Of a stretch of 64,000 bases of DNA, positions 1 to 64,000 are shown piece after piece; within the stretch, counting starts at the first letter, position 1; each line of letters begins with the position of its first letter. The notes under the pieces were generated by a model, which ran no database searches, was not told the DNA's origin, and saw nothing but the letters and a program-made list of their open reading frames with translations. The stretch is from NCBI GenBank assembly GCA_965220085.1, contig CBDCOZ010000002.1, positions 32,001 to 96,000 of the forward strand, given 5' to 3'. Made by a program: the position numbers and the translations under genes. This DNA comes from Candidatus Oxydemutatoraceae bacterium (GTDB lineage: Bacteria; Pseudomonadota; Gammaproteobacteria; Poriferisulfidales; Oxydemutatoraceae).

Positions 1-238
1 TGAATAATTTGCTGTTTTGTGCATTTTATCGTCGGCACGAAAACCAACGGCAATCAATTAAGTTAATGAATTTCTGGGGAAAATTCAAAAAGGGCAAGAA
101 ACCGATTTATAACATATATTGCGGAGTTTTGCAATAACTTTGTAATGTGGTGTATGCTTGGGGAACTGTGAAAAACCAGACCTCATTAACAGAGGTCGGT
201 TTCTCAAATTGAATCTGTTGATTAATGGAGTTAGTAAT

Positions 239-1453
239 ATGAAAAAACTAATTGTAAACGCAAGGTACTTCTTTGCGCCGATACTGATTCTGGTATCGAT
301 GTTTGGAGTCATGCTAGGAGGTCTTTACAGTTGGATTGGTGTCGCGCTGTTGTTTGCCGGTATCTTTATTGATACGGCGATGAAGTTTCAAACGCGCGGC
401 GCGGTTAGCAACGATGGTGAGACTCTGGGTATTCCGTGGTTGCAAAACTCGGTCATGTACGTCATGTTGCCGGTGTTTGCGCTTCTTCAAATCGTACTGG
501 CGTATCGCATATTCCAATATGTTCAGCCCGACGCGGTCATGGCTGCCACAGCGCCATGGTTTGAGTGGATGCCGGCACTGGCGATGTTGCCGGCCCATCA
601 AATAGGGGCGCTGAGCGGCCTGGATCTGATTGGGGCGACGCTCTCAACCGGTATCTTTGCCGGCATCGGTATCATCTACGGTCACGAGCTGAGCCATACC
701 AAAGGTTTTGCTTTCGTGATTTCCCGTCTGATGATGGGGCTGTCTGGCTCGAGCCATTTCTGCTACGCGCATGTGTATAACCATCACCTTGAGTTGGCTT
801 CGGAGGATGACCCCGCAACCGCTCCGCGTGGTCGTAATATCTACGCCCACCTTCCGATGAGTTATATCGGCCAGTCCAAATTCCTGCTTGACATGGAAAC
901 CGAGCGTCTGAAAAGACTGGATGCTCCGTTCCTGTCGTGGCAGAACCGCTGGATTCGCGGGTTCATGATGAGCCTGCCCTCAATCCTGCTGTTCTTTGTT
1001 GCCGGCGGATGGATCGGCATCGGTTGCTTGGCCATCGTCTGGGTCATTTCCAACTTTGAACTTGAGGCGCTGAACTTCCTCGAGCACTATGGTTTGATTC
1101 GCGAAACCGGTCAGCCGATTGACTATCGCCATTCGTGGGACAACGCAACCGCGTTCACCAGCTGGTTCTTCATTGAAATCGGTCGTCAGGCCGACCATCA
1201 CGACAGAGGCGAAACCCACTTCTGGGAGTTGGACCAAGTGGATGCGCCGAACACGGGTTGGGGTTACTTCACCCTGTTCGCCATGGCGTTGGTTCCGCCG
1301 GTGTGGGATATGTATATGCGCAAAAAGCTCGCTGTTTGGGATGCCGAATATGCAAGCGAAGGCGAGAAGAAACTTGCCAAGCGCATCAATGACCAAGAAA
1401 ATTATCACGGCGTTGCTATGCAGGGAGACTCTCTCTCGGTCATGGCATCGTAA
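239..1453 (+). CDS. alkB: Membrane di-iron hydrocarbon monooxygenase, hydroxylase subunit (AlkB/XylM/CymAa family)
   Basis: His boxes HELSH, HVYNHH, NFLEHYG and RQADHH, DPATA motif, several TM segments. ATG at 239 follows a GGAG RBS. The motif variants look closer to XylM/CymAa than to canonical AlkB. Confidence 0.85.
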   Translation: MKKLIVNARYFFAPILILVSMFGVMLGGLYSWIGVALLFAGIFIDTAMKFQTRGAVSNDGETLGIPWLQNSVMYVMLPVFALLQIVLAYRIFQYVQPDAVMAATAPWFEWMPALAMLPAHQIGALSGLDLIGATLSTGIFAGIGIIYGHELSHTKGFAFVISRLMMGLSGSSHFCYAHVYNHHLELASEDDPATAPRGRNIYAHLPMSYIGQSKFLLDMETERLKRLDAPFLSWQNRWIRGFMMSLPSILLFFVAGGWIGIGCLAIVWVISNFELEALNFLEHYGLIRETGQPIDYRHSWDNATAFTSWFFIEIGRQADHHDRGETHFWELDQVDAPNTGWGYFTLFAMALVPPVWDMYMRKKLAVWDAEYASEGEKKLAKRINDQENYHGVAMQGDSLSVMAS

Positions 1454-1474
1454 GCTGGTATTAACACAGTAAGA

Positions 1475-1507
1475 GCCCTGCCTGAGCTTCTCAGGCAGGG
1501 CATTTTC
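1475..1507 (+). terminator. Stem-loop / putative intrinsic terminator
   Basis: Perfect stem GCCCTGCCTGAG-CTT-CTCAGGCAGGGC followed by ATTTT. Confidence 0.6.
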
Positions 1508-1570
1508 TATAAACAACGAATTCAATAAACTAATTTATTAATCACTAAATAATCAAGAGGGGAAAAAACA

Positions 1571-2218
1571 ATGGCTATAGGTGATCGTTTAAGAAGTGCA
1601 GTAACTCTCTGGGGCGCCCCGGATTGTGTGAACACTGCAAAGTGCCTGATGACAGCGGGCGAAAAAGGCATGTCTGTTAAGACAGCGATGTTTGATCCGA
1701 GTTCATCGGAAATTCAGAGCATGTCGCCGCTGGGCGTCGGACCTGTTCTGCGCCACGTCGACTTCGTCGTGACGGGGCATACCGCAATCATGTCGTATAT
1801 GGATGACAAGGGCTTTGGTCCTTCGCTCGTCCCGAGAAACGGCGTTCTGCGCGCAACCATGTATGAATGGTGCGTCAATGCGATAATCGTCTTGCAACCG
1901 AAGATGGACGACAGCGGGACAGTTGACAAGTGCGTAGCCGCGCTTGATAAGCAACTGCAAAGCACAAACCCGTCCCATCGCGGTTCGTTTATTTGCGGCG
2001 ACTTTACTCTCGCCGACATCCACTGGGCGGCCTGTGCGAATATGTTAGACATCAAAGGCATGGGCAATGTGCTCGAAAGAAGCAGCGCCGTCGCCGAGTG
2101 GTGGAGCAAGGTAAAGACCCATCCGAGCACCAGCAAGGAGAAACTGGAACCTTATACCTGCATGCCGACCAAAGCCGATGTCGATAGCAACACGCTAAGA
2201 GATTTGGACGTTAAGTAG
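1571..2218 (+). CDS. Glutathione S-transferase family protein
   Basis: N-terminal SPLGVGPVL..AIMSYMD segment and C-terminal FICGDFTLADI GST motif; 215 aa. Confidence 0.8.
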   Translation: MAIGDRLRSAVTLWGAPDCVNTAKCLMTAGEKGMSVKTAMFDPSSSEIQSMSPLGVGPVLRHVDFVVTGHTAIMSYMDDKGFGPSLVPRNGVLRATMYEWCVNAIIVLQPKMDDSGTVDKCVAALDKQLQSTNPSHRGSFICGDFTLADIHWAACANMLDIKGMGNVLERSSAVAEWWSKVKTHPSTSKEKLEPYTCMPTKADVDSNTLRDLDVK

Positions 2219-2230
2219 AGGAGCGTAACA

Positions 2231-2473
2231 GTGGGTATTCTAAAAGCAATAATAGCGATGGTCATCTGGTCTGTCGGGGTGGGCTATGGCCTGCACGCAC
2301 TGGGCGTCCAACACTATGTTCCGGGCGGGGCAATGTGGGATCAGACCCCGTTGGGCACGGCTTTGCTGTGGTCGCTGGGAACTGCGCTCGCACTTTTAAT
2401 CGCCTTGATGGTGAACGTTGTCCTGTTTTCCAAGATTGCGGGCAACGACGCTTGGAGGTGGTTTAAAAACTGA
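2231..2473 (+). CDS. Small two-TM membrane protein
   Basis: 80-aa hydrophobic ORF, GAGGAG RBS, co-oriented within the cluster. Confidence 0.6.
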   Translation: MGILKAIIAMVIWSVGVGYGLHALGVQHYVPGGAMWDQTPLGTALLWSLGTALALLIALMVNVVLFSKIAGNDAWRWFKN

Positions 2474-2538
2474 TTTTAGACAGCGCCCGACTCCGATGAA
2501 CGGGGTCGGGTGCCGTCTGAACTACGGAGGGTTATTCT

Positions 2539-3888
2539 ATGAAAATTAAAAGGGAGATTTATTCCATGAAAACTAAAATGATATCAATGGCCGGGAAACT
2601 GGCGGGCTTACTGGCAATGTCGGTAGTCACGATGTCTGTCGCAGTCGCCGGGCCGTATGGCTACGACCTGCACAACGTGCTGTCGCCTCGGGCGGCGGGT
2701 ATGGCGGGTACCAGTATTGCCGGCGATCACAGCGGTCCGGTTGAGGCAGTGTTTGGCAATCCGGCTAACCTCGCGGACTTTCAGGGCGGCACAAACTTTA
2801 CATTTGGCGCGACACTCTACTATCCGGAAGCGATTGCAAAGCATACGCAAGGCAACAATCCGATTTTAGGCGGCGCCGTGCCCAACTACAGAACGCGCTC
2901 ACAAGCCGAAGCCTATGCGGTGCCGCAGATTGCGGTCACTCAGGACTTGACCGGAATCGGTATTCCGGTCGTCTTAGGCATGGGCTTGAGCGCGGTCTCG
3001 GGTATCGGCGTGGACTATCGCCAAAATGACCAGACGCTCGGTGCAGGCGCGGAGTTTATTTCGCTCGGCATTAACACCGGCGTCGGTTACGAGGTCAATC
3101 CGCAACTGGATATCGGCGCGGCTATCACCGTCACTTATGCGATGATCGAAGCCGGTCTTGCCGGCACCAGTGCGCAGAGCCACGACTACGGCATTCGCGC
3201 GACCGGCGGCGTTGACTATGCGATAACACCGCAGACCAGTGTCGGCCTTTATGCGCAGACCGAACAACGTCACAGCTGGAGCGACGCCATTTTGCTGTCG
3301 CCTGATGCGACTATCGCGAATGCAAGCTACTCCAAACTTGAGATCGAACAGCCGAGAAATGTCGCGGTGGGTATTGCACACGAGTTCAACTCCGATATGC
3401 GCGTGATGGCCGATGTAATCTACAAAGACTGGAGCGAAGCCGAGTTCTGGGGCCGTCTCTATCACGACCAGACTGCGGTCTCGCTCGGCGCGGAGATGGA
3501 CAGAGGCCCGCTGACCTTCCGTGTCGGTTACGGTTATGCCAATGACCCGACCAGAGGTCGCGTTGACGGCGACCCGCTTGAGGGCAATACGGGCGTGTGT
3601 ACGGGCGCTCCCGGCATCGGGACGTGCCTGCCTTTGACAGGCGCGGGCGGTCAGCAAACATGGCGCTACATTCAGGCGCTGGAAGCGCCGGTGATTTATC
3701 GTCATCGTGTGACCGCCGGCATGACCTGGGATGGCTTCTTGGCTCCGTTCCTGACATTGGACGCGCACATCGCGCACCAAATCAAAGAAACCAGAGACTA
3801 TGACTATGCGCATGCGGGTTCGGATGATATCACCCGTCTTGATGTGCGTTCATACCACGCCGGTTTCGCATTGACTTGGGGCTTCTAA
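2539..3888 (+). CDS. FadL/TodX/XylN-family outer-membrane hydrocarbon transporter
   Basis: Signal peptide, GMAG..NPA motif, amphipathic beta strands, terminal Phe (TWGF). Alternative start at 2566. Confidence 0.85.
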   Translation: MKIKREIYSMKTKMISMAGKLAGLLAMSVVTMSVAVAGPYGYDLHNVLSPRAAGMAGTSIAGDHSGPVEAVFGNPANLADFQGGTNFTFGATLYYPEAIAKHTQGNNPILGGAVPNYRTRSQAEAYAVPQIAVTQDLTGIGIPVVLGMGLSAVSGIGVDYRQNDQTLGAGAEFISLGINTGVGYEVNPQLDIGAAITVTYAMIEAGLAGTSAQSHDYGIRATGGVDYAITPQTSVGLYAQTEQRHSWSDAILLSPDATIANASYSKLEIEQPRNVAVGIAHEFNSDMRVMADVIYKDWSEAEFWGRLYHDQTAVSLGAEMDRGPLTFRVGYGYANDPTRGRVDGDPLEGNTGVCTGAPGIGTCLPLTGAGGQQTWRYIQALEAPVIYRHRVTAGMTWDGFLAPFLTLDAHIAHQIKETRDYDYAHAGSDDITRLDVRSYHAGFALTWGF

Positions 3889-3916
3889 GAATCCGAAACA
3901 CTAAGGAGGGAAGAAA

Positions 3917-4189
3917 ATGCCTAAATATGTAATTGAAAGAGAAATACCGGGAGCGGGCAACCTGTCGTCCGATGAGTTTCAGGGCATCGCACAAAAATCG
4001 TGCGGTATCTTGAAAGACATGGGGCCGAGCATCCAGTGGGTTGAAAGCCAAGTCACTGATGACAAGGTCTACTGCACCTACATCGCGCCGAATGCGGCGG
4101 CGATCAAGGAACACGCCGAGAAAGGCGGTTTCCCGGCAAACAAAATCTCGGAAATAAGACGGACAATTGATCCGACAACTTCTGAGTAA
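3917..4189 (+). CDS. DUF4242 (SCO4226-like) small protein
   Basis: MPKYVIEREIPGAG..W..S.V..K.YC.Y.AP..H..GFPAN pattern; strong RBS. Confidence 0.85.
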   Translation: MPKYVIEREIPGAGNLSSDEFQGIAQKSCGILKDMGPSIQWVESQVTDDKVYCTYIAPNAAAIKEHAEKGGFPANKISEIRRTIDPTTSE

Positions 4190-4242
4190 ATAGACATCTT
4201 CAATCGGGATACGAAAGTGTCCCGAGAGATGATTGAATATAG

Positions 4243-4280
4243 ACACCGCTGCGGGAGCAATCCCCGGCGGTGTTTTTTTA
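4243..4280 (+). terminator. Rho-independent terminator
   Basis: ACACCGCTG...CGGCGGTGT stem followed by a T run. Confidence 0.65.
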
Positions 4281-4350
4281 TCCGCCTCATACAAGCCGGA
4301 ACCTTTCCCCCCTCTCCGGCAACCTGCGGGCTTCGCCCTTGGTTTGCCGA

Positions 4351-4580
4351 CTCCCCCGCAAGGGGGGAGTGTGAGTTGGCATCGTGCAGCACTTTCCCCT
4401 TGTGGGAGAGTCAGCGAGCAGAATCACAACTCGCATTGAGCCCGGCGACATACGTCAAAACACTTTCCCCTTGTGGGCGGAGTGTGAGTTGGCATCGTGC
4501 AGCACTTTCCCCTTGTGGGAGAGTCAGCGAGCTTCGCTCGCTGGTGAGGGGGATAAACGACACGCCCCTCTTATGGGAGA
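4351..4580. repeat. REP-like extragenic palindromic cluster with an internal ~50-bp duplication
   Basis: CTCCCCCGCAAGGGGGGAG palindrome; TTCCCCTTGTGGG occurs 3 times; GAGTGTGAGTTGGCATCGTGCAGCACTTTCCCCTTGTGGGAGAGTCAGCGAGC is duplicated at ~4367 and ~4480. Confidence 0.6.
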
Positions 4581-4659
4581 GCATTGCTTGCACAGCTATC
4601 GCATTACTGCCCGCAAGGCTGGCACGAGTACCGGAAACCTTTGTCTTAACACAAAATAA

Positions 4660-6963
<2,304 letters not shown>

Positions 6964-6990
6964 GCCGACAACGAGAAAACACCCCTCGTG

Positions 6991-7022
6991 AAAAAGCCCC
7001 TCCCCGTGAGGGGCTTTTTTTG
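6991..7022 (+). terminator. Rho-independent terminator (bidirectional-type)
   Basis: AAAAAGCCCCTC...GAGGGGCTTTTTT. Confidence 0.8.
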
Positions 7023-7256
7023 TGCCTTGTTTCGCCCCGCCATGCTTGCAAAAGTTGGGTTGCGATACCGCTCGTCGTATCGGATGCGGCCGTTTGTCTG
7101 ATAGATCAAGATCAGCTTCCACTTATGTGCTAGAGTGCTCCCGCTCTAGCAAATGGAAGCAATGACATGAAATTACCACATGGAATAACATATAAGATAG
7201 AGGAGAGTCTCAGGCTCCCCTGGGGTCTGTTATACTTTAACAAACCACTCTGGCGG

Positions 7257-8183
7257 ATGAAGTTTGATTCTAAAAATGTAGCGTTTGCTCGTCATGAGAC
7301 TTTCGCCTTGCGCTACGGTTGGATTCCAAAAGGTTTCGCAGCCGCGGCACAGTACCCGCAAAAAAAAGTGTTTGAGTCCGAAGATGCGACAGCTCACCTT
7401 GGCGTCGGCAAGAACATGGTCCTCGCTATTCGCTACTGGCTTAGGGCTTGTCAGATAATAGAGGAAGATAGTTATCAGCCGACACAAATAGGCAAGCTGG
7501 TCTTCTCTGAAAAAGGGTACGACCCTTACCTTGAGGACGATGCGACCATTTGGCTGATTCACTGGCTGTTGGCAACCTCTCCCCGCATAGCAACGACATG
7601 GTACTGGTTCTTTAACTGCTTCCACCGTCCTCATTTCACTGCCGAAGAGTTACAGCAGGCTCTGGAAAGCTTTATCAACGAAAAAGTCAAAGCCGGAAAA
7701 AGACCCGCGAAGAGCTCAATCAAAAGCGATGTGATGTTGCTTGTTCGGATGTACTCGCAACCCAAACAGCGGAAAGGCGTTATCGCCGAGGAATCTTTGG
7801 ACTCACCGCTAAGTATCTTGAAACTTATGACCCAATCATCCGTATCAAAGACCTATCAGTCCGGCCCGGAACTGCGCGCTGATTTGCCCCTTGCAATCTT
7901 TGGCTTCGCAGTAGCATCTGTTTTGCGGGATCGCGGCGTGCAGTCCTTGCCGGTCAAAGATTTGATGTACAGCCAAGATGACTATCCGGCGGCCGGTTCT
8001 GTTTTCCGCCTTACAGAAGACGGCTTCATTACAAAATTGGAGAAACTTGCAGATGCAACATCTTTCTTTGATGTGCGGGAAACCGCGGGAATTCATCAAG
8101 TGTATATGAAAGAAGCGCTTGACAGCCCTTATGACTTACTCAAACAACACTACCGTCCGCCGCGGCGTAAGAAAGCAGCATGA
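7257..8183 (+). CDS. sspB: DUF4007 protein, SspB-like
   Basis: FARHETFALRYGW.PKG, LGVGKNMV.AIRYWL, DPYLE..T.WL.HW.L motifs; ATGA overlap with the next gene. Confidence 0.85.
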   Translation: MKFDSKNVAFARHETFALRYGWIPKGFAAAAQYPQKKVFESEDATAHLGVGKNMVLAIRYWLRACQIIEEDSYQPTQIGKLVFSEKGYDPYLEDDATIWLIHWLLATSPRIATTWYWFFNCFHRPHFTAEELQQALESFINEKVKAGKRPAKSSIKSDVMLLVRMYSQPKQRKGVIAEESLDSPLSILKLMTQSSVSKTYQSGPELRADLPLAIFGFAVASVLRDRGVQSLPVKDLMYSQDDYPAAGSVFRLTEDGFITKLEKLADATSFFDVRETAGIHQVYMKEALDSPYDLLKQHYRPPRRKKAA

Positions 8184-11100
8184 GTATCGCAGATAAAATC
8201 GCGATTAATACCCGCTACACACGCTCTATCAACCTTGAGCGTGATGCCGGCTCGTCTGAGTTAACGGAATCTTATGTCATCACTTCAAGCCCCTTGCGGG
8301 CGCTGGAGCAGATGGCAACAACCTTCCACGAAGAACAGGCGCCGCGCGCTTGGTCGCTAGTCGGGCCCTACGGCGCCGGCAAATCCGCCTTCTCAGTATT
8401 CCTAACGCAGTTGCTCTCGCCTCAGTTAAATCCGGCGAGCGGTGTTGCTGAGAAGATGCTCAGAGCAGAGCAGTCCGCCTTGGCCGCAAAGTACAAAAAA
8501 CAAAAGCAAGACGGATATTTTGAAATCTTGCTGACAGGCTCTCCGGAGCCACTGAGCAAAAGTTTATTGCAGGCAGTCCTAACTTCTGCGCAGGCATACT
8601 GGCCTAAGAAAAAACCCGAAGCTTGGCTCAAGCAACTCCGCTCTGACCTCGATAAAAAGAGAGTGTCGGTGTCAAAAGTCATGGATCACATAAAGACCCT
8701 GCAAAACAAACTGGCACGCAAACATTGCGGCGGCGTCCTGATTGTTATTGATGAACTCGGTAAATTTCTTGAGTATGAGGCAAGACACGAAGGAAACGAT
8801 ATTTACCTGTTGCAAGCCTTAGCTGAGCATGCGTGTCGCGGAGGCAAGCCAAACCTAGCCCTTGTGGTTTTGCTTCATCAATCGCTTGATCGTTACGCCG
8901 CCCACCTTAAAGAGAGTGACCGCAATGAGTGGATTAAAGTCCAAGGCCGCTTTGAAGAAATTCCTTTTATTGATTCGGCAGAGCAGAGTGTCAAAGTGAT
9001 AGGCAGGGCACTACAACAGAAACTTAGTCCGGCTGAGAGAAAGAAATTAAAGACAGAAAAAATCGTTGATGCTCTGCTAAAAGAAGAAGCGTTACCACGA
9101 TCCCTAGGCCGGCAAAATGCGGTAGAGCTATTTGGAAGTTGCTACCCGTTGCACCCGGTCAGCGCAATTTTACTTCCCCTGCTTTGCCAAAAGATTGCGC
9201 AGAACGAGCGCAGCCTTTTTAGCTACCTTGGGAGTTCTGAGGAAAACGGCTTTCTAAAAGTGCTGGAACATCTTGAGAAGGTTGGTGACTATGTCTTGCC
9301 CGACCATATCTATGACTACTTCATCGCAAATCAGTCGATAGCTTCCGGCGACCATATCACGCGCAGGCGTTGGGCAGAAGTAGCAAGCGCAATTGATCGG
9401 CTAGGGGATGCCCCACCTGAAGAAGTCACTCTCACGAAAGTCATCGGCATACTCAACATCATCGGGGCTAAAGGTAATCTTAAGCCATCTAAAAAGGTAT
9501 TGCAGTCTTGTGGTTTGCCTAATCTCAATAAGTCGATTAATGCCCTGACGGAGAAATCAATTATCAGCTATCGCCGCTTCGGTAAAGAGTATCGTGTCTG
9601 GCAAGGCAGCGATTTCGACATTGATGATGCATTGCAAGAAGCAGAAGGGCAATTGATGCACCTGTCAGTAGCGGAGGAATTAAACAACCGGGGTTATCAA
9701 CCTATCATCGCAAGGCAATACTCCATCCAGAAAGGAACACTGCGCTATTTTGTGCCGGCATTTATTGACGCAGAATCTTACCTGTCAACAGAGACCGAAG
9801 CCTCACAGGAACGAATATTGTTCTATCTGGCTCGCAATGAAGACGACAAAGTTACCTTTAAGAAAACGGTGAAGAAACATTTCGGTGATCGCGACATCGT
9901 TGTTTTGTGTCCGCGCGGGGAACACATTACCACTACGGTCGTACACACGGCAGCCTTGAAAAAGATTATCAGCTCAAACCAAGAACTTCACAACGACCCT
10001 GTCGCAAAAAAAGAGATTGAGGATAGGTTAATCATTGCAGAGAATGCCGAGACCGAAGCTTTGGACAAAGTGCTGGCCGACTTTGAACTGAATGAATGGT
10101 ATAACGCAGGTAAAAAGATTAGCATTGAAAGCAGGCGACATTTGCAGAAGGCTCTCTCTTCTTTGTTAGGCCGCATATATACCTCCGCACCAGTCATACA
10201 TAATGAGCTGATCAATACCAATTACCCTTCCTCGCAAGCGACCGCCGCGCGGACTAAACTTCTTTTAGCAATGCTTGAGTCACCAGAGAAACAAAACCTT
10301 GGAATTGATAAGTACCCTCCGGAAAAAGCAATTTACCAAGCGGTGTTTCAAAAGAGCAAGCTACACAAGAAAGACACGAAGGGGAATTATGGTTTTGTTG
10401 AACCTCCGAAAGGGAAGCAAGACACAGCAAACATTCAGCCGGTCTGGCAACGCATAAACCAATTTCTGGATAGCACGGAAGAGCAAGCAAAATCATTCGC
10501 TAATCTCAACCAAGAGTTGAGGTCTCCTCCTTATGGAGTGAAAGCGGGTCTGCTCCCTCTGCTCTATATAGCCGCCTACATCATCTATCAAAGAGAGTTA
10601 GCCTTCTATTGTGAGGGGCGTTATGTGCCGATTCTTACAGAGAAAGATATTACCCACTTCTTGAAGCGCCCCGATGAGTACACTGTCCAGAGGTTCAGGA
10701 TAGAAGGGATTAATGCTTCAATATTGGAGCAGTATCAAAAGGCTCTCTTTAAGAAACCGAGCAAACGAACAGTCATTGAGCTAATTCAACCCCTTGCTAC
10801 TTTTATTCAAGGCCTGCCGCAATTCGTACAAAAGACCAAGATGACGAGCTTGCTAACAAAGGATGCAATGAAAGTGCGCGATGCTCTAAACTCAGCAGCC
10901 TCTCCCGAAGAGCTTTTGTTCAAACAGTTACCTAAGGCATTAGGAATAAGTTCCCAAGGCAAGGCGGAGGGGCTTGCCGACAAGCTTACGGAGGCCTTGC
11001 GCAGTCTCAAATACGCCTACCCCACCCTGTTAAAGAATCAGAGAGAATTACTTTGTAATGCGTTTGGTCTTACTCCTGAGAAAAGTCTTCCTGATATACG

Positions 11101-11530
11101 AAGCCACTTCGCTTGGTTTAATGAATTAACAAAGTACACGATTGAAAAGGACGGGCTCAAAGCTTTTATCAACCGTCTATCGGAAAAAGAGGTTGACGAT
11201 GACCAGTGGTTGGAAAATGTTTTGAGCTTCCTCGGCCAACTGCCAACGAAGCAATGGACAGATGAAACTATTTCTGTTGCAGAATTTAAGTTAGCCGATT
11301 ATGCGAAGCGGTCACTTGAGTTGCAACGCTTATATATTTCTTATGTTGAACAAGGAAACAAAAATCCCGCATCTATAGAAGCCGCAAAACAAGAGTTGCA
11401 ACGAATGCTACGGAAACACACTTTGTCCGAAGTGCTTATGGCTATTGCCCAAATCCTTGATGAAAGACAAGAACCTACAAACCCTTTACAATTAGCTGTG
11501 AACAAAGAAACAGGAACGACTAATGAGTGA
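8180..11530 (+). CDS. sspC: Large P-loop ATPase, SspC-like
   Basis: RSINLERD, Walker A GPYGAGKS, Walker B LIVIDELGK, YPLHP, QNERSLFSYL, PPYGVK. Confidence 0.85.
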   Translation: MSIADKIAINTRYTRSINLERDAGSSELTESYVITSSPLRALEQMATTFHEEQAPRAWSLVGPYGAGKSAFSVFLTQLLSPQLNPASGVAEKMLRAEQSALAAKYKKQKQDGYFEILLTGSPEPLSKSLLQAVLTSAQAYWPKKKPEAWLKQLRSDLDKKRVSVSKVMDHIKTLQNKLARKHCGGVLIVIDELGKFLEYEARHEGNDIYLLQALAEHACRGGKPNLALVVLLHQSLDRYAAHLKESDRNEWIKVQGRFEEIPFIDSAEQSVKVIGRALQQKLSPAERKKLKTEKIVDALLKEEALPRSLGRQNAVELFGSCYPLHPVSAILLPLLCQKIAQNERSLFSYLGSSEENGFLKVLEHLEKVGDYVLPDHIYDYFIANQSIASGDHITRRRWAEVASAIDRLGDAPPEEVTLTKVIGILNIIGAKGNLKPSKKVLQSCGLPNLNKSINALTEKSIISYRRFGKEYRVWQGSDFDIDDALQEAEGQLMHLSVAEELNNRGYQPIIARQYSIQKGTLRYFVPAFIDAESYLSTETEASQERILFYLARNEDDKVTFKKTVKKHFGDRDIVVLCPRGEHITTTVVHTAALKKIISSNQELHNDPVAKKEIEDRLIIAENAETEALDKVLADFELNEWYNAGKKISIESRRHLQKALSSLLGRIYTSAPVIHNELINTNYPSSQATAARTKLLLAMLESPEKQNLGIDKYPPEKAIYQAVFQKSKLHKKDTKGNYGFVEPPKGKQDTANIQPVWQRINQFLDSTEEQAKSFANLNQELRSPPYGVKAGLLPLLYIAAYIIYQRELAFYCEGRYVPILTEKDITHFLKRPDEYTVQRFRIEGINASILEQYQKALFKKPSKRTVIELIQPLATFIQGLPQFVQKTKMTSLLTKDAMKVRDALNSAASPEELLFKQLPKALGISSQGKAEGLADKLTEALRSLKYAYPTLLKNQRELLCNAFGLTPEKSLPDIRSHFAWFNELTKYTIEKDGLKAFINRLSEKEVDDDQWLENVLSFLGQLPTKQWTDETISVAEFKLADYAKRSLELQRLYISYVEQGNKNPASIEAAKQELQRMLRKHTLSEVLMAIAQILDERQEPTNPLQLAVNKETGTTNE

Positions 11531-12389
11531 GTCCAAAAACTTTTATTCAGATTTGCCGCAAGACCAAGTCCGCCATGTCCTAGGCTTGTCCGGGGGGAAA
11601 GACAGCGCTGCGCTCGCTGTTTACATTCGCGACAAGTATCCCGAAACACACGCGCGCATCGAGTACTTCTTCTCAGACACCGGCGCGGAACTTCAAGAGG
11701 TCTACGATTTCTTGGATAAGCTTGAGTCTTATCTGGGCAAGCCGATCGTGCGCCTTGGGAGCGGTCAAGACTTTGAGCATTGGCTGAAGCACCACGATGA
11801 ATACCTGCCGTCACCACAACAACGGTGGTGCACACAGGCAATGAAAATCAAACCATTTGAGAAGTTTGTCGGCGATGACCCGGTGATTAGTTATGTCGGG
11901 ATTAGGGCCGACGAGAACCGCGAGGGATATATAAGTCGCAAGGACAACATCAGGGCGGTTTTCCCATTTGTTGAGGATGGTATCGTCCGGGATGATGTAT
12001 TCCAAATGCTGGAAGACTCCGTCGGCATTCCTGAGTACTACAAGTGGCGTTCACGCTCCGGCTGCTATTTCTGTTTTTTCCAACGGCAAGACGAATGGCT
12101 CGGGCTTAAGCGCAACCACCCGGAGCTTTTTGAGAAAGCCAAAGCCTTTGAACAACGCCAGCGGAAAAAATATTCATGGAAGGATGGCGAGACCGACATT
12201 CAAGGGCATGGCTATACATGGAGCTCACAAGGAACGCTTGACGAGATCATCGCAAAGGCTGAAGAAAGAGAAAAGAAGCGACTGACCGCTGGCCAACCAG
12301 TCACTGTCCACAAACGCTGGCAAGATGCTTTGCGTGAAGAGGACGATGATGACCCCGAAGACCAAGCCTGCCTAATCTGCAGTTTATAA
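11523..12389 (+). CDS. sspD: PAPS-reductase-family protein, SspD/DndC-like
   Basis: SGGKDS, RWCT, GIRADE, SRSGCYFCF and a C-terminal CxxC. Confidence 0.88.
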   Translation: MSESKNFYSDLPQDQVRHVLGLSGGKDSAALAVYIRDKYPETHARIEYFFSDTGAELQEVYDFLDKLESYLGKPIVRLGSGQDFEHWLKHHDEYLPSPQQRWCTQAMKIKPFEKFVGDDPVISYVGIRADENREGYISRKDNIRAVFPFVEDGIVRDDVFQMLEDSVGIPEYYKWRSRSGCYFCFFQRQDEWLGLKRNHPELFEKAKAFEQRQRKKYSWKDGETDIQGHGYTWSSQGTLDEIIAKAEEREKKRLTAGQPVTVHKRWQDALREEDDDDPEDQACLICSL

Positions 12390-12416
12390 AAAGATCAAAG
12401 TGTATTGAGACAAGAA

Positions 12417-13643
12417 ATGAAAGTGATTCATAAAACATGGGATATAGAAGCAGCTGTCAGGCGTGAAGGGAACATAAACCCTAGCCCCCAGTTCCAGAGA
12501 ACTCCGGTTTGGAGCGAAAAGAAAAACAAGTTACTACTCGACTCCATATTAAGATGTTACGACATTCCTAAAATCTATTTGAGGAAGGTTGAGGAAGGTG
12601 AATATGAATATGAAGTTGTGGATGGGCAACAGCGGTTGCGAGCCATCTGGAACTTTTTCAAAGACAAGTACGAATTAGGTGAAGAATCTGCAGATTTATT
12701 TGAGGGTTCTATTGCAGGAAAGAAGTATTCTGAGCTGAGCATTGAAGTAAAAGAGAAATTAGCACTATATGAGTTGTCTTTTACTATCGTCGAGGGTGCA
12801 TCGGAAGTTGAAATTAAAGATCTTTTTATGAGGATGCAGGAAGGGGTTCCCCTAAACCCTGCAGAAAAAAGAAATGCGATGTTGGGGGAAATGAGAAATT
12901 TTATTGCTGATTTAACATCGCATGAAGTCTTTACAATAATCCCTCTGGCAGATAAGAGGTATTCTTATGCTGATTGGATAGCCCACGTTGTTTGCTTGGA
13001 ATTAGCTAAAGGCCCTACAGATGTAAAAGCACCTGACTTGAAGAAAATGTATGAGGATGAAAAACGTTTCAAGAACGACTCTGGGAAAGCAAAAAAGGTG
13101 AAAAAAGTATTGGGGTATATGAAAAGGTGCTTTGATGAACAAGTGCCAGAACTAAATATAAAGTGGGGGTTTGTAGACCTTTACCTTCTAATCTCAATCT
13201 TAATGGAAGGCTATGTGATGCAAGACAAAAACTCAGCGTTTGGCGACTTCTACACGGGGTTTGAGCAGGGTAGAAGAGAGGTGGAAGATGAAGCCGACCT
13301 TCTTAACGGTAATTATTGGGAGAAAGATTTATACAACTATATTCAGGCTTTCAAAATAAGCGGTGGCATCCGAAAAAACATAGAAACTAGGAATAAAGTC
13401 TATACGAATAAATTTTTTAAGGACAATGAAGAGTTAGTCGCTAAAGACAATAAAAGAAGCTTTGACGAAAATCAGAAAACAGTTATTTGGCGTAGAGATG
13501 GAGGCAAGTGCAAACAGTGCGGAAAGAGTGTGGAGTATGAAGATATGCATGCTGATCATATAAAGCGTCACGCCGATGGGGGTAGTACAACCATTAAAAA
13601 TGGGCAGACTTTGTGTGCTCGCTGTAATCAGAGAAAAGGATGA
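12417..13643 (+). CDS. DUF262 (ParB-like NTPase) plus C-terminal HNH endonuclease; compact SspE/GmrSD-like restriction protein
   Basis: FQRTPVW and DGQQR motifs; C-terminal CxxC..DHI..GG.T..N...LC..CN..K. Confidence 0.85.
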   Translation: MKVIHKTWDIEAAVRREGNINPSPQFQRTPVWSEKKNKLLLDSILRCYDIPKIYLRKVEEGEYEYEVVDGQQRLRAIWNFFKDKYELGEESADLFEGSIAGKKYSELSIEVKEKLALYELSFTIVEGASEVEIKDLFMRMQEGVPLNPAEKRNAMLGEMRNFIADLTSHEVFTIIPLADKRYSYADWIAHVVCLELAKGPTDVKAPDLKKMYEDEKRFKNDSGKAKKVKKVLGYMKRCFDEQVPELNIKWGFVDLYLLISILMEGYVMQDKNSAFGDFYTGFEQGRREVEDEADLLNGNYWEKDLYNYIQAFKISGGIRKNIETRNKVYTNKFFKDNEELVAKDNKRSFDENQKTVIWRRDGGKCKQCGKSVEYEDMHADHIKRHADGGSTTIKNGQTLCARCNQRKG

Positions 13644-13803
13644 GAAATAGTTACAACCTCCAGATACTTATTTAGGGATTAACGTAACCTGACTAACAGG
13701 ACGGTTAATTTAGTAACAGTGATAGATTAGCGATTTAACTCAGTCCTAAGCTAAGAAGTAATCTGGCTTTAATCAAGTCACTAGGATATATTGTTATGCA
13801 GCT

Positions 13804-16230
13804 ATGAAAGAAGAACTATCAAAACTATTTGAAAAGCTTTATTGGGCCGAAACTGAAAATGATGTTGATACCATCATTTCAGATAACCCTGAAATCTTCC
13901 ATGAAGAAAACTGGGAGCCCTACGGTGGTAGCAAAAACAATTACTCCTTTATTGATAACCAGCAATCTAAACCTGTAGCTTCCTTAATCGAAAAACTTAC
14001 TAATTCCATTGACGCAATTTTAATGAGGCGTTGCCTTGAGGAAGGTATAGATCCAAAATCAAAAGATGCCCCACAATCTATTGATGAAGCCATACAGAAA
14101 TTTTTTCCTGATAATGAGCATTGGGATTTGTCCCACCGGCGTGATGAACAAGCAGAAAATATTCAAGTTATCGCACATGGCCCCAGAAACGAAACTTCCT
14201 TGGTTATTTATGATTATGGGGAAGGTCAAGAGCCTGAGATGCTTCCCGAAACATTATTGTCGCTGGGCAAGGGCAATAAGCAGAAAATCCACTTTGTGCA
14301 GGGGAAATACAATATGGGTGGCTCCGGCGCAATCATTTTTTGTGGAGATAAACGGTACCAACTTATTGCTTCAAAGAGGTATACAGGAGATAAGCCGTTC
14401 GGGTTTACCCTCGTTCGCCCGCACCCGCTAAATAAAAAAGAGGAGTCCGAATACAAAAGCACTTGGTATGAGTACCTAACAGTTGATGGTGAAATTCCTA
14501 GCTTTCCAATAACAGAACTTGACCTTGGGCTTAGGGGAAGGAAATTCACAACAGGGACAATCATCAAGTTGTATTCCTACCAGTTGCCTACAGGCTCTAA
14601 GTCAGTTATATCTCGTGATTTAAATTTGAGTCTAAATGAACATCTATTTGAACCTGCCCTTCCCATATTTACAATAGATAACAACAAACGTTACCCTAAA
14701 GATCAAAACCCCGAACGCTCTCTTTACGGACTAAAGAGACGCTTAGACGATAGCTCTGGCAAATACATAGAAGAAACCTTCTCTGAGGAAGTGTCAGATT
14801 GGGGTGGTTTCAAGATAAGTTGCTACATTTTCAAATTTCAAGTTGAGGGTAAAAATGCTAAAGAAAGCAGAGGAACCATACGCAGAGAATTTTTTAAGAA
14901 CAATATGTCGGTTCTATTCTCGATGAATGGTCAAGTACATGGTCATTTCACCCGTGAATTTATAACAAGGGCTCTCAAGTTTAATTTGCTACAAAACCAC
15001 CTGCTGATCCATGTGGACTGTACAAGCCTCAACTCAAATATTCGCAATAGGCTGTTCATGGCATCTAGAGACAGACTTGCCGAAGGCAAAGAAACACAAG
15101 AGTTAAGGGCCAAGATTACAGAAGTACTAAAAAACAGTCGGTTAAAGGAAATACACCATGAATATCGATCAAAACTAATTAGTGGCGATGGAGAAGAGAC
15201 AAAAAAGATTCTTACTGATTTTAGCGAGAATCTTCCCCTGACTCCTGAATTAACAAAACTGCTAAAACAAACACTTAATATCCAAGCCAAAGATAAATCT
15301 AGGAATAAGAGTGGTGCAGGGAAAAAGTCAAGGTCAAAAAAAGAGCCTGCTCCCTTCAACGGCGAACGTTATCCGGCAAAGTTCAAGATTCAGGCAAAAC
15401 AACAAGAAGATGAGCTCCCTCTGATACAAATCCCGAAAGGAAAAGAACGGACAATCCAATTTGAAACTGATGTTGAAGATAGTTATTTTGATCGCGACGA
15501 TGACCCGGGGGAATTCAAATTAGCCTTTTTAGGTTATCGTTCAAACGGAGGTGGCGGAGGTGGGCTTCCTCAGCCAACAGAAATTACAGACTTGTTATCC
15601 GTGTCTAAAGCAAGTCCGAGCAAAGGTATCATCAGACTACATACCAAAGCCCGCAAGGATATTCCGGTAGGCACCTCAATAAAGGTTCAGGCGACCCTTA
15701 CTAACCCTGGGGAACAAGATGGAGACTTTGAAGAGACTTTCTTCGTTAAAGTCATAGATAGCCAGAAACAAGACAAGAAGCCTAAAGAAGCCAGTGAACC
15801 AAATATTGGGCTCCCAGCCCTTGTGGAAGTAGTAGAAAAGGAAGGAGAAAATTCAAATGCTAGAACATGGGATGAGTTAGAGGGATCCGGTATATCGTTT
15901 GATGCTGACACAATTATGTATCCTCTTGTTGAGGAGGATAAATTGACCCATATCTACATTAATATGGATAGTCATGTTCTACATCGTTTCAACCAGAAAC
16001 AAAGTAATTCGGACCAAGTGTCAATTGCACGTAAACACTATCTCACCTCGGTCTACTTCCATACTTTGTTCTTATATACAACTAGCAAGAAATTGAAGTT
16101 TGATGTAAAAAATGAAAGTGGCGACAGTGTAGATTTAAGTGAATATCTTGTAGGGCTTTTTAATGAAAGTTATGCAAGCTTCTTGGTCAACTTTAGAATT
16201 TCCCAGCTTTTGGAAAGCATTGAAGATTAG
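13804..16230 (+). CDS. GHKL (MORC/MutL-like) ATPase domain protein
   Basis: Bergerat motifs EKLTNSIDA, DYGEG, GKYNMGG, GT; long unrecognised C-terminal region. Confidence 0.8.
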   Translation: MKEELSKLFEKLYWAETENDVDTIISDNPEIFHEENWEPYGGSKNNYSFIDNQQSKPVASLIEKLTNSIDAILMRRCLEEGIDPKSKDAPQSIDEAIQKFFPDNEHWDLSHRRDEQAENIQVIAHGPRNETSLVIYDYGEGQEPEMLPETLLSLGKGNKQKIHFVQGKYNMGGSGAIIFCGDKRYQLIASKRYTGDKPFGFTLVRPHPLNKKEESEYKSTWYEYLTVDGEIPSFPITELDLGLRGRKFTTGTIIKLYSYQLPTGSKSVISRDLNLSLNEHLFEPALPIFTIDNNKRYPKDQNPERSLYGLKRRLDDSSGKYIEETFSEEVSDWGGFKISCYIFKFQVEGKNAKESRGTIRREFFKNNMSVLFSMNGQVHGHFTREFITRALKFNLLQNHLLIHVDCTSLNSNIRNRLFMASRDRLAEGKETQELRAKITEVLKNSRLKEIHHEYRSKLISGDGEETKKILTDFSENLPLTPELTKLLKQTLNIQAKDKSRNKSGAGKKSRSKKEPAPFNGERYPAKFKIQAKQQEDELPLIQIPKGKERTIQFETDVEDSYFDRDDDPGEFKLAFLGYRSNGGGGGGLPQPTEITDLLSVSKASPSKGIIRLHTKARKDIPVGTSIKVQATLTNPGEQDGDFEETFFVKVIDSQKQDKKPKEASEPNIGLPALVEVVEKEGENSNARTWDELEGSGISFDADTIMYPLVEEDKLTHIYINMDSHVLHRFNQKQSNSDQVSIARKHYLTSVYFHTLFLYTTSKKLKFDVKNESGDSVDLSEYLVGLFNESYASFLVNFRISQLLESIED

Positions 16231-16727
16231 GCGTTGGTTTGTTGCTTCTTGCTTTCCGCCTGTTCAATAAGCTCAGAAAAATGCTCCTTTATTAGGTCAT
16301 TAGATATTGCTGAAGGAGTACCTTTTTCTTCCTTTGTTATCGCCCACGGCGTTCCTTCGGCATGGGTAAGTGCCGACAGTTGGAGTCCCCTGAGATGCTT
16401 GTAACCTTTATAGACTTGCCCGATTAAACCTTCTTCGTCACTACCAAGCCTTGCTGAGTCCGCAGGCGTTGATACGGCATCAAGCGGAACCGGCTTGTGC
16501 CGATAACTCTTAACCCTCTCGTACAACTCCGCAACGACCGGCCCGTACGGCCAGGCGACGACATCTTCCTTGATAAGTTCCCGACCATAAAGTCCCAACA
16601 TCCATCCGTGGCACAGATAGACAAGTTTCAGGATCTGCATCGGGCGAAGCATCTTATCATCTTGATTGGCAATCTCAATTAACCGGTGTGCGATTCTTAT
16701 TGAGCTATGCTTAGTTGAGTTGTTCAT
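16227..16727 (-). CDS. Panacea (DUF4065/SocA-like) antitoxin
   Basis: KLVY..HG..L..AW.YGPV..L...TH...PW signature. Confidence 0.88.
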   Translation of the reverse strand: MNNSTKHSSIRIAHRLIEIANQDDKMLRPMQILKLVYLCHGWMLGLYGRELIKEDVVAWPYGPVVAELYERVKSYRHKPVPLDAVSTPADSARLGSDEEGLIGQVYKGYKHLRGLQLSALTHAEGTPWAITKEEKGTPSAISNDLIKEHFSELIEQAESKKQQTNA

Positions 16728-16912
16728 GGTTTCCCTCCTTCAGAGTGAGGCGGAAGTGTACTGATAAAAAGATCTCTGTCAATACCCCTGACTCTATATA
16801 TAACTATACACTATCGCTACAGTGCGGCCTGCGGCGCGGGTTTGCAGGCCTGCACTTCTTTGATCATGCCCAGAATCCGGCGCTGATGCTTTATGAACCG
16901 CATTGCATAAGT

Positions 16913-16942
16913 TTGACAAAGAGAGCATAAAAACATTATCCT
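16913..16942 (+). promoter_or_regulatory. Putative sigma70 promoter of the ATPase operon
   Basis: TTGACA-18 nt-TATCCT upstream of ATG 16978. Confidence 0.4.
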
Positions 16943-16977
16943 AAACCAGAATCGAAACAGGCTATACTAAAACTGCT

Positions 16978-18300
16978 ATGTATATAACAAAAATTACTCT
17001 TAAGAATGTCCGGTGCTTCAAGGAGGTCGAAATGGACCTCAGCGGCAACGGTTCCTTGGGCATGTCCGCACTGATTACGGGCAATAATGGAGTGGGGAAA
17101 TCTTCCATCCTGCGCGCAATTGCCATGGGCTTGTGCGACCGCGGCAGCGCCGATGCTTTGTTAAGAGAGTTAGAGGGAAATTATGTAAGAAAAGGAACCG
17201 AAGAGAAAGGCGGCAAGAAAGAAGCAAAAGTTAAAATCGGGCTAAAGAACAATCGCAATAAGTGGAGCACGGAAACAACCTTTACAGAAGAAAAGGAATC
17301 TGTCATTGAAGCAATCACGCAGGTGGTTAAGAAGAATGGCAAAAAAATATCAAAAGAGGCGCCTTTGTGGAAAGAGTTGTTTTTAATAGCTTACGGGGCG
17401 GGCTTGCGAACACAAGGGACAGCCAAGTACTCAAATTACTTTGCGCCCGATGCGGTTTATTCTTTGTTTAAGTATGACACTCCTCCGCAGGATCCGGAGC
17501 TTGCATGGAGACGGTTACGTGCAGCCGAAGCACAATCCCGGAACGGAACGGGCAGAACAGACAAGCTCGTCAAAGGCTTGCTAAAACATATTCTTGACTT
17601 AGAAGAGGACTCGGAAATAACGCTAGATCCGGATGGCATTTATATGAGGCAACACGGGGAAACGAAACCTCTGGATTCTGTCGGCGATGGTCATAAGTCT
17701 CTCGTCACACTGACCCTTGATATTTTATTATGGTATTTGCTTAAAATTAATGATAGCGAGACGGAGGGAGAAAAACGTCGTTGGAAACCCTTGCCTCTGG
17801 ACAAAGACAGCATTTTAAATGCCAAAGGAATCGTTATTATCGATGAAGTTGAACAGCACCTGCACCCCAAACTACAGCGTGAAATTCTAGGGCGACTCAA
17901 TGAGAAGTTTCCAAAAATTCAATTTATTATCGCAACACATTCGCCCTTATGTGTTACCGGAACAGCTGATGTTAGTGATGGGTACAAAATATTTAGCGTG
18001 GCTTACGACGAAGATGATGAAACTACAGAAATTAATTCTGAGCCTGTTCCCCAAGGGCTATTTGCGCACCAAGTGTTGCTCGACTATTTTGGTTTGCCAA
18101 CCACGTTGAGTGCTTCTTTAGGGGAGAAATATGAAAGGATGAATGAACTGTTTTTAAAAAATAAGCGCAACTCTAAAGAAGACAAAGAATATAAAAGACT
18201 CAAAAAGGAAATTAATGAGATTTCCCCAACATTGGGAGAGAGCATGAAAGAGCGTGAACTAAATAAACGTCTTGATGCTCGTATTAAGAAAATATTGTAG
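16978..18300 (+). CDS. ABC/AAA_21-type ATPase, Septu PtuA-like
   Basis: Walker A GNNGVGKS, AYGAGL, signature-like GDG, Walker B IIDEVEQHLHP, His switch THSP. Confidence 0.85.
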   Translation: MYITKITLKNVRCFKEVEMDLSGNGSLGMSALITGNNGVGKSSILRAIAMGLCDRGSADALLRELEGNYVRKGTEEKGGKKEAKVKIGLKNNRNKWSTETTFTEEKESVIEAITQVVKKNGKKISKEAPLWKELFLIAYGAGLRTQGTAKYSNYFAPDAVYSLFKYDTPPQDPELAWRRLRAAEAQSRNGTGRTDKLVKGLLKHILDLEEDSEITLDPDGIYMRQHGETKPLDSVGDGHKSLVTLTLDILLWYLLKINDSETEGEKRRWKPLPLDKDSILNAKGIVIIDEVEQHLHPKLQREILGRLNEKFPKIQFIIATHSPLCVTGTADVSDGYKIFSVAYDEDDETTEINSEPVPQGLFAHQVLLDYFGLPTTLSASLGEKYERMNELFLKNKRNSKEDKEYKRLKKEINEISPTLGESMKERELNKRLDARIKKIL

Positions 18301-18311
18301 CAAGAGAAACA

Positions 18312-18910
18312 GTGATAAAGGTTGATAAGAAAAATTGCCCCCCTAAACTTCGGGAGACATTAGAGGAATACCAAAAGAAGGAACTAACCAAAAGACCAAA
18401 AAAGTTTAAAAATCGTTGGGGAAAAGCTAAAAAAGTAAAGATGAAAAGAAGCGCGCCAGAGGCAAACGCTCTTCTATAAAAAGAGAAGAACCTCTTTTGT
18501 TAAATCCCGCTATTGATGATGGGGAAAAATATTTTGATTATGAATGGGATGATGAAATTTTCACTGTGAAAATTAAACCTAAAACAGACATCGGCAGGGC
18601 AAAAAAGGATAGGGCAGAAAAGACAATAGACATCTTGGGGTTAAACCGTGGCGCACATCCCAGAGAAAGTGGCAACGATAAAGACCATCTTCTTGCAGAA
18701 AGAGGAAACATTTTAAAAGCAGTTTCAGTACTCTGTCGTTTGATAATAAAAAACAAAATAAATGGTGGCAATGATTTGAATCTGCTTAAAGAAGACTTAG
18801 AGGAACTTAAAGACATGGCATCACCAAAAAGCGAATTCTCAGGTTTTGTAAGATTTTTTCTTAAACTTAAGCATCCTGATTTATACGAAAAGCATGTTGA
18901 ATCAGGATAG
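18312..18910 (+). pseudogene. PtuB/TIGR02646-like HNH gene with internal deletion and frameshift
   Basis: GTG-MIKVDK..W N-terminus stops at ~18478. The C-terminal part (EPLLLNP..DD..RAEKTIDILGLNR..L...R) is in another frame. No CxxC/HNH core lies between them. Confidence 0.7.
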
Positions 18911-20060
18911 AATCAAGTCAATCAAACGCCTTCCCGCATTCATATACGACGAAGTTGAAATCACAAAAGCCTGCCAAAGGCTGAATCGTCTTTTTAGCCG
19001 GATAGGAGTTTCTCAATTATTCCCGCTTAAATGCCACAGCGTCTATGGCTCTTTGAACATCATTGCCAAACATGTTGATGGCTTTGCCGTCAGTTCTTTG
19101 TTTGAAGCGCAACTGGCAAGAGACATTCTTGATACGGCGCAAAAGGTTCACCTCACCAGCCCGAGCCTGCAAGACCAAGAGACAGAAACTTTGTTATCGT
19201 TGTGCGATAGCGTATCTTTTAACTCTCTCTCTCAGTGGGAGCGCTGTAAGAAAAGCGTTCTCGGAAAAATACAGTGCGGCCTGCGGATTAATCCGCAGTT
19301 GTCTTTTATAAAGGATGACCGATACAACCCGTGCAGACCCAATTCCCGATTAGGCATCCCTCTGCAACATCTCAAGCGACTCTTTGAGTCAAACCCCAAA
19401 TTATTCGAGAACATAGAAGGGCTGCATTTCCATACGAACTGTGACTCGCAAGACTTAACCCCCCTGTTAAAAACCATTCAACGCCTTGATAAACACATTC
19501 CGGGATTGCTGGAACAAAGCCGGCACATTAATCTTGGGGGAGGATACCTGCTTGAAGAGAATGATGATACCGCTCCCCTTTGTGAAGGCGTACGACTGTT
19601 GCAGGATAAACACAATCTCAAGGTGATCATTGAGCCCGGCGCCGGGCTGGTTCAAGACAAATGTTATCTCGTTGCCCAAGTGACAGACATTTTTGATTCG
19701 GAAAGCGAAAAAGTAGCCATCCTAAATACCACGGTGAATCATATGCCGGAGGTTTTTGAATACCAATTTAGCCCTGACATCGCAGGGAGCGCGGGCAAGG
19801 CCGGACGCCACACATATATATTGGGAGGGGCTACCTGTCTGGCGGGTGATGTGTTCGGAATGTACGCTTTTGACACCCCTTTGGCTATCGGATCACGCGT
19901 AATTTTTACTGGCGTTGGGGCTTATACTCTTGTAAAATCACACATGTTTAACGGCATCAATCTGCCCGCAATTTACGCCCTCACAGCAGAAGCGGAACTT
20001 AAATTCAAAAAGGGTTATGGTTATGACGATTTCAAAAACAGATGCGGGGGGAAGCGCTAA
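18894..20060 (+). CDS. PLP-dependent decarboxylase, carboxynorspermidine decarboxylase (NspC)-like
   Basis: PLK (PLP lysine), SSLFEA, GLRINP..YNPC..SRLG, GLHFH, NLGGG, IEPG, TCLAGD, YTLVK..FNG. Confidence 0.85.
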   Translation: MLNQDRIKSIKRLPAFIYDEVEITKACQRLNRLFSRIGVSQLFPLKCHSVYGSLNIIAKHVDGFAVSSLFEAQLARDILDTAQKVHLTSPSLQDQETETLLSLCDSVSFNSLSQWERCKKSVLGKIQCGLRINPQLSFIKDDRYNPCRPNSRLGIPLQHLKRLFESNPKLFENIEGLHFHTNCDSQDLTPLLKTIQRLDKHIPGLLEQSRHINLGGGYLLEENDDTAPLCEGVRLLQDKHNLKVIIEPGAGLVQDKCYLVAQVTDIFDSESEKVAILNTTVNHMPEVFEYQFSPDIAGSAGKAGRHTYILGGATCLAGDVFGMYAFDTPLAIGSRVIFTGVGAYTLVKSHMFNGINLPAIYALTAEAELKFKKGYGYDDFKNRCGGKR

Positions 20061-20062
20061 AA

Positions 20063-21454
20063 ATGAAAATCTTTGAACAACAACTGCGGCTGCCCAAAGA
20101 GGCGGACGACCGCTTAATCGGTTATTTTGCCAGAGCGGTGCGCGAGTCGCTGCCCTCTCATCAACACCCGATTAGGTTTGCCGTCACTCAGTCCCGCGAT
20201 GCCTTCTATGACATAGAGTTGGGGGTTTTGGAATCCGCAGAGCATTCCGTTGATTCTATATTTTCATTTAAGAAGCGCGCCACAGAAAACACGAGCGCTT
20301 TCAATGCGGCTATGTTGGTGCCCACCGGGATCGGTTCTGCGATCGGCGGTCATGCCGGCGATGCGGCTCCGGTTTCCAGGCTCTTGGCTTCTTGCTGCGA
20401 CAATCTCATCACGCATCCCAATGTCGTGAATGCTTCGGACATCAATGAAATGTCCGACAACACGCTGTATGCGGAGGGCAGCGTTATCTGCCGTTTGCTG
20501 ATGGGAACCATCGGGTTGCAAAAGGTTCGCTCCAATCGCATGCTGGCAATCATAGAAAAGCATCCCAGCGATGACCTGTTTGTCAATGCCGCCATCAATG
20601 CCATCAATGCCGCGCGCGCATCCGCCGGGCTGCATTGCGAAGACATTATCATACTGGACCCCGCCATGAGTCTCATCGCGGAATACGCCCCGTCCGGCAG
20701 AGCGACCGGCAGGGTTGAGGGAATGGAGCATCTCCTTTCTCATCTGGAAAAGCGCAACGAACGGTATGACAACATCGCCATCTCTTCCATCATTAAAATA
20801 CCGGATAGCAAACTGCACTCAGAATATTTTAGAAGCGGCGGCGATATGGTAAACCCTTGGGGAGGCGTCGAAGCCATCTTTACGCACGCTATCGCCGCGG
20901 TGTTTAACAAGCAAGCCGCCCATTCCCCGATGATAGAAAATCAACTGGTGTCCAACATGGATGTCGGTATCGTCGATGCGCGGCAAGCGGCGGAAGCCGT
21001 GTCGTTTACGTACATGCAATGTATCCTCAAAGGGTTGCAACGCGCGCCAAAGATCGTAACCGACGAGCAAGCGATGCGGTATCCGGATGTGGTTACGGCC
21101 AGAGACATATCTTGTTTGGTCATGCCGGACAACTGCATAGGGCTGCCTGCTTTGGCCGCATTGGAGCAAGGCATTCCGGTCATTGCGGTCAGAGACAACA
21201 AAAATATCATGCAAAACGATTTGAAGACGTTGCCATGGGCGAAGGGTCAACTCTACATGGCGGAAAACTATTTGGAAGCGGCGGGCATTATGACGGCTTT
21301 GAAAAATGGGATGCCCATCAGCGCTCTCAAACGCCCGCTTAAAAATGCGCAAATACTTGACCGGGCAGAAGAGCTCGCAACAAAAAGCATCAGCAGTGGC
21401 GACCCTAAAAAGGGGAGCGCGGACATCAAACCCTCTTCCGCGCGAAGCAAGTAA
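20063..21454 (+). CDS. DUF3326 family protein with N-terminal extension
   Basis: VPTGIGSAIGGHAGDA, ITHPNVVNA, YAEG, GGVEA..H, AHSP, AAE, GL..AP motifs. Confidence 0.8.
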   Translation: MKIFEQQLRLPKEADDRLIGYFARAVRESLPSHQHPIRFAVTQSRDAFYDIELGVLESAEHSVDSIFSFKKRATENTSAFNAAMLVPTGIGSAIGGHAGDAAPVSRLLASCCDNLITHPNVVNASDINEMSDNTLYAEGSVICRLLMGTIGLQKVRSNRMLAIIEKHPSDDLFVNAAINAINAARASAGLHCEDIIILDPAMSLIAEYAPSGRATGRVEGMEHLLSHLEKRNERYDNIAISSIIKIPDSKLHSEYFRSGGDMVNPWGGVEAIFTHAIAAVFNKQAAHSPMIENQLVSNMDVGIVDARQAAEAVSFTYMQCILKGLQRAPKIVTDEQAMRYPDVVTARDISCLVMPDNCIGLPALAALEQGIPVIAVRDNKNIMQNDLKTLPWAKGQLYMAENYLEAAGIMTALKNGMPISALKRPLKNAQILDRAEELATKSISSGDPKKGSADIKPSSARSK

Positions 21455-21891
21455 CGGCTCCTGTCTGACAACACTCCGCCAATCACAAAGCGTTCAACAC
21501 GCATGTAACTCGCCTTCGTTTTAAGGGGGCTTCGTTCCGCCTTTGCGGCGAGTTCAGGACCGCGCGTCCGGAGTATTAGATGTTACTGAGCGGACACCTC
21601 CGTGATTCTCACTCGCAGGCTCCCGGCAACGACACATGAATTACGTTGCGCGCGCTATCATCCTCTCCCACACTCGCATGCGCACCGCACACTACTTATT
21701 AAGTGGCAGGCGACGCGGGTTTGTTGGCATGCGCTTCGTCAATCATCGCGGCGAGGTTGTTCTCGCTCGCATGCGCACCGCACACCACGCATTATTAATG
21801 CGGCAGGCGTCGCGGGTTTGTTGGCATGCGCTTCGTCAATCATCGCGGCGAGGTTGTTCTCGCTCGCATGCGCATCGCACACCACGCATTA

Positions 21892-24410
<2,519 letters not shown>

Positions 24411-24519
24411 TCAGACATCAACTCTCAGGCATTAAGATAATACACGATGGGCATCCCCTCTTCATCTTGCCACATGCGAAGGGAACATTTTTGGCAGAAC
24501 CGACAGACGGGGCGACGCG

Positions 24520-24963
24520 CTATTCGCCCGCCAATTTTTGCTTGATCCGGCGGCTCACGTCCGCCATGTCAATCCGCCCTTTGGCATGGGCCTTGACCCA
24601 CCCGATCGCCTTGCCCATATCCTTCGTCTCGGCGGCGCCGGTTTGCGCAAACGCCTGCTCGATCAGGGCGGCGACTTCCTCCGCGCCGAGTGCGGCGGGC
24701 AGGTGGCTCAAGATCACTTCGTGCTCGTATTTCTCCTGCGCAAACAAATCATCGCGCTTGGCCTTCTTGAAGTGCTTCATGGATTCCTGTCGCTGCTTCG
24801 CCATCTTCTCAAGCACCGCAAACGCCCCGTCTTCGGTGAGCTCCTTTTGCGAGTCTATCTCCTTGCGCTTGAGTTCGGATATCATCAGCCGCAAGATGCC
24901 GACGCGGTTTTTGTCACCGGCCTTGAGCGCGGTTTTGACCTCATCCATCAAGCGGGATTTCAT
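24520..24963 (-). CDS. yqeY: GatB/YqeY domain protein
   Basis: K.ALKA.DK..KQRQES...F..R.DL..KDMGK pattern; lies downstream of rpsU. Confidence 0.9.
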   Translation of the reverse strand: MKSRLMDEVKTALKAGDKNRVGILRLMISELKRKEIDSQKELTEDGAFAVLEKMAKQRQESMKHFKKAKRDDLFAQEKYEHEVILSHLPAALGAEEVAALIEQAFAQTGAAETKDMGKAIGWVKAHAKGRIDMADVSRRIKQKLAGE

Positions 24964-24969
24964 CGGGCG

Positions 24970-25191
24970 TTATCGGCCGCGTCTGACACTCTTCGCGCGG
25001 TTCTGGAGGTGTGCGTACCGCCGTTGCCGCTTCTTGGCGAGCAACAGTTTGCGCTTGCGAATCGTGGTGGGCTTTTCGTAGTATTCGCGCTTGCGAATTT
25101 CGGGCACAACGCCAGCCTTCTCGCAGGCGCGACGGAAACGCCGCAAGGCGATGTCAAATGGTTCGTGTTCTTTTACTGCTATGCTTGGCAC
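24970..25191 (-). CDS. rpsU: 30S ribosomal protein S21
   Basis: ALRRFRR.CEKAG...KREYYEKPT. Confidence 0.97.
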
Positions 25192-25519
25192 GGCGAATTC
25201 CTAATATGTCGGTTGGTCCAGATAAAAACAAAAGGCTATTATACAAACCCGACGCTTTGTTGCAACCTTTTTTATGGCGCCATGACATAGCGGACAGACG
25301 GGGCAACCGCTGTGGGGCGCTGGTGCGGCGACCATAGCGATGGTGCGTGTCGGGACAAGACGGCGCGCGCTGTGCTCTGCCGCCGCAGGGAGAAGGCAAG
25401 CGTCGGGGGGCGCAAAGAATGCGACAGATACAACGGCATGAATAATGCCAGAAGCATTCTGGATTTCTGGCATCATACAGGAGAAAAACAAAGCGGCGCA
25501 GCTGGTTTATAATGACTCC

Positions 25520-27372
25520 ATGCGAAAAGCCATAAAACCCATCCTTGTCTATTGTTTAAACCTCGCTGGTCGGGAGCTCAAATCGAAACGGCATATCAAG
25601 CAAATCAGACGACTCCTGCAACTCATAGCAGGCCAAACCCATACTCAAAAAATACAGCAAGCGATTGCAGACAGTAAGTATGTTCAGAAGATACGCCAAG
25701 CGATAGAACAGCAACAGTGGGACGCCGCCTGTGCGCTATGGACCAAAGTACACCGCGGCGAGCCGACAAAACTGACGGGTTCTGCCGAAGGGGAAAAGGC
25801 TCTGGCGCACTGCCGGCGTGAGAACGATACGGCCAAGCGATTGCTGAAGCAGGCCGAGGAACACGGGAAGCTCGATTACAACGCTTGCAAGGAAGGGGCA
25901 ATGATTATTGCCAATCATGCCATCACTCCGGTATTGCAAGAGCGACTGTTCCATGAATTAGCCCGCGCACTGATGGAGTCCGCCGCAGAAAACCGTGTGT
26001 TGTATCACGCGCTGTTTTTAGACCACGGCAAAGTGAACCTGTCTCAGAAACCCCACAAACGCGCTCCCTTCCGCTCGCAGTTGCGACAAATCTGGCTTGA
26101 GATGCCGCAGGACGATGACAATGTATTCTGGTTTGGGCTGGCCATGGGTTTTGTTGACGAAGAACCGACCGCATCGCAGGTTGAGAGCTTATTGCTGCTG
26201 GAACTTGCCAGGCTCGGGTGGCTGTTTTGTAATCATCCGTTTCATGCCAAAACCATAGCCTCCTTTCGCGCGTATGCGCGCGCGGCGACCGCGAACCCCG
26301 CCATGCTGAACACATTGCCCGAAGCAAGCCGCAACAAGCTGGGGATTGTGCTCGCGGGCATCGACTATGGTTTGCTGAACAAACTGCGCCATGTGTTGTT
26401 GCCGATGACCAAACAAGCCGTAACCCGCGGCAACGCCGTGCGCCCGAAGCGCAAACTGCGCATCGCGGTGTGCATCTCAGGCCAGTTGCGCGGCTACCGA
26501 CAGGTATTTGCGAGTTGGCATCACTTGGGGCTGGAACGTCACGATGCGGATTATTTCGTCCATGTCTGGCGGCGGATTGGCCGCAAGATTCCCCTGATAC
26601 CCAGCAAGGGTCATCTTCAACGGCTCTTTACGGACGCTTTTTGCGATGCGTATGCCGACGCCCTGAGACAGCACGGGGCGCGGGATTTAGAGCGCGCTTA
26701 CCCCGGATTCTTTCGTTTTTTCACCGCCGGCGGCGACTGTGTCACGCAAGCGGAATTACAACGCTTCTATCGCACCGATGCGGTGGTCGCAGAGGACGAT
26801 GCGGCGGCGCCGTTTTGCGAATTAATAACCCGAAAAAGATGTATTACAAAACGGAACAAGCGTATCGGCTGGCGCTGGAAAGCGGCAAAGACTATGACCT
26901 CATCCTCCGCATGCGCCCTGACAAAGAGGCATTGCCGCCGCGCGCGGCGATTGACTGGGGGAAAGTCTGCGAAGACTGCGAGCGTGATGCGATCATTTTT
27001 GCCGACGGGCCTCTGTACTTGGTCGGCAATCTGTCGCTGCCGGATCAGGTTGCCTGCGGCACCGCACACGGGATGGCGGCATACTCGACCGCCTTTTCCA
27101 AGACCGAGTCGGGGCAAGGCTTGATTGCCGAATACGTAAATCCGCGCTTTCAACAGCATCGGAACTTTGCCTATGCATTGCTGGAAGAAGGGTTTGGCGC
27201 CAGATCACTGTCGGAGGCGGGGGTGAGGTGGGGCGCTCTGCAGGACCCCGCGCGGCTGAGCGTTGCCGCAGTCAAAGCGTTGTTGCAACAAGACATCGGC
27301 AAGCGCAACAGCCACGAGTTGGATGCGATCTTTCTCGCCGCACTGGAAAAAGACCTCGCCGCCGAGGGCTAA
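25520..27372 (+). pseudogene. Frameshifted hypothetical protein with a glycosyltransferase-like IAVCISGQLR domain
   Basis: IAVCISGQLRG..DYFVHVW is in one frame and MYYK..YDLILRMRPD..DQ in another; one missing base near 26825 would join them. Confidence 0.6.
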
Positions 27373-27456
27373 CGCTCTGCGGCGGGCAACCTCGCGGATG
27401 CTCCCGCACGGGGGAGCGCATCGGTCGGCGCGAGCGCTTGTTGCAAGCGGAGCGTA

Positions 27457-28251
27457 TCAGTCGGTGCGCGGCGGGGCGAACGTGGCGACGACGGGGGTGT
27501 GGTCCGAGGGCTTATCCCAGCCCCTCGGTTCGCGATCCACCGCGCTTGTGATGCAGGTCTCGGCGAGCGGCGCGCTGGCCAATATCAAGTCTATGCGCAA
27601 GCCGTGATTCTTATTGAAACCGCCGCCGCGGTAATCCCACCAACTGAAGGTCTCGTCGGGGCGGTGCTGAAACAAGCGGAAGGTATCGACCAAGCCGAGT
27701 TGCAATAACTCGGCATATGCCGCCCGTTCTTTGTCGCTGCACAACAGCGCCCCTTCCCATTTGGCCGGATCGCACACATCCGCATCGGTCGGCGCGACAT
27801 TGAAGTCGCCCAAGACGATGCAGTTCGGATGGCGCGCCAGTTCGTCTTGCAAAAACGCGGCAAGGCCTTTGAGCCACTTCAGTTTGTATGCGTATTTTTC
27901 CGACCCCACTTCGGAACCGTTGACGACATACACATTTATAATGCGGATGCCGCCGACGGTGGCGGCGATGACGCGCTTGTCATCGCCGCTGTCCGGGAAG
28001 GCCGGTTGGCGCAGGACATCCTCCGGCTTGCCGAGTGCGAAAATGGCCACACCGTTGTACGCTTTCTGCCCGCAAAAGACGACGTTGTATCCGAGTTTCT
28101 CAAACGCTTGGGTGTCAAAGTTTGCATCTTCGGTTTTGGTCTCCTGCGCCGCCAGCACATCCGGTTTTGATTTGGCAAGCCAGTCCGACACATGCGCGCG
28201 TCGCGCCTGCAGAGAATTGACATTCCAGGACGCGATCTTCAGCGGAGACAC
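27457..28251 (-). CDS. xth: Exodeoxyribonuclease III
   Basis: SWNVNS, QETK, YNGVAI, GDFN, GLRID, SDH. Confidence 0.95.
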   Translation of the reverse strand: MSPLKIASWNVNSLQARRAHVSDWLAKSKPDVLAAQETKTEDANFDTQAFEKLGYNVVFCGQKAYNGVAIFALGKPEDVLRQPAFPDSGDDKRVIAATVGGIRIINVYVVNGSEVGSEKYAYKLKWLKGLAAFLQDELARHPNCIVLGDFNVAPTDADVCDPAKWEGALLCSDKERAAYAELLQLGLVDTFRLFQHRPDETFSWWDYRGGGFNKNHGLRIDLILASAPLAETCITSAVDREPRGWDKPSDHTPVVATFAPPRTD

Positions 28252-28257
28252 CGGCGG

Positions 28258-30678
<2,421 letters not shown>

Positions 30679-30721
30679 TTAGCGCACTAAGTGGTCTAGT
30701 GTACCATAAACGGTTATCAAA

Positions 30722-31000
30722 GTCGCCTCTTTTTTTGTATCTTTTTTTGCGGCATTATGTTCCATCTTTGCAGTGTCTCCAAATGCGCCGAGAGGAGCGA
30801 TGCCAATATGACCGGCGGCTGCCTTTTTCTATGCGGCATTGTGCTCCATCCTTCCGGTGTCTCCGAAGGCGTCGGGAGGAGCGTTGCCAATATGACGGGC
30901 CGCCTTTTTCTGTGTGGTTTTGCTTTCCATCCTTCCAGTATCTCCGAAGGCGTCGGGAAGGCGTGGTGCCAATATGACCGATGGTCGCCTTTTTCTGATA
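30722..31000. repeat. ~80-bp degenerate tandem repeat x3 upstream of gyrB
   Basis: TCCATC..TCTCC..GAG/GAAG..TGCCAATATGAC..GCCTTTTT recurs three times. Confidence 0.8.
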
Positions 31001-31059
31001 TGCGGGCGGAAAACTATATAATGCCCTGATAATACAATAAGATAGGCGGCTTCCTGCCA

Positions 31060-31280
31060 CGTCCGGCATCTGGCTCTGGGTCACCTCGCTATCTGGCGAC
31101 AGAGAACTGGCGGCAAAGCATGCCTCGTCTGGCGCCTGGGCTAGGATCACCCTTGGCTCACTCTTGGGCCACCTCGCTATCTGGCGGCAGAGAACTGGCG
31201 GCAAAGCATGCCTCGTCCGGCGCCTGGGCTAGAATCCCCCTTGGCTCACTCATGGGTTACTTTGGGATCACCTTGGGGTC
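31060..31280. repeat. ~88-bp tandem duplication immediately downstream of recF
   Basis: CACCTCGCTATCTGGCG.CAGAGAACTGGCGGCAAAGCATGCCTCGTC.GGCGCCTGGGCTAG at ~31082 and ~31170. Confidence 0.85.
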
Positions 31281-32341
31281 ACCCCGCTGTGTTTCACATG
31301 AAACACCCGATGAGAGCGCCACTCCTCAAGCGGAATATCATGGTTGATGCTGGTGAGAACCACCTGTTGCCCAAGCGCCTTGAGTTCGCCCATCGCCCAC
31401 GCCAGATATTCCGAATCCAACTCGGAGGTAAGGTCATCCACCAGCACAACGCAGTCGCGGCTGAACTCAGCGGTGAAATGCTTGATCTGGGCGAGGATGA
31501 GTGCCAGCGCCAGCACTTTCTCCTGCCCTCTGGAAACAACCCTTTTCGCCGAGCTCCCGTCCCAGTCAATAACGATGTCGGCGCGATGCGGGCCGAATCG
31601 CGTAGTCGCCCTTTGTTGATCCCCCTCCAGGCTTTCCTCCAAGACCGCCGACAGATCGCGCCCGTCCGCCCAGCCGCGGAAATACCGAACGCCGACCTCG
31701 CCTTTAGGCTTCGCCAACGCCAGGAGGGCTTGAATAGTGCGGGCTAACGAGGAAAAGTATTCCCGCCTTGCCACATCAATATCCCGCCCCAGTGCCCCCA
31801 TTTGCTCGCTCCAGTGCTTCATGTCCGGCGCGGCAGGGTTCGTCTTTAGCAACGCATTGCGGTTTGCCAAGCACTTTTGGTACTTGCTCCATATGCCAAA
31901 GAAGTCATGTTTCACATGAAACACCCCCCAGTCCAGATAGCGGCGGCGACCGGATGCGCTGCCGTGAATCAGCGCATGGCTCTCCGGATGGAAAGACCGC
32001 ACCGGCAACAGGCGGGCGGCAGCGGCCATGCCGGCCAACGGTTCGCCGTCTAAAAATGCCTCTGTCCCGCCAGCTATGCTTTTTCTGACGAGAATCGTTT
32101 TGTGCTTGGATATGTCGGTCAGGCGTACGCTGACGGTCAGGCGGTCGCAACCGTTTTTTATCAGGTCTGCTTTGTAGCGGGTGCGAAAGCTGGTGCCGCG
32201 CGACAGGATATCGATCGCTTCAAGCAGCGTCGTTTTGCCCGACCCGTTCGGGCCGCAAAAGAGATTGAGCCCGGGGTCGAGGTCGGCATGGATATTATTG
32301 AAACACCGGAGTTTTTCTGCGAAAAGGGCGCGTATCGGCAC
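31268..32341 (-). CDS. recF: DNA replication/repair protein RecF
   Basis: GPNGSGKT, RR.YLDWG, GPHRAD, SRGQ, DDLTSELD; position between dnaN and gyrB. Confidence 0.96.
   Translation of the reverse strand: MPIRALFAEKLRCFNNIHADLDPGLNLFCGPNGSGKTTLLEAIDILSRGTSFRTRYKADLIKNGCDRLTVSVRLTDISKHKTILVRKSIAGGTEAFLDGEPLAGMAAAARLLPVRSFHPESHALIHGSASGRRRYLDWGVFHVKHDFFGIWSKYQKCLANRNALLKTNPAAPDMKHWSEQMGALGRDIDVARREYFSSLARTIQALLALAKPKGEVGVRYFRGWADGRDLSAVLEESLEGDQQRATTRFGPHRADIVIDWDGSSAKRVVSRGQEKVLALALILAQIKHFTAEFSRDCVVLVDDLTSELDSEYLAWAMGELKALGQQVVLTSINHDIPLEEWRSHRVFHVKHSGVTPR
31290..31305. promoter_or_regulatory. parS site
   Basis: TGTTTCACATGAAACA, one mismatch to the consensus TGTTTCACGTGAAACA. Confidence 0.85.
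31908..31923. promoter_or_regulatory. parS site
   Basis: Second identical TGTTTCACATGAAACA inside recF. Confidence 0.85.
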
Positions 32342-32342
32342 A

Positions 32343-33503
32343 TCACAGGCGCAACGGCATCACGACATAATCGTCGTTCCCGCCACCGTCGCCAATGATT
32401 CGGATGGCATCCAGCGCGTCCTGCATTTGCAGAATGACCTTCTCCGTATCCACCGCTTTCATCACCTCGACCAGAAACCGCAGATTGAAGCCGGACATGA
32501 GGTCATCCCCCTCAAAGGCCACTTCCTGCTCGACTTCCGCCGTATCGCCGCCGATAGATTCGGTCTGCAAGACGACCTTTTCACCGGAAAAGGAAAGTTT
32601 CACGCTGTGGTCGTTGCGCGCCGAATCGGTCACCAGAATGGCAGCCGAGCGCATCAGCGAACTGAGCATATCTTGCCGGTCAATCGTTGCCTTGCGGGTG
32701 GATTTCTGCGGGATAACACGCTGATAATCCGGAAACTTGCCGCTCAAGACTTTCGCGATAATAAAGGTATTTTCGTCAAAGATAACCTTGACTTGCCGCT
32801 TGCCAATCTGAATGACGACCGGCGCATCGTCGCTGCCCCCCAACCCTTTTTCAATCTCCAGGACAAGTTGCCGCGGCAGGATGGCATCGACTTTCTCCTT
32901 GCTTGTCTGCTCCACTTTCATGATGCTACGGGCGAGGCGGTGGCCATCGGTTGCAACCGCCGACAACTGGTCGCCATCGTGCTCCAGTAACAAGCCATTC
33001 AGGTAGTGCCTCGGATCGTGCTCACCCATAGAAAACGACACCTTGGCGAACATGTTCGCGAGGTCATCCTGACGCAGTGTGAGTTCGCATTGGGCCGGTT
33101 CTTCTTCCGCATCGGGAAAGCCCTCAACAGGCAAACTTTGCAACTTGTAGCGGCTTTTGTCACCCGGAAAGGTCACATCCACCTGGCACGCCATCGCCTC
33201 TTGCTCCTCATCCTCTTTTTCGAAGAAGTTAAGCGATATTTCTGGCTTTTCTGCCGAATTTCGCGCTATTTCGTACACTTTTTGGATGGGAAACAGCACT
33301 TCGGCCGGCTCCTCAACCTGAATGTTCGTGCAACGGCAACTCAACACATCGATAAAGGAACCGAAGCTGACGAAGCGACACGCCCCGTCTTCGGGAATGA
33401 TCTTGGCCATGACCTTGTGGGACTCGATGGCCTTGCCGTCGATAATCTTGCGCAAGCGCGAAAGGATGTCGACGAAGTCGGAAGTGGGTAATGTTATTCG
33501 CAT
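32343..33503 (-). CDS. dnaN: DNA polymerase III beta sliding clamp
   Basis: R.YLNG, VATDGHRL, GKFPDYQRVIP, VVMPLRL; start taken at MRITL. Confidence 0.95.
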   Translation of the reverse strand: MRITLPTSDFVDILSRLRKIIDGKAIESHKVMAKIIPEDGACRFVSFGSFIDVLSCRCTNIQVEEPAEVLFPIQKVYEIARNSAEKPEISLNFFEKEDEEQEAMACQVDVTFPGDKSRYKLQSLPVEGFPDAEEEPAQCELTLRQDDLANMFAKVSFSMGEHDPRHYLNGLLLEHDGDQLSAVATDGHRLARSIMKVEQTSKEKVDAILPRQLVLEIEKGLGGSDDAPVVIQIGKRQVKVIFDENTFIIAKVLSGKFPDYQRVIPQKSTRKATIDRQDMLSSLMRSAAILVTDSARNDHSVKLSFSGEKVVLQTESIGGDTAEVEQEVAFEGDDLMSGFNLRFLVEVMKAVDTEKVILQMQDALDAIRIIGDGGGNDDYVVMPLRL

Positions 33504-33668
33504 AGTATTAATATATAGGTTATCAAGCTTATTGTTGTTATAACATGAAAAGTCTGTGGATAAAACCCCTGCGGCTTTTTCCACTGCGTTCTCTCACTCT
33601 CATCCCGTTGTGGATACCAGCTTGGATGAATTGTGAGTTGTGAGTTATGCCCGGTTTGCTCATATGTT
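33504..33668. promoter_or_regulatory. Candidate oriC (dnaA-dnaN intergenic region)
   Basis: Perfect DnaA box TGTGGATAA at 33555-33563, near-match TGTGGATAC at 33609, AT-rich stretch at 33504-33545. Confidence 0.6.
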
Positions 33669-34991
33669 TTATGCAGTTAGTTCTTGTCGCAGGCGCATAA
33701 AAGCATTGTCAAGTTTCGGATCTTGTTTGCGAGAGATGGCCACCTTTCTGCACGCATAGAGCACCGTCGTATGGTCACGGCCGCCGAACGCTTCGCCGAT
33801 TGTCGGCAAGCTCGCCTGCGTGACATCTTTTGCAAGAGCCATGGCCATCTGCCGCGGGAAGACGATGATCTTCTTGCGGCTCTTTGACAACAAGTCGGCG
33901 ACGCGAAGATTATAAAACTGTGCGATGATCTTCTGCACATCTTCAATCGTGACCGCGCGGCGGTGCGACGCGAAGGCATCTCGCAGCGAGCTTTTAACCA
34001 ACGCCAGCGTTACCGGAGAAGCCAACGCCGTCGCGCTCGCGTACACCCGCCGCACCGCGCCTTCCAACTCGCGGATATTGGAATCAATGTTCTTCGCGAT
34101 GAAGAACGCGATATCCTGATCCATTTCCGAACCCAGGAGGGTGGCTTTGTTTTGCACGATGGCCACGCGCGTTTCAAGGTCCGGCGCTTCTATCGATTGC
34201 GTGAGTCCGCAACCGAACCGTGATCTCAACCGCTCTTGCAAACCGACGAGATCTTTCGGGTAACGATCACACGTCATAACGACTTGCTTTTTGCTTTGCA
34301 TCAGCGTGTTGAAGGTGTGAAAAAACTCTTCCTGACTTTGCTCCTTGCCGCTGAAGAACTGAACATCGTCAATGAGCAACACATCGATAGAGCGATAGAA
34401 CTTCTTGAATTTGTCCATCTTATTTTCCCGCAGCGCGCGCACCATATCGTGCACGAAGCGTTCCGAACTCATGTACAAAACGCGCGCGTTAGGATCCTTG
34501 CGCACGATTTCATTTCCGATCGCGTGCATCAAATGTGTCTTGCCAAGACCGACATCGCTGTAGAGAAAAAACGGATTCGCAACCGTGCCGGGATTGTTTG
34601 AAACTTGTTGCGCGGCAGCCTTTGCAATCTGGTTTGACTTGCCCTCGACAAAGGAATCAAGAGTCTGGTGCTGGTTCAAAAAAGAAGCCAATTTCTGCCG
34701 GTGCGACGCCTCTTCAAGGTGTTGATTATCCAGGCTTTTATCCACCTCTTTAAGCCCCTGAACAGAGACGCTCATACGCAGTTTAACCGACTTGTTTGTG
34801 GACAGTCTCAGCGTTTCTTGAATGGTTGTAAAACAGTTTTCTTTTACCCACGTCGCGATAGCTCCGTTCGGCGCGACGAGGTTCAAACTGTCATCGGCTT
34901 CGTATACTTCGAGCGGATGAACCCACATGTTCATGTCCTCTTCTTTGAGTTGACTTTCAAGTGTCTTCACACACTCTTGCCACAAATTCAT
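33669..34991 (-). CDS. dnaA: Chromosomal replication initiator DnaA
   Basis: NPFFLY..VGLGKTH, LLIDDVQF, QEEFFHTFN, NIRELEGA, FGGRDHTTV; ATG 34991 with AAGGAG RBS. Confidence 0.98.
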   Translation of the reverse strand: MNLWQECVKTLESQLKEEDMNMWVHPLEVYEADDSLNLVAPNGAIATWVKENCFTTIQETLRLSTNKSVKLRMSVSVQGLKEVDKSLDNQHLEEASHRQKLASFLNQHQTLDSFVEGKSNQIAKAAAQQVSNNPGTVANPFFLYSDVGLGKTHLMHAIGNEIVRKDPNARVLYMSSERFVHDMVRALRENKMDKFKKFYRSIDVLLIDDVQFFSGKEQSQEEFFHTFNTLMQSKKQVVMTCDRYPKDLVGLQERLRSRFGCGLTQSIEAPDLETRVAIVQNKATLLGSEMDQDIAFFIAKNIDSNIRELEGAVRRVYASATALASPVTLALVKSSLRDAFASHRRAVTIEDVQKIIAQFYNLRVADLLSKSRKKIIVFPRQMAMALAKDVTQASLPTIGEAFGGRDHTTVLYACRKVAISRKQDPKLDNAFMRLRQELTA

Positions 34992-35069
34992 AATAAAAAT
35001 TCTCCTTAAAAGTTTGTTACTTTGTGCTGTTGTCAGGATGACAACACATGCATAGATTAAACGTAAAAT

Positions 35070-35150
35070 GAACTTTGTCCACCCCCCTATAAAAGAGTTT
35101 GATACGCCAAGAGAAAATATTTTTTCTGTGCACAAACTGTGGAAAAAACA
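35070..35150. promoter_or_regulatory. DnaA-box-like cluster upstream of dnaA
   Basis: TTGTCCACC, TGTGCACAA, TGTGGAAAA. Confidence 0.5.
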
Positions 35151-35567
35151 CGTTTGCATGACCGTTTATCTTGAAAAATATACCGTTCGTCAGAAAAAAT
35201 CTTCTCACCTGATTGATTTAAATTTCATTACTGTATCCGAGAGAATTGCATCCCCCGGTTAAATGTGTTGTTAAATTGAATGTCATCACCGCACCCCAGA
35301 GTTGCGCCACCGTCTGTAAATAATCAGAGCGCCCGCCGGTTAAAAAGTTACCGGCCCCGCAGACTCAGGCAAGCGCGCCTGTGCCGTGATAAAAAACTTG
35401 ATTTTTGCCGAGGCATCTGCTTTAATCATCTGTCCGCTCCCGTTGGAGGGATGCCCAAAGCGTGGGGGCGGGAATGTGAGCGAGGCGCAACAAGGCCATA
35501 TTATAACAGGGACCCGGACTGTGGCATTTGCCAAAAACGGAGCCAGCCATTACAATCAGCGGCACTT

Positions 35568-35702
35568 ATGAAAAGAACATTTCAACCAAGCAACATCAAG
35601 AGGAAGCGCACCCACGGCTTTCGCGCGCGGATGCGCACGAAAGCGGGTCGCGCTGTTCTCAACGCTCGCCGTCGCAAAGGCAGAGCTCGGTTAATCCCCT
35701 GA
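35568..35702 (+). CDS. rpmH: 50S ribosomal protein L34
   Basis: [22 protein letters not shown]. Confidence 0.98.
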
Positions 35703-35707
35703 TTGTT

Positions 35708-36073
35708 TTGTCGTCAAGACACAGCGAGAAGTTTGGTCGTGAACATCGCCTGCGCAAAGCGACCGAGTACAAAACCATTTTGGACAAGCGGTCAACGAGC
35801 GACAAAACCATCGCCCGCCGATTCGTTTTTTTTGCGCGCGACAACACGCACGACACCGCCCGGCTTGGCATCGCGGTGGGAACGCGAGCGCTGAAAAGAG
35901 CCGTTCACCGCAACCGGATAAAGAGGATGGTGCGCGAAAGTTTCCGCAAAAACAGATACCGCCTGCCGGCGCGCGATTATGTCGTCATCTGCCGAGGCGG
36001 TCAGCCGCCGCGACTTCCCGGTTGTCGCGAAGCGCTGAAGTCATTCTGGGACACACAAGCGGGAGGCGCGTGA
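35708..36073 (+). CDS. rnpA: Ribonuclease P protein component
   Basis: RLGIAV...KRAVHRNRIKR..RESFR; start uncertain (TTG). Confidence 0.93.
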   Translation: MSSRHSEKFGREHRLRKATEYKTILDKRSTSDKTIARRFVFFARDNTHDTARLGIAVGTRALKRAVHRNRIKRMVRESFRKNRYRLPARDYVVICRGGQPPRLPGCREALKSFWDTQAGGA

Positions 36074-37767
36074 TGGGTAATCCGCGCCTGCTTCTGTATC
36101 TGTCGCTTGGGCTTGTCCTGTTCTTGCTTTGGACACGCTGGCAGGAGTGGAACGCTCCGCAACGTGCCGAAGAGCCGCCGCCCGTCTCGCAAGCGACGCA
36201 ACCGCCGGCGCAAGCGGAGGGAGGCGCTGTCGTCGATACGGTGCGCGATGACATGCCGAGCGCGGTCGCCGCGCGCGACGGCGAAGCGAGCGCCGCGCCG
36301 CAGCAATCGCCGCGACAATCGCAAAGCGATACGCTGGTCGTGACCACCGACTTGATGCGCGTGGAGATAGATACGCGCGGCGGAGATGTGACGAGCCTTG
36401 AGTTGTTGCAAGTGCCGATAGATTCCGAGCACAAAGACATTCCCTATCGCTTGCTTGCCGCTCGCGACCCGCGCTACATCATTCAATCGGGATTGTTGCA
36501 CGATCAAACCGGCGATGTGTCGCCGGAGGAGTTGAGCGCGCTGGCGCCGTCGCACCATGCGAACTATGAGATAGACGTATCCGAAGTGACGTTGCGCGAT
36601 GGCGCCGACACCGTGACCGCAACATTGCATTGGCGCAACGACACCGGCATCACGGTCAAAAAAGAATACGCGTTTCATCGCGGTCAATACAGTTTTGACG
36701 TGACCCACACGGTGCGCAACCGTTCGGCGACGACCTGGATCGGGCGGCAGTATCGACAGGTGCGCCGCGCCCCGCCGACCGATGAGTCGGCGCTCATCTA
36801 TACGTTTACCGGCGGCGCGTATTACGACGGCAAATACAACAAGGTCTCGTTTGAAGAGATGGACGAAGCCGCGTTGTCGCAGACGGTTCGCGGCGGCTGG
36901 GTGGCGATGTTGCAACATTACTTCTTCAGCGCGTTGCTGGCGGACACAAAAACCGACAGCGACATCTACACCCGTTCGGTGCAAGGCGACCACAGCCGGG
37001 AGTACATCATCGGCCTGCGTTCGCAAGCCTTGCGCATCGGCCCGGGCGATACGATGCAATTTGGCGGGCGCATTTTTTCCGGGCCAAAGATTCAAAACCA
37101 ACTCAGCGACATCGCGCCCGGGCTGGAGTTGGTAACCGACTACGGCATCTTCTCGGTGATTTCAAAACCGCTGTTCTGGTTGCTCGACAAATTCTTTTTG
37201 CTATCCGGCAACTGGGCGGTTGCGATCATCCTGCTGACGCTTTTGATTAAGCTCGTCTTCTACAAATTATCCGAGACAAGTTACAAATCCATGGCGCGCA
37301 TGCGCAAGTTGCAACCGAGCATCCTCGCCATGCGCGACCGCTACAAAGACGACCGTCAACAGATGCAAAAAGCGATGATGGAGTTTTACCGCAAAGAGAA
37401 GATCAACCCGCTCGGCGGCTGCCTGCCGATTCTGGTGCAGATACCGGTGTTCATCGCCCTGTACTGGGTGTTGCTGGAAAGCGTGGAGTTGCGTCAGGCG
37501 CCGTTTGTGCTGTGGATACAAGACCTCTCGGTGCGCGATCCGTATTTCGTTCTGCCCTTGCTGATGGGCGGCACGATGCTGATTCAGACCAAGTTGAACC
37601 CGACGCCGCCGGATCCGATACAGGCGCGCGTGATGATGTTGTTGCCGATCATATTCACCGCCTTCTTTGCGTTCTTCCCGGCCGGGCTGGTGCTGTACTG
37701 GCTCGTCAACAACGTTCTTTCCATTGCGCAACAGTGGGTCATCAACCGGCGGATCGCACAAGCATAG
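36073..37767 (+). CDS. yidC: Membrane protein insertase YidC
   Basis: QHYF, DYG, KINPLGGCLP.LVQIPVF.ALY, FPAGLVLYW.VNN. Confidence 0.97.
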   Translation: MGNPRLLLYLSLGLVLFLLWTRWQEWNAPQRAEEPPPVSQATQPPAQAEGGAVVDTVRDDMPSAVAARDGEASAAPQQSPRQSQSDTLVVTTDLMRVEIDTRGGDVTSLELLQVPIDSEHKDIPYRLLAARDPRYIIQSGLLHDQTGDVSPEELSALAPSHHANYEIDVSEVTLRDGADTVTATLHWRNDTGITVKKEYAFHRGQYSFDVTHTVRNRSATTWIGRQYRQVRRAPPTDESALIYTFTGGAYYDGKYNKVSFEEMDEAALSQTVRGGWVAMLQHYFFSALLADTKTDSDIYTRSVQGDHSREYIIGLRSQALRIGPGDTMQFGGRIFSGPKIQNQLSDIAPGLELVTDYGIFSVISKPLFWLLDKFFLLSGNWAVAIILLTLLIKLVFYKLSETSYKSMARMRKLQPSILAMRDRYKDDRQQMQKAMMEFYRKEKINPLGGCLPILVQIPVFIALYWVLLESVELRQAPFVLWIQDLSVRDPYFVLPLLMGGTMLIQTKLNPTPPDPIQARVMMLLPIIFTAFFAFFPAGLVLYWLVNNVLSIAQQWVINRRIAQA

Positions 37768-39348
37768 CGCTTGCGTTGCGGGTGTTTTATGATCGCACGG
37801 ACGAAACACGCCACTCGGATTTTGATTGTGCTGTCGGCGCTGACGCCGGCGCTCTCCGCTTGCATGAGCGATTGGCGCAACGCAGCGCTCGCGGGTGTTT
37901 TATGATCGTGCGAATGAAACACGCCGCTCGGGTTTTGATTGTGCTGTCGGCGCTGACGCCGGCGCTCTCCGCTTGCATGAGCGATTGGCGCAACGCAGCG
38001 CTCGCGAGAGTTTTATGATCGTGCGGATGAAACACGCCGCTCGGATTTTGATTGTGCTGTCGGCGCTGCCGCCGGCGCTCTCCGGCTGCATGAACGATTG
38101 GCGCAACACAGCGCTCGCAGGTGTTTTATGATCGTGCGAATGAAACACGCCGCTCGGATTTTGATTGTGCTGTCGGCGCTGCCGCCGGCGCTCTCCGCTT
38201 GCATGAGCGATTGGCGCAACGCAGCGCTCGCGAGAGTTTTATGATTGTGCGGATGAAACACACCGCTCGGATTTTGATTGTGCTATTGGCGCTGACACCG
38301 GCGCTCTCCGGTTGCATGAGCGATTGGCGCAACGCAGCGCTCGCGAGAGTTTTATGATCGTGCGGATGAAACACGCCACTCGGATTTTGATTGTGCTGTC
38401 GGCGCTGACGCCGGCGCTCTCCGCTTGCATGAGCGATTGGCGCAACACAGCGCTCGCGGGTGTTTTATAATCGTGCGAATGAAACACGCCGCTCGGATTT
38501 TGATTGTGCTGTCGGCGCTGATGCCGGCGCTCTCCGCTTGCATGAGCGATTGGCGCAACGCAGCGCTCGCGAGAGTTTTATGATCGTGCGGATGAAACAC
38601 GCCGCTCGGATTTTGATTGTGCTGTCGGCGCTGCCGCCGGCGCTCTCCGGCTGCATGAACGATTGGCGCAACACAGCGCTCGCAGGTGTTTTATGATCGC
38701 GCGAATGAAACACGCCACGCGGATTTTGATTGTGCTGTCGGCGCTGATGCCGGCGCTCTCCGCTTGCATGAGCGATTGGCGCAACGCAGCGCTCGCGAGA
38801 GTTTTATGATTGTGCGGATGAAACACACCGCTCGGATTTTGATTGTGCTATTGGCGCTGACACCGGCGCTCTCCGGTTGCATGAGCGATTGGCGCAACGC
38901 AGCGCTCGCGAGAGTTTTATGATCGTGCGGATGAAACACGCCACGCGGATTTTGATTGTGCTGTCGGCGCTGATGCCGGCGCTCTCCGCTTGCATGAGCG
39001 ATTGGCGCCAATAGCGCTCGCAGGTGTTTTATAATCGTGCGGATGAAACACGCCACTCGGATTTTGATTGTGCTATTGGCGCTGACACCGGCGCTCTCCG
39101 CTTGCATGAGCGATTGGCGCAACGCAGCGCTCGCAGGTGTTTTATGATCGTGCGGATGAAACATGCCGCTCGGATTTTGATTGTGCTGTCGGCGCTGATG
39201 CCGGCGCTCTCCGCTTGCATGAGCGACTGGCGCAACGCAGCGCTCGCGGGTGTTTTATGATCGCACGGACGAAACACGCCACTCGGATTTTGATTGTGCT
39301 GGCGGCGCTGACGCCGGCGCTCTCCGCTTGCATGAGCGATTGGCGCAT
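37768..39348 (+). repeat. 113-bp tandem array, 14 copies, each a lipoprotein-signal minigene
   Basis: Unit starts at 37789, 37902, 38015 ... 39144, 39257 (one unit is 112 bp); the last copy is the 5' end of the DUF3750 gene. Confidence 0.95.
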
Positions 39349-39814
39349 GGCATCGCGCGAGTCAATCGGCATCGCACCGCTTGCCGCCGACGAACCGGAG
39401 GCGGTGGTGCAAGTGTATGCGGCGGCGACGTTCGGATGGCGCGGCTGGTTTGCCGATCACACATGGGTCGCGACCAAGTCGGCGCAAGCCGAGCAGTACA
39501 CGGTCTATGAAGTGCTCGGCTGGCGGATCTATCGCGGCGACCCGATCGTGCGGATTGCGCAGGACTTGCCGGATCGCAAATGGTTCGGCTCCGAACCGAG
39601 AATCCTGATCGATCTGCGCGGCGCGGTGGCGGAGGCGGTCGCGGAAAAAGTGGACGAAGCCGCGCGCAGCTATCCGTATCACAACAAGTACCGCATGTGG
39701 CCGGGCCCAAACAGCAACACCTTCACCGCCTGGATCGCACACCAAGTCCCGGAGTTAGGGCTGGACTTGCCGCCGCGCGCCATCGGCAAGTCCTACCCGT
39801 TGGAGGCACACTAA
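39257..39814 (+). CDS. DUF3750 family lipoprotein
   Basis: Lipobox LSAC; EAVVQVYAA..GWRG.F..HTW; Y..WPGPNSNTF; AIGK. Confidence 0.85.
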   Translation: MIARTKHATRILIVLAALTPALSACMSDWRMASRESIGIAPLAADEPEAVVQVYAAATFGWRGWFADHTWVATKSAQAEQYTVYEVLGWRIYRGDPIVRIAQDLPDRKWFGSEPRILIDLRGAVAEAVAEKVDEAARSYPYHNKYRMWPGPNSNTFTAWIAHQVPELGLDLPPRAIGKSYPLEAH

Positions 39815-39832
39815 CTTCCGCCGGATAACTCC

Positions 39833-41200
39833 GTGAGCCGCCTGCCAGACAACGCGACGATTGCGGCGGTTGCCACGCCCGCGGGCTACGGCGGTGTCGG
39901 CATCGTGCGCATCAGCGGCGCGCGCGCGCGCACAATCGGTTTGCAACTGACCGCGCGACGCGCGCTGCAAGACCGCCGCGCGACCTTCTGCCGCTTCATC
40001 GCCGCCGACGGCGAGCCGATAGACGAAGGCATCGCCCTGCTGTTTGCGCGACCCCGCAGTTACACCGGCGAAGATGTGTTTGAAGCGCACGCCCACGGCG
40101 GCCCGGTCGTGTTAGAAATGCTGCTCGCCCGCGTCCTTGAATTGGGCGCGCGAATGGCCGAACCCGGCGAGTTCAGCCGGCGCGCGTTTCTCAACGGCAA
40201 GCGCGACCTCGCCCAACTGTCGGCGGTTGCCGACTTGATTAACAGCGCCAGCCAACAGGCCGCGCGCAGCGCCCGCCGTGTCGTGCAAGGCGAGTTCTCC
40301 GCGCAGGTGCGGGTCGTGTGCGAGGAGCTCAAGTCGTTGCGGGCGCTGATCGAGGCGACGCTGGATTTTCCCGACGAGGAAGACGTAACGGAAGACAACA
40401 CCCTGCAACAAACCTTGTGCGCCCGCGTCAAGGCGCTGGCACAGGCGGTGGCCGAGTTAGAACGGCGGGCGACGGGCGGGATGCGCTTGCACGAGGGCCT
40501 GGAGTTGGTCATCGCCGGCCAACCCAATGTCGGCAAGTCCAGTTTGCTCAACTGCCTCGCGCAGCGCGAGACGGCCATCGTCTGCGATGCGCCGGGGACG
40601 ACACGCGATGTCGTGCGGTGCGATATTTTGATCGACGGCATGCCGATGCGCGTTCTGGACACCGCAGGGCTTCGCCCGGGCGCCGATGCGGCGGAGCGCG
40701 AAGGCATTCGCCGGGCGCATCAAGCGATGGAGAGCGCCGATGTGGTGGTCGTCTTGGCGGATGCGACGGCGGGGCTTGGCGCGGCGGGGCGCGAGTTGCT
40801 GGATAAGTTGGCCGCCGCCGGCGCCAATGTGATCACCGCGTTGAATAAGAGCGACCTGCTCAAAGCGCCGCCGCCGGAGTCGGACACATTATATGTGTCT
40901 GCCAAAACCGGCGCCGGCATCGCTGCGCTGTGTGCGGCGATCAAAGAGAAAGCGGGGGTTGTCGATCTCGGCGAGGATACGCTGGTCGTGCAACGGCGGT
41001 ATCTGGATGCGTTGAGTCATGCGCGCAAAAACTTGGCGGCGCTCGCGCACAATCTTACGACAAGCGATGCCGATGTAGCGCTTGACATGCTCGCTCAAGA
41101 CTTGCGCGACACGCATCAAAGTTTGTCCGCGCTGCTCGGCGAGTACGCCACCGAGGACATGCTGGGCGATATCTTCTCGCGGTTTTGCATCGGCAAATAA
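39833..41200 (+). CDS. mnmE: tRNA modification GTPase MnmE
   Basis: IAAVATP.G.GG, SYTGED, GQPNVGKSS, GTTRD, DTAG, NKSD, FSRFCIGK. Confidence 0.97.
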   Translation: MSRLPDNATIAAVATPAGYGGVGIVRISGARARTIGLQLTARRALQDRRATFCRFIAADGEPIDEGIALLFARPRSYTGEDVFEAHAHGGPVVLEMLLARVLELGARMAEPGEFSRRAFLNGKRDLAQLSAVADLINSASQQAARSARRVVQGEFSAQVRVVCEELKSLRALIEATLDFPDEEDVTEDNTLQQTLCARVKALAQAVAELERRATGGMRLHEGLELVIAGQPNVGKSSLLNCLAQRETAIVCDAPGTTRDVVRCDILIDGMPMRVLDTAGLRPGADAAEREGIRRAHQAMESADVVVVLADATAGLGAAGRELLDKLAAAGANVITALNKSDLLKAPPPESDTLYVSAKTGAGIAALCAAIKEKAGVVDLGEDTLVVQRRYLDALSHARKNLAALAHNLTTSDADVALDMLAQDLRDTHQSLSALLGEYATEDMLGDIFSRFCIGK

Positions 41201-42340
41201 GTCGTCACGGCGCGGGCCGGCGGATGCGCAGATACGCCGGATGGCGCGGCAAGCCGTTGCGCGTCAAGCCCTGATAGGGGGAGTTGTCAATCTCGGCGAG
41301 GACGCGCTGGTCGTGCAACGGCGGTATCTGGATGCGTTGAGTCATGCGCGCAAAAACTTGGCGGCGCTCGCGCACAATCTTACGACAAGCGATGCCGATG
41401 TAGCGCTTGACATGCTCGCTCAAGACTTGCGCGACACGCATCAAAGTTTGTCCGCGCTGCTCGGCGAGTACGCCACCGAGGACATGTTGGGCGATATCTT
41501 CTCGCGGTTTTGCATCGGCAAATAAGTCGTCACGGCGCGGGCCGGCGGATGCGCAGATACGCCGGATGGCGCGGCAGGCCGTTGCGCGTCAAGCCCTGAT
41601 AGGGGGAGTTGTCAATCTCGGCGAGGACGCGCTGGTCGTGCGGGGGCGGTATTTGGATGCGCTCGGTCATGCGCGCAAAAACTTGGCGGCGCTCGCGCAC
41701 AATCTTACGACAAGCGATGCCGATGTAGCGCTTGACATGCTCGCTCAAGACTTGCGCGACACGCATCAAAGTTTGTCCGCGTTGCTCGGCGAGTACGCCA
41801 CCGAGGACATGTTGGGCGATATCTTCTCGCGGTTTTGCATCGGCAAATAAGTCGTCACGGCGCGGGCCGGCGGATGCGCAGATACGCCTCGCGGTTTTGC
41901 ATCGGCAAGTAAGCCGTCACGGTGCGGGCCGGCGGATGCGCAGATACACTGGATGGCGCGGCAGGCCGTTGCGCGTCAAACCCTGATAGCGGTAAGTAAT
42001 CGTCGCGCCGACCGGCGCTGGTCGTGCGGGGGCGGTATTTGGATGCGCTCGGTCATGCGCGCAAAGACTTGGCAGCGCTCGCGCACAAACTCACGACAAG
42101 CGATGCCGGGTTAGCGCTTGACATGCTCACGCAAGACTTGCGCGACACCCATCAAAGTTTGTCCGCGTTGCTCGGCGAGTACGCCACCGAGGACATGTTG
42201 GGCGATATCTTCTCGCGGTTTTGCATCGGCAAGTAAGCCGTCACGGCGCGGGCCGGCGGATGCGCAGATACACCGGATGGCGCGGCAGGCCGTTGCGCGT
42301 CAAACCCTGATAGCGGTAAGTAATCGTCGCGCCGACCGGC
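40955..42340. repeat. 325-bp tandem duplication of the convergent mnmE/ligase 3'-end junction
   Basis: FCIGK-stop recurs at 41200, 41525, 41850, (partial ~41911) and 42236. The ligase C-terminus (..YLRIRRPAP-stop) recurs on the minus strand. Confidence 0.95.
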
Positions 42341-43140
42341 GGCGGGTCTTTGCGTTGCGCATCCGACAGGCCGCTGCCGATGCGAAAGACGCGCCCTTGC
42401 GGGGTGCGCACCCGCAGCGAGCCGGTCATGCCGGCGTATTTGCCGCGCCCCGGGCGGTGGCCGATAACGGTCGCTTCGGCATCATAAAACGGTTTGTATT
42501 TGAGCAAGTCTCTGCTGCGCCCGCTTTGATGATAGGAGTCTATCCGCCGCAACATCAGCCCTTCGCCGCCGCCGGCAACGGTCTCGTCAAAGAGCGCTTG
42601 CAACGCTTCGCGCGAGGCGACGGGCCGCTGTCGCACGACTTGCCAGAAAGCGTTTTTACTGGCGGCGACAAGCGCGCGCAGCGCCGCCTGCCGCTGCCGA
42701 AATGTTCCGGCGTGTGCGGGCAGGTCAAACACCATGAAACGAATCTCGCGCCAGCCATCGTGCGGTTGCTGTTTGCGCACGACCGAGACGGTCGCCTCAA
42801 ACTGCCCGCGCCCCAACCACAACTCACCGTCCAGCGCTGTGGCGGGAAGGTCGGCGACGAACCAGTGCGGCGCGGCGAACACATTGCCGCTGCGCGAGCG
42901 CAATCGTTGCCCGTCCCACACCGCGCGCACGCCATCGTATTTTTCACTGACCCAATACTCGGCGAGGTCCACCGTGTTGTCGTCGGGGCGATAGGCGTCG
43001 GCGAGCGACACTTCGGGCGCTGCTTTGGTCGCATCCGCCGCGTCCGCAACGGGGTGCGGTATCGCAACGCCGACGGCGAAGATCGCGCAGGCAATCAGGT
43101 TTGTCGTGCGCGTGAAAGTAACTGTAAAAATGTTCATCAT
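42241..43140 (-). CDS. Minimal ATP-dependent DNA ligase (Lig E type) with predicted signal peptide
   Basis: SEKYDGVRA, LDGELW, EGLML, LLKYK, OB-fold GSG, G.PR.P; hydrophobic N-terminus. Confidence 0.9.
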   Translation of the reverse strand: MMNIFTVTFTRTTNLIACAIFAVGVAIPHPVADAADATKAAPEVSLADAYRPDDNTVDLAEYWVSEKYDGVRAVWDGQRLRSRSGNVFAAPHWFVADLPATALDGELWLGRGQFEATVSVVRKQQPHDGWREIRFMVFDLPAHAGTFRQRQAALRALVAASKNAFWQVVRQRPVASREALQALFDETVAGGGEGLMLRRIDSYHQSGRSRDLLKYKPFYDAEATVIGHRPGRGKYAGMTGSLRVRTPQGRVFRIGSGLSDAQRKDPPPVGATITYRYQGLTRNGLPRHPVYLRIRRPAP

Positions 43141-43394
43141 GGCCTTATAAAACACCATTACAAGGCCTGCGCCGCAACCAATATGCCGAAAGAGCCATTT
43201 TTTCCGATAAGCGGTCATGCATCATGCCGAAGCATTGCGGGGTTCCGGCTACAACACGATGCAATAGCAACACCGGCTACGGCATCAACGGTTTCTATGA
43301 AAGCGGGGATGTCTGGCGCAAGCAAAACGGTGCGCCAGATACGTGCGGAAAGTTTGCGGTTGCCATCGGGTTGCGCACTCGTCAGCTTCCAAGG

Positions 43395-43560
43395 AGCGTG
43401 TCGTGCGAGCGTTGCGGGTGGCTACGCTATCGCAGCGGGCCTGCGAGGAGGAGTGTGTCGTGCGAGCGCTGCGGGTGGCTGCGTTATCGCAGTCGGTTGC
43501 GAGAAGGGATGTGTCGTGCGAGCGCCGTGAGGTTCTTGCGCTATCGCAGCGGGCCTTCCA
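43395..43560. repeat. ~57-bp degenerate repeat x3 overlapping the adhesin 3' end
   Basis: GTGTCGTGCGAGCG....GCG.TATCGCAG recurs three times. Confidence 0.75.
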
Positions 43561-45019
43561 GAAAGACGCGCAGTCGCAAGCGCAGGTGCTCCACCAGATT
43601 GATGTTCATGGTGCGGGTTTCGGTGTTTGGGCCGCCATAGTTCATGGTGTAGGTGAAACTGGCGAAGTTGGGTGTGACTGCGGAGTCGGGCGGGGGGTAA
43701 TAGATGAGCCTTTGTACTGTGTTAGCCAGGAGGTTGCTGCCTCTTCTGTTGGTGATGGGCCTGGATGCGCCTGCAAGATGCAATGTGCCGGTGCCGGATT
43801 CTATGGTGGTGACTATTCTGATGCTGACCAGCATGCCGACATCCTCGCCCGGGAATGCGAAGTCGGATGGCTTGAACCTGTAGGGCTCTGATTCGCTGGC
43901 GGTAATCGGCACACTCACCGAATTGGCTCTGGCGATGACGTTGCCTGCGGAACAGCGCATCTCGGCGGTGTTTATGCCGTCGGTGAAACGGAGGCAGGCA
44001 CGGATGTATTGGCCGACATGTTCCCGCGCGGGCGTGAAGGTGGCGACGGTGGCCCCGTCGATGTCGGCGTATGTGCCGGCCTGGGCGAGGGCGGATTGCC
44101 ATTGCCAACTGCGTCTGTGGGTGGGGATGCCGTTGGCATCGGCTACGGTGCCTATGCCGGCGGTCAGTTCCACGCCTTCGTGATAGGCGATGCCCGATGC
44201 CGCTGTCACAGTCGCTGTGCCGGTGGCCGGCACTGCCGTGGCCGGCACCAAATCAATGGTGATGGTGCCATTGTTACTGCAACAATTTGTAGCGAAGATT
44301 GTTTCAGTCCTTATTGAATATTCAAAATTGGCATAGCCCGCCATGGCCGTGGCCCCATCGGGCGGCGTGTATGTGACAAGACCCTCTGCAAGTTCTTGAG
44401 CGGTAAAGCTCTGACCGGCGGATACGCTGTTGGAAATACCGGTAACACTAACAGTCATGGCTCCAAGGGCGGGCACAGATTGTGCGACCATCACTCCTAG
44501 CGCACTACCATCTTCATCGGTAAACGGGAAGTCATCCGCCGAGAAGACATATCTGCCGCCCGCCCGCACATAGATGGTGTTGTTATCTGCAACCGGGGCA
44601 TCATTGACATTGACCACAGCGGCGGCGGAGCTCCAGCATCGGGTCTCGTCGTTGCCGGCATCATCGTCAAAGGCGGCGCAGACGCGCAGAAACTTGCCGA
44701 CATGAGCCTGCAGGGGCGTGAAGGTGGCGGCGGTTTCCCCGGTTATGGCGGAGTAGGCGCTGTCCGCCGGGGTGCCGCTGGCCGGGGCATCGGCTTGTTG
44801 CCACTGCCAAGTCGGCGTGAAAGTGGTTATGCTGTCGGGGTCGTTTATGGTGCCCTGGGCGGCGGTCAGCACACTGTCCTCATTCGGTCCCGTCGTGGTC
44901 AGGTTGGTGCCGTCCGCCGCCGTGACGCCCGGTGTGCCAGTGGCGTTCTGCGCTTGCGCCTGAGCGCAGACAACAAACAGCGCCGGCAACAGAAGCGACC
45001 AAAGACTGCGCCGTATCAT
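43541..45019 (-). CDS. Secreted Ig-like/cadherin-like repeat protein (adhesin-like), paralog 1
   Basis: Signal peptide AQA; two WQWQ..GAT..TFTP..VG..RVC..F.D domains; NDAP..F..DF.F.D.DG cadherin-like domain. The true start may be 45087, across the G27 tract. Confidence 0.8.
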   Translation of the reverse strand: MIRRSLWSLLLPALFVVCAQAQAQNATGTPGVTAADGTNLTTTGPNEDSVLTAAQGTINDPDSITTFTPTWQWQQADAPASGTPADSAYSAITGETAATFTPLQAHVGKFLRVCAAFDDDAGNDETRCWSSAAAVVNVNDAPVADNNTIYVRAGGRYVFSADDFPFTDEDGSALGVMVAQSVPALGAMTVSVTGISNSVSAGQSFTAQELAEGLVTYTPPDGATAMAGYANFEYSIRTETIFATNCCSNNGTITIDLVPATAVPATGTATVTAASGIAYHEGVELTAGIGTVADANGIPTHRRSWQWQSALAQAGTYADIDGATVATFTPAREHVGQYIRACLRFTDGINTAEMRCSAGNVIARANSVSVPITASESEPYRFKPSDFAFPGEDVGMLVSIRIVTTIESGTGTLHLAGASRPITNRRGSNLLANTVQRLIYYPPPDSAVTPNFASFTYTMNYGGPNTETRTMNINLVEHLRLRLRVFLEGPLR

Positions 45020-45036
45020 CGTTGCCCGCCAGTGCA

Positions 45037-45067
<31 letters not shown>

Positions 45068-45510
45068 ATTAAATTTTTTCGATTCATGGTATCACTCCTA
45101 ATGTTTAGTCTTTATCTGGCAAATGCAGTCATGTAATATGTGCGCAAACAGCATTTAATGAGGCTCGGTAATAAGAGGCACAAACAACTCCGTTGTTTGT
45201 GTCCTTGATTAATCGTTTGTGGTCCCTTAAGTTGTTTGTGTGTCCTTGATTCATTGTTTGTAACTTCTTAAATTGTTTGTCCTCATAAACTGTTTGCAGA
45301 CTGTTTAATGAATGCCGCACTCTTTAATAATGAGTACTGCTACTCTTAGCGCTGTCTACTCTACCACAAAGCGCAAGTCATTTGCAAGCACATCCTGCCT
45401 CGCCCTTGTGTGACTCCATAACACCTCCGTAGCGGCATACCTTTATGGGGCATGCTCGCTCCCTTGCGCGCGCCCCGCAACATTCCCTTCTCCGCCGTGG
45501 GCTGCTTGCG

Positions 45511-47082
45511 TTATCGCAACGGGTCTTCGAGGAAGAGGCGCAACCGCAAGCGCAGGTGCTCCACCAGATGGATGTTCATCGTGCGGGTTGCGGTGTTTGT
45601 GCCGCCATAGTTCATGGTGTAGGTGAAAGTGGCGAAGCTGGGGGTGGCGACGGAGTTGGCCGGGGGATAATAGGTGAGATTTTCTATTCCAGTATCTTGT
45701 ACGGAGTCGCCGTTTTCAACGGGCATTGGTCCCGCGCGAAATATGCCCTTGCCGGATGCTATCGTGGAGACTATTCTGATGCTTCTCAGATTGCCGGTGG
45801 GATCGCCCGGGAATGCGAAGTCGGATGCCTTGAAGGTGTAGGGCATGTTTGCGTTGGCGGAGATCGCCACACTCACCGAATTGGCTCCGGTGATGACGTT
45901 GCCGGCGGTGCACAGCGTGGGGGCGGCGGCGGTGCCGCCCTCGGCGTTGCCTCTGCCGTCGGTGAAACGGAGGCAGACGCGGATGTATTGGCCGATATGG
46001 TCTTGCCCGGGCGTGAAGGTGGCGGCGGTGGCCTCGTTGATGTCGGTGTATGCGCTGGCCTGGGTGGCGGACTGTTGCCACTGCCACATCAGGTTTCTGG
46101 CGTGGGGGATGCCGTTGGCATCGGTGATGCCGGTGGTACTGGCGGTCAGTTCCACACCCGCGCTATAAGCTACCGCTGTCACCGTCGGCGCACCGGTTGC
46201 CACCGATGTCGCGGACGACACCAGAGCGAAGGTGATGGTGCCTTCGTTGTCGTCACTGGCCCTCTGTGATGCGGTTGTTACTCCGGTGACAATTCTGTAG
46301 TCAAAGCTGGCATAATTTGCCATAGGCGTGGTGGGAGCAGGAGTGGGTAACCTGTACACGAAAGTAGGGAAAGCAATGGAGCCTACGCCAAGTCCTCGCC
46401 CGCTTGGTGTATCCTCTATTTCCGCAGTAATTCTAGCACTCGTTAAAACCCCTATGCCATAATCCAACTCACCGAGGGCGGGCGCACTCTGCACAAACAG
46501 AGCGTTGACGAAACTGTCGCCATCCTCATCGGTGAACGGGAAGTCACTCGCCTTAAAACTGTAAGTAGTGGTGCCCAGCGGAATGAAAACAATGTTGTCC
46601 AGCGCAATCGGGTCATCTTGCACATTGACCACAGCGGCGGCGGAGGTCCAGCATCGGATCTCGCGGTTGTTGGCATCATCGGTAAAGGAGGCGCAGACGC
46701 GCAGAAACTTGCCGACATGGGCTTGCAACGGCGTGAAGGTGGCGGCAGTGGCTCCGGCTATGTTGGCGTAGGCGCTGGCCGTCGGGACGCCGCTAGCCGG
46801 GGCATCGGCTTGTGACCACTGCCAAGTCGGCGTGAAAGTGGTGATGGTATCGGGGTCGTCTATCATGCCTCGGGATGCGGTCAGTTGGTTGTCCTCGTTG
46901 GGGCCCATCGTAGCCAGATTGGTGCTGTCGGCCGCTGTGACCGTCGGCGCGCCAGTGGCGTTCTGTGCTTGCGCTTGTGCGCAGACGGCAAACAACGCCG
47001 GCAACATCAGCGCCCAGAGGCTGCGCCGTATCATCGTTGCGCCCCGTTGCGCGGGGGTGATATCCGAAGTTTTACGATTCAT
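45511..47082 (-). CDS. Secreted Ig-like/cadherin-like repeat protein, paralog 2
   Basis: Same architecture as paralog 1; shared C-terminus EHLRLRLR.FLE.PLR. Confidence 0.8.
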   Translation of the reverse strand: MNRKTSDITPAQRGATMIRRSLWALMLPALFAVCAQAQAQNATGAPTVTAADSTNLATMGPNEDNQLTASRGMIDDPDTITTFTPTWQWSQADAPASGVPTASAYANIAGATAATFTPLQAHVGKFLRVCASFTDDANNREIRCWTSAAAVVNVQDDPIALDNIVFIPLGTTTYSFKASDFPFTDEDGDSFVNALFVQSAPALGELDYGIGVLTSARITAEIEDTPSGRGLGVGSIAFPTFVYRLPTPAPTTPMANYASFDYRIVTGVTTASQRASDDNEGTITFALVSSATSVATGAPTVTAVAYSAGVELTASTTGITDANGIPHARNLMWQWQQSATQASAYTDINEATAATFTPGQDHIGQYIRVCLRFTDGRGNAEGGTAAAPTLCTAGNVITGANSVSVAISANANMPYTFKASDFAFPGDPTGNLRSIRIVSTIASGKGIFRAGPMPVENGDSVQDTGIENLTYYPPANSVATPSFATFTYTMNYGGTNTATRTMNIHLVEHLRLRLRLFLEDPLR

Positions 47083-47163
47083 CACTATGGTTTTTGATAA
47101 TGGCATGTCTCATGCATGTACGATAAGTGTCGTACTATACCATAAAATGCGCGTCATCCGCTC

Positions 47164-47520
47164 ATGTCTTTGTAGCTTGCCGCATTCCTTGTGCGCTCCT
47201 GATACTTGCCCTCGCCCTGCGGCGGCATAGCCTGCCCCGTCCGCAATGTCTTTGTATCTTGCGCCTCCTTGTGCGCCTGACACGCGCCCTCTCCTTGCGG
47301 CGGCACAGTGCCCGCCCCGTCCGCAATGCCTTTGTATCTTGCGCCTCCTTTGTGCGCCTGACATGCGCCTCGCCCTCGCCTGCGGCACAGCGCCCGCCCC
47401 GTCTTGGCAGGGGTTCCAGGCGGCGCCTCCGCGCATCGCTGCGGATACGGAGTCTGACCGATGATGCCGGCGGCCTGTTTGCGGGTTCCAGGCGGCGCAT
47501 CCGGGCGTTGCTGCGGATGC
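47164..47520. repeat. ~80-bp tandem repeat x3 followed by a short duplicated motif
   Basis: ATG.CTTTGTA.CTTGC..TCCTTGTGCGC..GCGGCA.AG..CCCCGTC x3; GGGTTCCAGGCGGCGC..GCTGCGGAT x2. Confidence 0.8.
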
Positions 47521-47637
47521 CGCGCAAGCGCTCGCCGACAACCTGTGCCGGGGGCGCCCGGCATGTCGGAGCATCCCACACTCTCTTATACGGGCCGGCT
47601 TGTGCTATGCTTTGCGATTCTCTGATACTTTTTGGCA

Positions 47638-48477
47638 ATGAGTTTACGGCACAAGAGCAGAATGGTTTTACTGACGGCGGTGGCGGTGCTGCTGCCGGGT
47701 TGCGGTCATGCTATCTTTGAGCGGCTTGCGTTCGCGCCGGCCGCGCGGCTGTCGCCGACACAAAACCACTGCGACTATTACGAGTACGCCGACCGCACGT
47801 GCGAGGAGATCGGCAGCCGCGAAATTTTCTTTCCGTCGCTGGATGCGCAGATCGAATTGCAGGGGTTGTTCTTTCCCAACGCGCAGTCGGATCGCATCAT
47901 CGTCTACTTTCACGGCAACGGCGGGCATGTGTATATGCGCATCCCGTATCTGGTCAAACTGTCGCAGATTGCAAACGTCTTTATCTTGAGTTATCGCGGT
48001 TACGGCAAGAGTCAGGGCAAGCCCACCGAGGCGGGCATCTATCAGGACGCGCGCGCTGCGCTGCGGTATGTGCGCGCGCAACTGGGGTTTGCTGCGGACA
48101 AGACATACTTGTACGGCGGGTCGCTGGGGGCGGCGGTGGCGATAGAGGTCGCGCAGGATGCGACCTATGCCGGACACATTTTGATTGCGCCCTTTTTGAG
48201 CGGCAAGGCGATGGCCGAGAAGCGCGGGCTGGGGTGGGTGCCGGGGCTCGGCCGTCCGTTTGATTCGGTGAACAAGGTGGCGGATATCACCGCGCCGACG
48301 TTGTTCATTCACGGCACCGAGGATGCGATCGTGCCGTATGCGCAGGGCTACGCGCTCTATCAGGCGTTCCCGGGACGCAAGACGTTTAAGACGGTGGAGG
48401 GCGCCGGGCATACCGGCTTGATCCGCCATGTCGGCGATGAGTATTGGCGGTGGCTGCGGGAGTTCGTCGCGCCATAA
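47638..48477 (+). CDS. Alpha/beta hydrolase lipoprotein (ABHD/Bem46-like)
   Basis: LPGC lipobox, YFHGNGG, YRGYG.S.G.P.E, GGSLG, HGTED, GAGH. Confidence 0.9.
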   Translation: MSLRHKSRMVLLTAVAVLLPGCGHAIFERLAFAPAARLSPTQNHCDYYEYADRTCEEIGSREIFFPSLDAQIELQGLFFPNAQSDRIIVYFHGNGGHVYMRIPYLVKLSQIANVFILSYRGYGKSQGKPTEAGIYQDARAALRYVRAQLGFAADKTYLYGGSLGAAVAIEVAQDATYAGHILIAPFLSGKAMAEKRGLGWVPGLGRPFDSVNKVADITAPTLFIHGTEDAIVPYAQGYALYQAFPGRKTFKTVEGAGHTGLIRHVGDEYWRWLREFVAP

Positions 48478-48492
48478 TCGGTCGCGTGTAAA

Positions 48493-48990
48493 ATGTTGCG
48501 AGCGCTCTATCGGGCGTTCCCCGGACGCAAGACGTTTAAGACGGCGGAGGGCGCCGGTCATGCCGGCTTGATCCGCCGAGTCGGCGACGAATACTGGCGG
48601 TGGATGCGGGAGTTCGTCGCGCAATGACGCGGCGCGTGTGAAATGTTGCGAGCACTCTATCAGGCGTTCTAATCGCGCCCTTTTTGAGCGGCAAGGCGAT
48701 GGCCGAACGGCGCGGGCTGGGGCGGGCGCCGGGGCTCGGTCGTCCGTTTGATTCGGTGAACAAGGTGGCGCATATCACCGCGCCGACGCTGTTCATTCAC
48801 GGCGCCGAGGCTGCGATCGTGCCGTATGAGCAGGGCTACGCGCTCTATCGGGCGTTCCCGGGAAACAAGACGTTTAAGAAGGCGGAGAGCGCCGGGCACA
48901 CCGGCTTGATTCGCCAAGTCGGCGACGAATACTGGCGGCGGATGCGGGAGTTCGTCGCGCAATAGTCGGTCGCGTGTAAAATGTTGCGAT
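48493..48990 (+). repeat. Two diverged partial copies of the hydrolase 3' end
   Basis: Copies encoding ..GDEYWR.MREFVAQ-stop end at ~48627 and 48965. Confidence 0.9.
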
Positions 48991-49016
48991 AGGAGCATTA
49001 AACCGGAGGGGGTACG

Positions 49017-50051
49017 ATGGAATACAGACAACTTGGAACTACGGACCTTCGCGTCAGCGTCATTTGTCTTGGCACGATGACGTGGGGCGAGCAGAACGAC
49101 GAGCGCGAGGGGCACGCGCAACTGGATTACGCGCTGGAGCGCGGCATCAATTTTATTGACACCGCCGAGATGTATCCGGTGCCGCCGTGCGCGGAAACGC
49201 AGGGGCGCACCGAGGCGATCATCGGCAACTGGCTTGCCAAGCGATCGGATCGCGATCAGTTGATTATCGCGAGCAAAGTATCCGGCCCCGGCATGCAGGA
49301 GTATCTGCGCGGCGGGCCGAAACTGGCGCGCGACCATCTGGAGCGGGCGCTGGCCGACAGCCTGACGCGGTTGCAGACCGATTACATAGACCTCTATCAG
49401 GTGCATTGGCCGGCGCGGCATACCAACTTCTTCGGGCGCTTGGGCTATACGCACGCCGATGATTCGGAGGCGACGCCGATTGCGGAGACTTTGGCGGCGC
49501 TGGATGAGATGGTCGCGGCGGGGAAGGTGCGCCACATCGGCATCTCCAACGAGACGGCGTGGGGGACTATGCATTGGGTGCGGCTTGCCGAGCAACATGG
49601 TCAGGCGCGCATCGTCTCGGTGCAGAATCCTTATAACCTGCTCAACCGCACCTTTGAGGTCGGCTTGGCGGAGGTGGCGCACCGCGAACATGTCGGGTTG
49701 CTCGCTTATTCGCCGCTGGGGTTTGGGGCGCTGAGCGGAAAATATCTCGGCGGGCGGAAGCCGCCGAAGGCGCGCCTGACCTTGTTTGAGCAGTTCAAAC
49801 GCTATACGAGCGCGCTCGGGGAGGAGGCGACGCGCCGCTATGTCGATGTCGCGCGCGCGGCCGGGCTGGACCCGGCGCAGATGGCGCTGGCGTATGTCAA
49901 TACGCGGTCTTTTTTGACCGCCAATATCATCGGGGCGACGACGATGGAACAACTTGCCGATGACATTGCGAGCGCGGAGGTCGCGCTGTCCGATGATGTG
50001 CTGGATCAAATAGAGGAGATTCATACCGCCATTCCCAATCCCAGCCCCTGA
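49017..50051 (+). CDS. tas: NADP(H)-dependent aldo-keto reductase Tas
   Basis: LGTMTWGEQN, NFIDTAEMYPVP, IDLYQVHWP, SNET.WG, QNPYNLLNR. Confidence 0.93.
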   Translation: MEYRQLGTTDLRVSVICLGTMTWGEQNDEREGHAQLDYALERGINFIDTAEMYPVPPCAETQGRTEAIIGNWLAKRSDRDQLIIASKVSGPGMQEYLRGGPKLARDHLERALADSLTRLQTDYIDLYQVHWPARHTNFFGRLGYTHADDSEATPIAETLAALDEMVAAGKVRHIGISNETAWGTMHWVRLAEQHGQARIVSVQNPYNLLNRTFEVGLAEVAHREHVGLLAYSPLGFGALSGKYLGGRKPPKARLTLFEQFKRYTSALGEEATRRYVDVARAAGLDPAQMALAYVNTRSFLTANIIGATTMEQLADDIASAEVALSDDVLDQIEEIHTAIPNPSP

Positions 50052-51010
50052 TGCCGTACCCCGACATCAGGCCGGAGCATCATCGCGCCGAGGGCGACGG
50101 GCGTATCGTTAGCATCGCGCTGAACGGCGGCGCCGAGGGGGGCGCTGTGGCGCTTGGGCCGGAACTTTTGAACGGCGTTGGAAGGCAGTTTGAAAACTGG
50201 TATGCGACGCCCGCCGCGCCGGTGCGCGCGCATGAGAGCGGCGTGCGCTATGCGGCGAACGCGGACATGGCCTGCGGGTTTTTGCCGCTGCGGCGGGGGC
50301 AGCCGGTGGCCGAGACGACCGCGCGGTTTTATCGGGCGCTGTTTGCGATTCTCAAAGAGTGCGGCGACTTCGCGCCGCTTCGGGTCTGGCATTACCTGCC
50401 GGATTTGAGCGGCGCGGGCGAGCCGACGCCGTATCGGATGTTTTGCCGCGCGCGGGCGGCTGTCATCGGCGCGGTGAGTCCCGGGATGCTGTGCGCGGCG
50501 ACTGTCATCGGCAGCGGCGCGGAGCACGGCCTGCTGTATTTTCTGGGCGGCGAGCGGGGCGGGCGCGTGATTGATAACCCGCGCCAGACCAATCCGAGCG
50601 ATTATCCGGCGCAGTATGGCGACCCGCCGCCGCTGTTTGCGCGCGCCGTGTTGCACCGCAGCGCTGCTGCCTGCCGACTGTATATCTCAGGCACCGCGAG
50701 CATCGTCGGCCATCGCTCGTGCCATGCGGGCGACGCTGTGGCGCAACTGGATGAGGTGGCCGACAACCTGCAGGCGTTGCTGGCGGCTGCGGCTGAGGCG
50801 GAACCCGCGTTTGCCGACAAGACCTTGCGCGACCTGCGCAGCGCCCGCCTCTACCTGAAGCGCCGCGCGGATTATGACGCTGTTGCCCGCGCCTTGCCCG
50901 CCCGCTTCGGTGCGCTGCCTGACCTCAAAATCTTTCGCGGCGAGATCTGCCGCCCCGAGTTGCTGGCGGAGATGGAGGGGATGATTGAGCAGCGGCGGGA
51001 GGGGACGTGA
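50051..51010 (+). CDS. FkbO/Hyg5/XanB2-like chorismatase (pteridine-dependent deoxygenase-like)
   Basis: R.W.Y, Y..FC.AR, NPRQ...YP.QYG..PP.FARA, ISGTASIVGH, ICRPELL.E.EG. Confidence 0.8.
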   Translation: MPYPDIRPEHHRAEGDGRIVSIALNGGAEGGAVALGPELLNGVGRQFENWYATPAAPVRAHESGVRYAANADMACGFLPLRRGQPVAETTARFYRALFAILKECGDFAPLRVWHYLPDLSGAGEPTPYRMFCRARAAVIGAVSPGMLCAATVIGSGAEHGLLYFLGGERGGRVIDNPRQTNPSDYPAQYGDPPPLFARAVLHRSAAACRLYISGTASIVGHRSCHAGDAVAQLDEVADNLQALLAAAAEAEPAFADKTLRDLRSARLYLKRRADYDAVARALPARFGALPDLKIFRGEICRPELLAEMEGMIEQRREGT

Positions 51011-51620
51011 TGCGGTGCGCGGATTATGACGCTGTTACCCGCGCCCTGCCCGCCCGCTTCGGTGCGCTGCCGAATCTTAAAATCTTTCGCGGCGAGATCT
51101 GCCGCCCCGAACTGCTGGCGGAGATGGAGGGGATGATTGAGTGCTGGCGGGAGGGGGCGTGATGCGGTGCGCGGATTATGACGCTGTTGCCCGCGCCTTG
51201 CCCGCCCGCTTCGGTGCGTTGCCGGAGCTTAAAACCTTTCGCGGCGAGATCTGCCGCCCCGAGTTGCTGGCGGAGATGGAGGGGATGATCGAGCAACGGC
51301 GGGATGTGATGCGGTGTGCGGATTATGACGCTGTTCCCCGCGCCTTGCCCGCCTGCTTCGGTGCGTTGCCGGAACTTAAAATCTTTCGCGGCGAGATCTG
51401 CCGCCCCGAACTGCTGGTGGAGATGGAAGGGATGATCGAGCACCGCCGGGAGGGGACGTGATGCGGTGCGCGGATTATGACGCTGTTACCCGCGCCTTGC
51501 CCGCCCGCTTCGGTGCGCTGCCGGAACTTAAAATCTTTCGCGGCGAGATCTGCCGCCCCGAACTGCTGGTGGAGATGGAAGGGATGATCGAGCACCGCCG
51601 GGAGGGGACGTGATGCGGTG
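50866..51620 (+). repeat. ~152-bp tandem array of the chorismatase 3' end (gene copy plus 4)
   Basis: GCGGATTATGACGCTGTT...GAGATGGA.GGGATGAT.GAG...GTGATGCGGT repeated five times. Confidence 0.95.
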
Positions 51621-51706
51621 CGGTGTGCGAGAGATTTGCGATGCCACATGCCATGACCGTTGTCACCGAGTTGGGGTGATGCGGTGCGCCCGACGGGGGG
51701 CTTGCG

Positions 51707-52522
51707 ATGCCTGAGTTGCCGGAGGTTGAAACGACTCGGCGCGGCATCACGCCGCATCTTGCGGGCAAGCACATCGGCGAGGCGGTCGTGCGCCAGCACC
51801 GCTTGCGCTTGCCGGTGACGCGCGGGCTCGCCGGCAAGGTCGGCGGGCAGCGGGTCGTGCGGGTGTCGCGGCGCGGCAAGTATATTCTGTTGCACTTGCA
51901 ACGCGGCTGCCTGCTCTTTCACCTCGGCATGTCCGGCAGTTTGCGCATCCTGCGAGAGGCGAGCGCGCCCGCCGCTCACGACCATCTGGACATCGTGATG
52001 AAGAACGGAACCGTCATGCGCTTTCGCGACCCGCGCCGCTTCGGTACCGTCCTGTGGCTGGCGGGCGACCCGTTGCGGCACAAGTTGCTGGCGCGCCTTG
52101 GGCCCGAACCGCTGGGCGACGAGTTCACCGGCGCGCATCTGCACCGCGCGGCGCAGGGGCGGCGCACGGCGGTGAAGAATCTGATTATGGACTCGCATGT
52201 CGTCGTCGGTGTCGGCAACATTTACGCGAGCGAGGCGCTGTTTGCGGCGGGCATCCATCCGGCGCGACCGGCGTGTCGCATCTCAAAGCCTCGCTACGAG
52301 CGACTTGCGGATGCCATCCGCGATGTGCTGGCGGAAGCAATCGCCGCCGGCGGAACTACGCTGCGCGACTTCATGCGCGAGGACGGGCGGCCCGGATACT
52401 TCAGTGTGAAGCTGTCGGTCTATCATCGTGCGGGAGAGGCGTGCCCGGTTTGTGCGACGCCGATTGCCAAGCGTGTCATCGGCCAGCGCGCGAGTTTTTA
52501 TTGTTCGCGTTGCCAGCGCTGA
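51707..52522 (+). CDS. mutM: Formamidopyrimidine-DNA glycosylase
   Basis: MPELPEVET, RRGKY, HLGMSG, DPRRFG, GVGNIYA.E, C-terminal zinc finger. Confidence 0.98.
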   Translation: MPELPEVETTRRGITPHLAGKHIGEAVVRQHRLRLPVTRGLAGKVGGQRVVRVSRRGKYILLHLQRGCLLFHLGMSGSLRILREASAPAAHDHLDIVMKNGTVMRFRDPRRFGTVLWLAGDPLRHKLLARLGPEPLGDEFTGAHLHRAAQGRRTAVKNLIMDSHVVVGVGNIYASEALFAAGIHPARPACRISKPRYERLADAIRDVLAEAIAAGGTTLRDFMREDGRPGYFSVKLSVYHRAGEACPVCATPIAKRVIGQRASFYCSRCQR

Positions 52523-52686
52523 TGAGGGGCGCAAGGCGGAATTTTATGAGTGTTCCTAAATTAGTATTCGTTAATTCTTTTTCTCTTCCGTCATCCCATC
52601 GTTATATTTGGGAATGAAGGGAATCTCAATTCCCGAATCGGGATTGGACTTTGCGTCTATCCGGACAACCGAGGACCACGGAAGCG

Positions 52687-53379
52687 TCAAAGCAAACCGT
52701 TCTCCGAATCGTAGGCATAAACAAAGTCATGGCTGTTCCTCAATAATATCAATTGTTTTTTCTGAACAGTTTTCCCCGTCATTAAAAATACGCTTGCGGT
52801 TTCTTTCTCGGCAATGGTATCGCCAGCAGCTTCACGCCCCAACACATAGGGCTGTAGAAGAAAAAACACGGGAGCAAAATAGCAAAATAAGAAGAGAGGG
52901 ACATTTCGGGGTGCCCGCGGATGATTGAATGCCCAGTTAATAAAGTAGTGCCACGCTACAAAAACAAAAAGGAAAAGAAGCATCGGCGGAACTTTCCCAA
53001 AGCGATATGCCACCGTTCCCACAGCCAGCACAATCATAATGGGCAAGAAAATATCTGTCCCCCTCCAAATAAGCTTAGTGAATCGGGGGAATGGCGATCC
53101 TCGAATGAGCTCATCTTCGCTCTTGTACCCTTCTGCCCTGCGGCCAAACGCGATAAGTGTGACCGTGCCAATTATCACTATAATGAGACCCTCAACCCAT
53201 GCCAAGCTCCCCACTATGTCGGCAGACGAAATCGGAATTTCCCTAAGGGACACATCAAGCGCACTCCAAAATCCCCATTCCCAGAAAAAGGAATAACCTA
53301 GGGACAAAGCGCCAAGTAAGGCGATCCACTCAACGATGGATAGCCTCGCAAACAGTGTTGAACCGGATTTTTCCGCCAT
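52687..53379 (-). CDS. Hypothetical multi-pass membrane protein
   Basis: Several TM segments; GGAGG RBS; C-terminus possibly frameshift-truncated (an adjacent frame continues LTLPWSSVVRID). Confidence 0.6.
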   Translation of the reverse strand: MAEKSGSTLFARLSIVEWIALLGALSLGYSFFWEWGFWSALDVSLREIPISSADIVGSLAWVEGLIIVIIGTVTLIAFGRRAEGYKSEDELIRGSPFPRFTKLIWRGTDIFLPIMIVLAVGTVAYRFGKVPPMLLFLFVFVAWHYFINWAFNHPRAPRNVPLFLFCYFAPVFFLLQPYVLGREAAGDTIAEKETASVFLMTGKTVQKKQLILLRNSHDFVYAYDSENGLL

Positions 53380-53456
53380 CTCGCGCCTCCCGTTACAAAA
53401 GCGCTATGGCTTTTTGATACTGCCCCGCATGGAGTGCGCATGCGGCGCGGGTTGTT

Positions 53457-54917
53457 TCATTGCTTGTTATCCTTCGGGTATGCCAGCGCCAGACAGCGCT
53501 CGGCAATCACCTTGAGCTTTTTGCTGAGGGGGTTTTTGTTGGCAGGCACGCGGGCGGCGATGATGTTTGTTAGGCCCCGCACCCCGTCTCGCGTGTACCA
53601 CACGGCGATAATAATAAGCGCAAAGCCCAGCGCCGTATCCAGCAACGCGTCTGTCCACGGCCCTTCGTTGAGGGATAGCTGAAGCAGCCAATAACCGCCC
53701 GCAACCACGATGGCGCCGACATAGCCCGCTACGAGCGCGGTGAGCGCGACCCAAGCGCAGATGTTGCCGGTATGTTTTAGTATGCGTTTGGCGTTGCTTC
53801 CTTCGTCGTAGCCGCGGAGGGCTTTTTGGCGTTGTTTTAGCTCGGCTTTGGCAGCCTCTCTGTTGTCGTAAGCCGGAGTGTATTCCGGGTCTATCTTCAG
53901 GGCCTTGCTGTAGTCTTTGATGGCGTCTTGGTATCGTTGTATCCTCGCTTTGCAGGTGCCTCTGATGTTGTAATTCGAGGCATCTTTCGGGTCGCGCTCT
54001 AGGGCTTTGTCAAAGTCTTTGATGGCCGCTCGGTATTGTTTGAGCGCGGTGTTGGCGGTGCCTCTGTTGCTGTATGTTTCGGCATCGTCCGCTCCAAGCT
54101 CTATCGCTTTGTCAAAGTCTTTGACGGCTGCTCGGTATTGTTTTAGCACGGTGTTGACGGCGCCTCTGTTGCTGTACGTCTCGGCATCGTTCGGGTCAAA
54201 CTCTATCGCTTTGTCGAAGTCTTTGATGGCCGCTCGGTATTGTCTTAGACTGATTTTGATGAGGGCTCTGTTGTTGTAAGGCGCGGCATCTTGCAGACAA
54301 AGTTCTGTGGCTTTGTCGAAGTCTTTGATGGCTTCTTGGTATTGTTTTAGCCTGCTTTTGCAGGTGCCTCGGTTGCTGTATGCCGCGGCGTATTCCGGGT
54401 TGATCTCCAGAGCCTTGTCGTAGTCTTGGAGGGCTTCTTGGTATTGCCTTGTCGCGGCTTTGACAATGCCTCTGCAGTTGTACGCCTTGGCGTATTCGGG
54501 GTTAATCTCAATGGCTTTGTCGTAGTCTTGGATGGCTTCTTCGTATTGTTTTAGCGAGGCTTTGGAGGCGCCTCTGTTGATGCAGGCTGTGGCATCCTCC
54601 GGATCAATTTCTATGGCTTTGTCGAAGTCTTTGATGGCCTCTTGGTGCTGTTCCAGATCGGCTTTGGCGAGGCCTCTGTTGTTGTAAACCACGGCATTTT
54701 CCATGTTGATTTCCAGAGCGATGCCGTAGTCTGCGACGGCCTCTTGGTATTTTTTTTGCTCGGTTTTGTCGGTGCCTTTGCTGTTGTACGCCTTGGCGTT
54801 TTTCAGATTGATCTCTATGGCTTGATCGAAGAGTCGGATGGCCTCTTGGTACTGCTCCGCACCGTAGGCTTTGTTTCCCCGTTCAAAAAGAGCGCGGCTT
54901 TTTTCGTCTTTGAACAT
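53457..54917 (-). CDS. TPR-repeat protein with C-terminal 2-TM domain (TPR-1)
   Basis: About 10 34-aa AY.NRG..K..L.QY..AI.D.DKAIE..P repeats and two hydrophobic helices; no signal peptide. Confidence 0.9.
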   Translation of the reverse strand: MFKDEKSRALFERGNKAYGAEQYQEAIRLFDQAIEINLKNAKAYNSKGTDKTEQKKYQEAVADYGIALEINMENAVVYNNRGLAKADLEQHQEAIKDFDKAIEIDPEDATACINRGASKASLKQYEEAIQDYDKAIEINPEYAKAYNCRGIVKAATRQYQEALQDYDKALEINPEYAAAYSNRGTCKSRLKQYQEAIKDFDKATELCLQDAAPYNNRALIKISLRQYRAAIKDFDKAIEFDPNDAETYSNRGAVNTVLKQYRAAVKDFDKAIELGADDAETYSNRGTANTALKQYRAAIKDFDKALERDPKDASNYNIRGTCKARIQRYQDAIKDYSKALKIDPEYTPAYDNREAAKAELKQRQKALRGYDEGSNAKRILKHTGNICAWVALTALVAGYVGAIVVAGGYWLLQLSLNEGPWTDALLDTALGFALIIIAVWYTRDGVRGLTNIIAARVPANKNPLSKKLKVIAERCLALAYPKDNKQ

Positions 54918-55218
54918 TTGAATACCTCCTGAGGTCAGCAGGCGCTACCGGCGGCGGTCGGCGCCGCGCATTTGTAGCGCGATTAATTATGGCGGCTAAT
55001 TGTACCACCAGTAATGTGCCTGTCGGCAAGCGCATATGACGAACGGCAAAAGTGAGGGTTTATAAGCCGTAGCGCCGCAATTTGCTTGGCGGCGAGTGGC
55101 CGCGGTCGCCTGCAAAAGTGAGATGTTATAGCCCGCCGCGATCGCCCAGATTGTCCGAAAAAGCGAGGGTGTCATGACCCGTAGTCGTGCAAGATGCCTG
55201 TTGCCGAGTGCCCAGATT

Positions 55219-55366
55219 ATCCGGACATCGTGATGAAGCGCGGAACCGCTGTGCGCTTTCGTGACTCCCGCCGCTTCGGTATCGTCCTGCGGTTGTCGGG
55301 ATGAAGACTTCGCCGGCGAGCATTTGCAGTGCGCAAGTTTTTATTGTTCCCGCTGCCAGCGCTAGT
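55219..55366 (+). pseudogene. mutM remnant 1
   Basis: Degenerate copy of mutM ~51985-52140 joined to the last ~35 bp of mutM. Confidence 0.8.
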
Positions 55367-55424
55367 GAAGGGAGCGGTATCCGAGGCAGCCCGGCGCTTC
55401 GCTTAGTCGCACAGGCGAACTCTG

Positions 55425-57187
55425 CTACTCGCTATCCGCACCCATGTTGCGGCCAAATGTTTTTGCCCATGTTATTGGACGAGAAAAGTTGCCGGGCGGC
55501 TCTTTGAATGTGCTTTGAATCAAGGCCTCCGGTATGCCACTCGGTGCGAGGAAGGGGTAAAGCGCCGGATCGCTTTTGCCCCCGCTGCGCTCATAGTGTT
55601 TGGTCACAGCCCGCTTGGAGCGGATATCCTCGCGCAGCGCCAGAGCATTAGTTTTGTCTTTGTCCGCCGAATGCGCCCAAAGATAAAACGGCACCAGTAC
55701 CAAAGTAGCCACCACGATAAAGGGAAGGATGCTGTGGGAGCCTTGGTCTTTCATCATTGCAATGCCGACCCATGTTGCCACACCGTAGAGGATTATAGAA
55801 GCAATAATCAAACATATTATAGAGTAGCGATGATACTTGGCTTTCGATTTATGGTCTTCTTCCATCTCTTCCATAATGGCATCGTAATCTGATGTTTCGC
55901 CTATGGCTTTTTCTGCGGCGCTCGGCTTGTCTTGCGACTCTCCCTCAAACTTTTGTTGTTGCTCCTTTAACTGTTCTTCATATTTTTGCGTTATTTTTTT
56001 CTGTTTGTCTTGTGTCAATAATAGTGTTTGTGCTACCGCTCTGTTGTGGATTGCATCAGAGAAACCCGGGTTAAGCTCTAGGGCCTTATCGTAGTCTTGA
56101 ATGGCTTCTCTGTATTGCTCTAACGTAACTTTGGTGGCGCCTCTGTTGTTGTAAGCATCGGCATATTCCGGGTTAAGCTCTATGGCCTTATCGTAGTCTT
56201 GGATGGCCTCTTGGTATTGTTTTAGATCAGCTTTGGCAATGCCTCTGTTGTTGTAAGCCTCGGCATCTTCCGGGTTGAGCTCTATGACCTTATCGTAGTC
56301 TTGGATGGCTTCTCGGTATTGCTTTAGCTTGGTTTCGGCACCTTTCGGGTTAGGCTCTATGGTCATATCGCAGTCTTGGATGGCTTTTTAGTATTGTTTC
56401 AGAAACGCTTTGGCGGCGACTCTGTTGTTGTAAGCATCGGCATATTCCGGGTTGGGCTCTAGGCTAGGGCCTTATCGTAGTCTTGAATGGTTTCTCTGTA
56501 TTGCTCTAACGTAACTTTGGTGGCGCCTCTGTTGTTGTAAGCATCGGCATATTCCGGGTTAAGTTGTATGGCCTTATCGTAGTCCCGGATGGCTTCTTGG
56601 TATTGTTTTAGCCTGGCTTTGGCGACCCCTCTGCTGTTGTAAGCCTCGGCATATTTTGGGTTGAGTTGTATGGCCTTATCGTAGTCTTGGATGGCTTCTT
56701 GGTGTTGTTTTAGCTTAGTTTTGGCAAGGCCCCTGTTGGTGTAAGTTTGGGCATTGTCCGGTTCAATCTCTATGGCTTTGTCGTAGTCTCGGATGGCATC
56801 TTGGTATTGTTCTAGCGCGGCTTTGGCGACCCCTCTGTTGTTGTAAGCATCGGCAAGTTTTGGGTTAATCTCTATGGCTTTGTCGTAGTCTCGGATGGCG
56901 TCTTGGTATTGTTCTAGCGCGGCTTTGGCGTTGCCTCTGTTGTTGTAAAGATAATGGAGCAAGGTGAGTTCCGGCTTAAGCGCCAAAGCTTTGTCGTAGT
57001 CTTGGATGGCTTCTTGGTATTGTTTTAGCGCGGCTTTGGCGTCGCCCCGGACACAGTAAGCATCGACATGTTTCGAGTTGCGCGTTATGACCGCATCAAG
57101 AAGTCCTATGACTTCTTGATACTGTCCTGCCATGTAGGCGTCGCATCCTTCCTTAAAAAGATCTTGGTTTGTTTTGTCGTTGGTCAT
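55425..57187 (-). pseudogene. Disrupted TPR-coiled coil-2TM gene (TPR-2)
   Basis: N-terminal ORF MTNDK.. stops at 56459; a degenerate TPR with an in-frame TAA lies near 56390; the C-terminal ORF is 56366-55425. Confidence 0.8.
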
Positions 57188-57371
57188 TTGAATATCCTCC
57201 TGGTTAGCAGGCGTTGCCAGTGGCAACTAGGTAATACGATAATATGGTGGCATTGTACCACCAGTAATGTGTCTGTCGGCGACCGACTATGACGAACGGC
57301 AAAAGTGAGGTGTTATAACCCGCAGCCCCGCAATTTGCTTGGCTCCGAGCGCCCATGCCGACCCGCAAAAG

Positions 57372-57555
57372 TGAGGAAGAACGGAGCCGCTGTGCGCTTT
57401 CGTGACCCGCCGTTTCGGTACCGTCCTGTGGCTGCCGGGCGACCCGTTGCGGCACAAGTTGCCGGTGCCTTGGGCCCGAACCGCCGGGCGAAGGTTTCAC
57501 CGGCGAGCATTTGCGGTGCGCAAGTTTTTATTGTTCTCGCTGCCCGCATTGATGC
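57372..57555 (+). pseudogene. mutM remnant 2
   Basis: Same segment and same internal deletion as remnant 1. Confidence 0.85.
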
Positions 57556-57610
57556 GCGTAGCGGTATCCGAGGCAGCCCGGCACTTCGCTTAGCCGCGCA
57601 AGCGAATCTG

Positions 57611-58392
57611 CTACTTGTTGCCGCCCTTCTTGTCCTCGCTACGGCGGTCAAGCGTTTTCGCTACTGCTTGAACAACGTTGGCGGGTTGCTCTTTGGATGT
57701 GCCTAGAATCAAGGCCGCCGTGCCGCTGTGTGTGTGGTGGTCAAATAGGCGCAGCAATGCTTGATTGCTTTCGCCCTCACTACGTTCGTAGTATGTGGTC
57801 AAAATAGTCAAAGCCCGCTTGGAGCGGGCATCCTCGCGCAGTGCCAGAGCACGAGCTTTGTCTCTGTCCGCCGACCGCACCCGAAGATAAAGCGGCACCA
57901 GCGCCAAAGTGACCACCGTGATAAAGGGAATGATACCGTAGGAATCATAGGAGTCTATCGCAAGCAACCCGCCGACATAAAATATTGCTACCGCACCATA
58001 GAAAAATTTGGATGTGCGAATCAAAACATCAAGAGATTGGGAATGATGATTATCTTTTGATTTATAGTCTGCTTCCATCTCTTTCATGATGGCATCGTAA
58101 TCCAGCGCTTCATCTATAGTTTCTTTTGTGTCTTGCAATCTGGCTTGCAGTTCTTGCTCAAACTTCTGTTTTTGTTCCTTTGGCTGCTCTTCATATTTTT
58201 GCGTTATTTTTTCTGTTTGTCTTGTGTCCATAATAGTGTTTGTGCCACCGCTCTGTTGTGGATTGCATCAGAGAAACCCGGGTTAAGCTCTAAGGCTTTA
58301 TCGTAGTCTTGGATGGCTCCTTCGTACTGCCCTGCATCGCAGGCTTTGTTTCCTCGTTCAAAAAAATCTCGGCTTGTTTTGTCGTCGGCCAT
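57611..58392 (-). pseudogene. Repeat-collapsed, frameshifted TPR-coiled coil-2TM gene (TPR-3)
   Basis: Only ~1-2 TPRs remain; an A6 run (A7 in TPR-2) at ~58207-58212 produces a stop; the C-terminal ORF is nearly identical to that of TPR-4. Confidence 0.8.
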
Positions 58393-59113
58393 TTGAATAC
58401 CCTCTCAGGTTAGCAGGTGCTGCCGGCGGTCAGCGCACCCAAGGCCCGGGCGCAAGCGGCCACCCTCTCGCTCGGCGCCACCCTGTGCGCCGGCCACAGA
58501 GGCGGGCGCAGGGCTTGCGGTTGTTCCGACGCTCTGGGCGGCTTGCGCTGGCGGCGCAGTACGCGCTCGGCGCGCTCGCACTCCGTGCGCAAAGCGGTTG
58601 GCTTGCGCCTCGGATGTGTTTCTGCCGGGGTCGCGCACCGGCCTCACACGGGCGGCGCGGGGGCAAAGTTCCATCGGTCGCTTGCGACCGTTGTAACTTT
58701 GGCCGCCCGTTCATCCGGCGCTTCATGTTTGTGCCACGGAGCGCTGCGGCGCTCAACTCGAAAAGCGCCACAGCATAGACTATGAAGGTTTAAAAAGTTT
58801 CGTTATGCGGTGTCGCTCGTTGTTCGCGCGATGTTACGGGTTGCCGCTCAACTGATCGGCAAAAATAATTTTGTGTCAGTCGAATAACTCTCCGGGTTCC
58901 GTTGCTCGGGTCCGACAACAAGCTTCGCATTGCAAAAAGCGGAGCAGAGCGGCAATGCTTTCGCATGCCACTCTACTCCGGTCGATATCTGAGGAGATGT
59001 ATCGAGTCTTCTGCTCTGTCACGGTGACGAAAGTGTCAACCCACCGGACAGTTTTGTTACGCGCCAGGTGTCAGAGAAACATAGCCCCCGGTGCATAGTT
59101 GCAACTTTTTCAA

Positions 59114-59392
59114 TCACTCCCCAGATCTTGACGCTCGCATTATACGCATACTTGCCCCGCGTGTCATTGTCGACACTTTTGCCGCTTCAGCCGCTTTAGC
59201 CGGTTGCAACAGTATGCGACTAGCCTCTGCCTCGCACTGTTGCAGTTGCACATAATTCATGTCTTCGTGGCAACCGAGATACTGATACACATTGCGCTTG
59301 CCCGAATACATCGGATCCTCCCACCCAACAGCATGACTCGCAACAACAAGCGCAGGCGCAAAAGTCAGGATGATTAAAAGCGCTTTTTTGAT
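59114..59392 (-). CDS. Possible small secreted protein
   Basis: KKALLIILTFAPALVVA signal-like N-terminus after an AAGGAAG RBS, but no ATG; its 5' end is duplicated at ~60160-60215. Confidence 0.35.
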   Translation of the reverse strand: MKKALLIILTFAPALVVASHAVGWEDPMYSGKRNVYQYLGCHEDMNYVQLQQCEAEASRILLQPAKAAEAAKVSTMTRGASMRIMRASRSGE

Positions 59393-59405
59393 ATCAATCT
59401 CTTCC

Positions 59406-59912
59406 TTAAGCAGGTGGGGTGGCCTCACCGTTTTTGTTGTAGCCCCAGCAGACGGCCTCGCCGGAAGGTTTCAGGGCGCAGGTGTGGAAGAACCCGGCAC
59501 TGATGGATTGGAAGCGACCGGCGGGCGGTGTGGCCTGACCGAGTCCGTTGTTGCCCCAGCAGACGGCCTTGCCGGAGGGTTTCAGGGCGCAGGTGTGGTC
59601 GCGCCCGGCACTGATGGATTGGAAGCGACCGGCGGGCGGTGTGGCCATACCGGCGACGTTCACGCCCCAGCAGACGGCCTCGCCGGAGGGTTTCAGGGCG
59701 CAGGTGTGGCCGAACCCGGCACTGATGGATTGGAAGCGACCGGCGTCCGCGGCGGCCTGACCGTATTCGTTATCGCCCCAGCAGACGGCCTCGCCGGAGC
59801 GTTTCAGGGCGCAGGTGTGGACGAGCGCGGCACTGATCTGCGCATAAAAGTAATTAGCCCATGCCGGCATCGCCCACAGCAAAAGCAATATTAAAAAAAA
59901 TAATTTTTTCAT
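59406..59912 (-). CDS. Secreted RCC1-like repeat protein, 4 repeats
   Basis: Signal peptide; 37-aa ISAG..HTCAL...G.AVCWG.N..G repeats. Confidence 0.9.
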   Translation of the reverse strand: MKKLFFLILLLLWAMPAWANYFYAQISAALVHTCALKRSGEAVCWGDNEYGQAAADAGRFQSISAGFGHTCALKPSGEAVCWGVNVAGMATPPAGRFQSISAGRDHTCALKPSGKAVCWGNNGLGQATPPAGRFQSISAGFFHTCALKPSGEAVCWGYNKNGEATPPA

Positions 59913-60216
59913 AGTTAAGTCTCCTCAAGAATCGAATGTTTAAACTTGCCAGTTCTGTCCGCTGGCATTATACACAGATTAAAGGTGCGGCTTGTGCAGA
60001 CTGCTCACAAGCCGCACAGCTCGAAGGCGCGCGCTGCTTTGCGTTGTTTGAGCGCGTCGATGTTGGGTCGTGATCATGGGGACGGCGCAGGCGTGACCTC
60101 TGTGGGTGTGCTCGGCGAAGACGAATCTCATCGCAGGGGGCCTTCTAGGAATAGGCGCAAGCGCAGGCGCAAAAGTCAGGATGATTAAAAGCGCTTTTTT
60201 GATATCAATCTCTTCC

Positions 60217-61056
60217 TTAAGAAGGTGGGGTGGCCTGACCGTATTTGTTCCCGCCCCAGCAGTCGGCCTCGCCGGAGGGTTTCAGGGCGCAGGTGTGCCA
60301 CCTGCCGGCACTGATGGATTGGAAGCGACCGGCGGGCGGTGTGGCCTGACCGTGTTTGTTGTAGCCCCAGCAGACGGCCTCGCCGGAGCGTTTCAGGGCG
60401 CAGGTGTGCTGGGCACCGGCACTGATGGATTGGAAGCGACCGGCGGGCGGGCGGGCCTCACCGTATTGGTTGTGGCCCCAGCAGACGGCCTTGCCGGAAG
60501 GTTTGAGGGCGCAGGTGTGGTCGTACCCGGCACTGATGGATTGGAAGCGACCGGCGTGCGGCCTGGCCTTGCCGTTTTCGCGGTTGCCCCAGCAGACGGC
60601 CTCGCCGGAGCGTTTCAGGGCGCAGGTGTGGTCCCTGCCGGCACTGATGGATTGGAAGCGACCGGCGGGCGGTGTGTCCCCACCGTGTAAGGACCAGCCC
60701 CAGCAGACGGCCTCGCCGGAGGGTTTCAGGGCGCAGGTGTAGAGGAGCCCGACACTGATGGATTGGAAGCGACCGGCGGGCGGGCTGGCCTGATCGAGTA
60801 CGTTGTAGCCCCAGCAGACGGCCTCGCCGGAGGGTTTCAGGGCGCAGGTGTGGTCCCAGCCGGCACTGATGGATTGGAAGCGACCGGCGTCCGCGGCGGC
60901 CTCACCGTATTCGTTGTCGCCCCAGCAGACGGCCTCGCCGGAGCGTTTCAGGGCGCAGGTGTGGCCGGACCCGGCACTGATCTGCGCATAAAAGTAATTA
61001 GCCCATGCCGGCATCGCCCCCAGCAAAAGCAACATTAAAAAAAATAATTTTTTCAT
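60217..61056 (-). CDS. Secreted RCC1-like repeat protein, 7 repeats
   Basis: Same signal peptide and upstream DNA as the 4-repeat gene; seven 111-bp units. Confidence 0.92.
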   Translation of the reverse strand: MKKLFFLMLLLLGAMPAWANYFYAQISAGSGHTCALKRSGEAVCWGDNEYGEAAADAGRFQSISAGWDHTCALKPSGEAVCWGYNVLDQASPPAGRFQSISVGLLYTCALKPSGEAVCWGWSLHGGDTPPAGRFQSISAGRDHTCALKRSGEAVCWGNRENGKARPHAGRFQSISAGYDHTCALKPSGKAVCWGHNQYGEARPPAGRFQSISAGAQHTCALKRSGEAVCWGYNKHGQATPPAGRFQSISAGRWHTCALKPSGEADCWGGNKYGQATPPS

Positions 61057-61566
61057 AGTTAAGTCTCCTCAAGAATCGAATGTTTAAACTTGCCAGTTCT
61101 GTCCGCTGGCATTCAAAGTTTGCAATGCTACAACAGGTCGGCGCTGCCTGTCAATGAGCGCGATTAGGCGCTGCGGCGCTTAAGTTGGAAAGCGCCACAG
61201 CACAGACAGATTAAAGGTGCGGCTTGTCCAGTCTACACACAAGCCGCATAGATCGAAGGCGATTATAGATCACCCTCGCCGCCGCAACCGGTCGGCTCGC
61301 AACCGGTGCGCGTTGCTTTGTGTTGCTCGATGCTTACGACTTGGCTCGGTTGTTCGCGCCGTGTTCGGTGTCGGCCAGCGCGCTGAAGGATTCGCAATGC
61401 GTGTGGTATGGGTGACCGCGTTGCTCGAACCAAGCGCTTGGCTTGTCGTCGTGGTCGGCCTGCGCATTGTCGGCCAACTTGCGCAAGGCAATTTTTCTCT
61501 GCACTTTGTGTTGGTAGCATGGTCGCTCATTGTGCCACCTGCAATGTGCCTGCTAGAGACTACCTA

Positions 61567-61766
61567 GACCATCTGGACATCGTGATGAAGAACGGAACCG
61601 CCATGCGCTTTCGTGACCTCGCCGGTTTGGTGCCGTCCTGTGGCTGCCGGGCGACCCGTTGCGGCACAAGTTGCCGGCGCCTTGGGCCCGAACCGCCGGG
61701 CGAAGGTTTCACCGGCGAGCATTTGCGGTGCGCAAGTTTTTATTGTTCCCGTTGCCAGCACTGATG
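61567..61766 (+). pseudogene. mutM remnant 3
   Basis: DHLDIVMKNGT.MRFRD..LGPEP..FTG.HL joined to ASFYCSRCQ. Confidence 0.88.
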
Positions 61767-61822
61767 CGCATAGCGGTATCCGAGGTGGCCCGGCGCTTCG
61801 CTTAGTCGCACAGGCGAATCTG

Positions 61823-63829
61823 CTACTTGTTGCCGCCCTTCTTGTCCTCGCTACGGCGGTCAAGCGTTTCCGCGACTGCTTGAACAACGCTCGCGGGTTG
61901 CTCTTTGGATGTGCCTAGAATCAAGGCCGGTGTGCCGCTGTGTGTGTGGTGGTCAAACAGGCGTAGCAACGCTTGATTGTTTTCGCCTCCCCTACGCCCG
62001 TAGTGTTCAGTCAAAATAGTCAACGCCCGTTTGGAGCGGATATCCTCACGCAGTGCCAGAGCACGAGCTTTGTCTTTGTCCGCCGAACGCACCCGAAGAT
62101 AAAGCGGCACCAGCGCCAAAGTGACCACTGTGATAAAGGGGAGAATATCGTAGGGCTCACAGGAGGGCTCACAGGATTTTATTTCAATCAACCCAAAGAC
62201 ATAAAATGCTACTACTAAACCATAAAAAAGTATGGATGTGCGCATTAAAACCTTGAGAGATTGGGAATGATGCTCATCTTTTGATTTATAGTCTGCTTCC
62301 ATCTCTTTCATAGTGGCATCGTAATCCAGCGCTTCATCTATAGTTTCTTTTGTGTCTTGCAATTTGGCTTGCAATTCTTTGTCAAACTTCTGTTGTTGAT
62401 CTCCCAGTTGTTCTTCATATTTTTGCGTTATTTTTTCCTGCTCAAATAGTGCCCGTGATGCCATCCGCCTGCTGTGCGCTTCGGCAAGGTTCGGGTTCAA
62501 TCTTATGGCTTTGTCATAGTCTTGGATGGCTTCTTGGTATTGTTCTAGGGCGGTTTTGATGATGCCTCTGTTGTTATAAGCATCGGCATTTTCTGGGTCC
62601 AGTTTTATGGCTTCATCGTAGTCTTGGATAGCCTCTTGGTATTGTCTTAGCTTAGCTTTGGCGAGGCCTCTGTTGCTGTAAGCCATGGCAAATTTCGGGT
62701 TCAGTTTTATGGCTTTATCGTAGTCTTGGATAGCCTCTTGGTATTGTTTTAGATTAGCCTTGGTATTGCCCCTGCCACTGTAAGCCATGGCATCTTTCGG
62801 GTTGAGTTCTATGGCCTTATCGTAGTCTTGGATAGCCTCTTGGTATTGCGTTAGCTTAGCTTTGATGGTGCCTCTGCTGTAGTAGGCGCCGGCATATTCC
62901 GGATTAAGTTCTATGGCTTTATTGCAGTCTTGGATAGCTTCTTGATATTGCGTTAGCTCAGCTTTAGCGCCCCCTCTGTTGACGTAAGCTTCGGCGAGTT
63001 CCGGGTCAAGCTCTATGACCTTATCGTAGTCTCGGATGGCTTCTTGGTATTGTTGTATCTCCGCTTTGGCGTTGCCTCTGCCGAAGTAAGCCTCGGCAAA
63101 TTCCGGACTCAGTTCTATGGCTTTATCGTAGTCTTGGACGGCTCCTAGGTGCTGGCTTAGCGCAGCTTTTGCGACACCCCTGTTGTAGTAAGCATCGGCA
63201 TTTTCCGGCTTAAGTTCTATGGCTTTATCGTAGTCTTGGATGGCTTCTTGGTATTGCTCTAGCGCGGCTTTGGCGTTGCCTCTGTTGTAGTAAGCGCCGG
63301 CATATTCCGGGTTGAGATTTAGGGTCTTATCGTAGTCTTGGATGGCATCTTGGTATTGCTCTAGTCCAGCTTTGGCGTTACCTCTGTTGTTGTAAGCAGC
63401 GGCATCTTCTGGATTAATCTCTATAGCCTTATTGTGGTCTTGGATGGCTTCCTGGTATTGCTCTAGCTTAACTTTGGCGTTACCTCTGTTGGTGTAAGCC
63501 ATGGCATATTCTGGGTTGAGCTCTATGGCCTTATCGCAGTCTTGAATGGCATCTTGGTACTGCTCTAACTTGCCTTTGGCAACACCTTTGCTGTTGTAAT
63601 ACATGGCATCTTTTGGGTTGATCTCTATGGCTTTATCGTAGTCTTTGATGGCTTCTTGGTGCTGTTGTAGCTCATCTTTGATGAGGCCCCTGTTGTAGTA
63701 AGCATCGGCATATTCTGGGTTAAGTTCTATGGCTTTGCTAAAAAGCTCTATGGCTTCTTGATACTGTCCTGCTTCGTAGGCAACGTATCCTTTCTTAAAA
63801 AAATCTTGGCTTGTTTTGTCGTTGGTCAT
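61823..63829 (-). CDS. TPR-coiled coil-2TM protein (TPR-4)
   Basis: About 13 near-identical 102-bp TPR units, a coiled coil, 2 TM helices and an ALALREDIRSKRAL tail. Confidence 0.92.
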   Translation of the reverse strand: MTNDKTSQDFFKKGYVAYEAGQYQEAIELFSKAIELNPEYADAYYNRGLIKDELQQHQEAIKDYDKAIEINPKDAMYYNSKGVAKGKLEQYQDAIQDCDKAIELNPEYAMAYTNRGNAKVKLEQYQEAIQDHNKAIEINPEDAAAYNNRGNAKAGLEQYQDAIQDYDKTLNLNPEYAGAYYNRGNAKAALEQYQEAIQDYDKAIELKPENADAYYNRGVAKAALSQHLGAVQDYDKAIELSPEFAEAYFGRGNAKAEIQQYQEAIRDYDKVIELDPELAEAYVNRGGAKAELTQYQEAIQDCNKAIELNPEYAGAYYSRGTIKAKLTQYQEAIQDYDKAIELNPKDAMAYSGRGNTKANLKQYQEAIQDYDKAIKLNPKFAMAYSNRGLAKAKLRQYQEAIQDYDEAIKLDPENADAYNNRGIIKTALEQYQEAIQDYDKAIRLNPNLAEAHSRRMASRALFEQEKITQKYEEQLGDQQQKFDKELQAKLQDTKETIDEALDYDATMKEMEADYKSKDEHHSQSLKVLMRTSILFYGLVVAFYVFGLIEIKSCEPSCEPYDILPFITVVTLALVPLYLRVRSADKDKARALALREDIRSKRALTILTEHYGRRGGENNQALLRLFDHHTHSGTPALILGTSKEQPASVVQAVAETLDRRSEDKKGGNK

Positions 63830-63944
63830 TTGAATACCCTCTCAGGTTAGCAGGTGCTACCGGCGGCCAGCATAGCACGTTTGTAGCACGATAGTATGGT
63901 GGCAATTGTACCACCTGCAATGTGCCCATCGCGACCGCCTACGC

Positions 63945-63995
63945 CCATCCGGACATCGTGATGAAGAACGGAATCGCTGTGCTTTCGCGACGAAA
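63945..63995 (+). pseudogene. mutM remnant 4 (partial, at the window edge)
   Basis: CATCCGGACATCGTGATGAAGAACGGAA..GCTTTCGCGAC. Confidence 0.7.
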
Positions 63996-64000
63996 AATAA

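Follow-up and report, generated by a model that had tools for sequence, protein, structure and literature searches.

The window, i.e. the whole stretch of 64,000 nucleotides analysed, contains the ribosome-binding site and the first 30 codons of a DUF3750 lipoprotein gene 13 extra times, head to tail, between yidC and the complete DUF3750 gene, with an added length of 1.47 kb (Table 1). This array is most readily understood, with a rough probability of 0.6, as a locus-specific tandem amplification of the DUF3750 translation-start region that is non-adaptive and has been tolerated via unbroken translation. The first-pass annotation, made from the letters of the DNA, had described 14 units with a 113-bp period behind yidC; Tandem Repeats Finder (period 113, 13.9 copies, 91% matches, 0% indels, score 2608) and 14 start anchors from 37789 to 39257, spaced by 113 bp twelve times and by 112 bp once, confirm it. 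The last unit, as had also been proposed, continues as DUF3750: the 185-aa product matches the Pfam family (E=4e-50; residues 48-180 score 170.2 bits, cut-off 25), a match confined to the gene of the last unit.

Table 1. Coordinates of the tandem array, its units and the neighbouring genes, in positions of the window.
Feature	Position	Strand	Description and basis
yidC, membrane insertase	36022-37767	+	Pfam YidC_periplas E=2.6e-72, 60KD_IMP E=6.6e-63
yidC stop	37765-37767	+	TAG; ORF reading; the TTG start at 36022 is the longest-ORF start only
Native yidC-DUF3750 spacer	37768-37788	+	21 nt; sequence reading
Tandem array	37778-39347	+	Tandem Repeats Finder
u1 mini-ORF	37789-37905	+	38 codons, ATGA overlap
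u2 mini-ORF	37902-38018	+	38 codons, ATGA overlap
u3 mini-ORF	38015-38131	+	38 codons, ATGA overlap
u4 mini-ORF	38128-38244	+	38 codons, ATGA overlap
u5 mini-ORF	38241-38357	+	38 codons, ATGA overlap
u6 mini-ORF	38354-38470	+	38 codons, ATGA overlap; ends in TAA
u7	38467-38583	+	Codon 1 is ATA, start lost; stop TGA 38581-38583
u7 candidate starts	GTG 38473 or ATG 38479	+	GTG at +2 from u6 stop; frame reading
u8 mini-ORF	38580-38696	+	38 codons, -4 chained
u9 mini-ORF	38693-38809	+	38 codons, -4 chained
u10 mini-ORF	38806-38922	+	38 codons, -4 chained
u11	38919-39014	+	112-bp unit, frameshifted, 31 codons, stop TAG 39012-39014
u12	39031-39147	+	Codon 1 is ATA; stop TGA 39145-39147
u12 candidate start	GTG 39037	+	+22 from u11 stop; frame reading
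u13 mini-ORF	39144-39260	+	38 codons; TGA overlaps ATG of DUF3750 gene
Higher-order repeat	38015-39143	+	Five-unit 565-bp block u3-u7 repeated as u8-u12
DUF3750 gene (u14 and gene body)	39257-39814	+	185 aa; Pfam PF12570 E=4.2e-50
mnmE, tRNA modification GTPase	39833-41200	+	Pfam TrmE_N, MnmE_helical, MMR_HSR1

The unit is composed of a 23-nt leader with a Shine-Dalgarno-like GGGTG, AGGTG or GAGAG, the ATG and 30 codons of DUF3750. Its coding part comprises a signal peptide, the lipobox Cys25 and the residues MSDWR, all taken from the DUF3750 gene opened by the last unit, whose N-terminus consists of the signal peptide with lipobox LSAC (Cys25), followed by DWRMASRES, the conserved N-terminal motif of the family. 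The repeat begins with the last 11 nt of the native spacer (GCGGGTGTTTT, with the Shine-Dalgarno-like GGGTG). Beyond this shared 11-mer, the unit tail possibly retains further homology to the end of yidC, back to about 37754, a weak similarity equalled by 171 of 2000 shuffles (32 of 2000 for unit 11). Units 1 and 14, at the two edges, differ once in their first 90 positions. The unit has no match elsewhere in its own genome and is not a dispersed family; since a single unit is repeated head to tail well beyond what chance would give, and is taken from flanking unique sequence, the array is a candidate locus-specific duplication array of the VNTR type.

Bacterial tandem duplications and amplifications arise by replication slippage or unequal recombination, processes on which the Lovett laboratory has reportedly worked in E. 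coli. The head-to-tail copies, the higher-order blocks and edge units nearest to the ancestral sequence are all in keeping with such an origin, as is the survival of arrays where both flanking genes stay whole; the differences lie in the fourteen copies, in the 9% divergence and in a 2.5-Mb genome with about 200 such arrays. The first duplication would have placed the end of the yidC-DUF3750 spacer directly after codon 30 of the gene, and expansion would have followed by either process, with a re-duplication of five units as its latest step. Units u3 and u8 are identical, as are u5 and u10, units 2-4 match units 7-9 at 98%, and a 339-bp query has a second match, at 98%, 565 bp downstream; five units, 565 bp in all, have therefore been re-duplicated as a block. 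Both TAA-bearing units, like the repeated Gly codons, occupy corresponding positions in the two copies of this block and thus represent fewer independent events than they appear to.

The identical units show recent turnover, and the array is part of an operon, with two genes downstream, as would befit a copy-number dial (a VNTR or contingency locus), an option also raised in the first-pass annotation, in which gain and loss of units alters DUF3750 and mnmE output, each further reinitiation step or added length attenuates or boosts downstream expression, and cells come to differ. Such a dial is unlikely here: assembled contigs and a sparse sample of Hi-C reads (about 1 in 100) gave no evidence of a second copy number, the 9% divergence among units slows slippage, and the ribosome-binding site of the last unit is unchanged.

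Under the preferred reading, that of a tolerated start-region amplification, the phase of the unit would be what matters. As 113 is 3n+2 and the start reads ATGA, every copy forms an ORF of 38 codons whose stop falls on the following ATG; the frames read as the first-pass annotation had claimed, with TGA overlapping the following ATG. The spacing is -4 at 11 of the 13 internal junctions and +2 and +22 at the remaining two, while unit 1 follows yidC at +21. Twelve of the 13 mini-ORFs are still open, with only 0.53 nonsense changes expected. Two TGA to TAA changes had been taken to leave the stop intact, which is correct, but the same base turns the ATG of the next unit into ATA and the start is lost. 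Likewise, the 1-bp loss that shifts the frame of unit 38919 is real, but it is not the only damage: units 38467 and 39031 lack the ATG at codon 1 as well, and would need the GTG at codon 3 or the ATG at codon 5.

Ribosomes, by fresh initiation at every site or by reinitiation past every stop, would cover the extra 1.47 kb, whereby translation and transcription would still reach DUF3750 and mnmE. We propose that the array could grow to 14 copies unharmed because this coverage keeps both genes within reach; translation of the units is itself inferred from their sequence. The 38-residue lipoprotein-precursor fragments would be by-products of the layout, not selected products. The mnmE gene starts 18 nt past the DUF3750 stop and is presumably co-transcribed with it. 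Promoter-like or terminator-like sites are absent from the + strand between 35600 and 42500, and the RNA fold of the array is nothing unusual (z=-0.18). The array was also considered, and dismissed, as an internal promoter, terminator or RNA-structure element, in view of the same fold value and the lack of any such site within it; as a DnaA titration site near the origin, with DnaA boxes (at most one mismatch) absent from the array and 8 in the window against 8.2 expected; and as a SeqA titration site, likewise near the origin, with GATC scarcer in the window than expected (169 versus 246).

The first-pass annotation had further suggested that the units may encode about 13 tiny lipopeptides and that their variation is mostly tolerated at the peptide level. 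In that scenario, 12-13 mini-ORFs would be translated, lipidated at Cys25 and cut by signal peptidase II into functional 14-residue products; each ribosome pass along the yidC transcript would give a dozen 38-residue precursors, CMSDWRNAALARVL variants would act on the envelope or a host, and differences between units would be diversification, not decay. A rule-based lipobox check of each unit turned out positive: a rule-conforming lipobox, Cys25 and two K/R within the first seven residues are kept in 14 of 14 units, which makes them predicted lipoprotein precursors. The rule is that of PROSITE PS00013: K/R in the n-region, a hydrophobic core, [LVI..][..][AGS]C, and Cys at residues 15-35. A Shine-Dalgarno-like motif precedes each unit, and 11 units have an ATG. 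Lipoproteins of this size exist: entericidins A and B are very small, with precursors of about 40 residues (Pfam Entericidin), and the unit precursor resembles them in length and in its lipobox. It differs from them in having no Pfam match and no conservation outside its own genome.

Against such peptides, the lipobox features come from the parent gene, their conservation does not exceed that of the remainder of the unit, and the substitutions give no sign of measurable constraint. Among 27 substitution types 16 change a residue, which leaves the proposed tolerance at the peptide level statistically unsupported, and 11 are synonymous (8.2 expected, P=0.17), an excess that leans towards mild constraint in a test of low power; the antisense frame does as well, with 12 against 8.0. 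Codon positions 1, 2 and 3 are hit 8, 7 and 12 times (P=0.46), and the substitutions fit neutrality. The point estimate of omega is 0.63, with omega of at most 0.3 rejected (P=0.04), and in the mature part (columns 76-113) a hand count from the substitution table gives five non-synonymous and three synonymous types.

Related genomes give the same picture. A gene-start array, for which a search of relatives had been proposed, is absent from all 18 related DUF3750 loci (10 from genomes, seven from metagenomes and one from a relative, at no more than 61% identity). In DUF3750 homologues, the signal peptide or anchor and the DWRTASRES behind it are present in a single copy, and the duplication endpoint cuts through this motif. 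A 52-aa ORF of the array, compared with 5.8 billion proteins of 28-91 aa, matches only the 38-aa protein of the window itself, and a PDB sequence search with DUF3750 gives no match. Purifying selection combined with conservation in other genomes, the mark of a functional small protein, is not found for the unit peptide. A lipopeptide function, further weakened by two lost starts and one frameshift, is thus unsupported at the level of sequence, and we regard the whole scenario, from lipidated products to diversification, as highly improbable. An array of well-formed mini-genes can be a by-product even if its signal peptides are perfect, and annotation of such arrays as peptide genes calls for expression data.

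The genome as a whole is rich in tandem repeats, with 524 non-overlapping arrays that make up 7.0% of its 2.49 Mb, 281 of them with a period of at least 40. A long-period set (period at least 40, at least 85% matches) comprises 210 arrays; 22 of them are located within a gene, all with a period that is a multiple of 3, and a gene start is contained in 45. The yidC-DUF3750 array is the most expanded of these approximately 45 gene-start arrays, is at 91% more diverged than most arrays of the genome (96-99%), and is the only one among the arrays seen in which a complete lipoprotein signal peptide has been copied. Other high-copy -4 chains occur at ordinary operon junctions, namely ftsK-lolA (134 bp, seven copies), dapF-DUF484, hydrolase-dtd and DUF4156-SLT.

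All comparisons between these arrays are post hoc and based on crude ORF-based gene calls, a start-picking rule and small numbers: -4 chains are found in five of seven start-holding arrays with at least five copies versus two of 37 with fewer (44 scored), and copy number is associated with chaining (one-sided Mann-Whitney P=0.013, or 0.037 without the yidC-DUF3750 array); at junctions of same-direction genes, five of 18 arrays are -4 chains against 4.3% expected (144 NTGA junctions among 1119 pairs, multiplied by 1/3; P=0.0008); and among 103 locus-specific arrays, the period classes 0, 1 and 2 are represented 5, 8 and 17 times in the 30 that hold a start (P=0.007), and 19, 13 and 16 times in the 48 with gene ends only.

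These figures bear on a purely neutral scar, in which the array would be a harmless outcome of a duplication-prone genome and the chaining would result by chance from a 3n+2 unit whose start reads ATGA, irrelevant to survival of the array or to downstream expression. Several observations agree with it: the repeat load of 7%, substitutions compatible with neutrality, a chain broken at u7, u11 and u12, and a last unit that keeps the native 23-nt leader, so that initiation of DUF3750 at its own ribosome-binding site could be independent of everything upstream. The ATGA of the array is, moreover, not a native stop/start overlap with yidC, and chaining could therefore be luck (about 1/3 for the period class, multiplied by the probability of an A at base 4). 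With two or three breaks in the chain already, selection in its favour, if any, is weak or lies in the past. The bias of start-holding arrays towards 3n+2 (17 of 30), not seen in arrays with gene ends only (16 of 48), and the concentration of -4 chains in the most expanded arrays nevertheless count against a mere accident, which we consider possible yet doubtful. A neutral duplication of a gene start, one of the options of the first-pass annotation, comes closest to our findings, with the addition that stop-on-start chaining seems to matter as a property by which such arrays can expand in this genome rather than through the peptides.

The nearest known layout is that of the mycobacterial MIRUs (MIRU-VNTR), which are summarised by Brown & Wade (2025; PMC12548453) as carrying in each unit a small ORF that ends on the following start with a -4 overlap (ATGA), a layout thought to permit insertion with little effect on the gene behind. 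Short tandem units at a gene start inside an operon, with -4 mini-ORFs, are common to both, and in the yidC-DUF3750 array the overlap of mini-ORF stop and downstream start in operon direction is realised at 11 of 13 junctions. MIRUs, however, are on that account dispersed over many loci and apparently mobile, whereas the unit of the array copies the start of its own gene and occurs at one locus. The same paper gives -4 as the commonest and most efficient layout for termination-reinitiation coupling at NTGA overlaps (PMC12548453). The array shares this spacing and has Shine-Dalgarno-like motifs upstream, but differs from the couplings described there by placing up to 13 of them in series between two real genes, with ORFs that are fragments of the downstream gene.

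A single locus of this kind is a curiosity. Should the bias be borne out by a proper gene caller and in further genomes, it would bear on the fate of duplications: those in tandem that take in a start codon appear to persist and expand chiefly where their length places the stop of each copy on the following start. If true, this would be a natural repeated experiment that shows selection for uninterrupted translation across operon junctions, and a MIRU-type layout could arise from a gene's own sequence without a mobile element. Literature searches, at the level of search results, returned nothing on gene-start tandem arrays, on such repeat loads or on a phase bias of start arrays.

The copy number was compared with k-mer unitigs of run X1, which may stem from the assembly's own source sample. 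It has to be weighed against an assembly artefact, with one or few copies at the true locus and 14 units assembled from mis-joined strain variants, to which a metagenome-type assembly and the X1 short contigs, which break at the array, lend some colour. The depths of X1 speak against it: unit-specific pieces have the single-copy depth of 30-35 (array flanks 22.8-31.7), the piece common to two identical units has double that (67.6), more widely shared pieces reach 115-144, and all pieces listed contain 0 other letters. These depths fit a multi-copy array, in possibly the same sample as the assembly. The genome is, furthermore, assembled in three contigs with hundreds of other arrays resolved, and an artefact is extremely improbable.

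RecJ was not found in the genome (99% complete), where the sole DHHA1 match lies in an 878-aa frame; mutS, mutL and xseA are present. Loss of RecJ as a cause of the repeat load was rejected: two relatives without recJ have one and zero long-period arrays, and three relatives with recJ have 4, 8 and 0 (80-kb samples). The relative G005, of which 1.26 of 2.08 Mb were covered, is no clean replicate because its start-holding arrays mostly belong to one dispersed 98/107-bp family. A second 113-bp array, with two copies and a 38-codon mini-ORF, is located at 2039800 of contig C3 of the genome and is unrelated in sequence to the yidC-DUF3750 array.

Between yidC and the gene of a DUF3750 protein lies a 113-bp tandem array. 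Tandem Repeats Finder (TRF) scores it at 2608 and counts 13.9 copies, with 91% matches and without indels. It holds 14 start anchors (37789, 37902 ... 39257), spaced by 113 bp in twelve cases and by 112 bp in one. Each unit (u1 to u14) reads as a 38-codon frame with the consensus MIVRMKHAARILIVLSALTPALSACMSDWRNAALARVL. The unit itself has 23 nt of leader, in which an SD-like motif (GGGTG, AGGTG or GAGAG) precedes TTTT, and 30 codons from the ATG make up the rest. With a unit of 3n+2 bp and a start that reads ATGA, successive copies are linked stop to start: the TGA of one unit has two bases in common with the next ATG. The 14th unit runs on into a 185-residue protein with a match to Pfam DUF3750 (E=4e-50). 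The first-pass annotation had described the array in this way, and the TRF array, the start anchors, the 38-codon frames and the DUF3750, yidC and mnmE matches agree with it.

Features of the window and high-copy chained arrays elsewhere in the genome (C3, one of its three contigs)
Feature	Position	Strand	Repeat (bp x copies)	Remarks
dnaA	33669-35159	minus		back to back with rpmH-rnpA-yidC (region 33500-35600)
DnaA boxes	33555, 33609, 34738, 35138			perfect and near-perfect
Cumulative GC skew	around 33500-35600			turns upward
yidC	ends 37767			upstream of array; two Pfam domains
yidC-DUF3750 array	37778-39347		113 x 13.9	-4 chain
mnmE	from 39833			downstream of DUF3750 gene
mnmE-ligase repeat	40954-42271		325 x 2.9	97%; overlapped by a 386-bp x 2.0 repeat
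ATP-dependent DNA ligase gene	42241-43218	minus		convergent with mnmE
Run of 27 G	45037-45063		1 x 27	TRF
152-bp repeat	50865-51622		152 x 5.0	91%; period 3n+2; starts inside a gene's 3' end
Long repeat runs	53820-57046, 62504-63736, 59436-60981		102 (34 codons) and 111 (37 codons)	70-87% alike
dapF-DUF484	C3:115710-116363		92 x 7.1	locus-specific -4 ATGA chain, ordinary operon junction
alpha/beta hydrolase-dtd	C3:353398-354286		176 x 5.1	locus-specific -4 ATGA chain, ordinary operon junction
ftsK-lolA	C3:1971851-1972797		134 x 7.1	locus-specific -4 ATGA chain, ordinary operon junction
DUF4156-SLT_4	C3:2034810-2035292		80 x 6.0	locus-specific -4 ATGA chain, ordinary operon junction

The spacing to the next start is +21 from the yidC stop to u1, -4 at eleven junctions, and +2 and +22 at one each. 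Units u7 (38467) and u12 (39031) have lost their first codon (ATG to ATA) and would depend on GTG (codon 3) or ATG (codon 5) for initiation. The annotated change of TGA to TAA in two units does retain the stop, but the same nucleotide turns the next ATG into ATA. Unit u11 (38919) is 112 bp long, shortened by 1 bp as annotated, with a premature TAG at 39012-39014. Units u3 and u8 are identical, as are u5 and u10, and u2-u4 match u7-u9 at 98%; a 565-bp block of five units was duplicated again. Neither the two TAA units nor the recurring Gly codons therefore count as independent events: the annotated changes of LSAC to LSGC are present, but their repeats are owed to the block. In the first 90 positions u1 and u14 differ once, and codon 5 is ACG in both and ATG in all internal units. 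Array edges usually keep the ancestral state, which this likeness fits. No promoter-like or terminator-like sites and no special RNA fold were found within the array, which is therefore presumably co-transcribed with yidC, DUF3750 and mnmE.

Contigs of the public sequencing run X1 break at the array. Pieces occurring in one unit only have a depth of 30-35, the piece common to two identical units 67.6, and more widely shared pieces up to 115-144, with unique flanks at 31.7 and 22.8; none of the pieces listed has a mismatch to the assembly. This check is read-level and not an independent sample, X1 being possibly the source of the assembly. The depths fit the assembled multi-copy structure, and their scaling with unit sharing makes an assembly artefact extremely unlikely.

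In other genomes and in metagenomes, all 18 DUF3750 loci compared (43-61% identity) start with a hydrophobic signal or anchor segment, and nine show a clear lipobox cysteine, read from the N-termini by eye. The conserved motif DWRTASRES comes after this segment; the gene in the window reads LSAC-MS-DWRMASRES. The array units break off directly after DWR and run into the leader (...NAALARVL), so that the duplication cut through the conserved family motif and the tail of the mini-peptide is translated leader. DUF3750 was detected in only two of the 41 genomes of the relatives' sample, the genome under study counted.

Substitution types were counted per alignment column, a minimum estimate of events that stays robust when one unit inherits another's changes. 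The units show 27 types (21 transitions, 6 transversions) plus one 1-bp deletion. Synonymous types in the peptide frame number 11, where the consensus and the observed share of transitions predict 8.2 (P=0.17), a difference that does not uphold the annotated view that variation is mostly tolerated at the peptide level; the other two sense frames have 7 and 9, and one antisense frame has 12 against 8.0 expected. Types fall on codon positions as 8, 7 and 12 (P=0.46), and nonsense changes number 0 against 0.53 expected. Ordinary protein-level constraint is thus excluded by these sequence statistics, at low test power, and the substitutions fit neutral or nearly neutral drift. Functional lipopeptides are very improbable. 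All 14 units do conform to the PROSITE lipobox rule; the lipobox is inherited from the parent gene, and the 12 columns of its codons have 2 types, close to the average of the array. Against such a role, the point estimate of omega is 0.63, values <=0.3 (P=0.04) and <=0.2 (P=0.003) are rejected and neutrality is not, a 52-residue array ORF compared with proteins of 28-91 residues matched solely the window's own 38-residue protein, and the 18 DUF3750 loci, 120,903 bases in all, are free of arrays at the gene start. The unit peptides resemble tiny lipoprotein precursors, yet do not pass the tests that would mark a functional small-protein family.

We read the array as a tolerated start-region amplification with a stop-on-start ribosome relay and unselected peptides, at a probability of roughly 0.6. 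Two copies may first have arisen by duplication between short motifs of similar sequence, located near the end of yidC and around codon 30, the exact junction being weakly indicated; slippage or unequal exchange would have enlarged the array, the latest step being a five-unit block. Ribosomes would initiate anew on every unit, or reinitiate whenever they meet an ATGA, keeping the 1.47 kb of inserted RNA translated, so that DUF3750 and mnmE would still be reached. The peptides, if made, would be lipoprotein-precursor fragments with no selected role, and a tolerated by-product is the likeliest reading of the array, in place of the lipopeptide operon proposed in the first-pass annotation. That it serves as a copy-number dial is quite improbable.

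The array belongs to a broad class of locus-specific tandem duplications and is the clearest example of a genome-wide pattern. The genome (2.49 Mb, 3 contigs) contains 524 non-overlapping tandem arrays (7.0% of bases), 281 of them with a period >=40. The 210 arrays with period >=40 and >=85% matches were classified against crude gene calls (codon-usage-scored ORFs; 1871 genes, 83% coverage): the 22 that fall within one gene all have periods that are multiples of 3, not one of the 118 with other periods is located inside a gene, and 45 of the 210 contain a gene's 5' end. Such a distribution is expected where tandem duplication is frequent and selection removes the events that disrupt genes. About half of the 210, 107 arrays, belong to dispersed families or protein-domain repeats, and the other 103, including all the high-copy -4 chains, are locus-specific.

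A pure scar, with chaining irrelevant, is unlikely in view of period and copy number. Locus-specific arrays holding a gene start (n=30) have periods of class 0/1/2 (modulo 3) in 5/8/17 cases (P=0.007 for class 2), against 19/13/16 for those with gene ends only (n=48). Among 44 scorable start-holding arrays, in which stop-to-next-start spacing was measured, seven are -4 chains: five of the seven with at least 5 copies, against two of 37 with fewer. Chaining goes with copy number (Mann-Whitney one-sided P=0.013; 0.037 without the yidC-DUF3750 array; Fisher's P=0.0004 with a cut-off picked after seeing the data). NTGA occurs at 144 of 1119 junctions of adjacent same-direction genes, so that a -4 chain is expected by chance in about 4.3% of junction arrays, against 5 of 18 observed (P=0.0008). 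The starts used for the other four high-copy chains are backed by Pfam alignments. All these tests, which are exploratory (post hoc, own gene calls, small numbers), agree in direction: arrays that copy a start seem to grow chiefly where the ORF of each copy stops at the start of the following one.

According to a review (PMC12548453), -4 is the commonest and most efficient translational-coupling spacing, and MIRUs, mycobacterial mini-ORF repeats, exploit it to occupy start codons while hardly disturbing the gene. The yidC-DUF3750 array would work in the manner of MIRUs, yet it lacks the dispersed family that defines them and so falls outside that class: the 113-bp unit is confined to one array, with no match in the rest of the genome. 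The case is marked by extreme copy number, a copied signal peptide and genome-wide phase statistics; a literature search on such arrays or repeat loads found nothing relevant. A same-family relative (G005) carries dispersed units of 98 and 107 bp, both 3n+2, that form one family and mostly number 2-3 per site (loci L052-L054 and L060-L119; e.g. 88289, 485602, 879968 and 1204932 of the joined 1.26 Mb). Many lie at gene starts, with 33- or 36-codon mini-ORFs ending at -4; the units are a MIRU-like element family. Since its arrays are mostly this one family at gene starts, G005 was unsuitable as a clean replicate.

The gene recJ (TIGR00644) was not found in the genome under study, which is 99% complete; mutS, mutL and xseA are present. 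Nor was recJ found in the same-family genera g2 (0/4) and g3 (0/5), but it is present in g4-g7. Its loss was rejected as the cause of the repeat load, as array load in the sampled relatives does not track recJ presence.

Judging from dnaA, the DnaA boxes and the GC-skew turn, the likely replication origin is some 2-4 kb away from the array. A role as a DnaA or SeqA titration site was discarded: no DnaA box lies in the array and there is no enrichment of GATC. Downstream, the 325-bp unit copies the 3' ends of mnmE and of the DNA ligase gene, so that the two intact genes are separated by additional copies of both tails. The 102- and 111-bp repeat runs are presumably repeat-protein genes, different in nature from the junction arrays.

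Follow-up and report, generated by a model that had tools for sequence, protein, structure and literature searches.

A re-duplicated array of TPR genes and mutM fragments, with a candidate AbiZ-like membrane module in its products

Layout and origin of the array

How does a row of TPR genes come to be separated by pieces of mutM, and what might the encoded proteins do? In the analysed window, a stretch of 64,000 nt from a Candidatus Oxydemutatoraceae bacterium, the original prediction had recognised four such genes with intervening mutM fragments. We confirmed this arrangement and found that it extends past the window end: five minus-strand TPR genes, not four, lie downstream of an intact mutM and are separated by four mutM fragments. 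The fifth gene, TPR-5 (64046-65338, minus strand; intact, 430 aa, six TPRs), starts 46 bases beyond the window end, directly behind remnant 4; a divergent S41 protease gene comes next.

The intact mutM (Fpg; 51707..52522, plus strand; Pfam Fapy_DNA_glyco, H2TH and zf-FPG) is the source of the remnants. All three genes of its upstream order, AKR-FkbO-mutM, were present in 6 of 17 loci of relatives and FkbO-mutM in 12 of the 17, while the DNA downstream of mutM varied among these loci. GC content is 66.5% for mutM vs 47–48% for the TPR family genes. Between mutM and TPR-1 lies an ORF for a 230-aa multi-pass membrane protein (52687..53379, minus strand, 3′ of TPR-1; GC 47%), which matched nothing in Pfam, NCBIfam or PADLOC and has only two relatives among 5.8 billion proteins.

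The first unit comprises the intact TPR-1 (53457..54917; 486 aa, ∼10 TPRs and a differing two-helix C-terminus) and its leader (54918..55206), which contains a promoter-like site (CCGACA-16-TGgTACAAT, 55026-54999), all on the minus strand. Behind it come remnant 1 (55207..55365, plus strand), the pseudogene TPR-2 (55425..57187, minus strand) with its leader (57188..57370, minus strand; promoter-like site at 57279-57252), and remnant 2 (57371..57552, plus strand). TPR-3 (57611..58392, minus strand) is a pseudogene whose array has collapsed to a single TPR. Its leader was cut in two by a 3.07-kb insertion (58435..61500) carrying a tandem-duplicated pair of RCC1-repeat genes, each with a signal peptide (59406-59912 and 60217-61056, both minus strand), and the TPR-3 promoter was thereby lost; the displaced distal piece of the leader, a ATTGTGCCACC variant, lies at 61500..61558 (minus strand). 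The best-preserved fragment, remnant 3 (61559..61764, plus strand), is followed by a spacer (61765..61822), by the intact TPR-4 (61823..63829, minus strand; 668 aa, 13 TPRs) with its leader (63830..63934, minus strand), and by remnant 4 (63935..63991, plus strand), in which the deletion is larger. A common upstream leader had been proposed, and indeed the 11-mer ATTGTACCACC occurs in the whole 2.49-Mb genome only in the leaders of TPR-1, -2, -4 and -5, the TPR-3 leader being the one split by the insertion. TPR-5, the last unit, has the leader and no further mutM remnant.

All four remnants start at mutM nt ∼262–289. Remnants 1–3 moreover carry the identical junction ..GCATTTGC(G/A)GTGCGCAA|GTTTTTATTG.., which connects mutM nt ∼436 with nt ∼779 through a CGCGCG microhomology, a net, in-frame loss of 342 nt, in agreement with the shared internal deletion that had been predicted; remnant 1 has lost an additional 50 nt. 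A conserved segment of ∼50 bp after the remnants was likewise recovered, as a spacer of ∼55 nt between the stop codons of remnant and TPR gene in units 1–3, which is missing after the real mutM. The common start, together with the identical junction in three fragments, shows an origin by one duplication of the mutM 3′ part, a TPR gene and its leader, which was then re-duplicated; this supports the earlier reading of an amplification from a unit anchored at the mutM 3′ end. Each unit spans 1.3–2.3 kb and holds a whole gene with its promoter. The mechanism is an ordinary one, since tandem duplication is frequent in this genome (10 other arrays in the window besides the TPR and RCC1 repeats). Neither chance nor misassembly accounts for the array, because the units differ by 15–20% and public contigs agree with it over long stretches without any difference (e.g. 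L005 2158-4918 with window 52658-55418).

At the start, mutM and a TPR gene stood tail to tail. A tandem duplication then fused mutM nt ∼260 to a point lying ∼100 nt ahead of the TPR start codon, so that the second unit was headed by a dead mutM 3′ piece. This piece lost 342 nt at the CGCGCG microhomology before the deleted unit was copied at least three more times. Later, the units diverged by 15–20%, gained and lost TPR repeats of 102 nt and recombined with one another; the 3-kb insertion was taken up, two genes were lost through frameshifts, and unit 1 had its 3′ end replaced.

Divergence of the units and their repeats

With a unit-to-unit DNA identity of 79–85%, the units are old, and they are also mosaic: TPR-3 resembles unit 2 at its last TPR and cap (95%) and unit 4 across the C-terminal domain (73–98% in 60-nt windows). 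Of the five genes, two are broken: between 56366 and 56461, TPR-2 has a frameshift, a truncated repeat and an in-frame stop codon (TAA), and TPR-3 is frameshifted by −1 near 58207, within an A6 run. The repeat number ranges from 1 to 13, close to the anticipated ∼1–2 to ∼13, with one TPR in TPR-3, six in TPR-5, ∼10 in TPR-1, ∼9–11 (in pieces) in TPR-2 and 13 in TPR-4. The high DNA identity that had been ascribed to the repeats was not borne out: repeat against repeat, means were only 0.69–0.79 and the maximum 0.93. In protein, the repeats are 50–71% identical, and those of one gene are no more similar to each other than to the repeats of other genes. The synonymous divergence between repeats, ∼0.6, shows no recent amplification.

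Within the repeats, dN/dS was 1.18 at positions 2, 5, 9, 12 and 13, which we take to be the ligand face, vs 0.33 at the remaining positions, and the scaffold positions are under purifying selection (0.27–0.54). Ligand-face variation is general among TPR proteins, and a dN/dS near 1 fits relaxed selection too. The most divergent part between units is the TM1 region, with 37–56% DNA identity vs 85–95% in its flanks, while the tail motif retains 85–98% DNA identity among units 3, 4 and 5. For the C-terminal domains as a whole, the predicted distinctness of TPR-1 and divergence of TPR-2 held up, the latter being 48% identical to TPR-4, but TPR-3 and TPR-4, thought to be near identical, share only 81%. 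The TPR-1 C-terminus is ∼19% identical to those of the other units and was not detected by searches with the family profile or the DUF6161 profile; its tail is unrelated to theirs.

Architecture and distant relatives of the C-terminal module

TPR-4 consists of 13 TPRs, a cap helix, a coiled coil, a first membrane helix (TM1, ∼527–547), a short loop, a second helix (TM2, ∼563–581) and a conserved tail (RSADKDKARALALREDIRSKRAL ... LFDHHTHSG). No signal peptide was found in the TPR proteins. The helix flanks carry 1–4 lysines or arginines each, mostly 3–4, and the hairpin loop of 7–18 residues carries 0–1 of these and 1–4 acidic residues. Given the missing signal peptide and the positive charge on both helix flanks, the TPR array and the C-terminal tail are both predicted to be cytoplasmic, around a two-helix membrane hairpin, as had been proposed for the arrays. 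An AlphaFold2 model of a TPR protein (pLDDT 83.6) showed a long helical hairpin, for which a fold search returned generic helical hairpins only. Pfam searches of the TPR genes found TPR families only and no NTPase domain, and we found neither a partner gene nor an enzymatic domain.

The family is rare and sporadic. A search of 1.84 billion representatives recovered 44 clusters at E ≤ 1e-3, and none of the 40 relatives has a member. All 39 fetched members contain the C-terminal module, most with TPRs in front, and the tail and the membrane-adjacent stretch (RDK..ALREDA, LFDHH) are the best-conserved parts. No Pfam, NCBIfam or PADLOC model matched the module directly: PF19658 (DUF6161) did not hit the C-terminal domains at E ≤ 10 or anything in the whole genome at E ≤ 1, the PADLOC AbiZ model gave nothing on these TPR genes at E ≤ 10, and the latter reached E 0.005 in only one of 38 family members. 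Using hhalign, the family (38 sequences) aligned with DUF6161 (nine sequences) over 163 columns at 95.2% probability (E 2.8e-8), rising to 96.2% (E 2.2e-9) against 12 sequences including a lactococcal AbiZ-type protein. Two independent subfamily alignments reached 89.9% and 91.6%, and controls stayed low (0.6–4% for reversed profiles, ≤0.3% for five column shuffles). The nearest cluster in the ESM Atlas was DUF6161 as well (score 0.93). A lone AbiZ-type sequence scored only 5% against the family profile; with no direct model match either, the link is one of profile–profile comparison, which indicates that the stretch from coiled coil to tail and the DUF6161/AbiZ module are very probably distantly related.

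The PADLOC AbiZ model matched six of seven DUF6161 proteins (E 4e-19 to 1e-5), and it also matched, over its full length (E 2.6e-166), a protein from a Lactococcus dairy plasmid that bears the DUF6161 annotation and is encoded beside AbiA. These matches show DUF6161 to be the family of lactococcal AbiZ; it also occurs in free-living Bacillota. Two papers (PMC13064643, PMC6356687) describe AbiZ, from Lactococcus lactis plasmid pTR2030 (Durmaz and Klaenhammer 2007, as cited there), as working with phage holins, raising membrane permeability and causing early lysis of infected cells, and a preprint places a DUF6161 family among predicted defence candidates. We examined the context of seven DUF6161 loci. 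One lies within a type I restriction-modification (RM) operon with AbiD, one has an Abi_alpha/PDC-S47 gene two genes away, one is in a prophage, and others adjoin an integrase, a resolvase and a RelA_SpoT gene (PDC-S33), a RES-Xre toxin–antitoxin pair, or Schlafen/AlbA_2 and type IIG RM genes; the seventh is in the housekeeping dcw cell-division cluster. The sampled genes are thus mostly found in restriction-modification, Abi, prophage or toxin–antitoxin settings.

AbiZ, which we take to have two C-terminal membrane helices, and the rest of DUF6161 resemble the TPR family in layout: a single polypeptide begins with an N-terminal domain, continues through a coiled coil to two membrane helices in the C-terminal region, and ends in a cytoplasmic helix and a tail, with L..DA and LF motifs. 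Both also have a sporadic, mobile or island-like distribution. They differ in that none of the 12 DUF6161 proteins examined has a regular N-terminal TPR array, in the tail motif (LFDHH..RGSA.LI in the TPR family vs LFRP..DG.VKDD) and in the five-unit tandem array of the TPR genes, which are known from sequence alone. The idea of a two-helix abortive-infection effector thereby gains a concrete basis in the distant DUF6161/AbiZ relation, except for the unrelated TPR-1 tail. SLATT and other two-helix membrane effectors, described in PMC7159879 for abortive-infection systems (CBASS, retron/DRT, GAP1), likewise couple a sensing part to a pair of membrane helices for which membrane damage is predicted. 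Pfam-level SLATT models did not match the family, however, RTasSLATT gave only weak matches in 2–3 of 38 members, and, unlike SLATT systems, the TPR genes come with no nucleotide-signalling partner gene.

Fungal and bacterial NLR/STAND proteins are immune receptors that sense through internally conserved TPR, ANK or WD repeats. The TPR family resembles them in its variable repeat number and in the concentration of variation on the ligand face; it lacks their NACHT/NB-ARC NTPase domain, and its repeats are not homogenised within a gene. The suggested comparison with fungal NLRs is therefore a loose one, whereas unit amplification, cytoplasmic TPRs and a basis for a two-helix abortive-infection protein stood.

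Possible roles of the TPR proteins

The best explanation overall, to which we give about an even chance, is a re-duplicated unit encoding AbiZ-like phage-sensing membrane proteins. TPR-4 and TPR-5 would be inner-membrane proteins in which a coiled coil and a two-helix hairpin join the TPR array to the tail. The DUF6161/AbiZ module itself is found in single-gene defence proteins that vary in the N-terminal domain preceding it. The TPR array would bind a phage protein, or a host protein changed by the phage, whereupon the hairpin would weaken the membrane or hasten holin triggering and the infection would abort. Because divergence among the paralogues is greatest on the TPR ligand face, in TM1 and in the loop, we interpret the array as a small set of specificities, and the locus probably encodes a small set of phage sensors. 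We infer this defence function from the sequence relationships. The array is a few kilobases from a defence island: type III RM, SoFic, a PD-Lambda-2_B-like gene and PDC-S01 lie 3.7–19 kb past TPR-5.

It is possible, if unlikely, that the proteins play no part in conflict and are cytoplasmic TPR scaffolds tethered to the membrane, with the hairpin merely anchoring a binding platform at the inner membrane (for example for an envelope or transport complex) and the array being a by-product of duplication. TPR arrays are generic interaction scaffolds, and the outcome of the fold search, the DUF6161 gene in the dcw cluster, the missing partner gene and enzymatic domain and the frequency of tandem duplication all suit such a role. 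However, an inert anchor would not be expected to have its tail and membrane-adjacent stretch as the best-conserved parts of the family, and the homology to the AbiZ/DUF6161 module, the absence from 40 relatives, the dispensability of two of the five copies and the nearby defence genes speak against it too.

An action on the animal host appears quite improbable. Eukaryotic-like repeat proteins could modulate phagocytosis or trafficking, perhaps inserted in a host membrane like chlamydial Inc proteins; TPR, Sel1 and RCC1 repeat genes do cluster in this region, and PMC13747020 describes a sponge-symbiont TPR protein that altered the bacterium–sponge interaction when expressed in another bacterium. 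Against this, the proteins have no signal peptide and a topology that places the TPRs in the bacterial cytoplasm, no type III (FHIPEP), IV (VirB4) or VI (TssC) secretion markers were found in the 99%-complete genome, and the relatives of the membrane module belong to a phage-defence family found in free-living Bacillota as well.

Still less probable is a decaying relic, acquired once, amplified by chance and now being lost, whose intact copies would be functionless. The two broken genes, the promoter lost to the insertion, the neutral decay of the remnants and the age of the units would all be explained, but three genes have stayed open over 430–668 codons despite ∼20% divergence, under purifying selection at the TPR scaffold positions and with the tail motif conserved in units 3, 4 and 5.

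That the mutM remnants themselves act as terminators, insulators, small RNAs or cassette recombination sites, as a hairpin and T-run exactly on the deletion junction of remnants 2 and 3 and the retention of remnants at all four junctions might suggest, is very improbable and largely refuted, since spacers and junction hairpins fold no better than shuffled sequence (z −0.84 to +1.34), a search of Rfam gave no match at E ≤ 1, more sequence has been deleted from remnants 1 and 4, the three codon positions are substituted evenly, and the copies do not share one reading frame. The remnants are passengers, decaying neutrally: remnant 1 is 84–89% and remnant 3 90–91% identical to mutM, and over the three codon positions the remnants' differences from mutM number 18, 21 and 22, of ∼183 sites each.

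Organisation and duplication history of the TPR array

The locus consists of minus-strand TPR genes separated by fragments of mutM, an arrangement confirmed by BLAST and by gene order. All four genes of the original prediction were found (TPR-1, 53457–54917; TPR-2, 55425–57187; TPR-3, 57611–58392; TPR-4, 61823–63829), and the array continues just past the window end with a fifth (TPR-5, 64046–65338, minus strand). Between them lie mutM remnants 1–4 (55207–55365, 57371–57552, 61559–61764 and 63935–63991). The intact mutM (51707–52522, plus strand; Pfam Fapy_DNA_glyco, H2TH and zf-FPG) is followed by a minus-strand ORF for a 230-aa multi-pass membrane protein (52687–53379), located downstream of TPR-1. 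A BLAST of mutM against the whole genome showed that its fragments are confined to the TPR locus. All four remnants start at mutM nt ∼262–289, and remnants 1–3 indeed carry a common internal deletion, with ..GCATTTGC(G/A)GTGCGCAA directly followed by GTTTTTATTG.. where mutM nt ∼436 is joined to nt ∼779; in mutM, CGCGCG is present on both sides of the junction site. The deletion removes a net 342 nt without changing the frame, and the ORF across the remnant 3 junction reads ..GEHLRCASFYCSRCQH. Additional deletions were found in remnant 1 (50 nt) and remnant 4 (a larger one). The conserved segment of ∼50 bp expected behind the fragments corresponds to a ∼55-nt spacer after each remnant. No such spacer follows the real mutM, where the 230-aa gene and the different TPR-1 tail take its place.

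Differences between the remnants and mutM are spread evenly over codon positions 1, 2 and 3 (18, 21 and 22, each of ∼183 sites), and reading frames differ between the copies, indicating that the remnants are decaying pseudogene pieces. An Rfam search gave zero matches, and neither a junction hairpin or terminator nor a structure in the conserved spacer folded better than shuffled sequences. Together with the even codon-position decay, these results lead us to reject the remnants as functional elements.

The units also share the predicted leader, as the ∼100 nt before each TPR start codon are alike. All four occurrences of the 11-mer ATTGTACCACC in the 2.49-Mb genome are at TPR leaders; ahead of TPR-1 and TPR-2 it overlaps a promoter-like CCGACA-16-TGgTACAAT. 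A 3.07-kb insertion (58435–61500) splits the TPR-3 leader ∼45 nt from the start codon, leaving the distal piece of the leader at 61500–61558. Within the insertion are two RCC1-repeat genes encoding proteins with signal peptides (168 aa, 59406–59912; 279 aa, 60217–61056), a tandemly duplicated pair with 88% identity, built from 111-nt repeats. TPR-5 has a leader and no remnant behind it, which is what a tandem array predicts for its final unit.

An FkbO-like gene (50051–1010 as printed) lies upstream of mutM, an order present in 12 of 17 loci of relatives. The DNA downstream of mutM varies among them, marking the mutM 3′ end as a synteny break. The end of this FkbO/chorismatase-like gene (∼50 codons, its last 152 nt) is itself present in five tandem copies that are 91% alike (50865–51622), forming a chain of ∼51-aa mini-ORFs directly upstream of mutM, so that a duplication array lies on both sides of mutM.

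Amplification from a unit anchored at the mutM 3′ end, as originally proposed, agrees with the shared start and shared junction of the remnants, and the duplication history of the array is well supported. In the simplest account, a single duplication would have fused a distal leader to mutM nt ∼260, a microhomology deletion would then have hit the new mutM copy, and the deleted unit would have been duplicated again. Present DNA identity among the units is 79–85%. Unit 3 is a mosaic that resembles unit 2 in the last TPR and cap (95%) and unit 4 across the C-terminal domain (73–98% in 60-nt windows), so sequence has been exchanged between units. Two of the genes are damaged: TPR-2 is disrupted between 56366 and 56461, where a frameshift, an in-frame TAA and a truncated repeat all occur, and in TPR-3 the array has collapsed to one TPR and a −1 frameshift lies in an A6 run. 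The original prediction had looked to a strain comparison of unit number; public contigs were identical to the locus over long pieces, and no convincing variation was found in contigs of two sequencing runs and Hi-C reads of a third, where the joints seen in reads or contigs had short sides and fell either within the RCC1 insertion or beyond the array. The locus illustrates how a multigene family can start from ordinary tandem duplication where convergent genes meet, and the shared mutM deletion is its datable molecular scar.

TPR repeats and the C-terminal membrane module

TPR number varies as predicted. Pfam TPR_1 detected 13 units in TPR-4, 10 in TPR-1, 6 and 3 in the two halves of TPR-2 and 0 in the TPR-3 tail ORF; counting by register gives 6 repeats for TPR-5 and 1 for TPR-3. 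The TPRs are followed by a cap helix (AIHNRA or AEAHSRR), a coiled coil, two hydrophobic helices (TM1 and TM2) and a tail of ∼90 residues. The helices are flanked by 1–4 K/R each, mostly 3–4, and the 7–18-residue loop between them contains 0–1 K/R and 1–4 D/E. In line with the expected lack of a signal peptide, the N-termini are hydrophilic and the topology is N-in; given this and the charge pattern, both the TPRs and the tail should be cytoplasmic.

High DNA identity among the repeats, also part of the original prediction, did not hold: among 32 internal repeats, mean identity was 0.69–0.79 for DNA (maximum 0.93) and 0.50–0.71 for protein. Repeats within a gene were no more similar than repeats between genes, and TPR-4 and TPR-5 corresponded one-to-one in their final three repeats. 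Entropy was maximal at repeat positions 2, 5, 9, 10, 13, 15 and 34. Because dN/dS at entropy-chosen sites (1.24) is circular, we replaced these by positions named before the test (2, 5, 9, 12 and 13), which we take to be the TPR ligand face. Here dN/dS was 1.18 versus 0.33 elsewhere, compatible with a conserved scaffold whose binding face is under diversifying or relaxed selection, a pattern found in many TPR proteins.

Of the C-terminal domains, that of TPR-1 is distinct (∼19% identity to every other unit) and that of TPR-2 diverged (48% to TPR-4), both as expected, whereas the supposed near-identity of TPR-3 and TPR-4 came to 81%; TPR-4 and TPR-5 share 65%. The units are least alike in the TM1 region (37–56% DNA identity), and TM2 and the tail are 85–98% alike among units 3, 4 and 5. 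AlphaFold2 modelled the C-terminal domain as a confident long helical hairpin (pLDDT 83.6). Foldseek of this model against the PDB gave nothing at E ≤ 0.001 and a wide VIA-align search returned generic long helical hairpins only (Z about 8–10), and we therefore assigned no fold; a PDB sequence-profile search found nothing meaningful.

We refer to the C-terminal coiled coil, two membrane helices and tail as the module. HMMER, run across all 1.84 billion representatives, yielded 44 clusters at E ≤ 1e-3. The module was C-terminal in all 39 fetched clusters (39/39) and preceded by TPRs in most. The nearest relatives are single ENA metagenome proteins (52–59% identity). No confirmed relative emerged from searches of genome, metagenome and viral contigs, tblastn against phages and plasmids gave zero matches, and the module was found in 0 of 40 relatives from the organism's family and order. 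TPR-2 to TPR-5 have a GC content of 47–48%, compared with 66.5% for mutM.

The module is covered by no Pfam, NCBIfam or PADLOC model. The likeness to NLRs suggested originally was not borne out, as no NACHT, NB-ARC or other STAND NTPase domain was detected by Pfam; TPR-1, -2 and -4 matched TPR-type families only, and their non-TPR part is the coiled-coil and membrane module. Several other candidates were discarded. Weak PADLOC matches to LeoBC and ZorA lay over the coiled coil and membrane helices and were treated as compositional, and an NCBIfam match to the magnetosome protein MamA (213 bits, cut-off 200) reflected the summed score of many TPRs. No SLATT family of Pfam matched at E ≤ 10 or E ≤ 1, and RTasSLATT reached 2–3 of 38 members at noise level (E 0.002–0.05).

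Relationship of the module to DUF6161 and AbiZ

An ESM Atlas pointer (score 0.93) led to DUF6161 (PF19658). Among 401 sampled genomes of the phylum, 10 supplied DUF6161 domains; nine of these domains were aligned and compared by hhalign with a 38-member alignment of the module-bearing family. The match (95.2%, E 2.8e-8, 163 columns) extended from the coiled coil through TM1, TM2 and a helix next to the membrane to an LF motif; reversed-profile controls of this nine-sequence comparison gave 0.6–0.7%. The PADLOC model of AbiZ, a lactococcal abortive-infection protein (PDLC02354), matched six of seven DUF6161 proteins, used as positive controls (E 4e-19 to 1e-5), and a 432-aa ‘DUF6161 domain-containing’ protein from a Lactococcus dairy plasmid (fetched piece L043:4329–5627), where an integrase gene lies between it and an AbiA gene, matched it end to end (E 2.6e-166). 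Adding this and two more plasmid proteins gave 96.2% (E 2.2e-9, 100 columns), two independent subfamily alignments gave 89.9% and 91.6%, and further controls remained low (reversed, 4%; five column shuffles, 0.3% or less). A single AbiZ-type sequence against the family reached only 5%.

Direct model searches were largely negative. PF19658 gave no row on four C-terminal domains (E ≤ 10) or seven subfamily members (E ≤ 1) and nothing in a six-frame search of the genome (E ≤ 1). PDLC02354 found nothing among window proteins (E ≤ 1) or on the TPR genes in the genome (E ≤ 10), and matched 1 of 38 family members (E 0.005). The TPR-1 tail was detected by neither the family nor the DUF6161 profile. 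A profile–profile match with no direct model match points to the module being a distant relative of DUF6161/AbiZ rather than a member of the curated models. The AbiZ-model matches above also connect AbiZ to DUF6161, an equivalence seemingly not stated in the one paper found to mention DUF6161. The family and DUF6161 share an architecture in which a variable N-terminal domain leads into a coiled coil, a pair of membrane helices close to the C-terminus and a cytoplasmic tail, and DUF6161 proteins carry unrelated N-terminal domains before the same module. We regard the locus as a new, TPR-fused and tandemly arrayed AbiZ/DUF6161 variant. This ties AbiZ, among the few defence proteins reported to hijack the phage's own lysis clock, to a rare TPR-fused branch, and defines a module boundary (coiled coil, two helices, tail) with conserved motifs to mutate.

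Published accounts state that no functional domain is assignable to AbiZ (a 2026 review, PMC13064643), and that it leads to premature lysis, likely with the phage holin by raising membrane permeability (PMC13064643, PMC6356687); a preprint places a DUF6161 family among predicted defence candidates. Six of seven DUF6161 loci contained restriction-modification, Abi, prophage, integrase or toxin-antitoxin genes, and one lay inside the dcw cluster. In the latter, from another sampled genome (G132), the DUF6161 gene (fetched piece L039:9290–10831) sits between murC and murB of the cell-division and wall cluster, an odd place for a defence-type gene.

Candidate functions and genomic surroundings

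It is plausible that the locus holds a diverged repertoire of proteins in which a TPR sensor is joined to an AbiZ-type membrane effector, all functional steps being ones that we infer. More speculatively, the locus could be a germline repertoire of single-chain phage sensors driving an AbiZ-type lysis-clock effector, a possibility to which we give only modest weight. Here the TPR array, with its cytoplasmic ligand face, and the hypervariable TM1 and loop would together set specificity; TM1 and the loop may be the surface that meets the phage holin in the membrane. New specificities would arise by tandem duplication, followed by repeat gain or loss and exchange between units. If so, the array would be a bacterial counterpart of clustered, fast-turnover immune-receptor genes, and AbiZ would have its first relative in which a modular sensor can be recognised. 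Its paralogues form a natural series varying in sensor length and TM1, material for studying infection recognition. That the proteins instead act as plain membrane-tethered scaffolds is conceivable, again at rather low probability. Eukaryotic-like proteins directed at the animal host would be consistent with the symbiont setting and with a recent paper (PMC13747020), but the cytoplasmic TPR topology does not fit, and no homologue of FHIPEP, VirB4 or TssC (markers of type III, IV and VI secretion) was found in the 99%-complete genome, which makes this improbable. A pure relic is very improbable given three long open genes with constrained scaffolds. Should the function of the sensor–effector proteins not be defence, the array would still be a clear worked example of paralogue-array evolution, otherwise ordinary.

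Beyond TPR-5, a divergent S41 protease gene and then the gene of a Sel1-repeat membrane protein lead into a defence island (fetched piece L035, G000:C2:98501–116500 of the genome studied, where the window spans G000:C2:32001–96000; 66501–84500 in window numbering). The island encodes a type III restriction enzyme with a methylase, SoFic, a PD-Lambda-2_B/RmrA-like HTH protein, and PDC-S01, an AAA_14-DUF4143 protein. It also contains a second endonuclease–methylase pair with a 763-aa protein matching no known family. The first defence gene of the group comprising type III restriction-modification, SoFic, the PD-Lambda-2_B-like gene and PDC-S01 lies 3.7 kb past TPR-5, with the protease and Sel1 genes intervening. 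On the other flank, a search of 5.8 billion proteins turned up just two relatives of the 230-aa ORF (59% and 36% identity). This ORF and TPR-1, the latter with a tail unlike those of all other units, may make up a two-gene unit.

Besides the TPR locus, the window contains ten tandem arrays. Nine of them lie at 21673–48669 and have periods of 57–386 nt, as exemplified by a 113-nt repeat with 13.9 copies (37778–39347) and a 325-nt repeat with 2.9 copies (40954–41888). Elsewhere in the genome (G000:C3:1187528–1190295), the motif CATTTGAATAC..CATAACCCC..TTGGGGCAT is present in three copies ∼1.38 kb apart, which look like another tandem repeat family with no kinship to the TPR genes.
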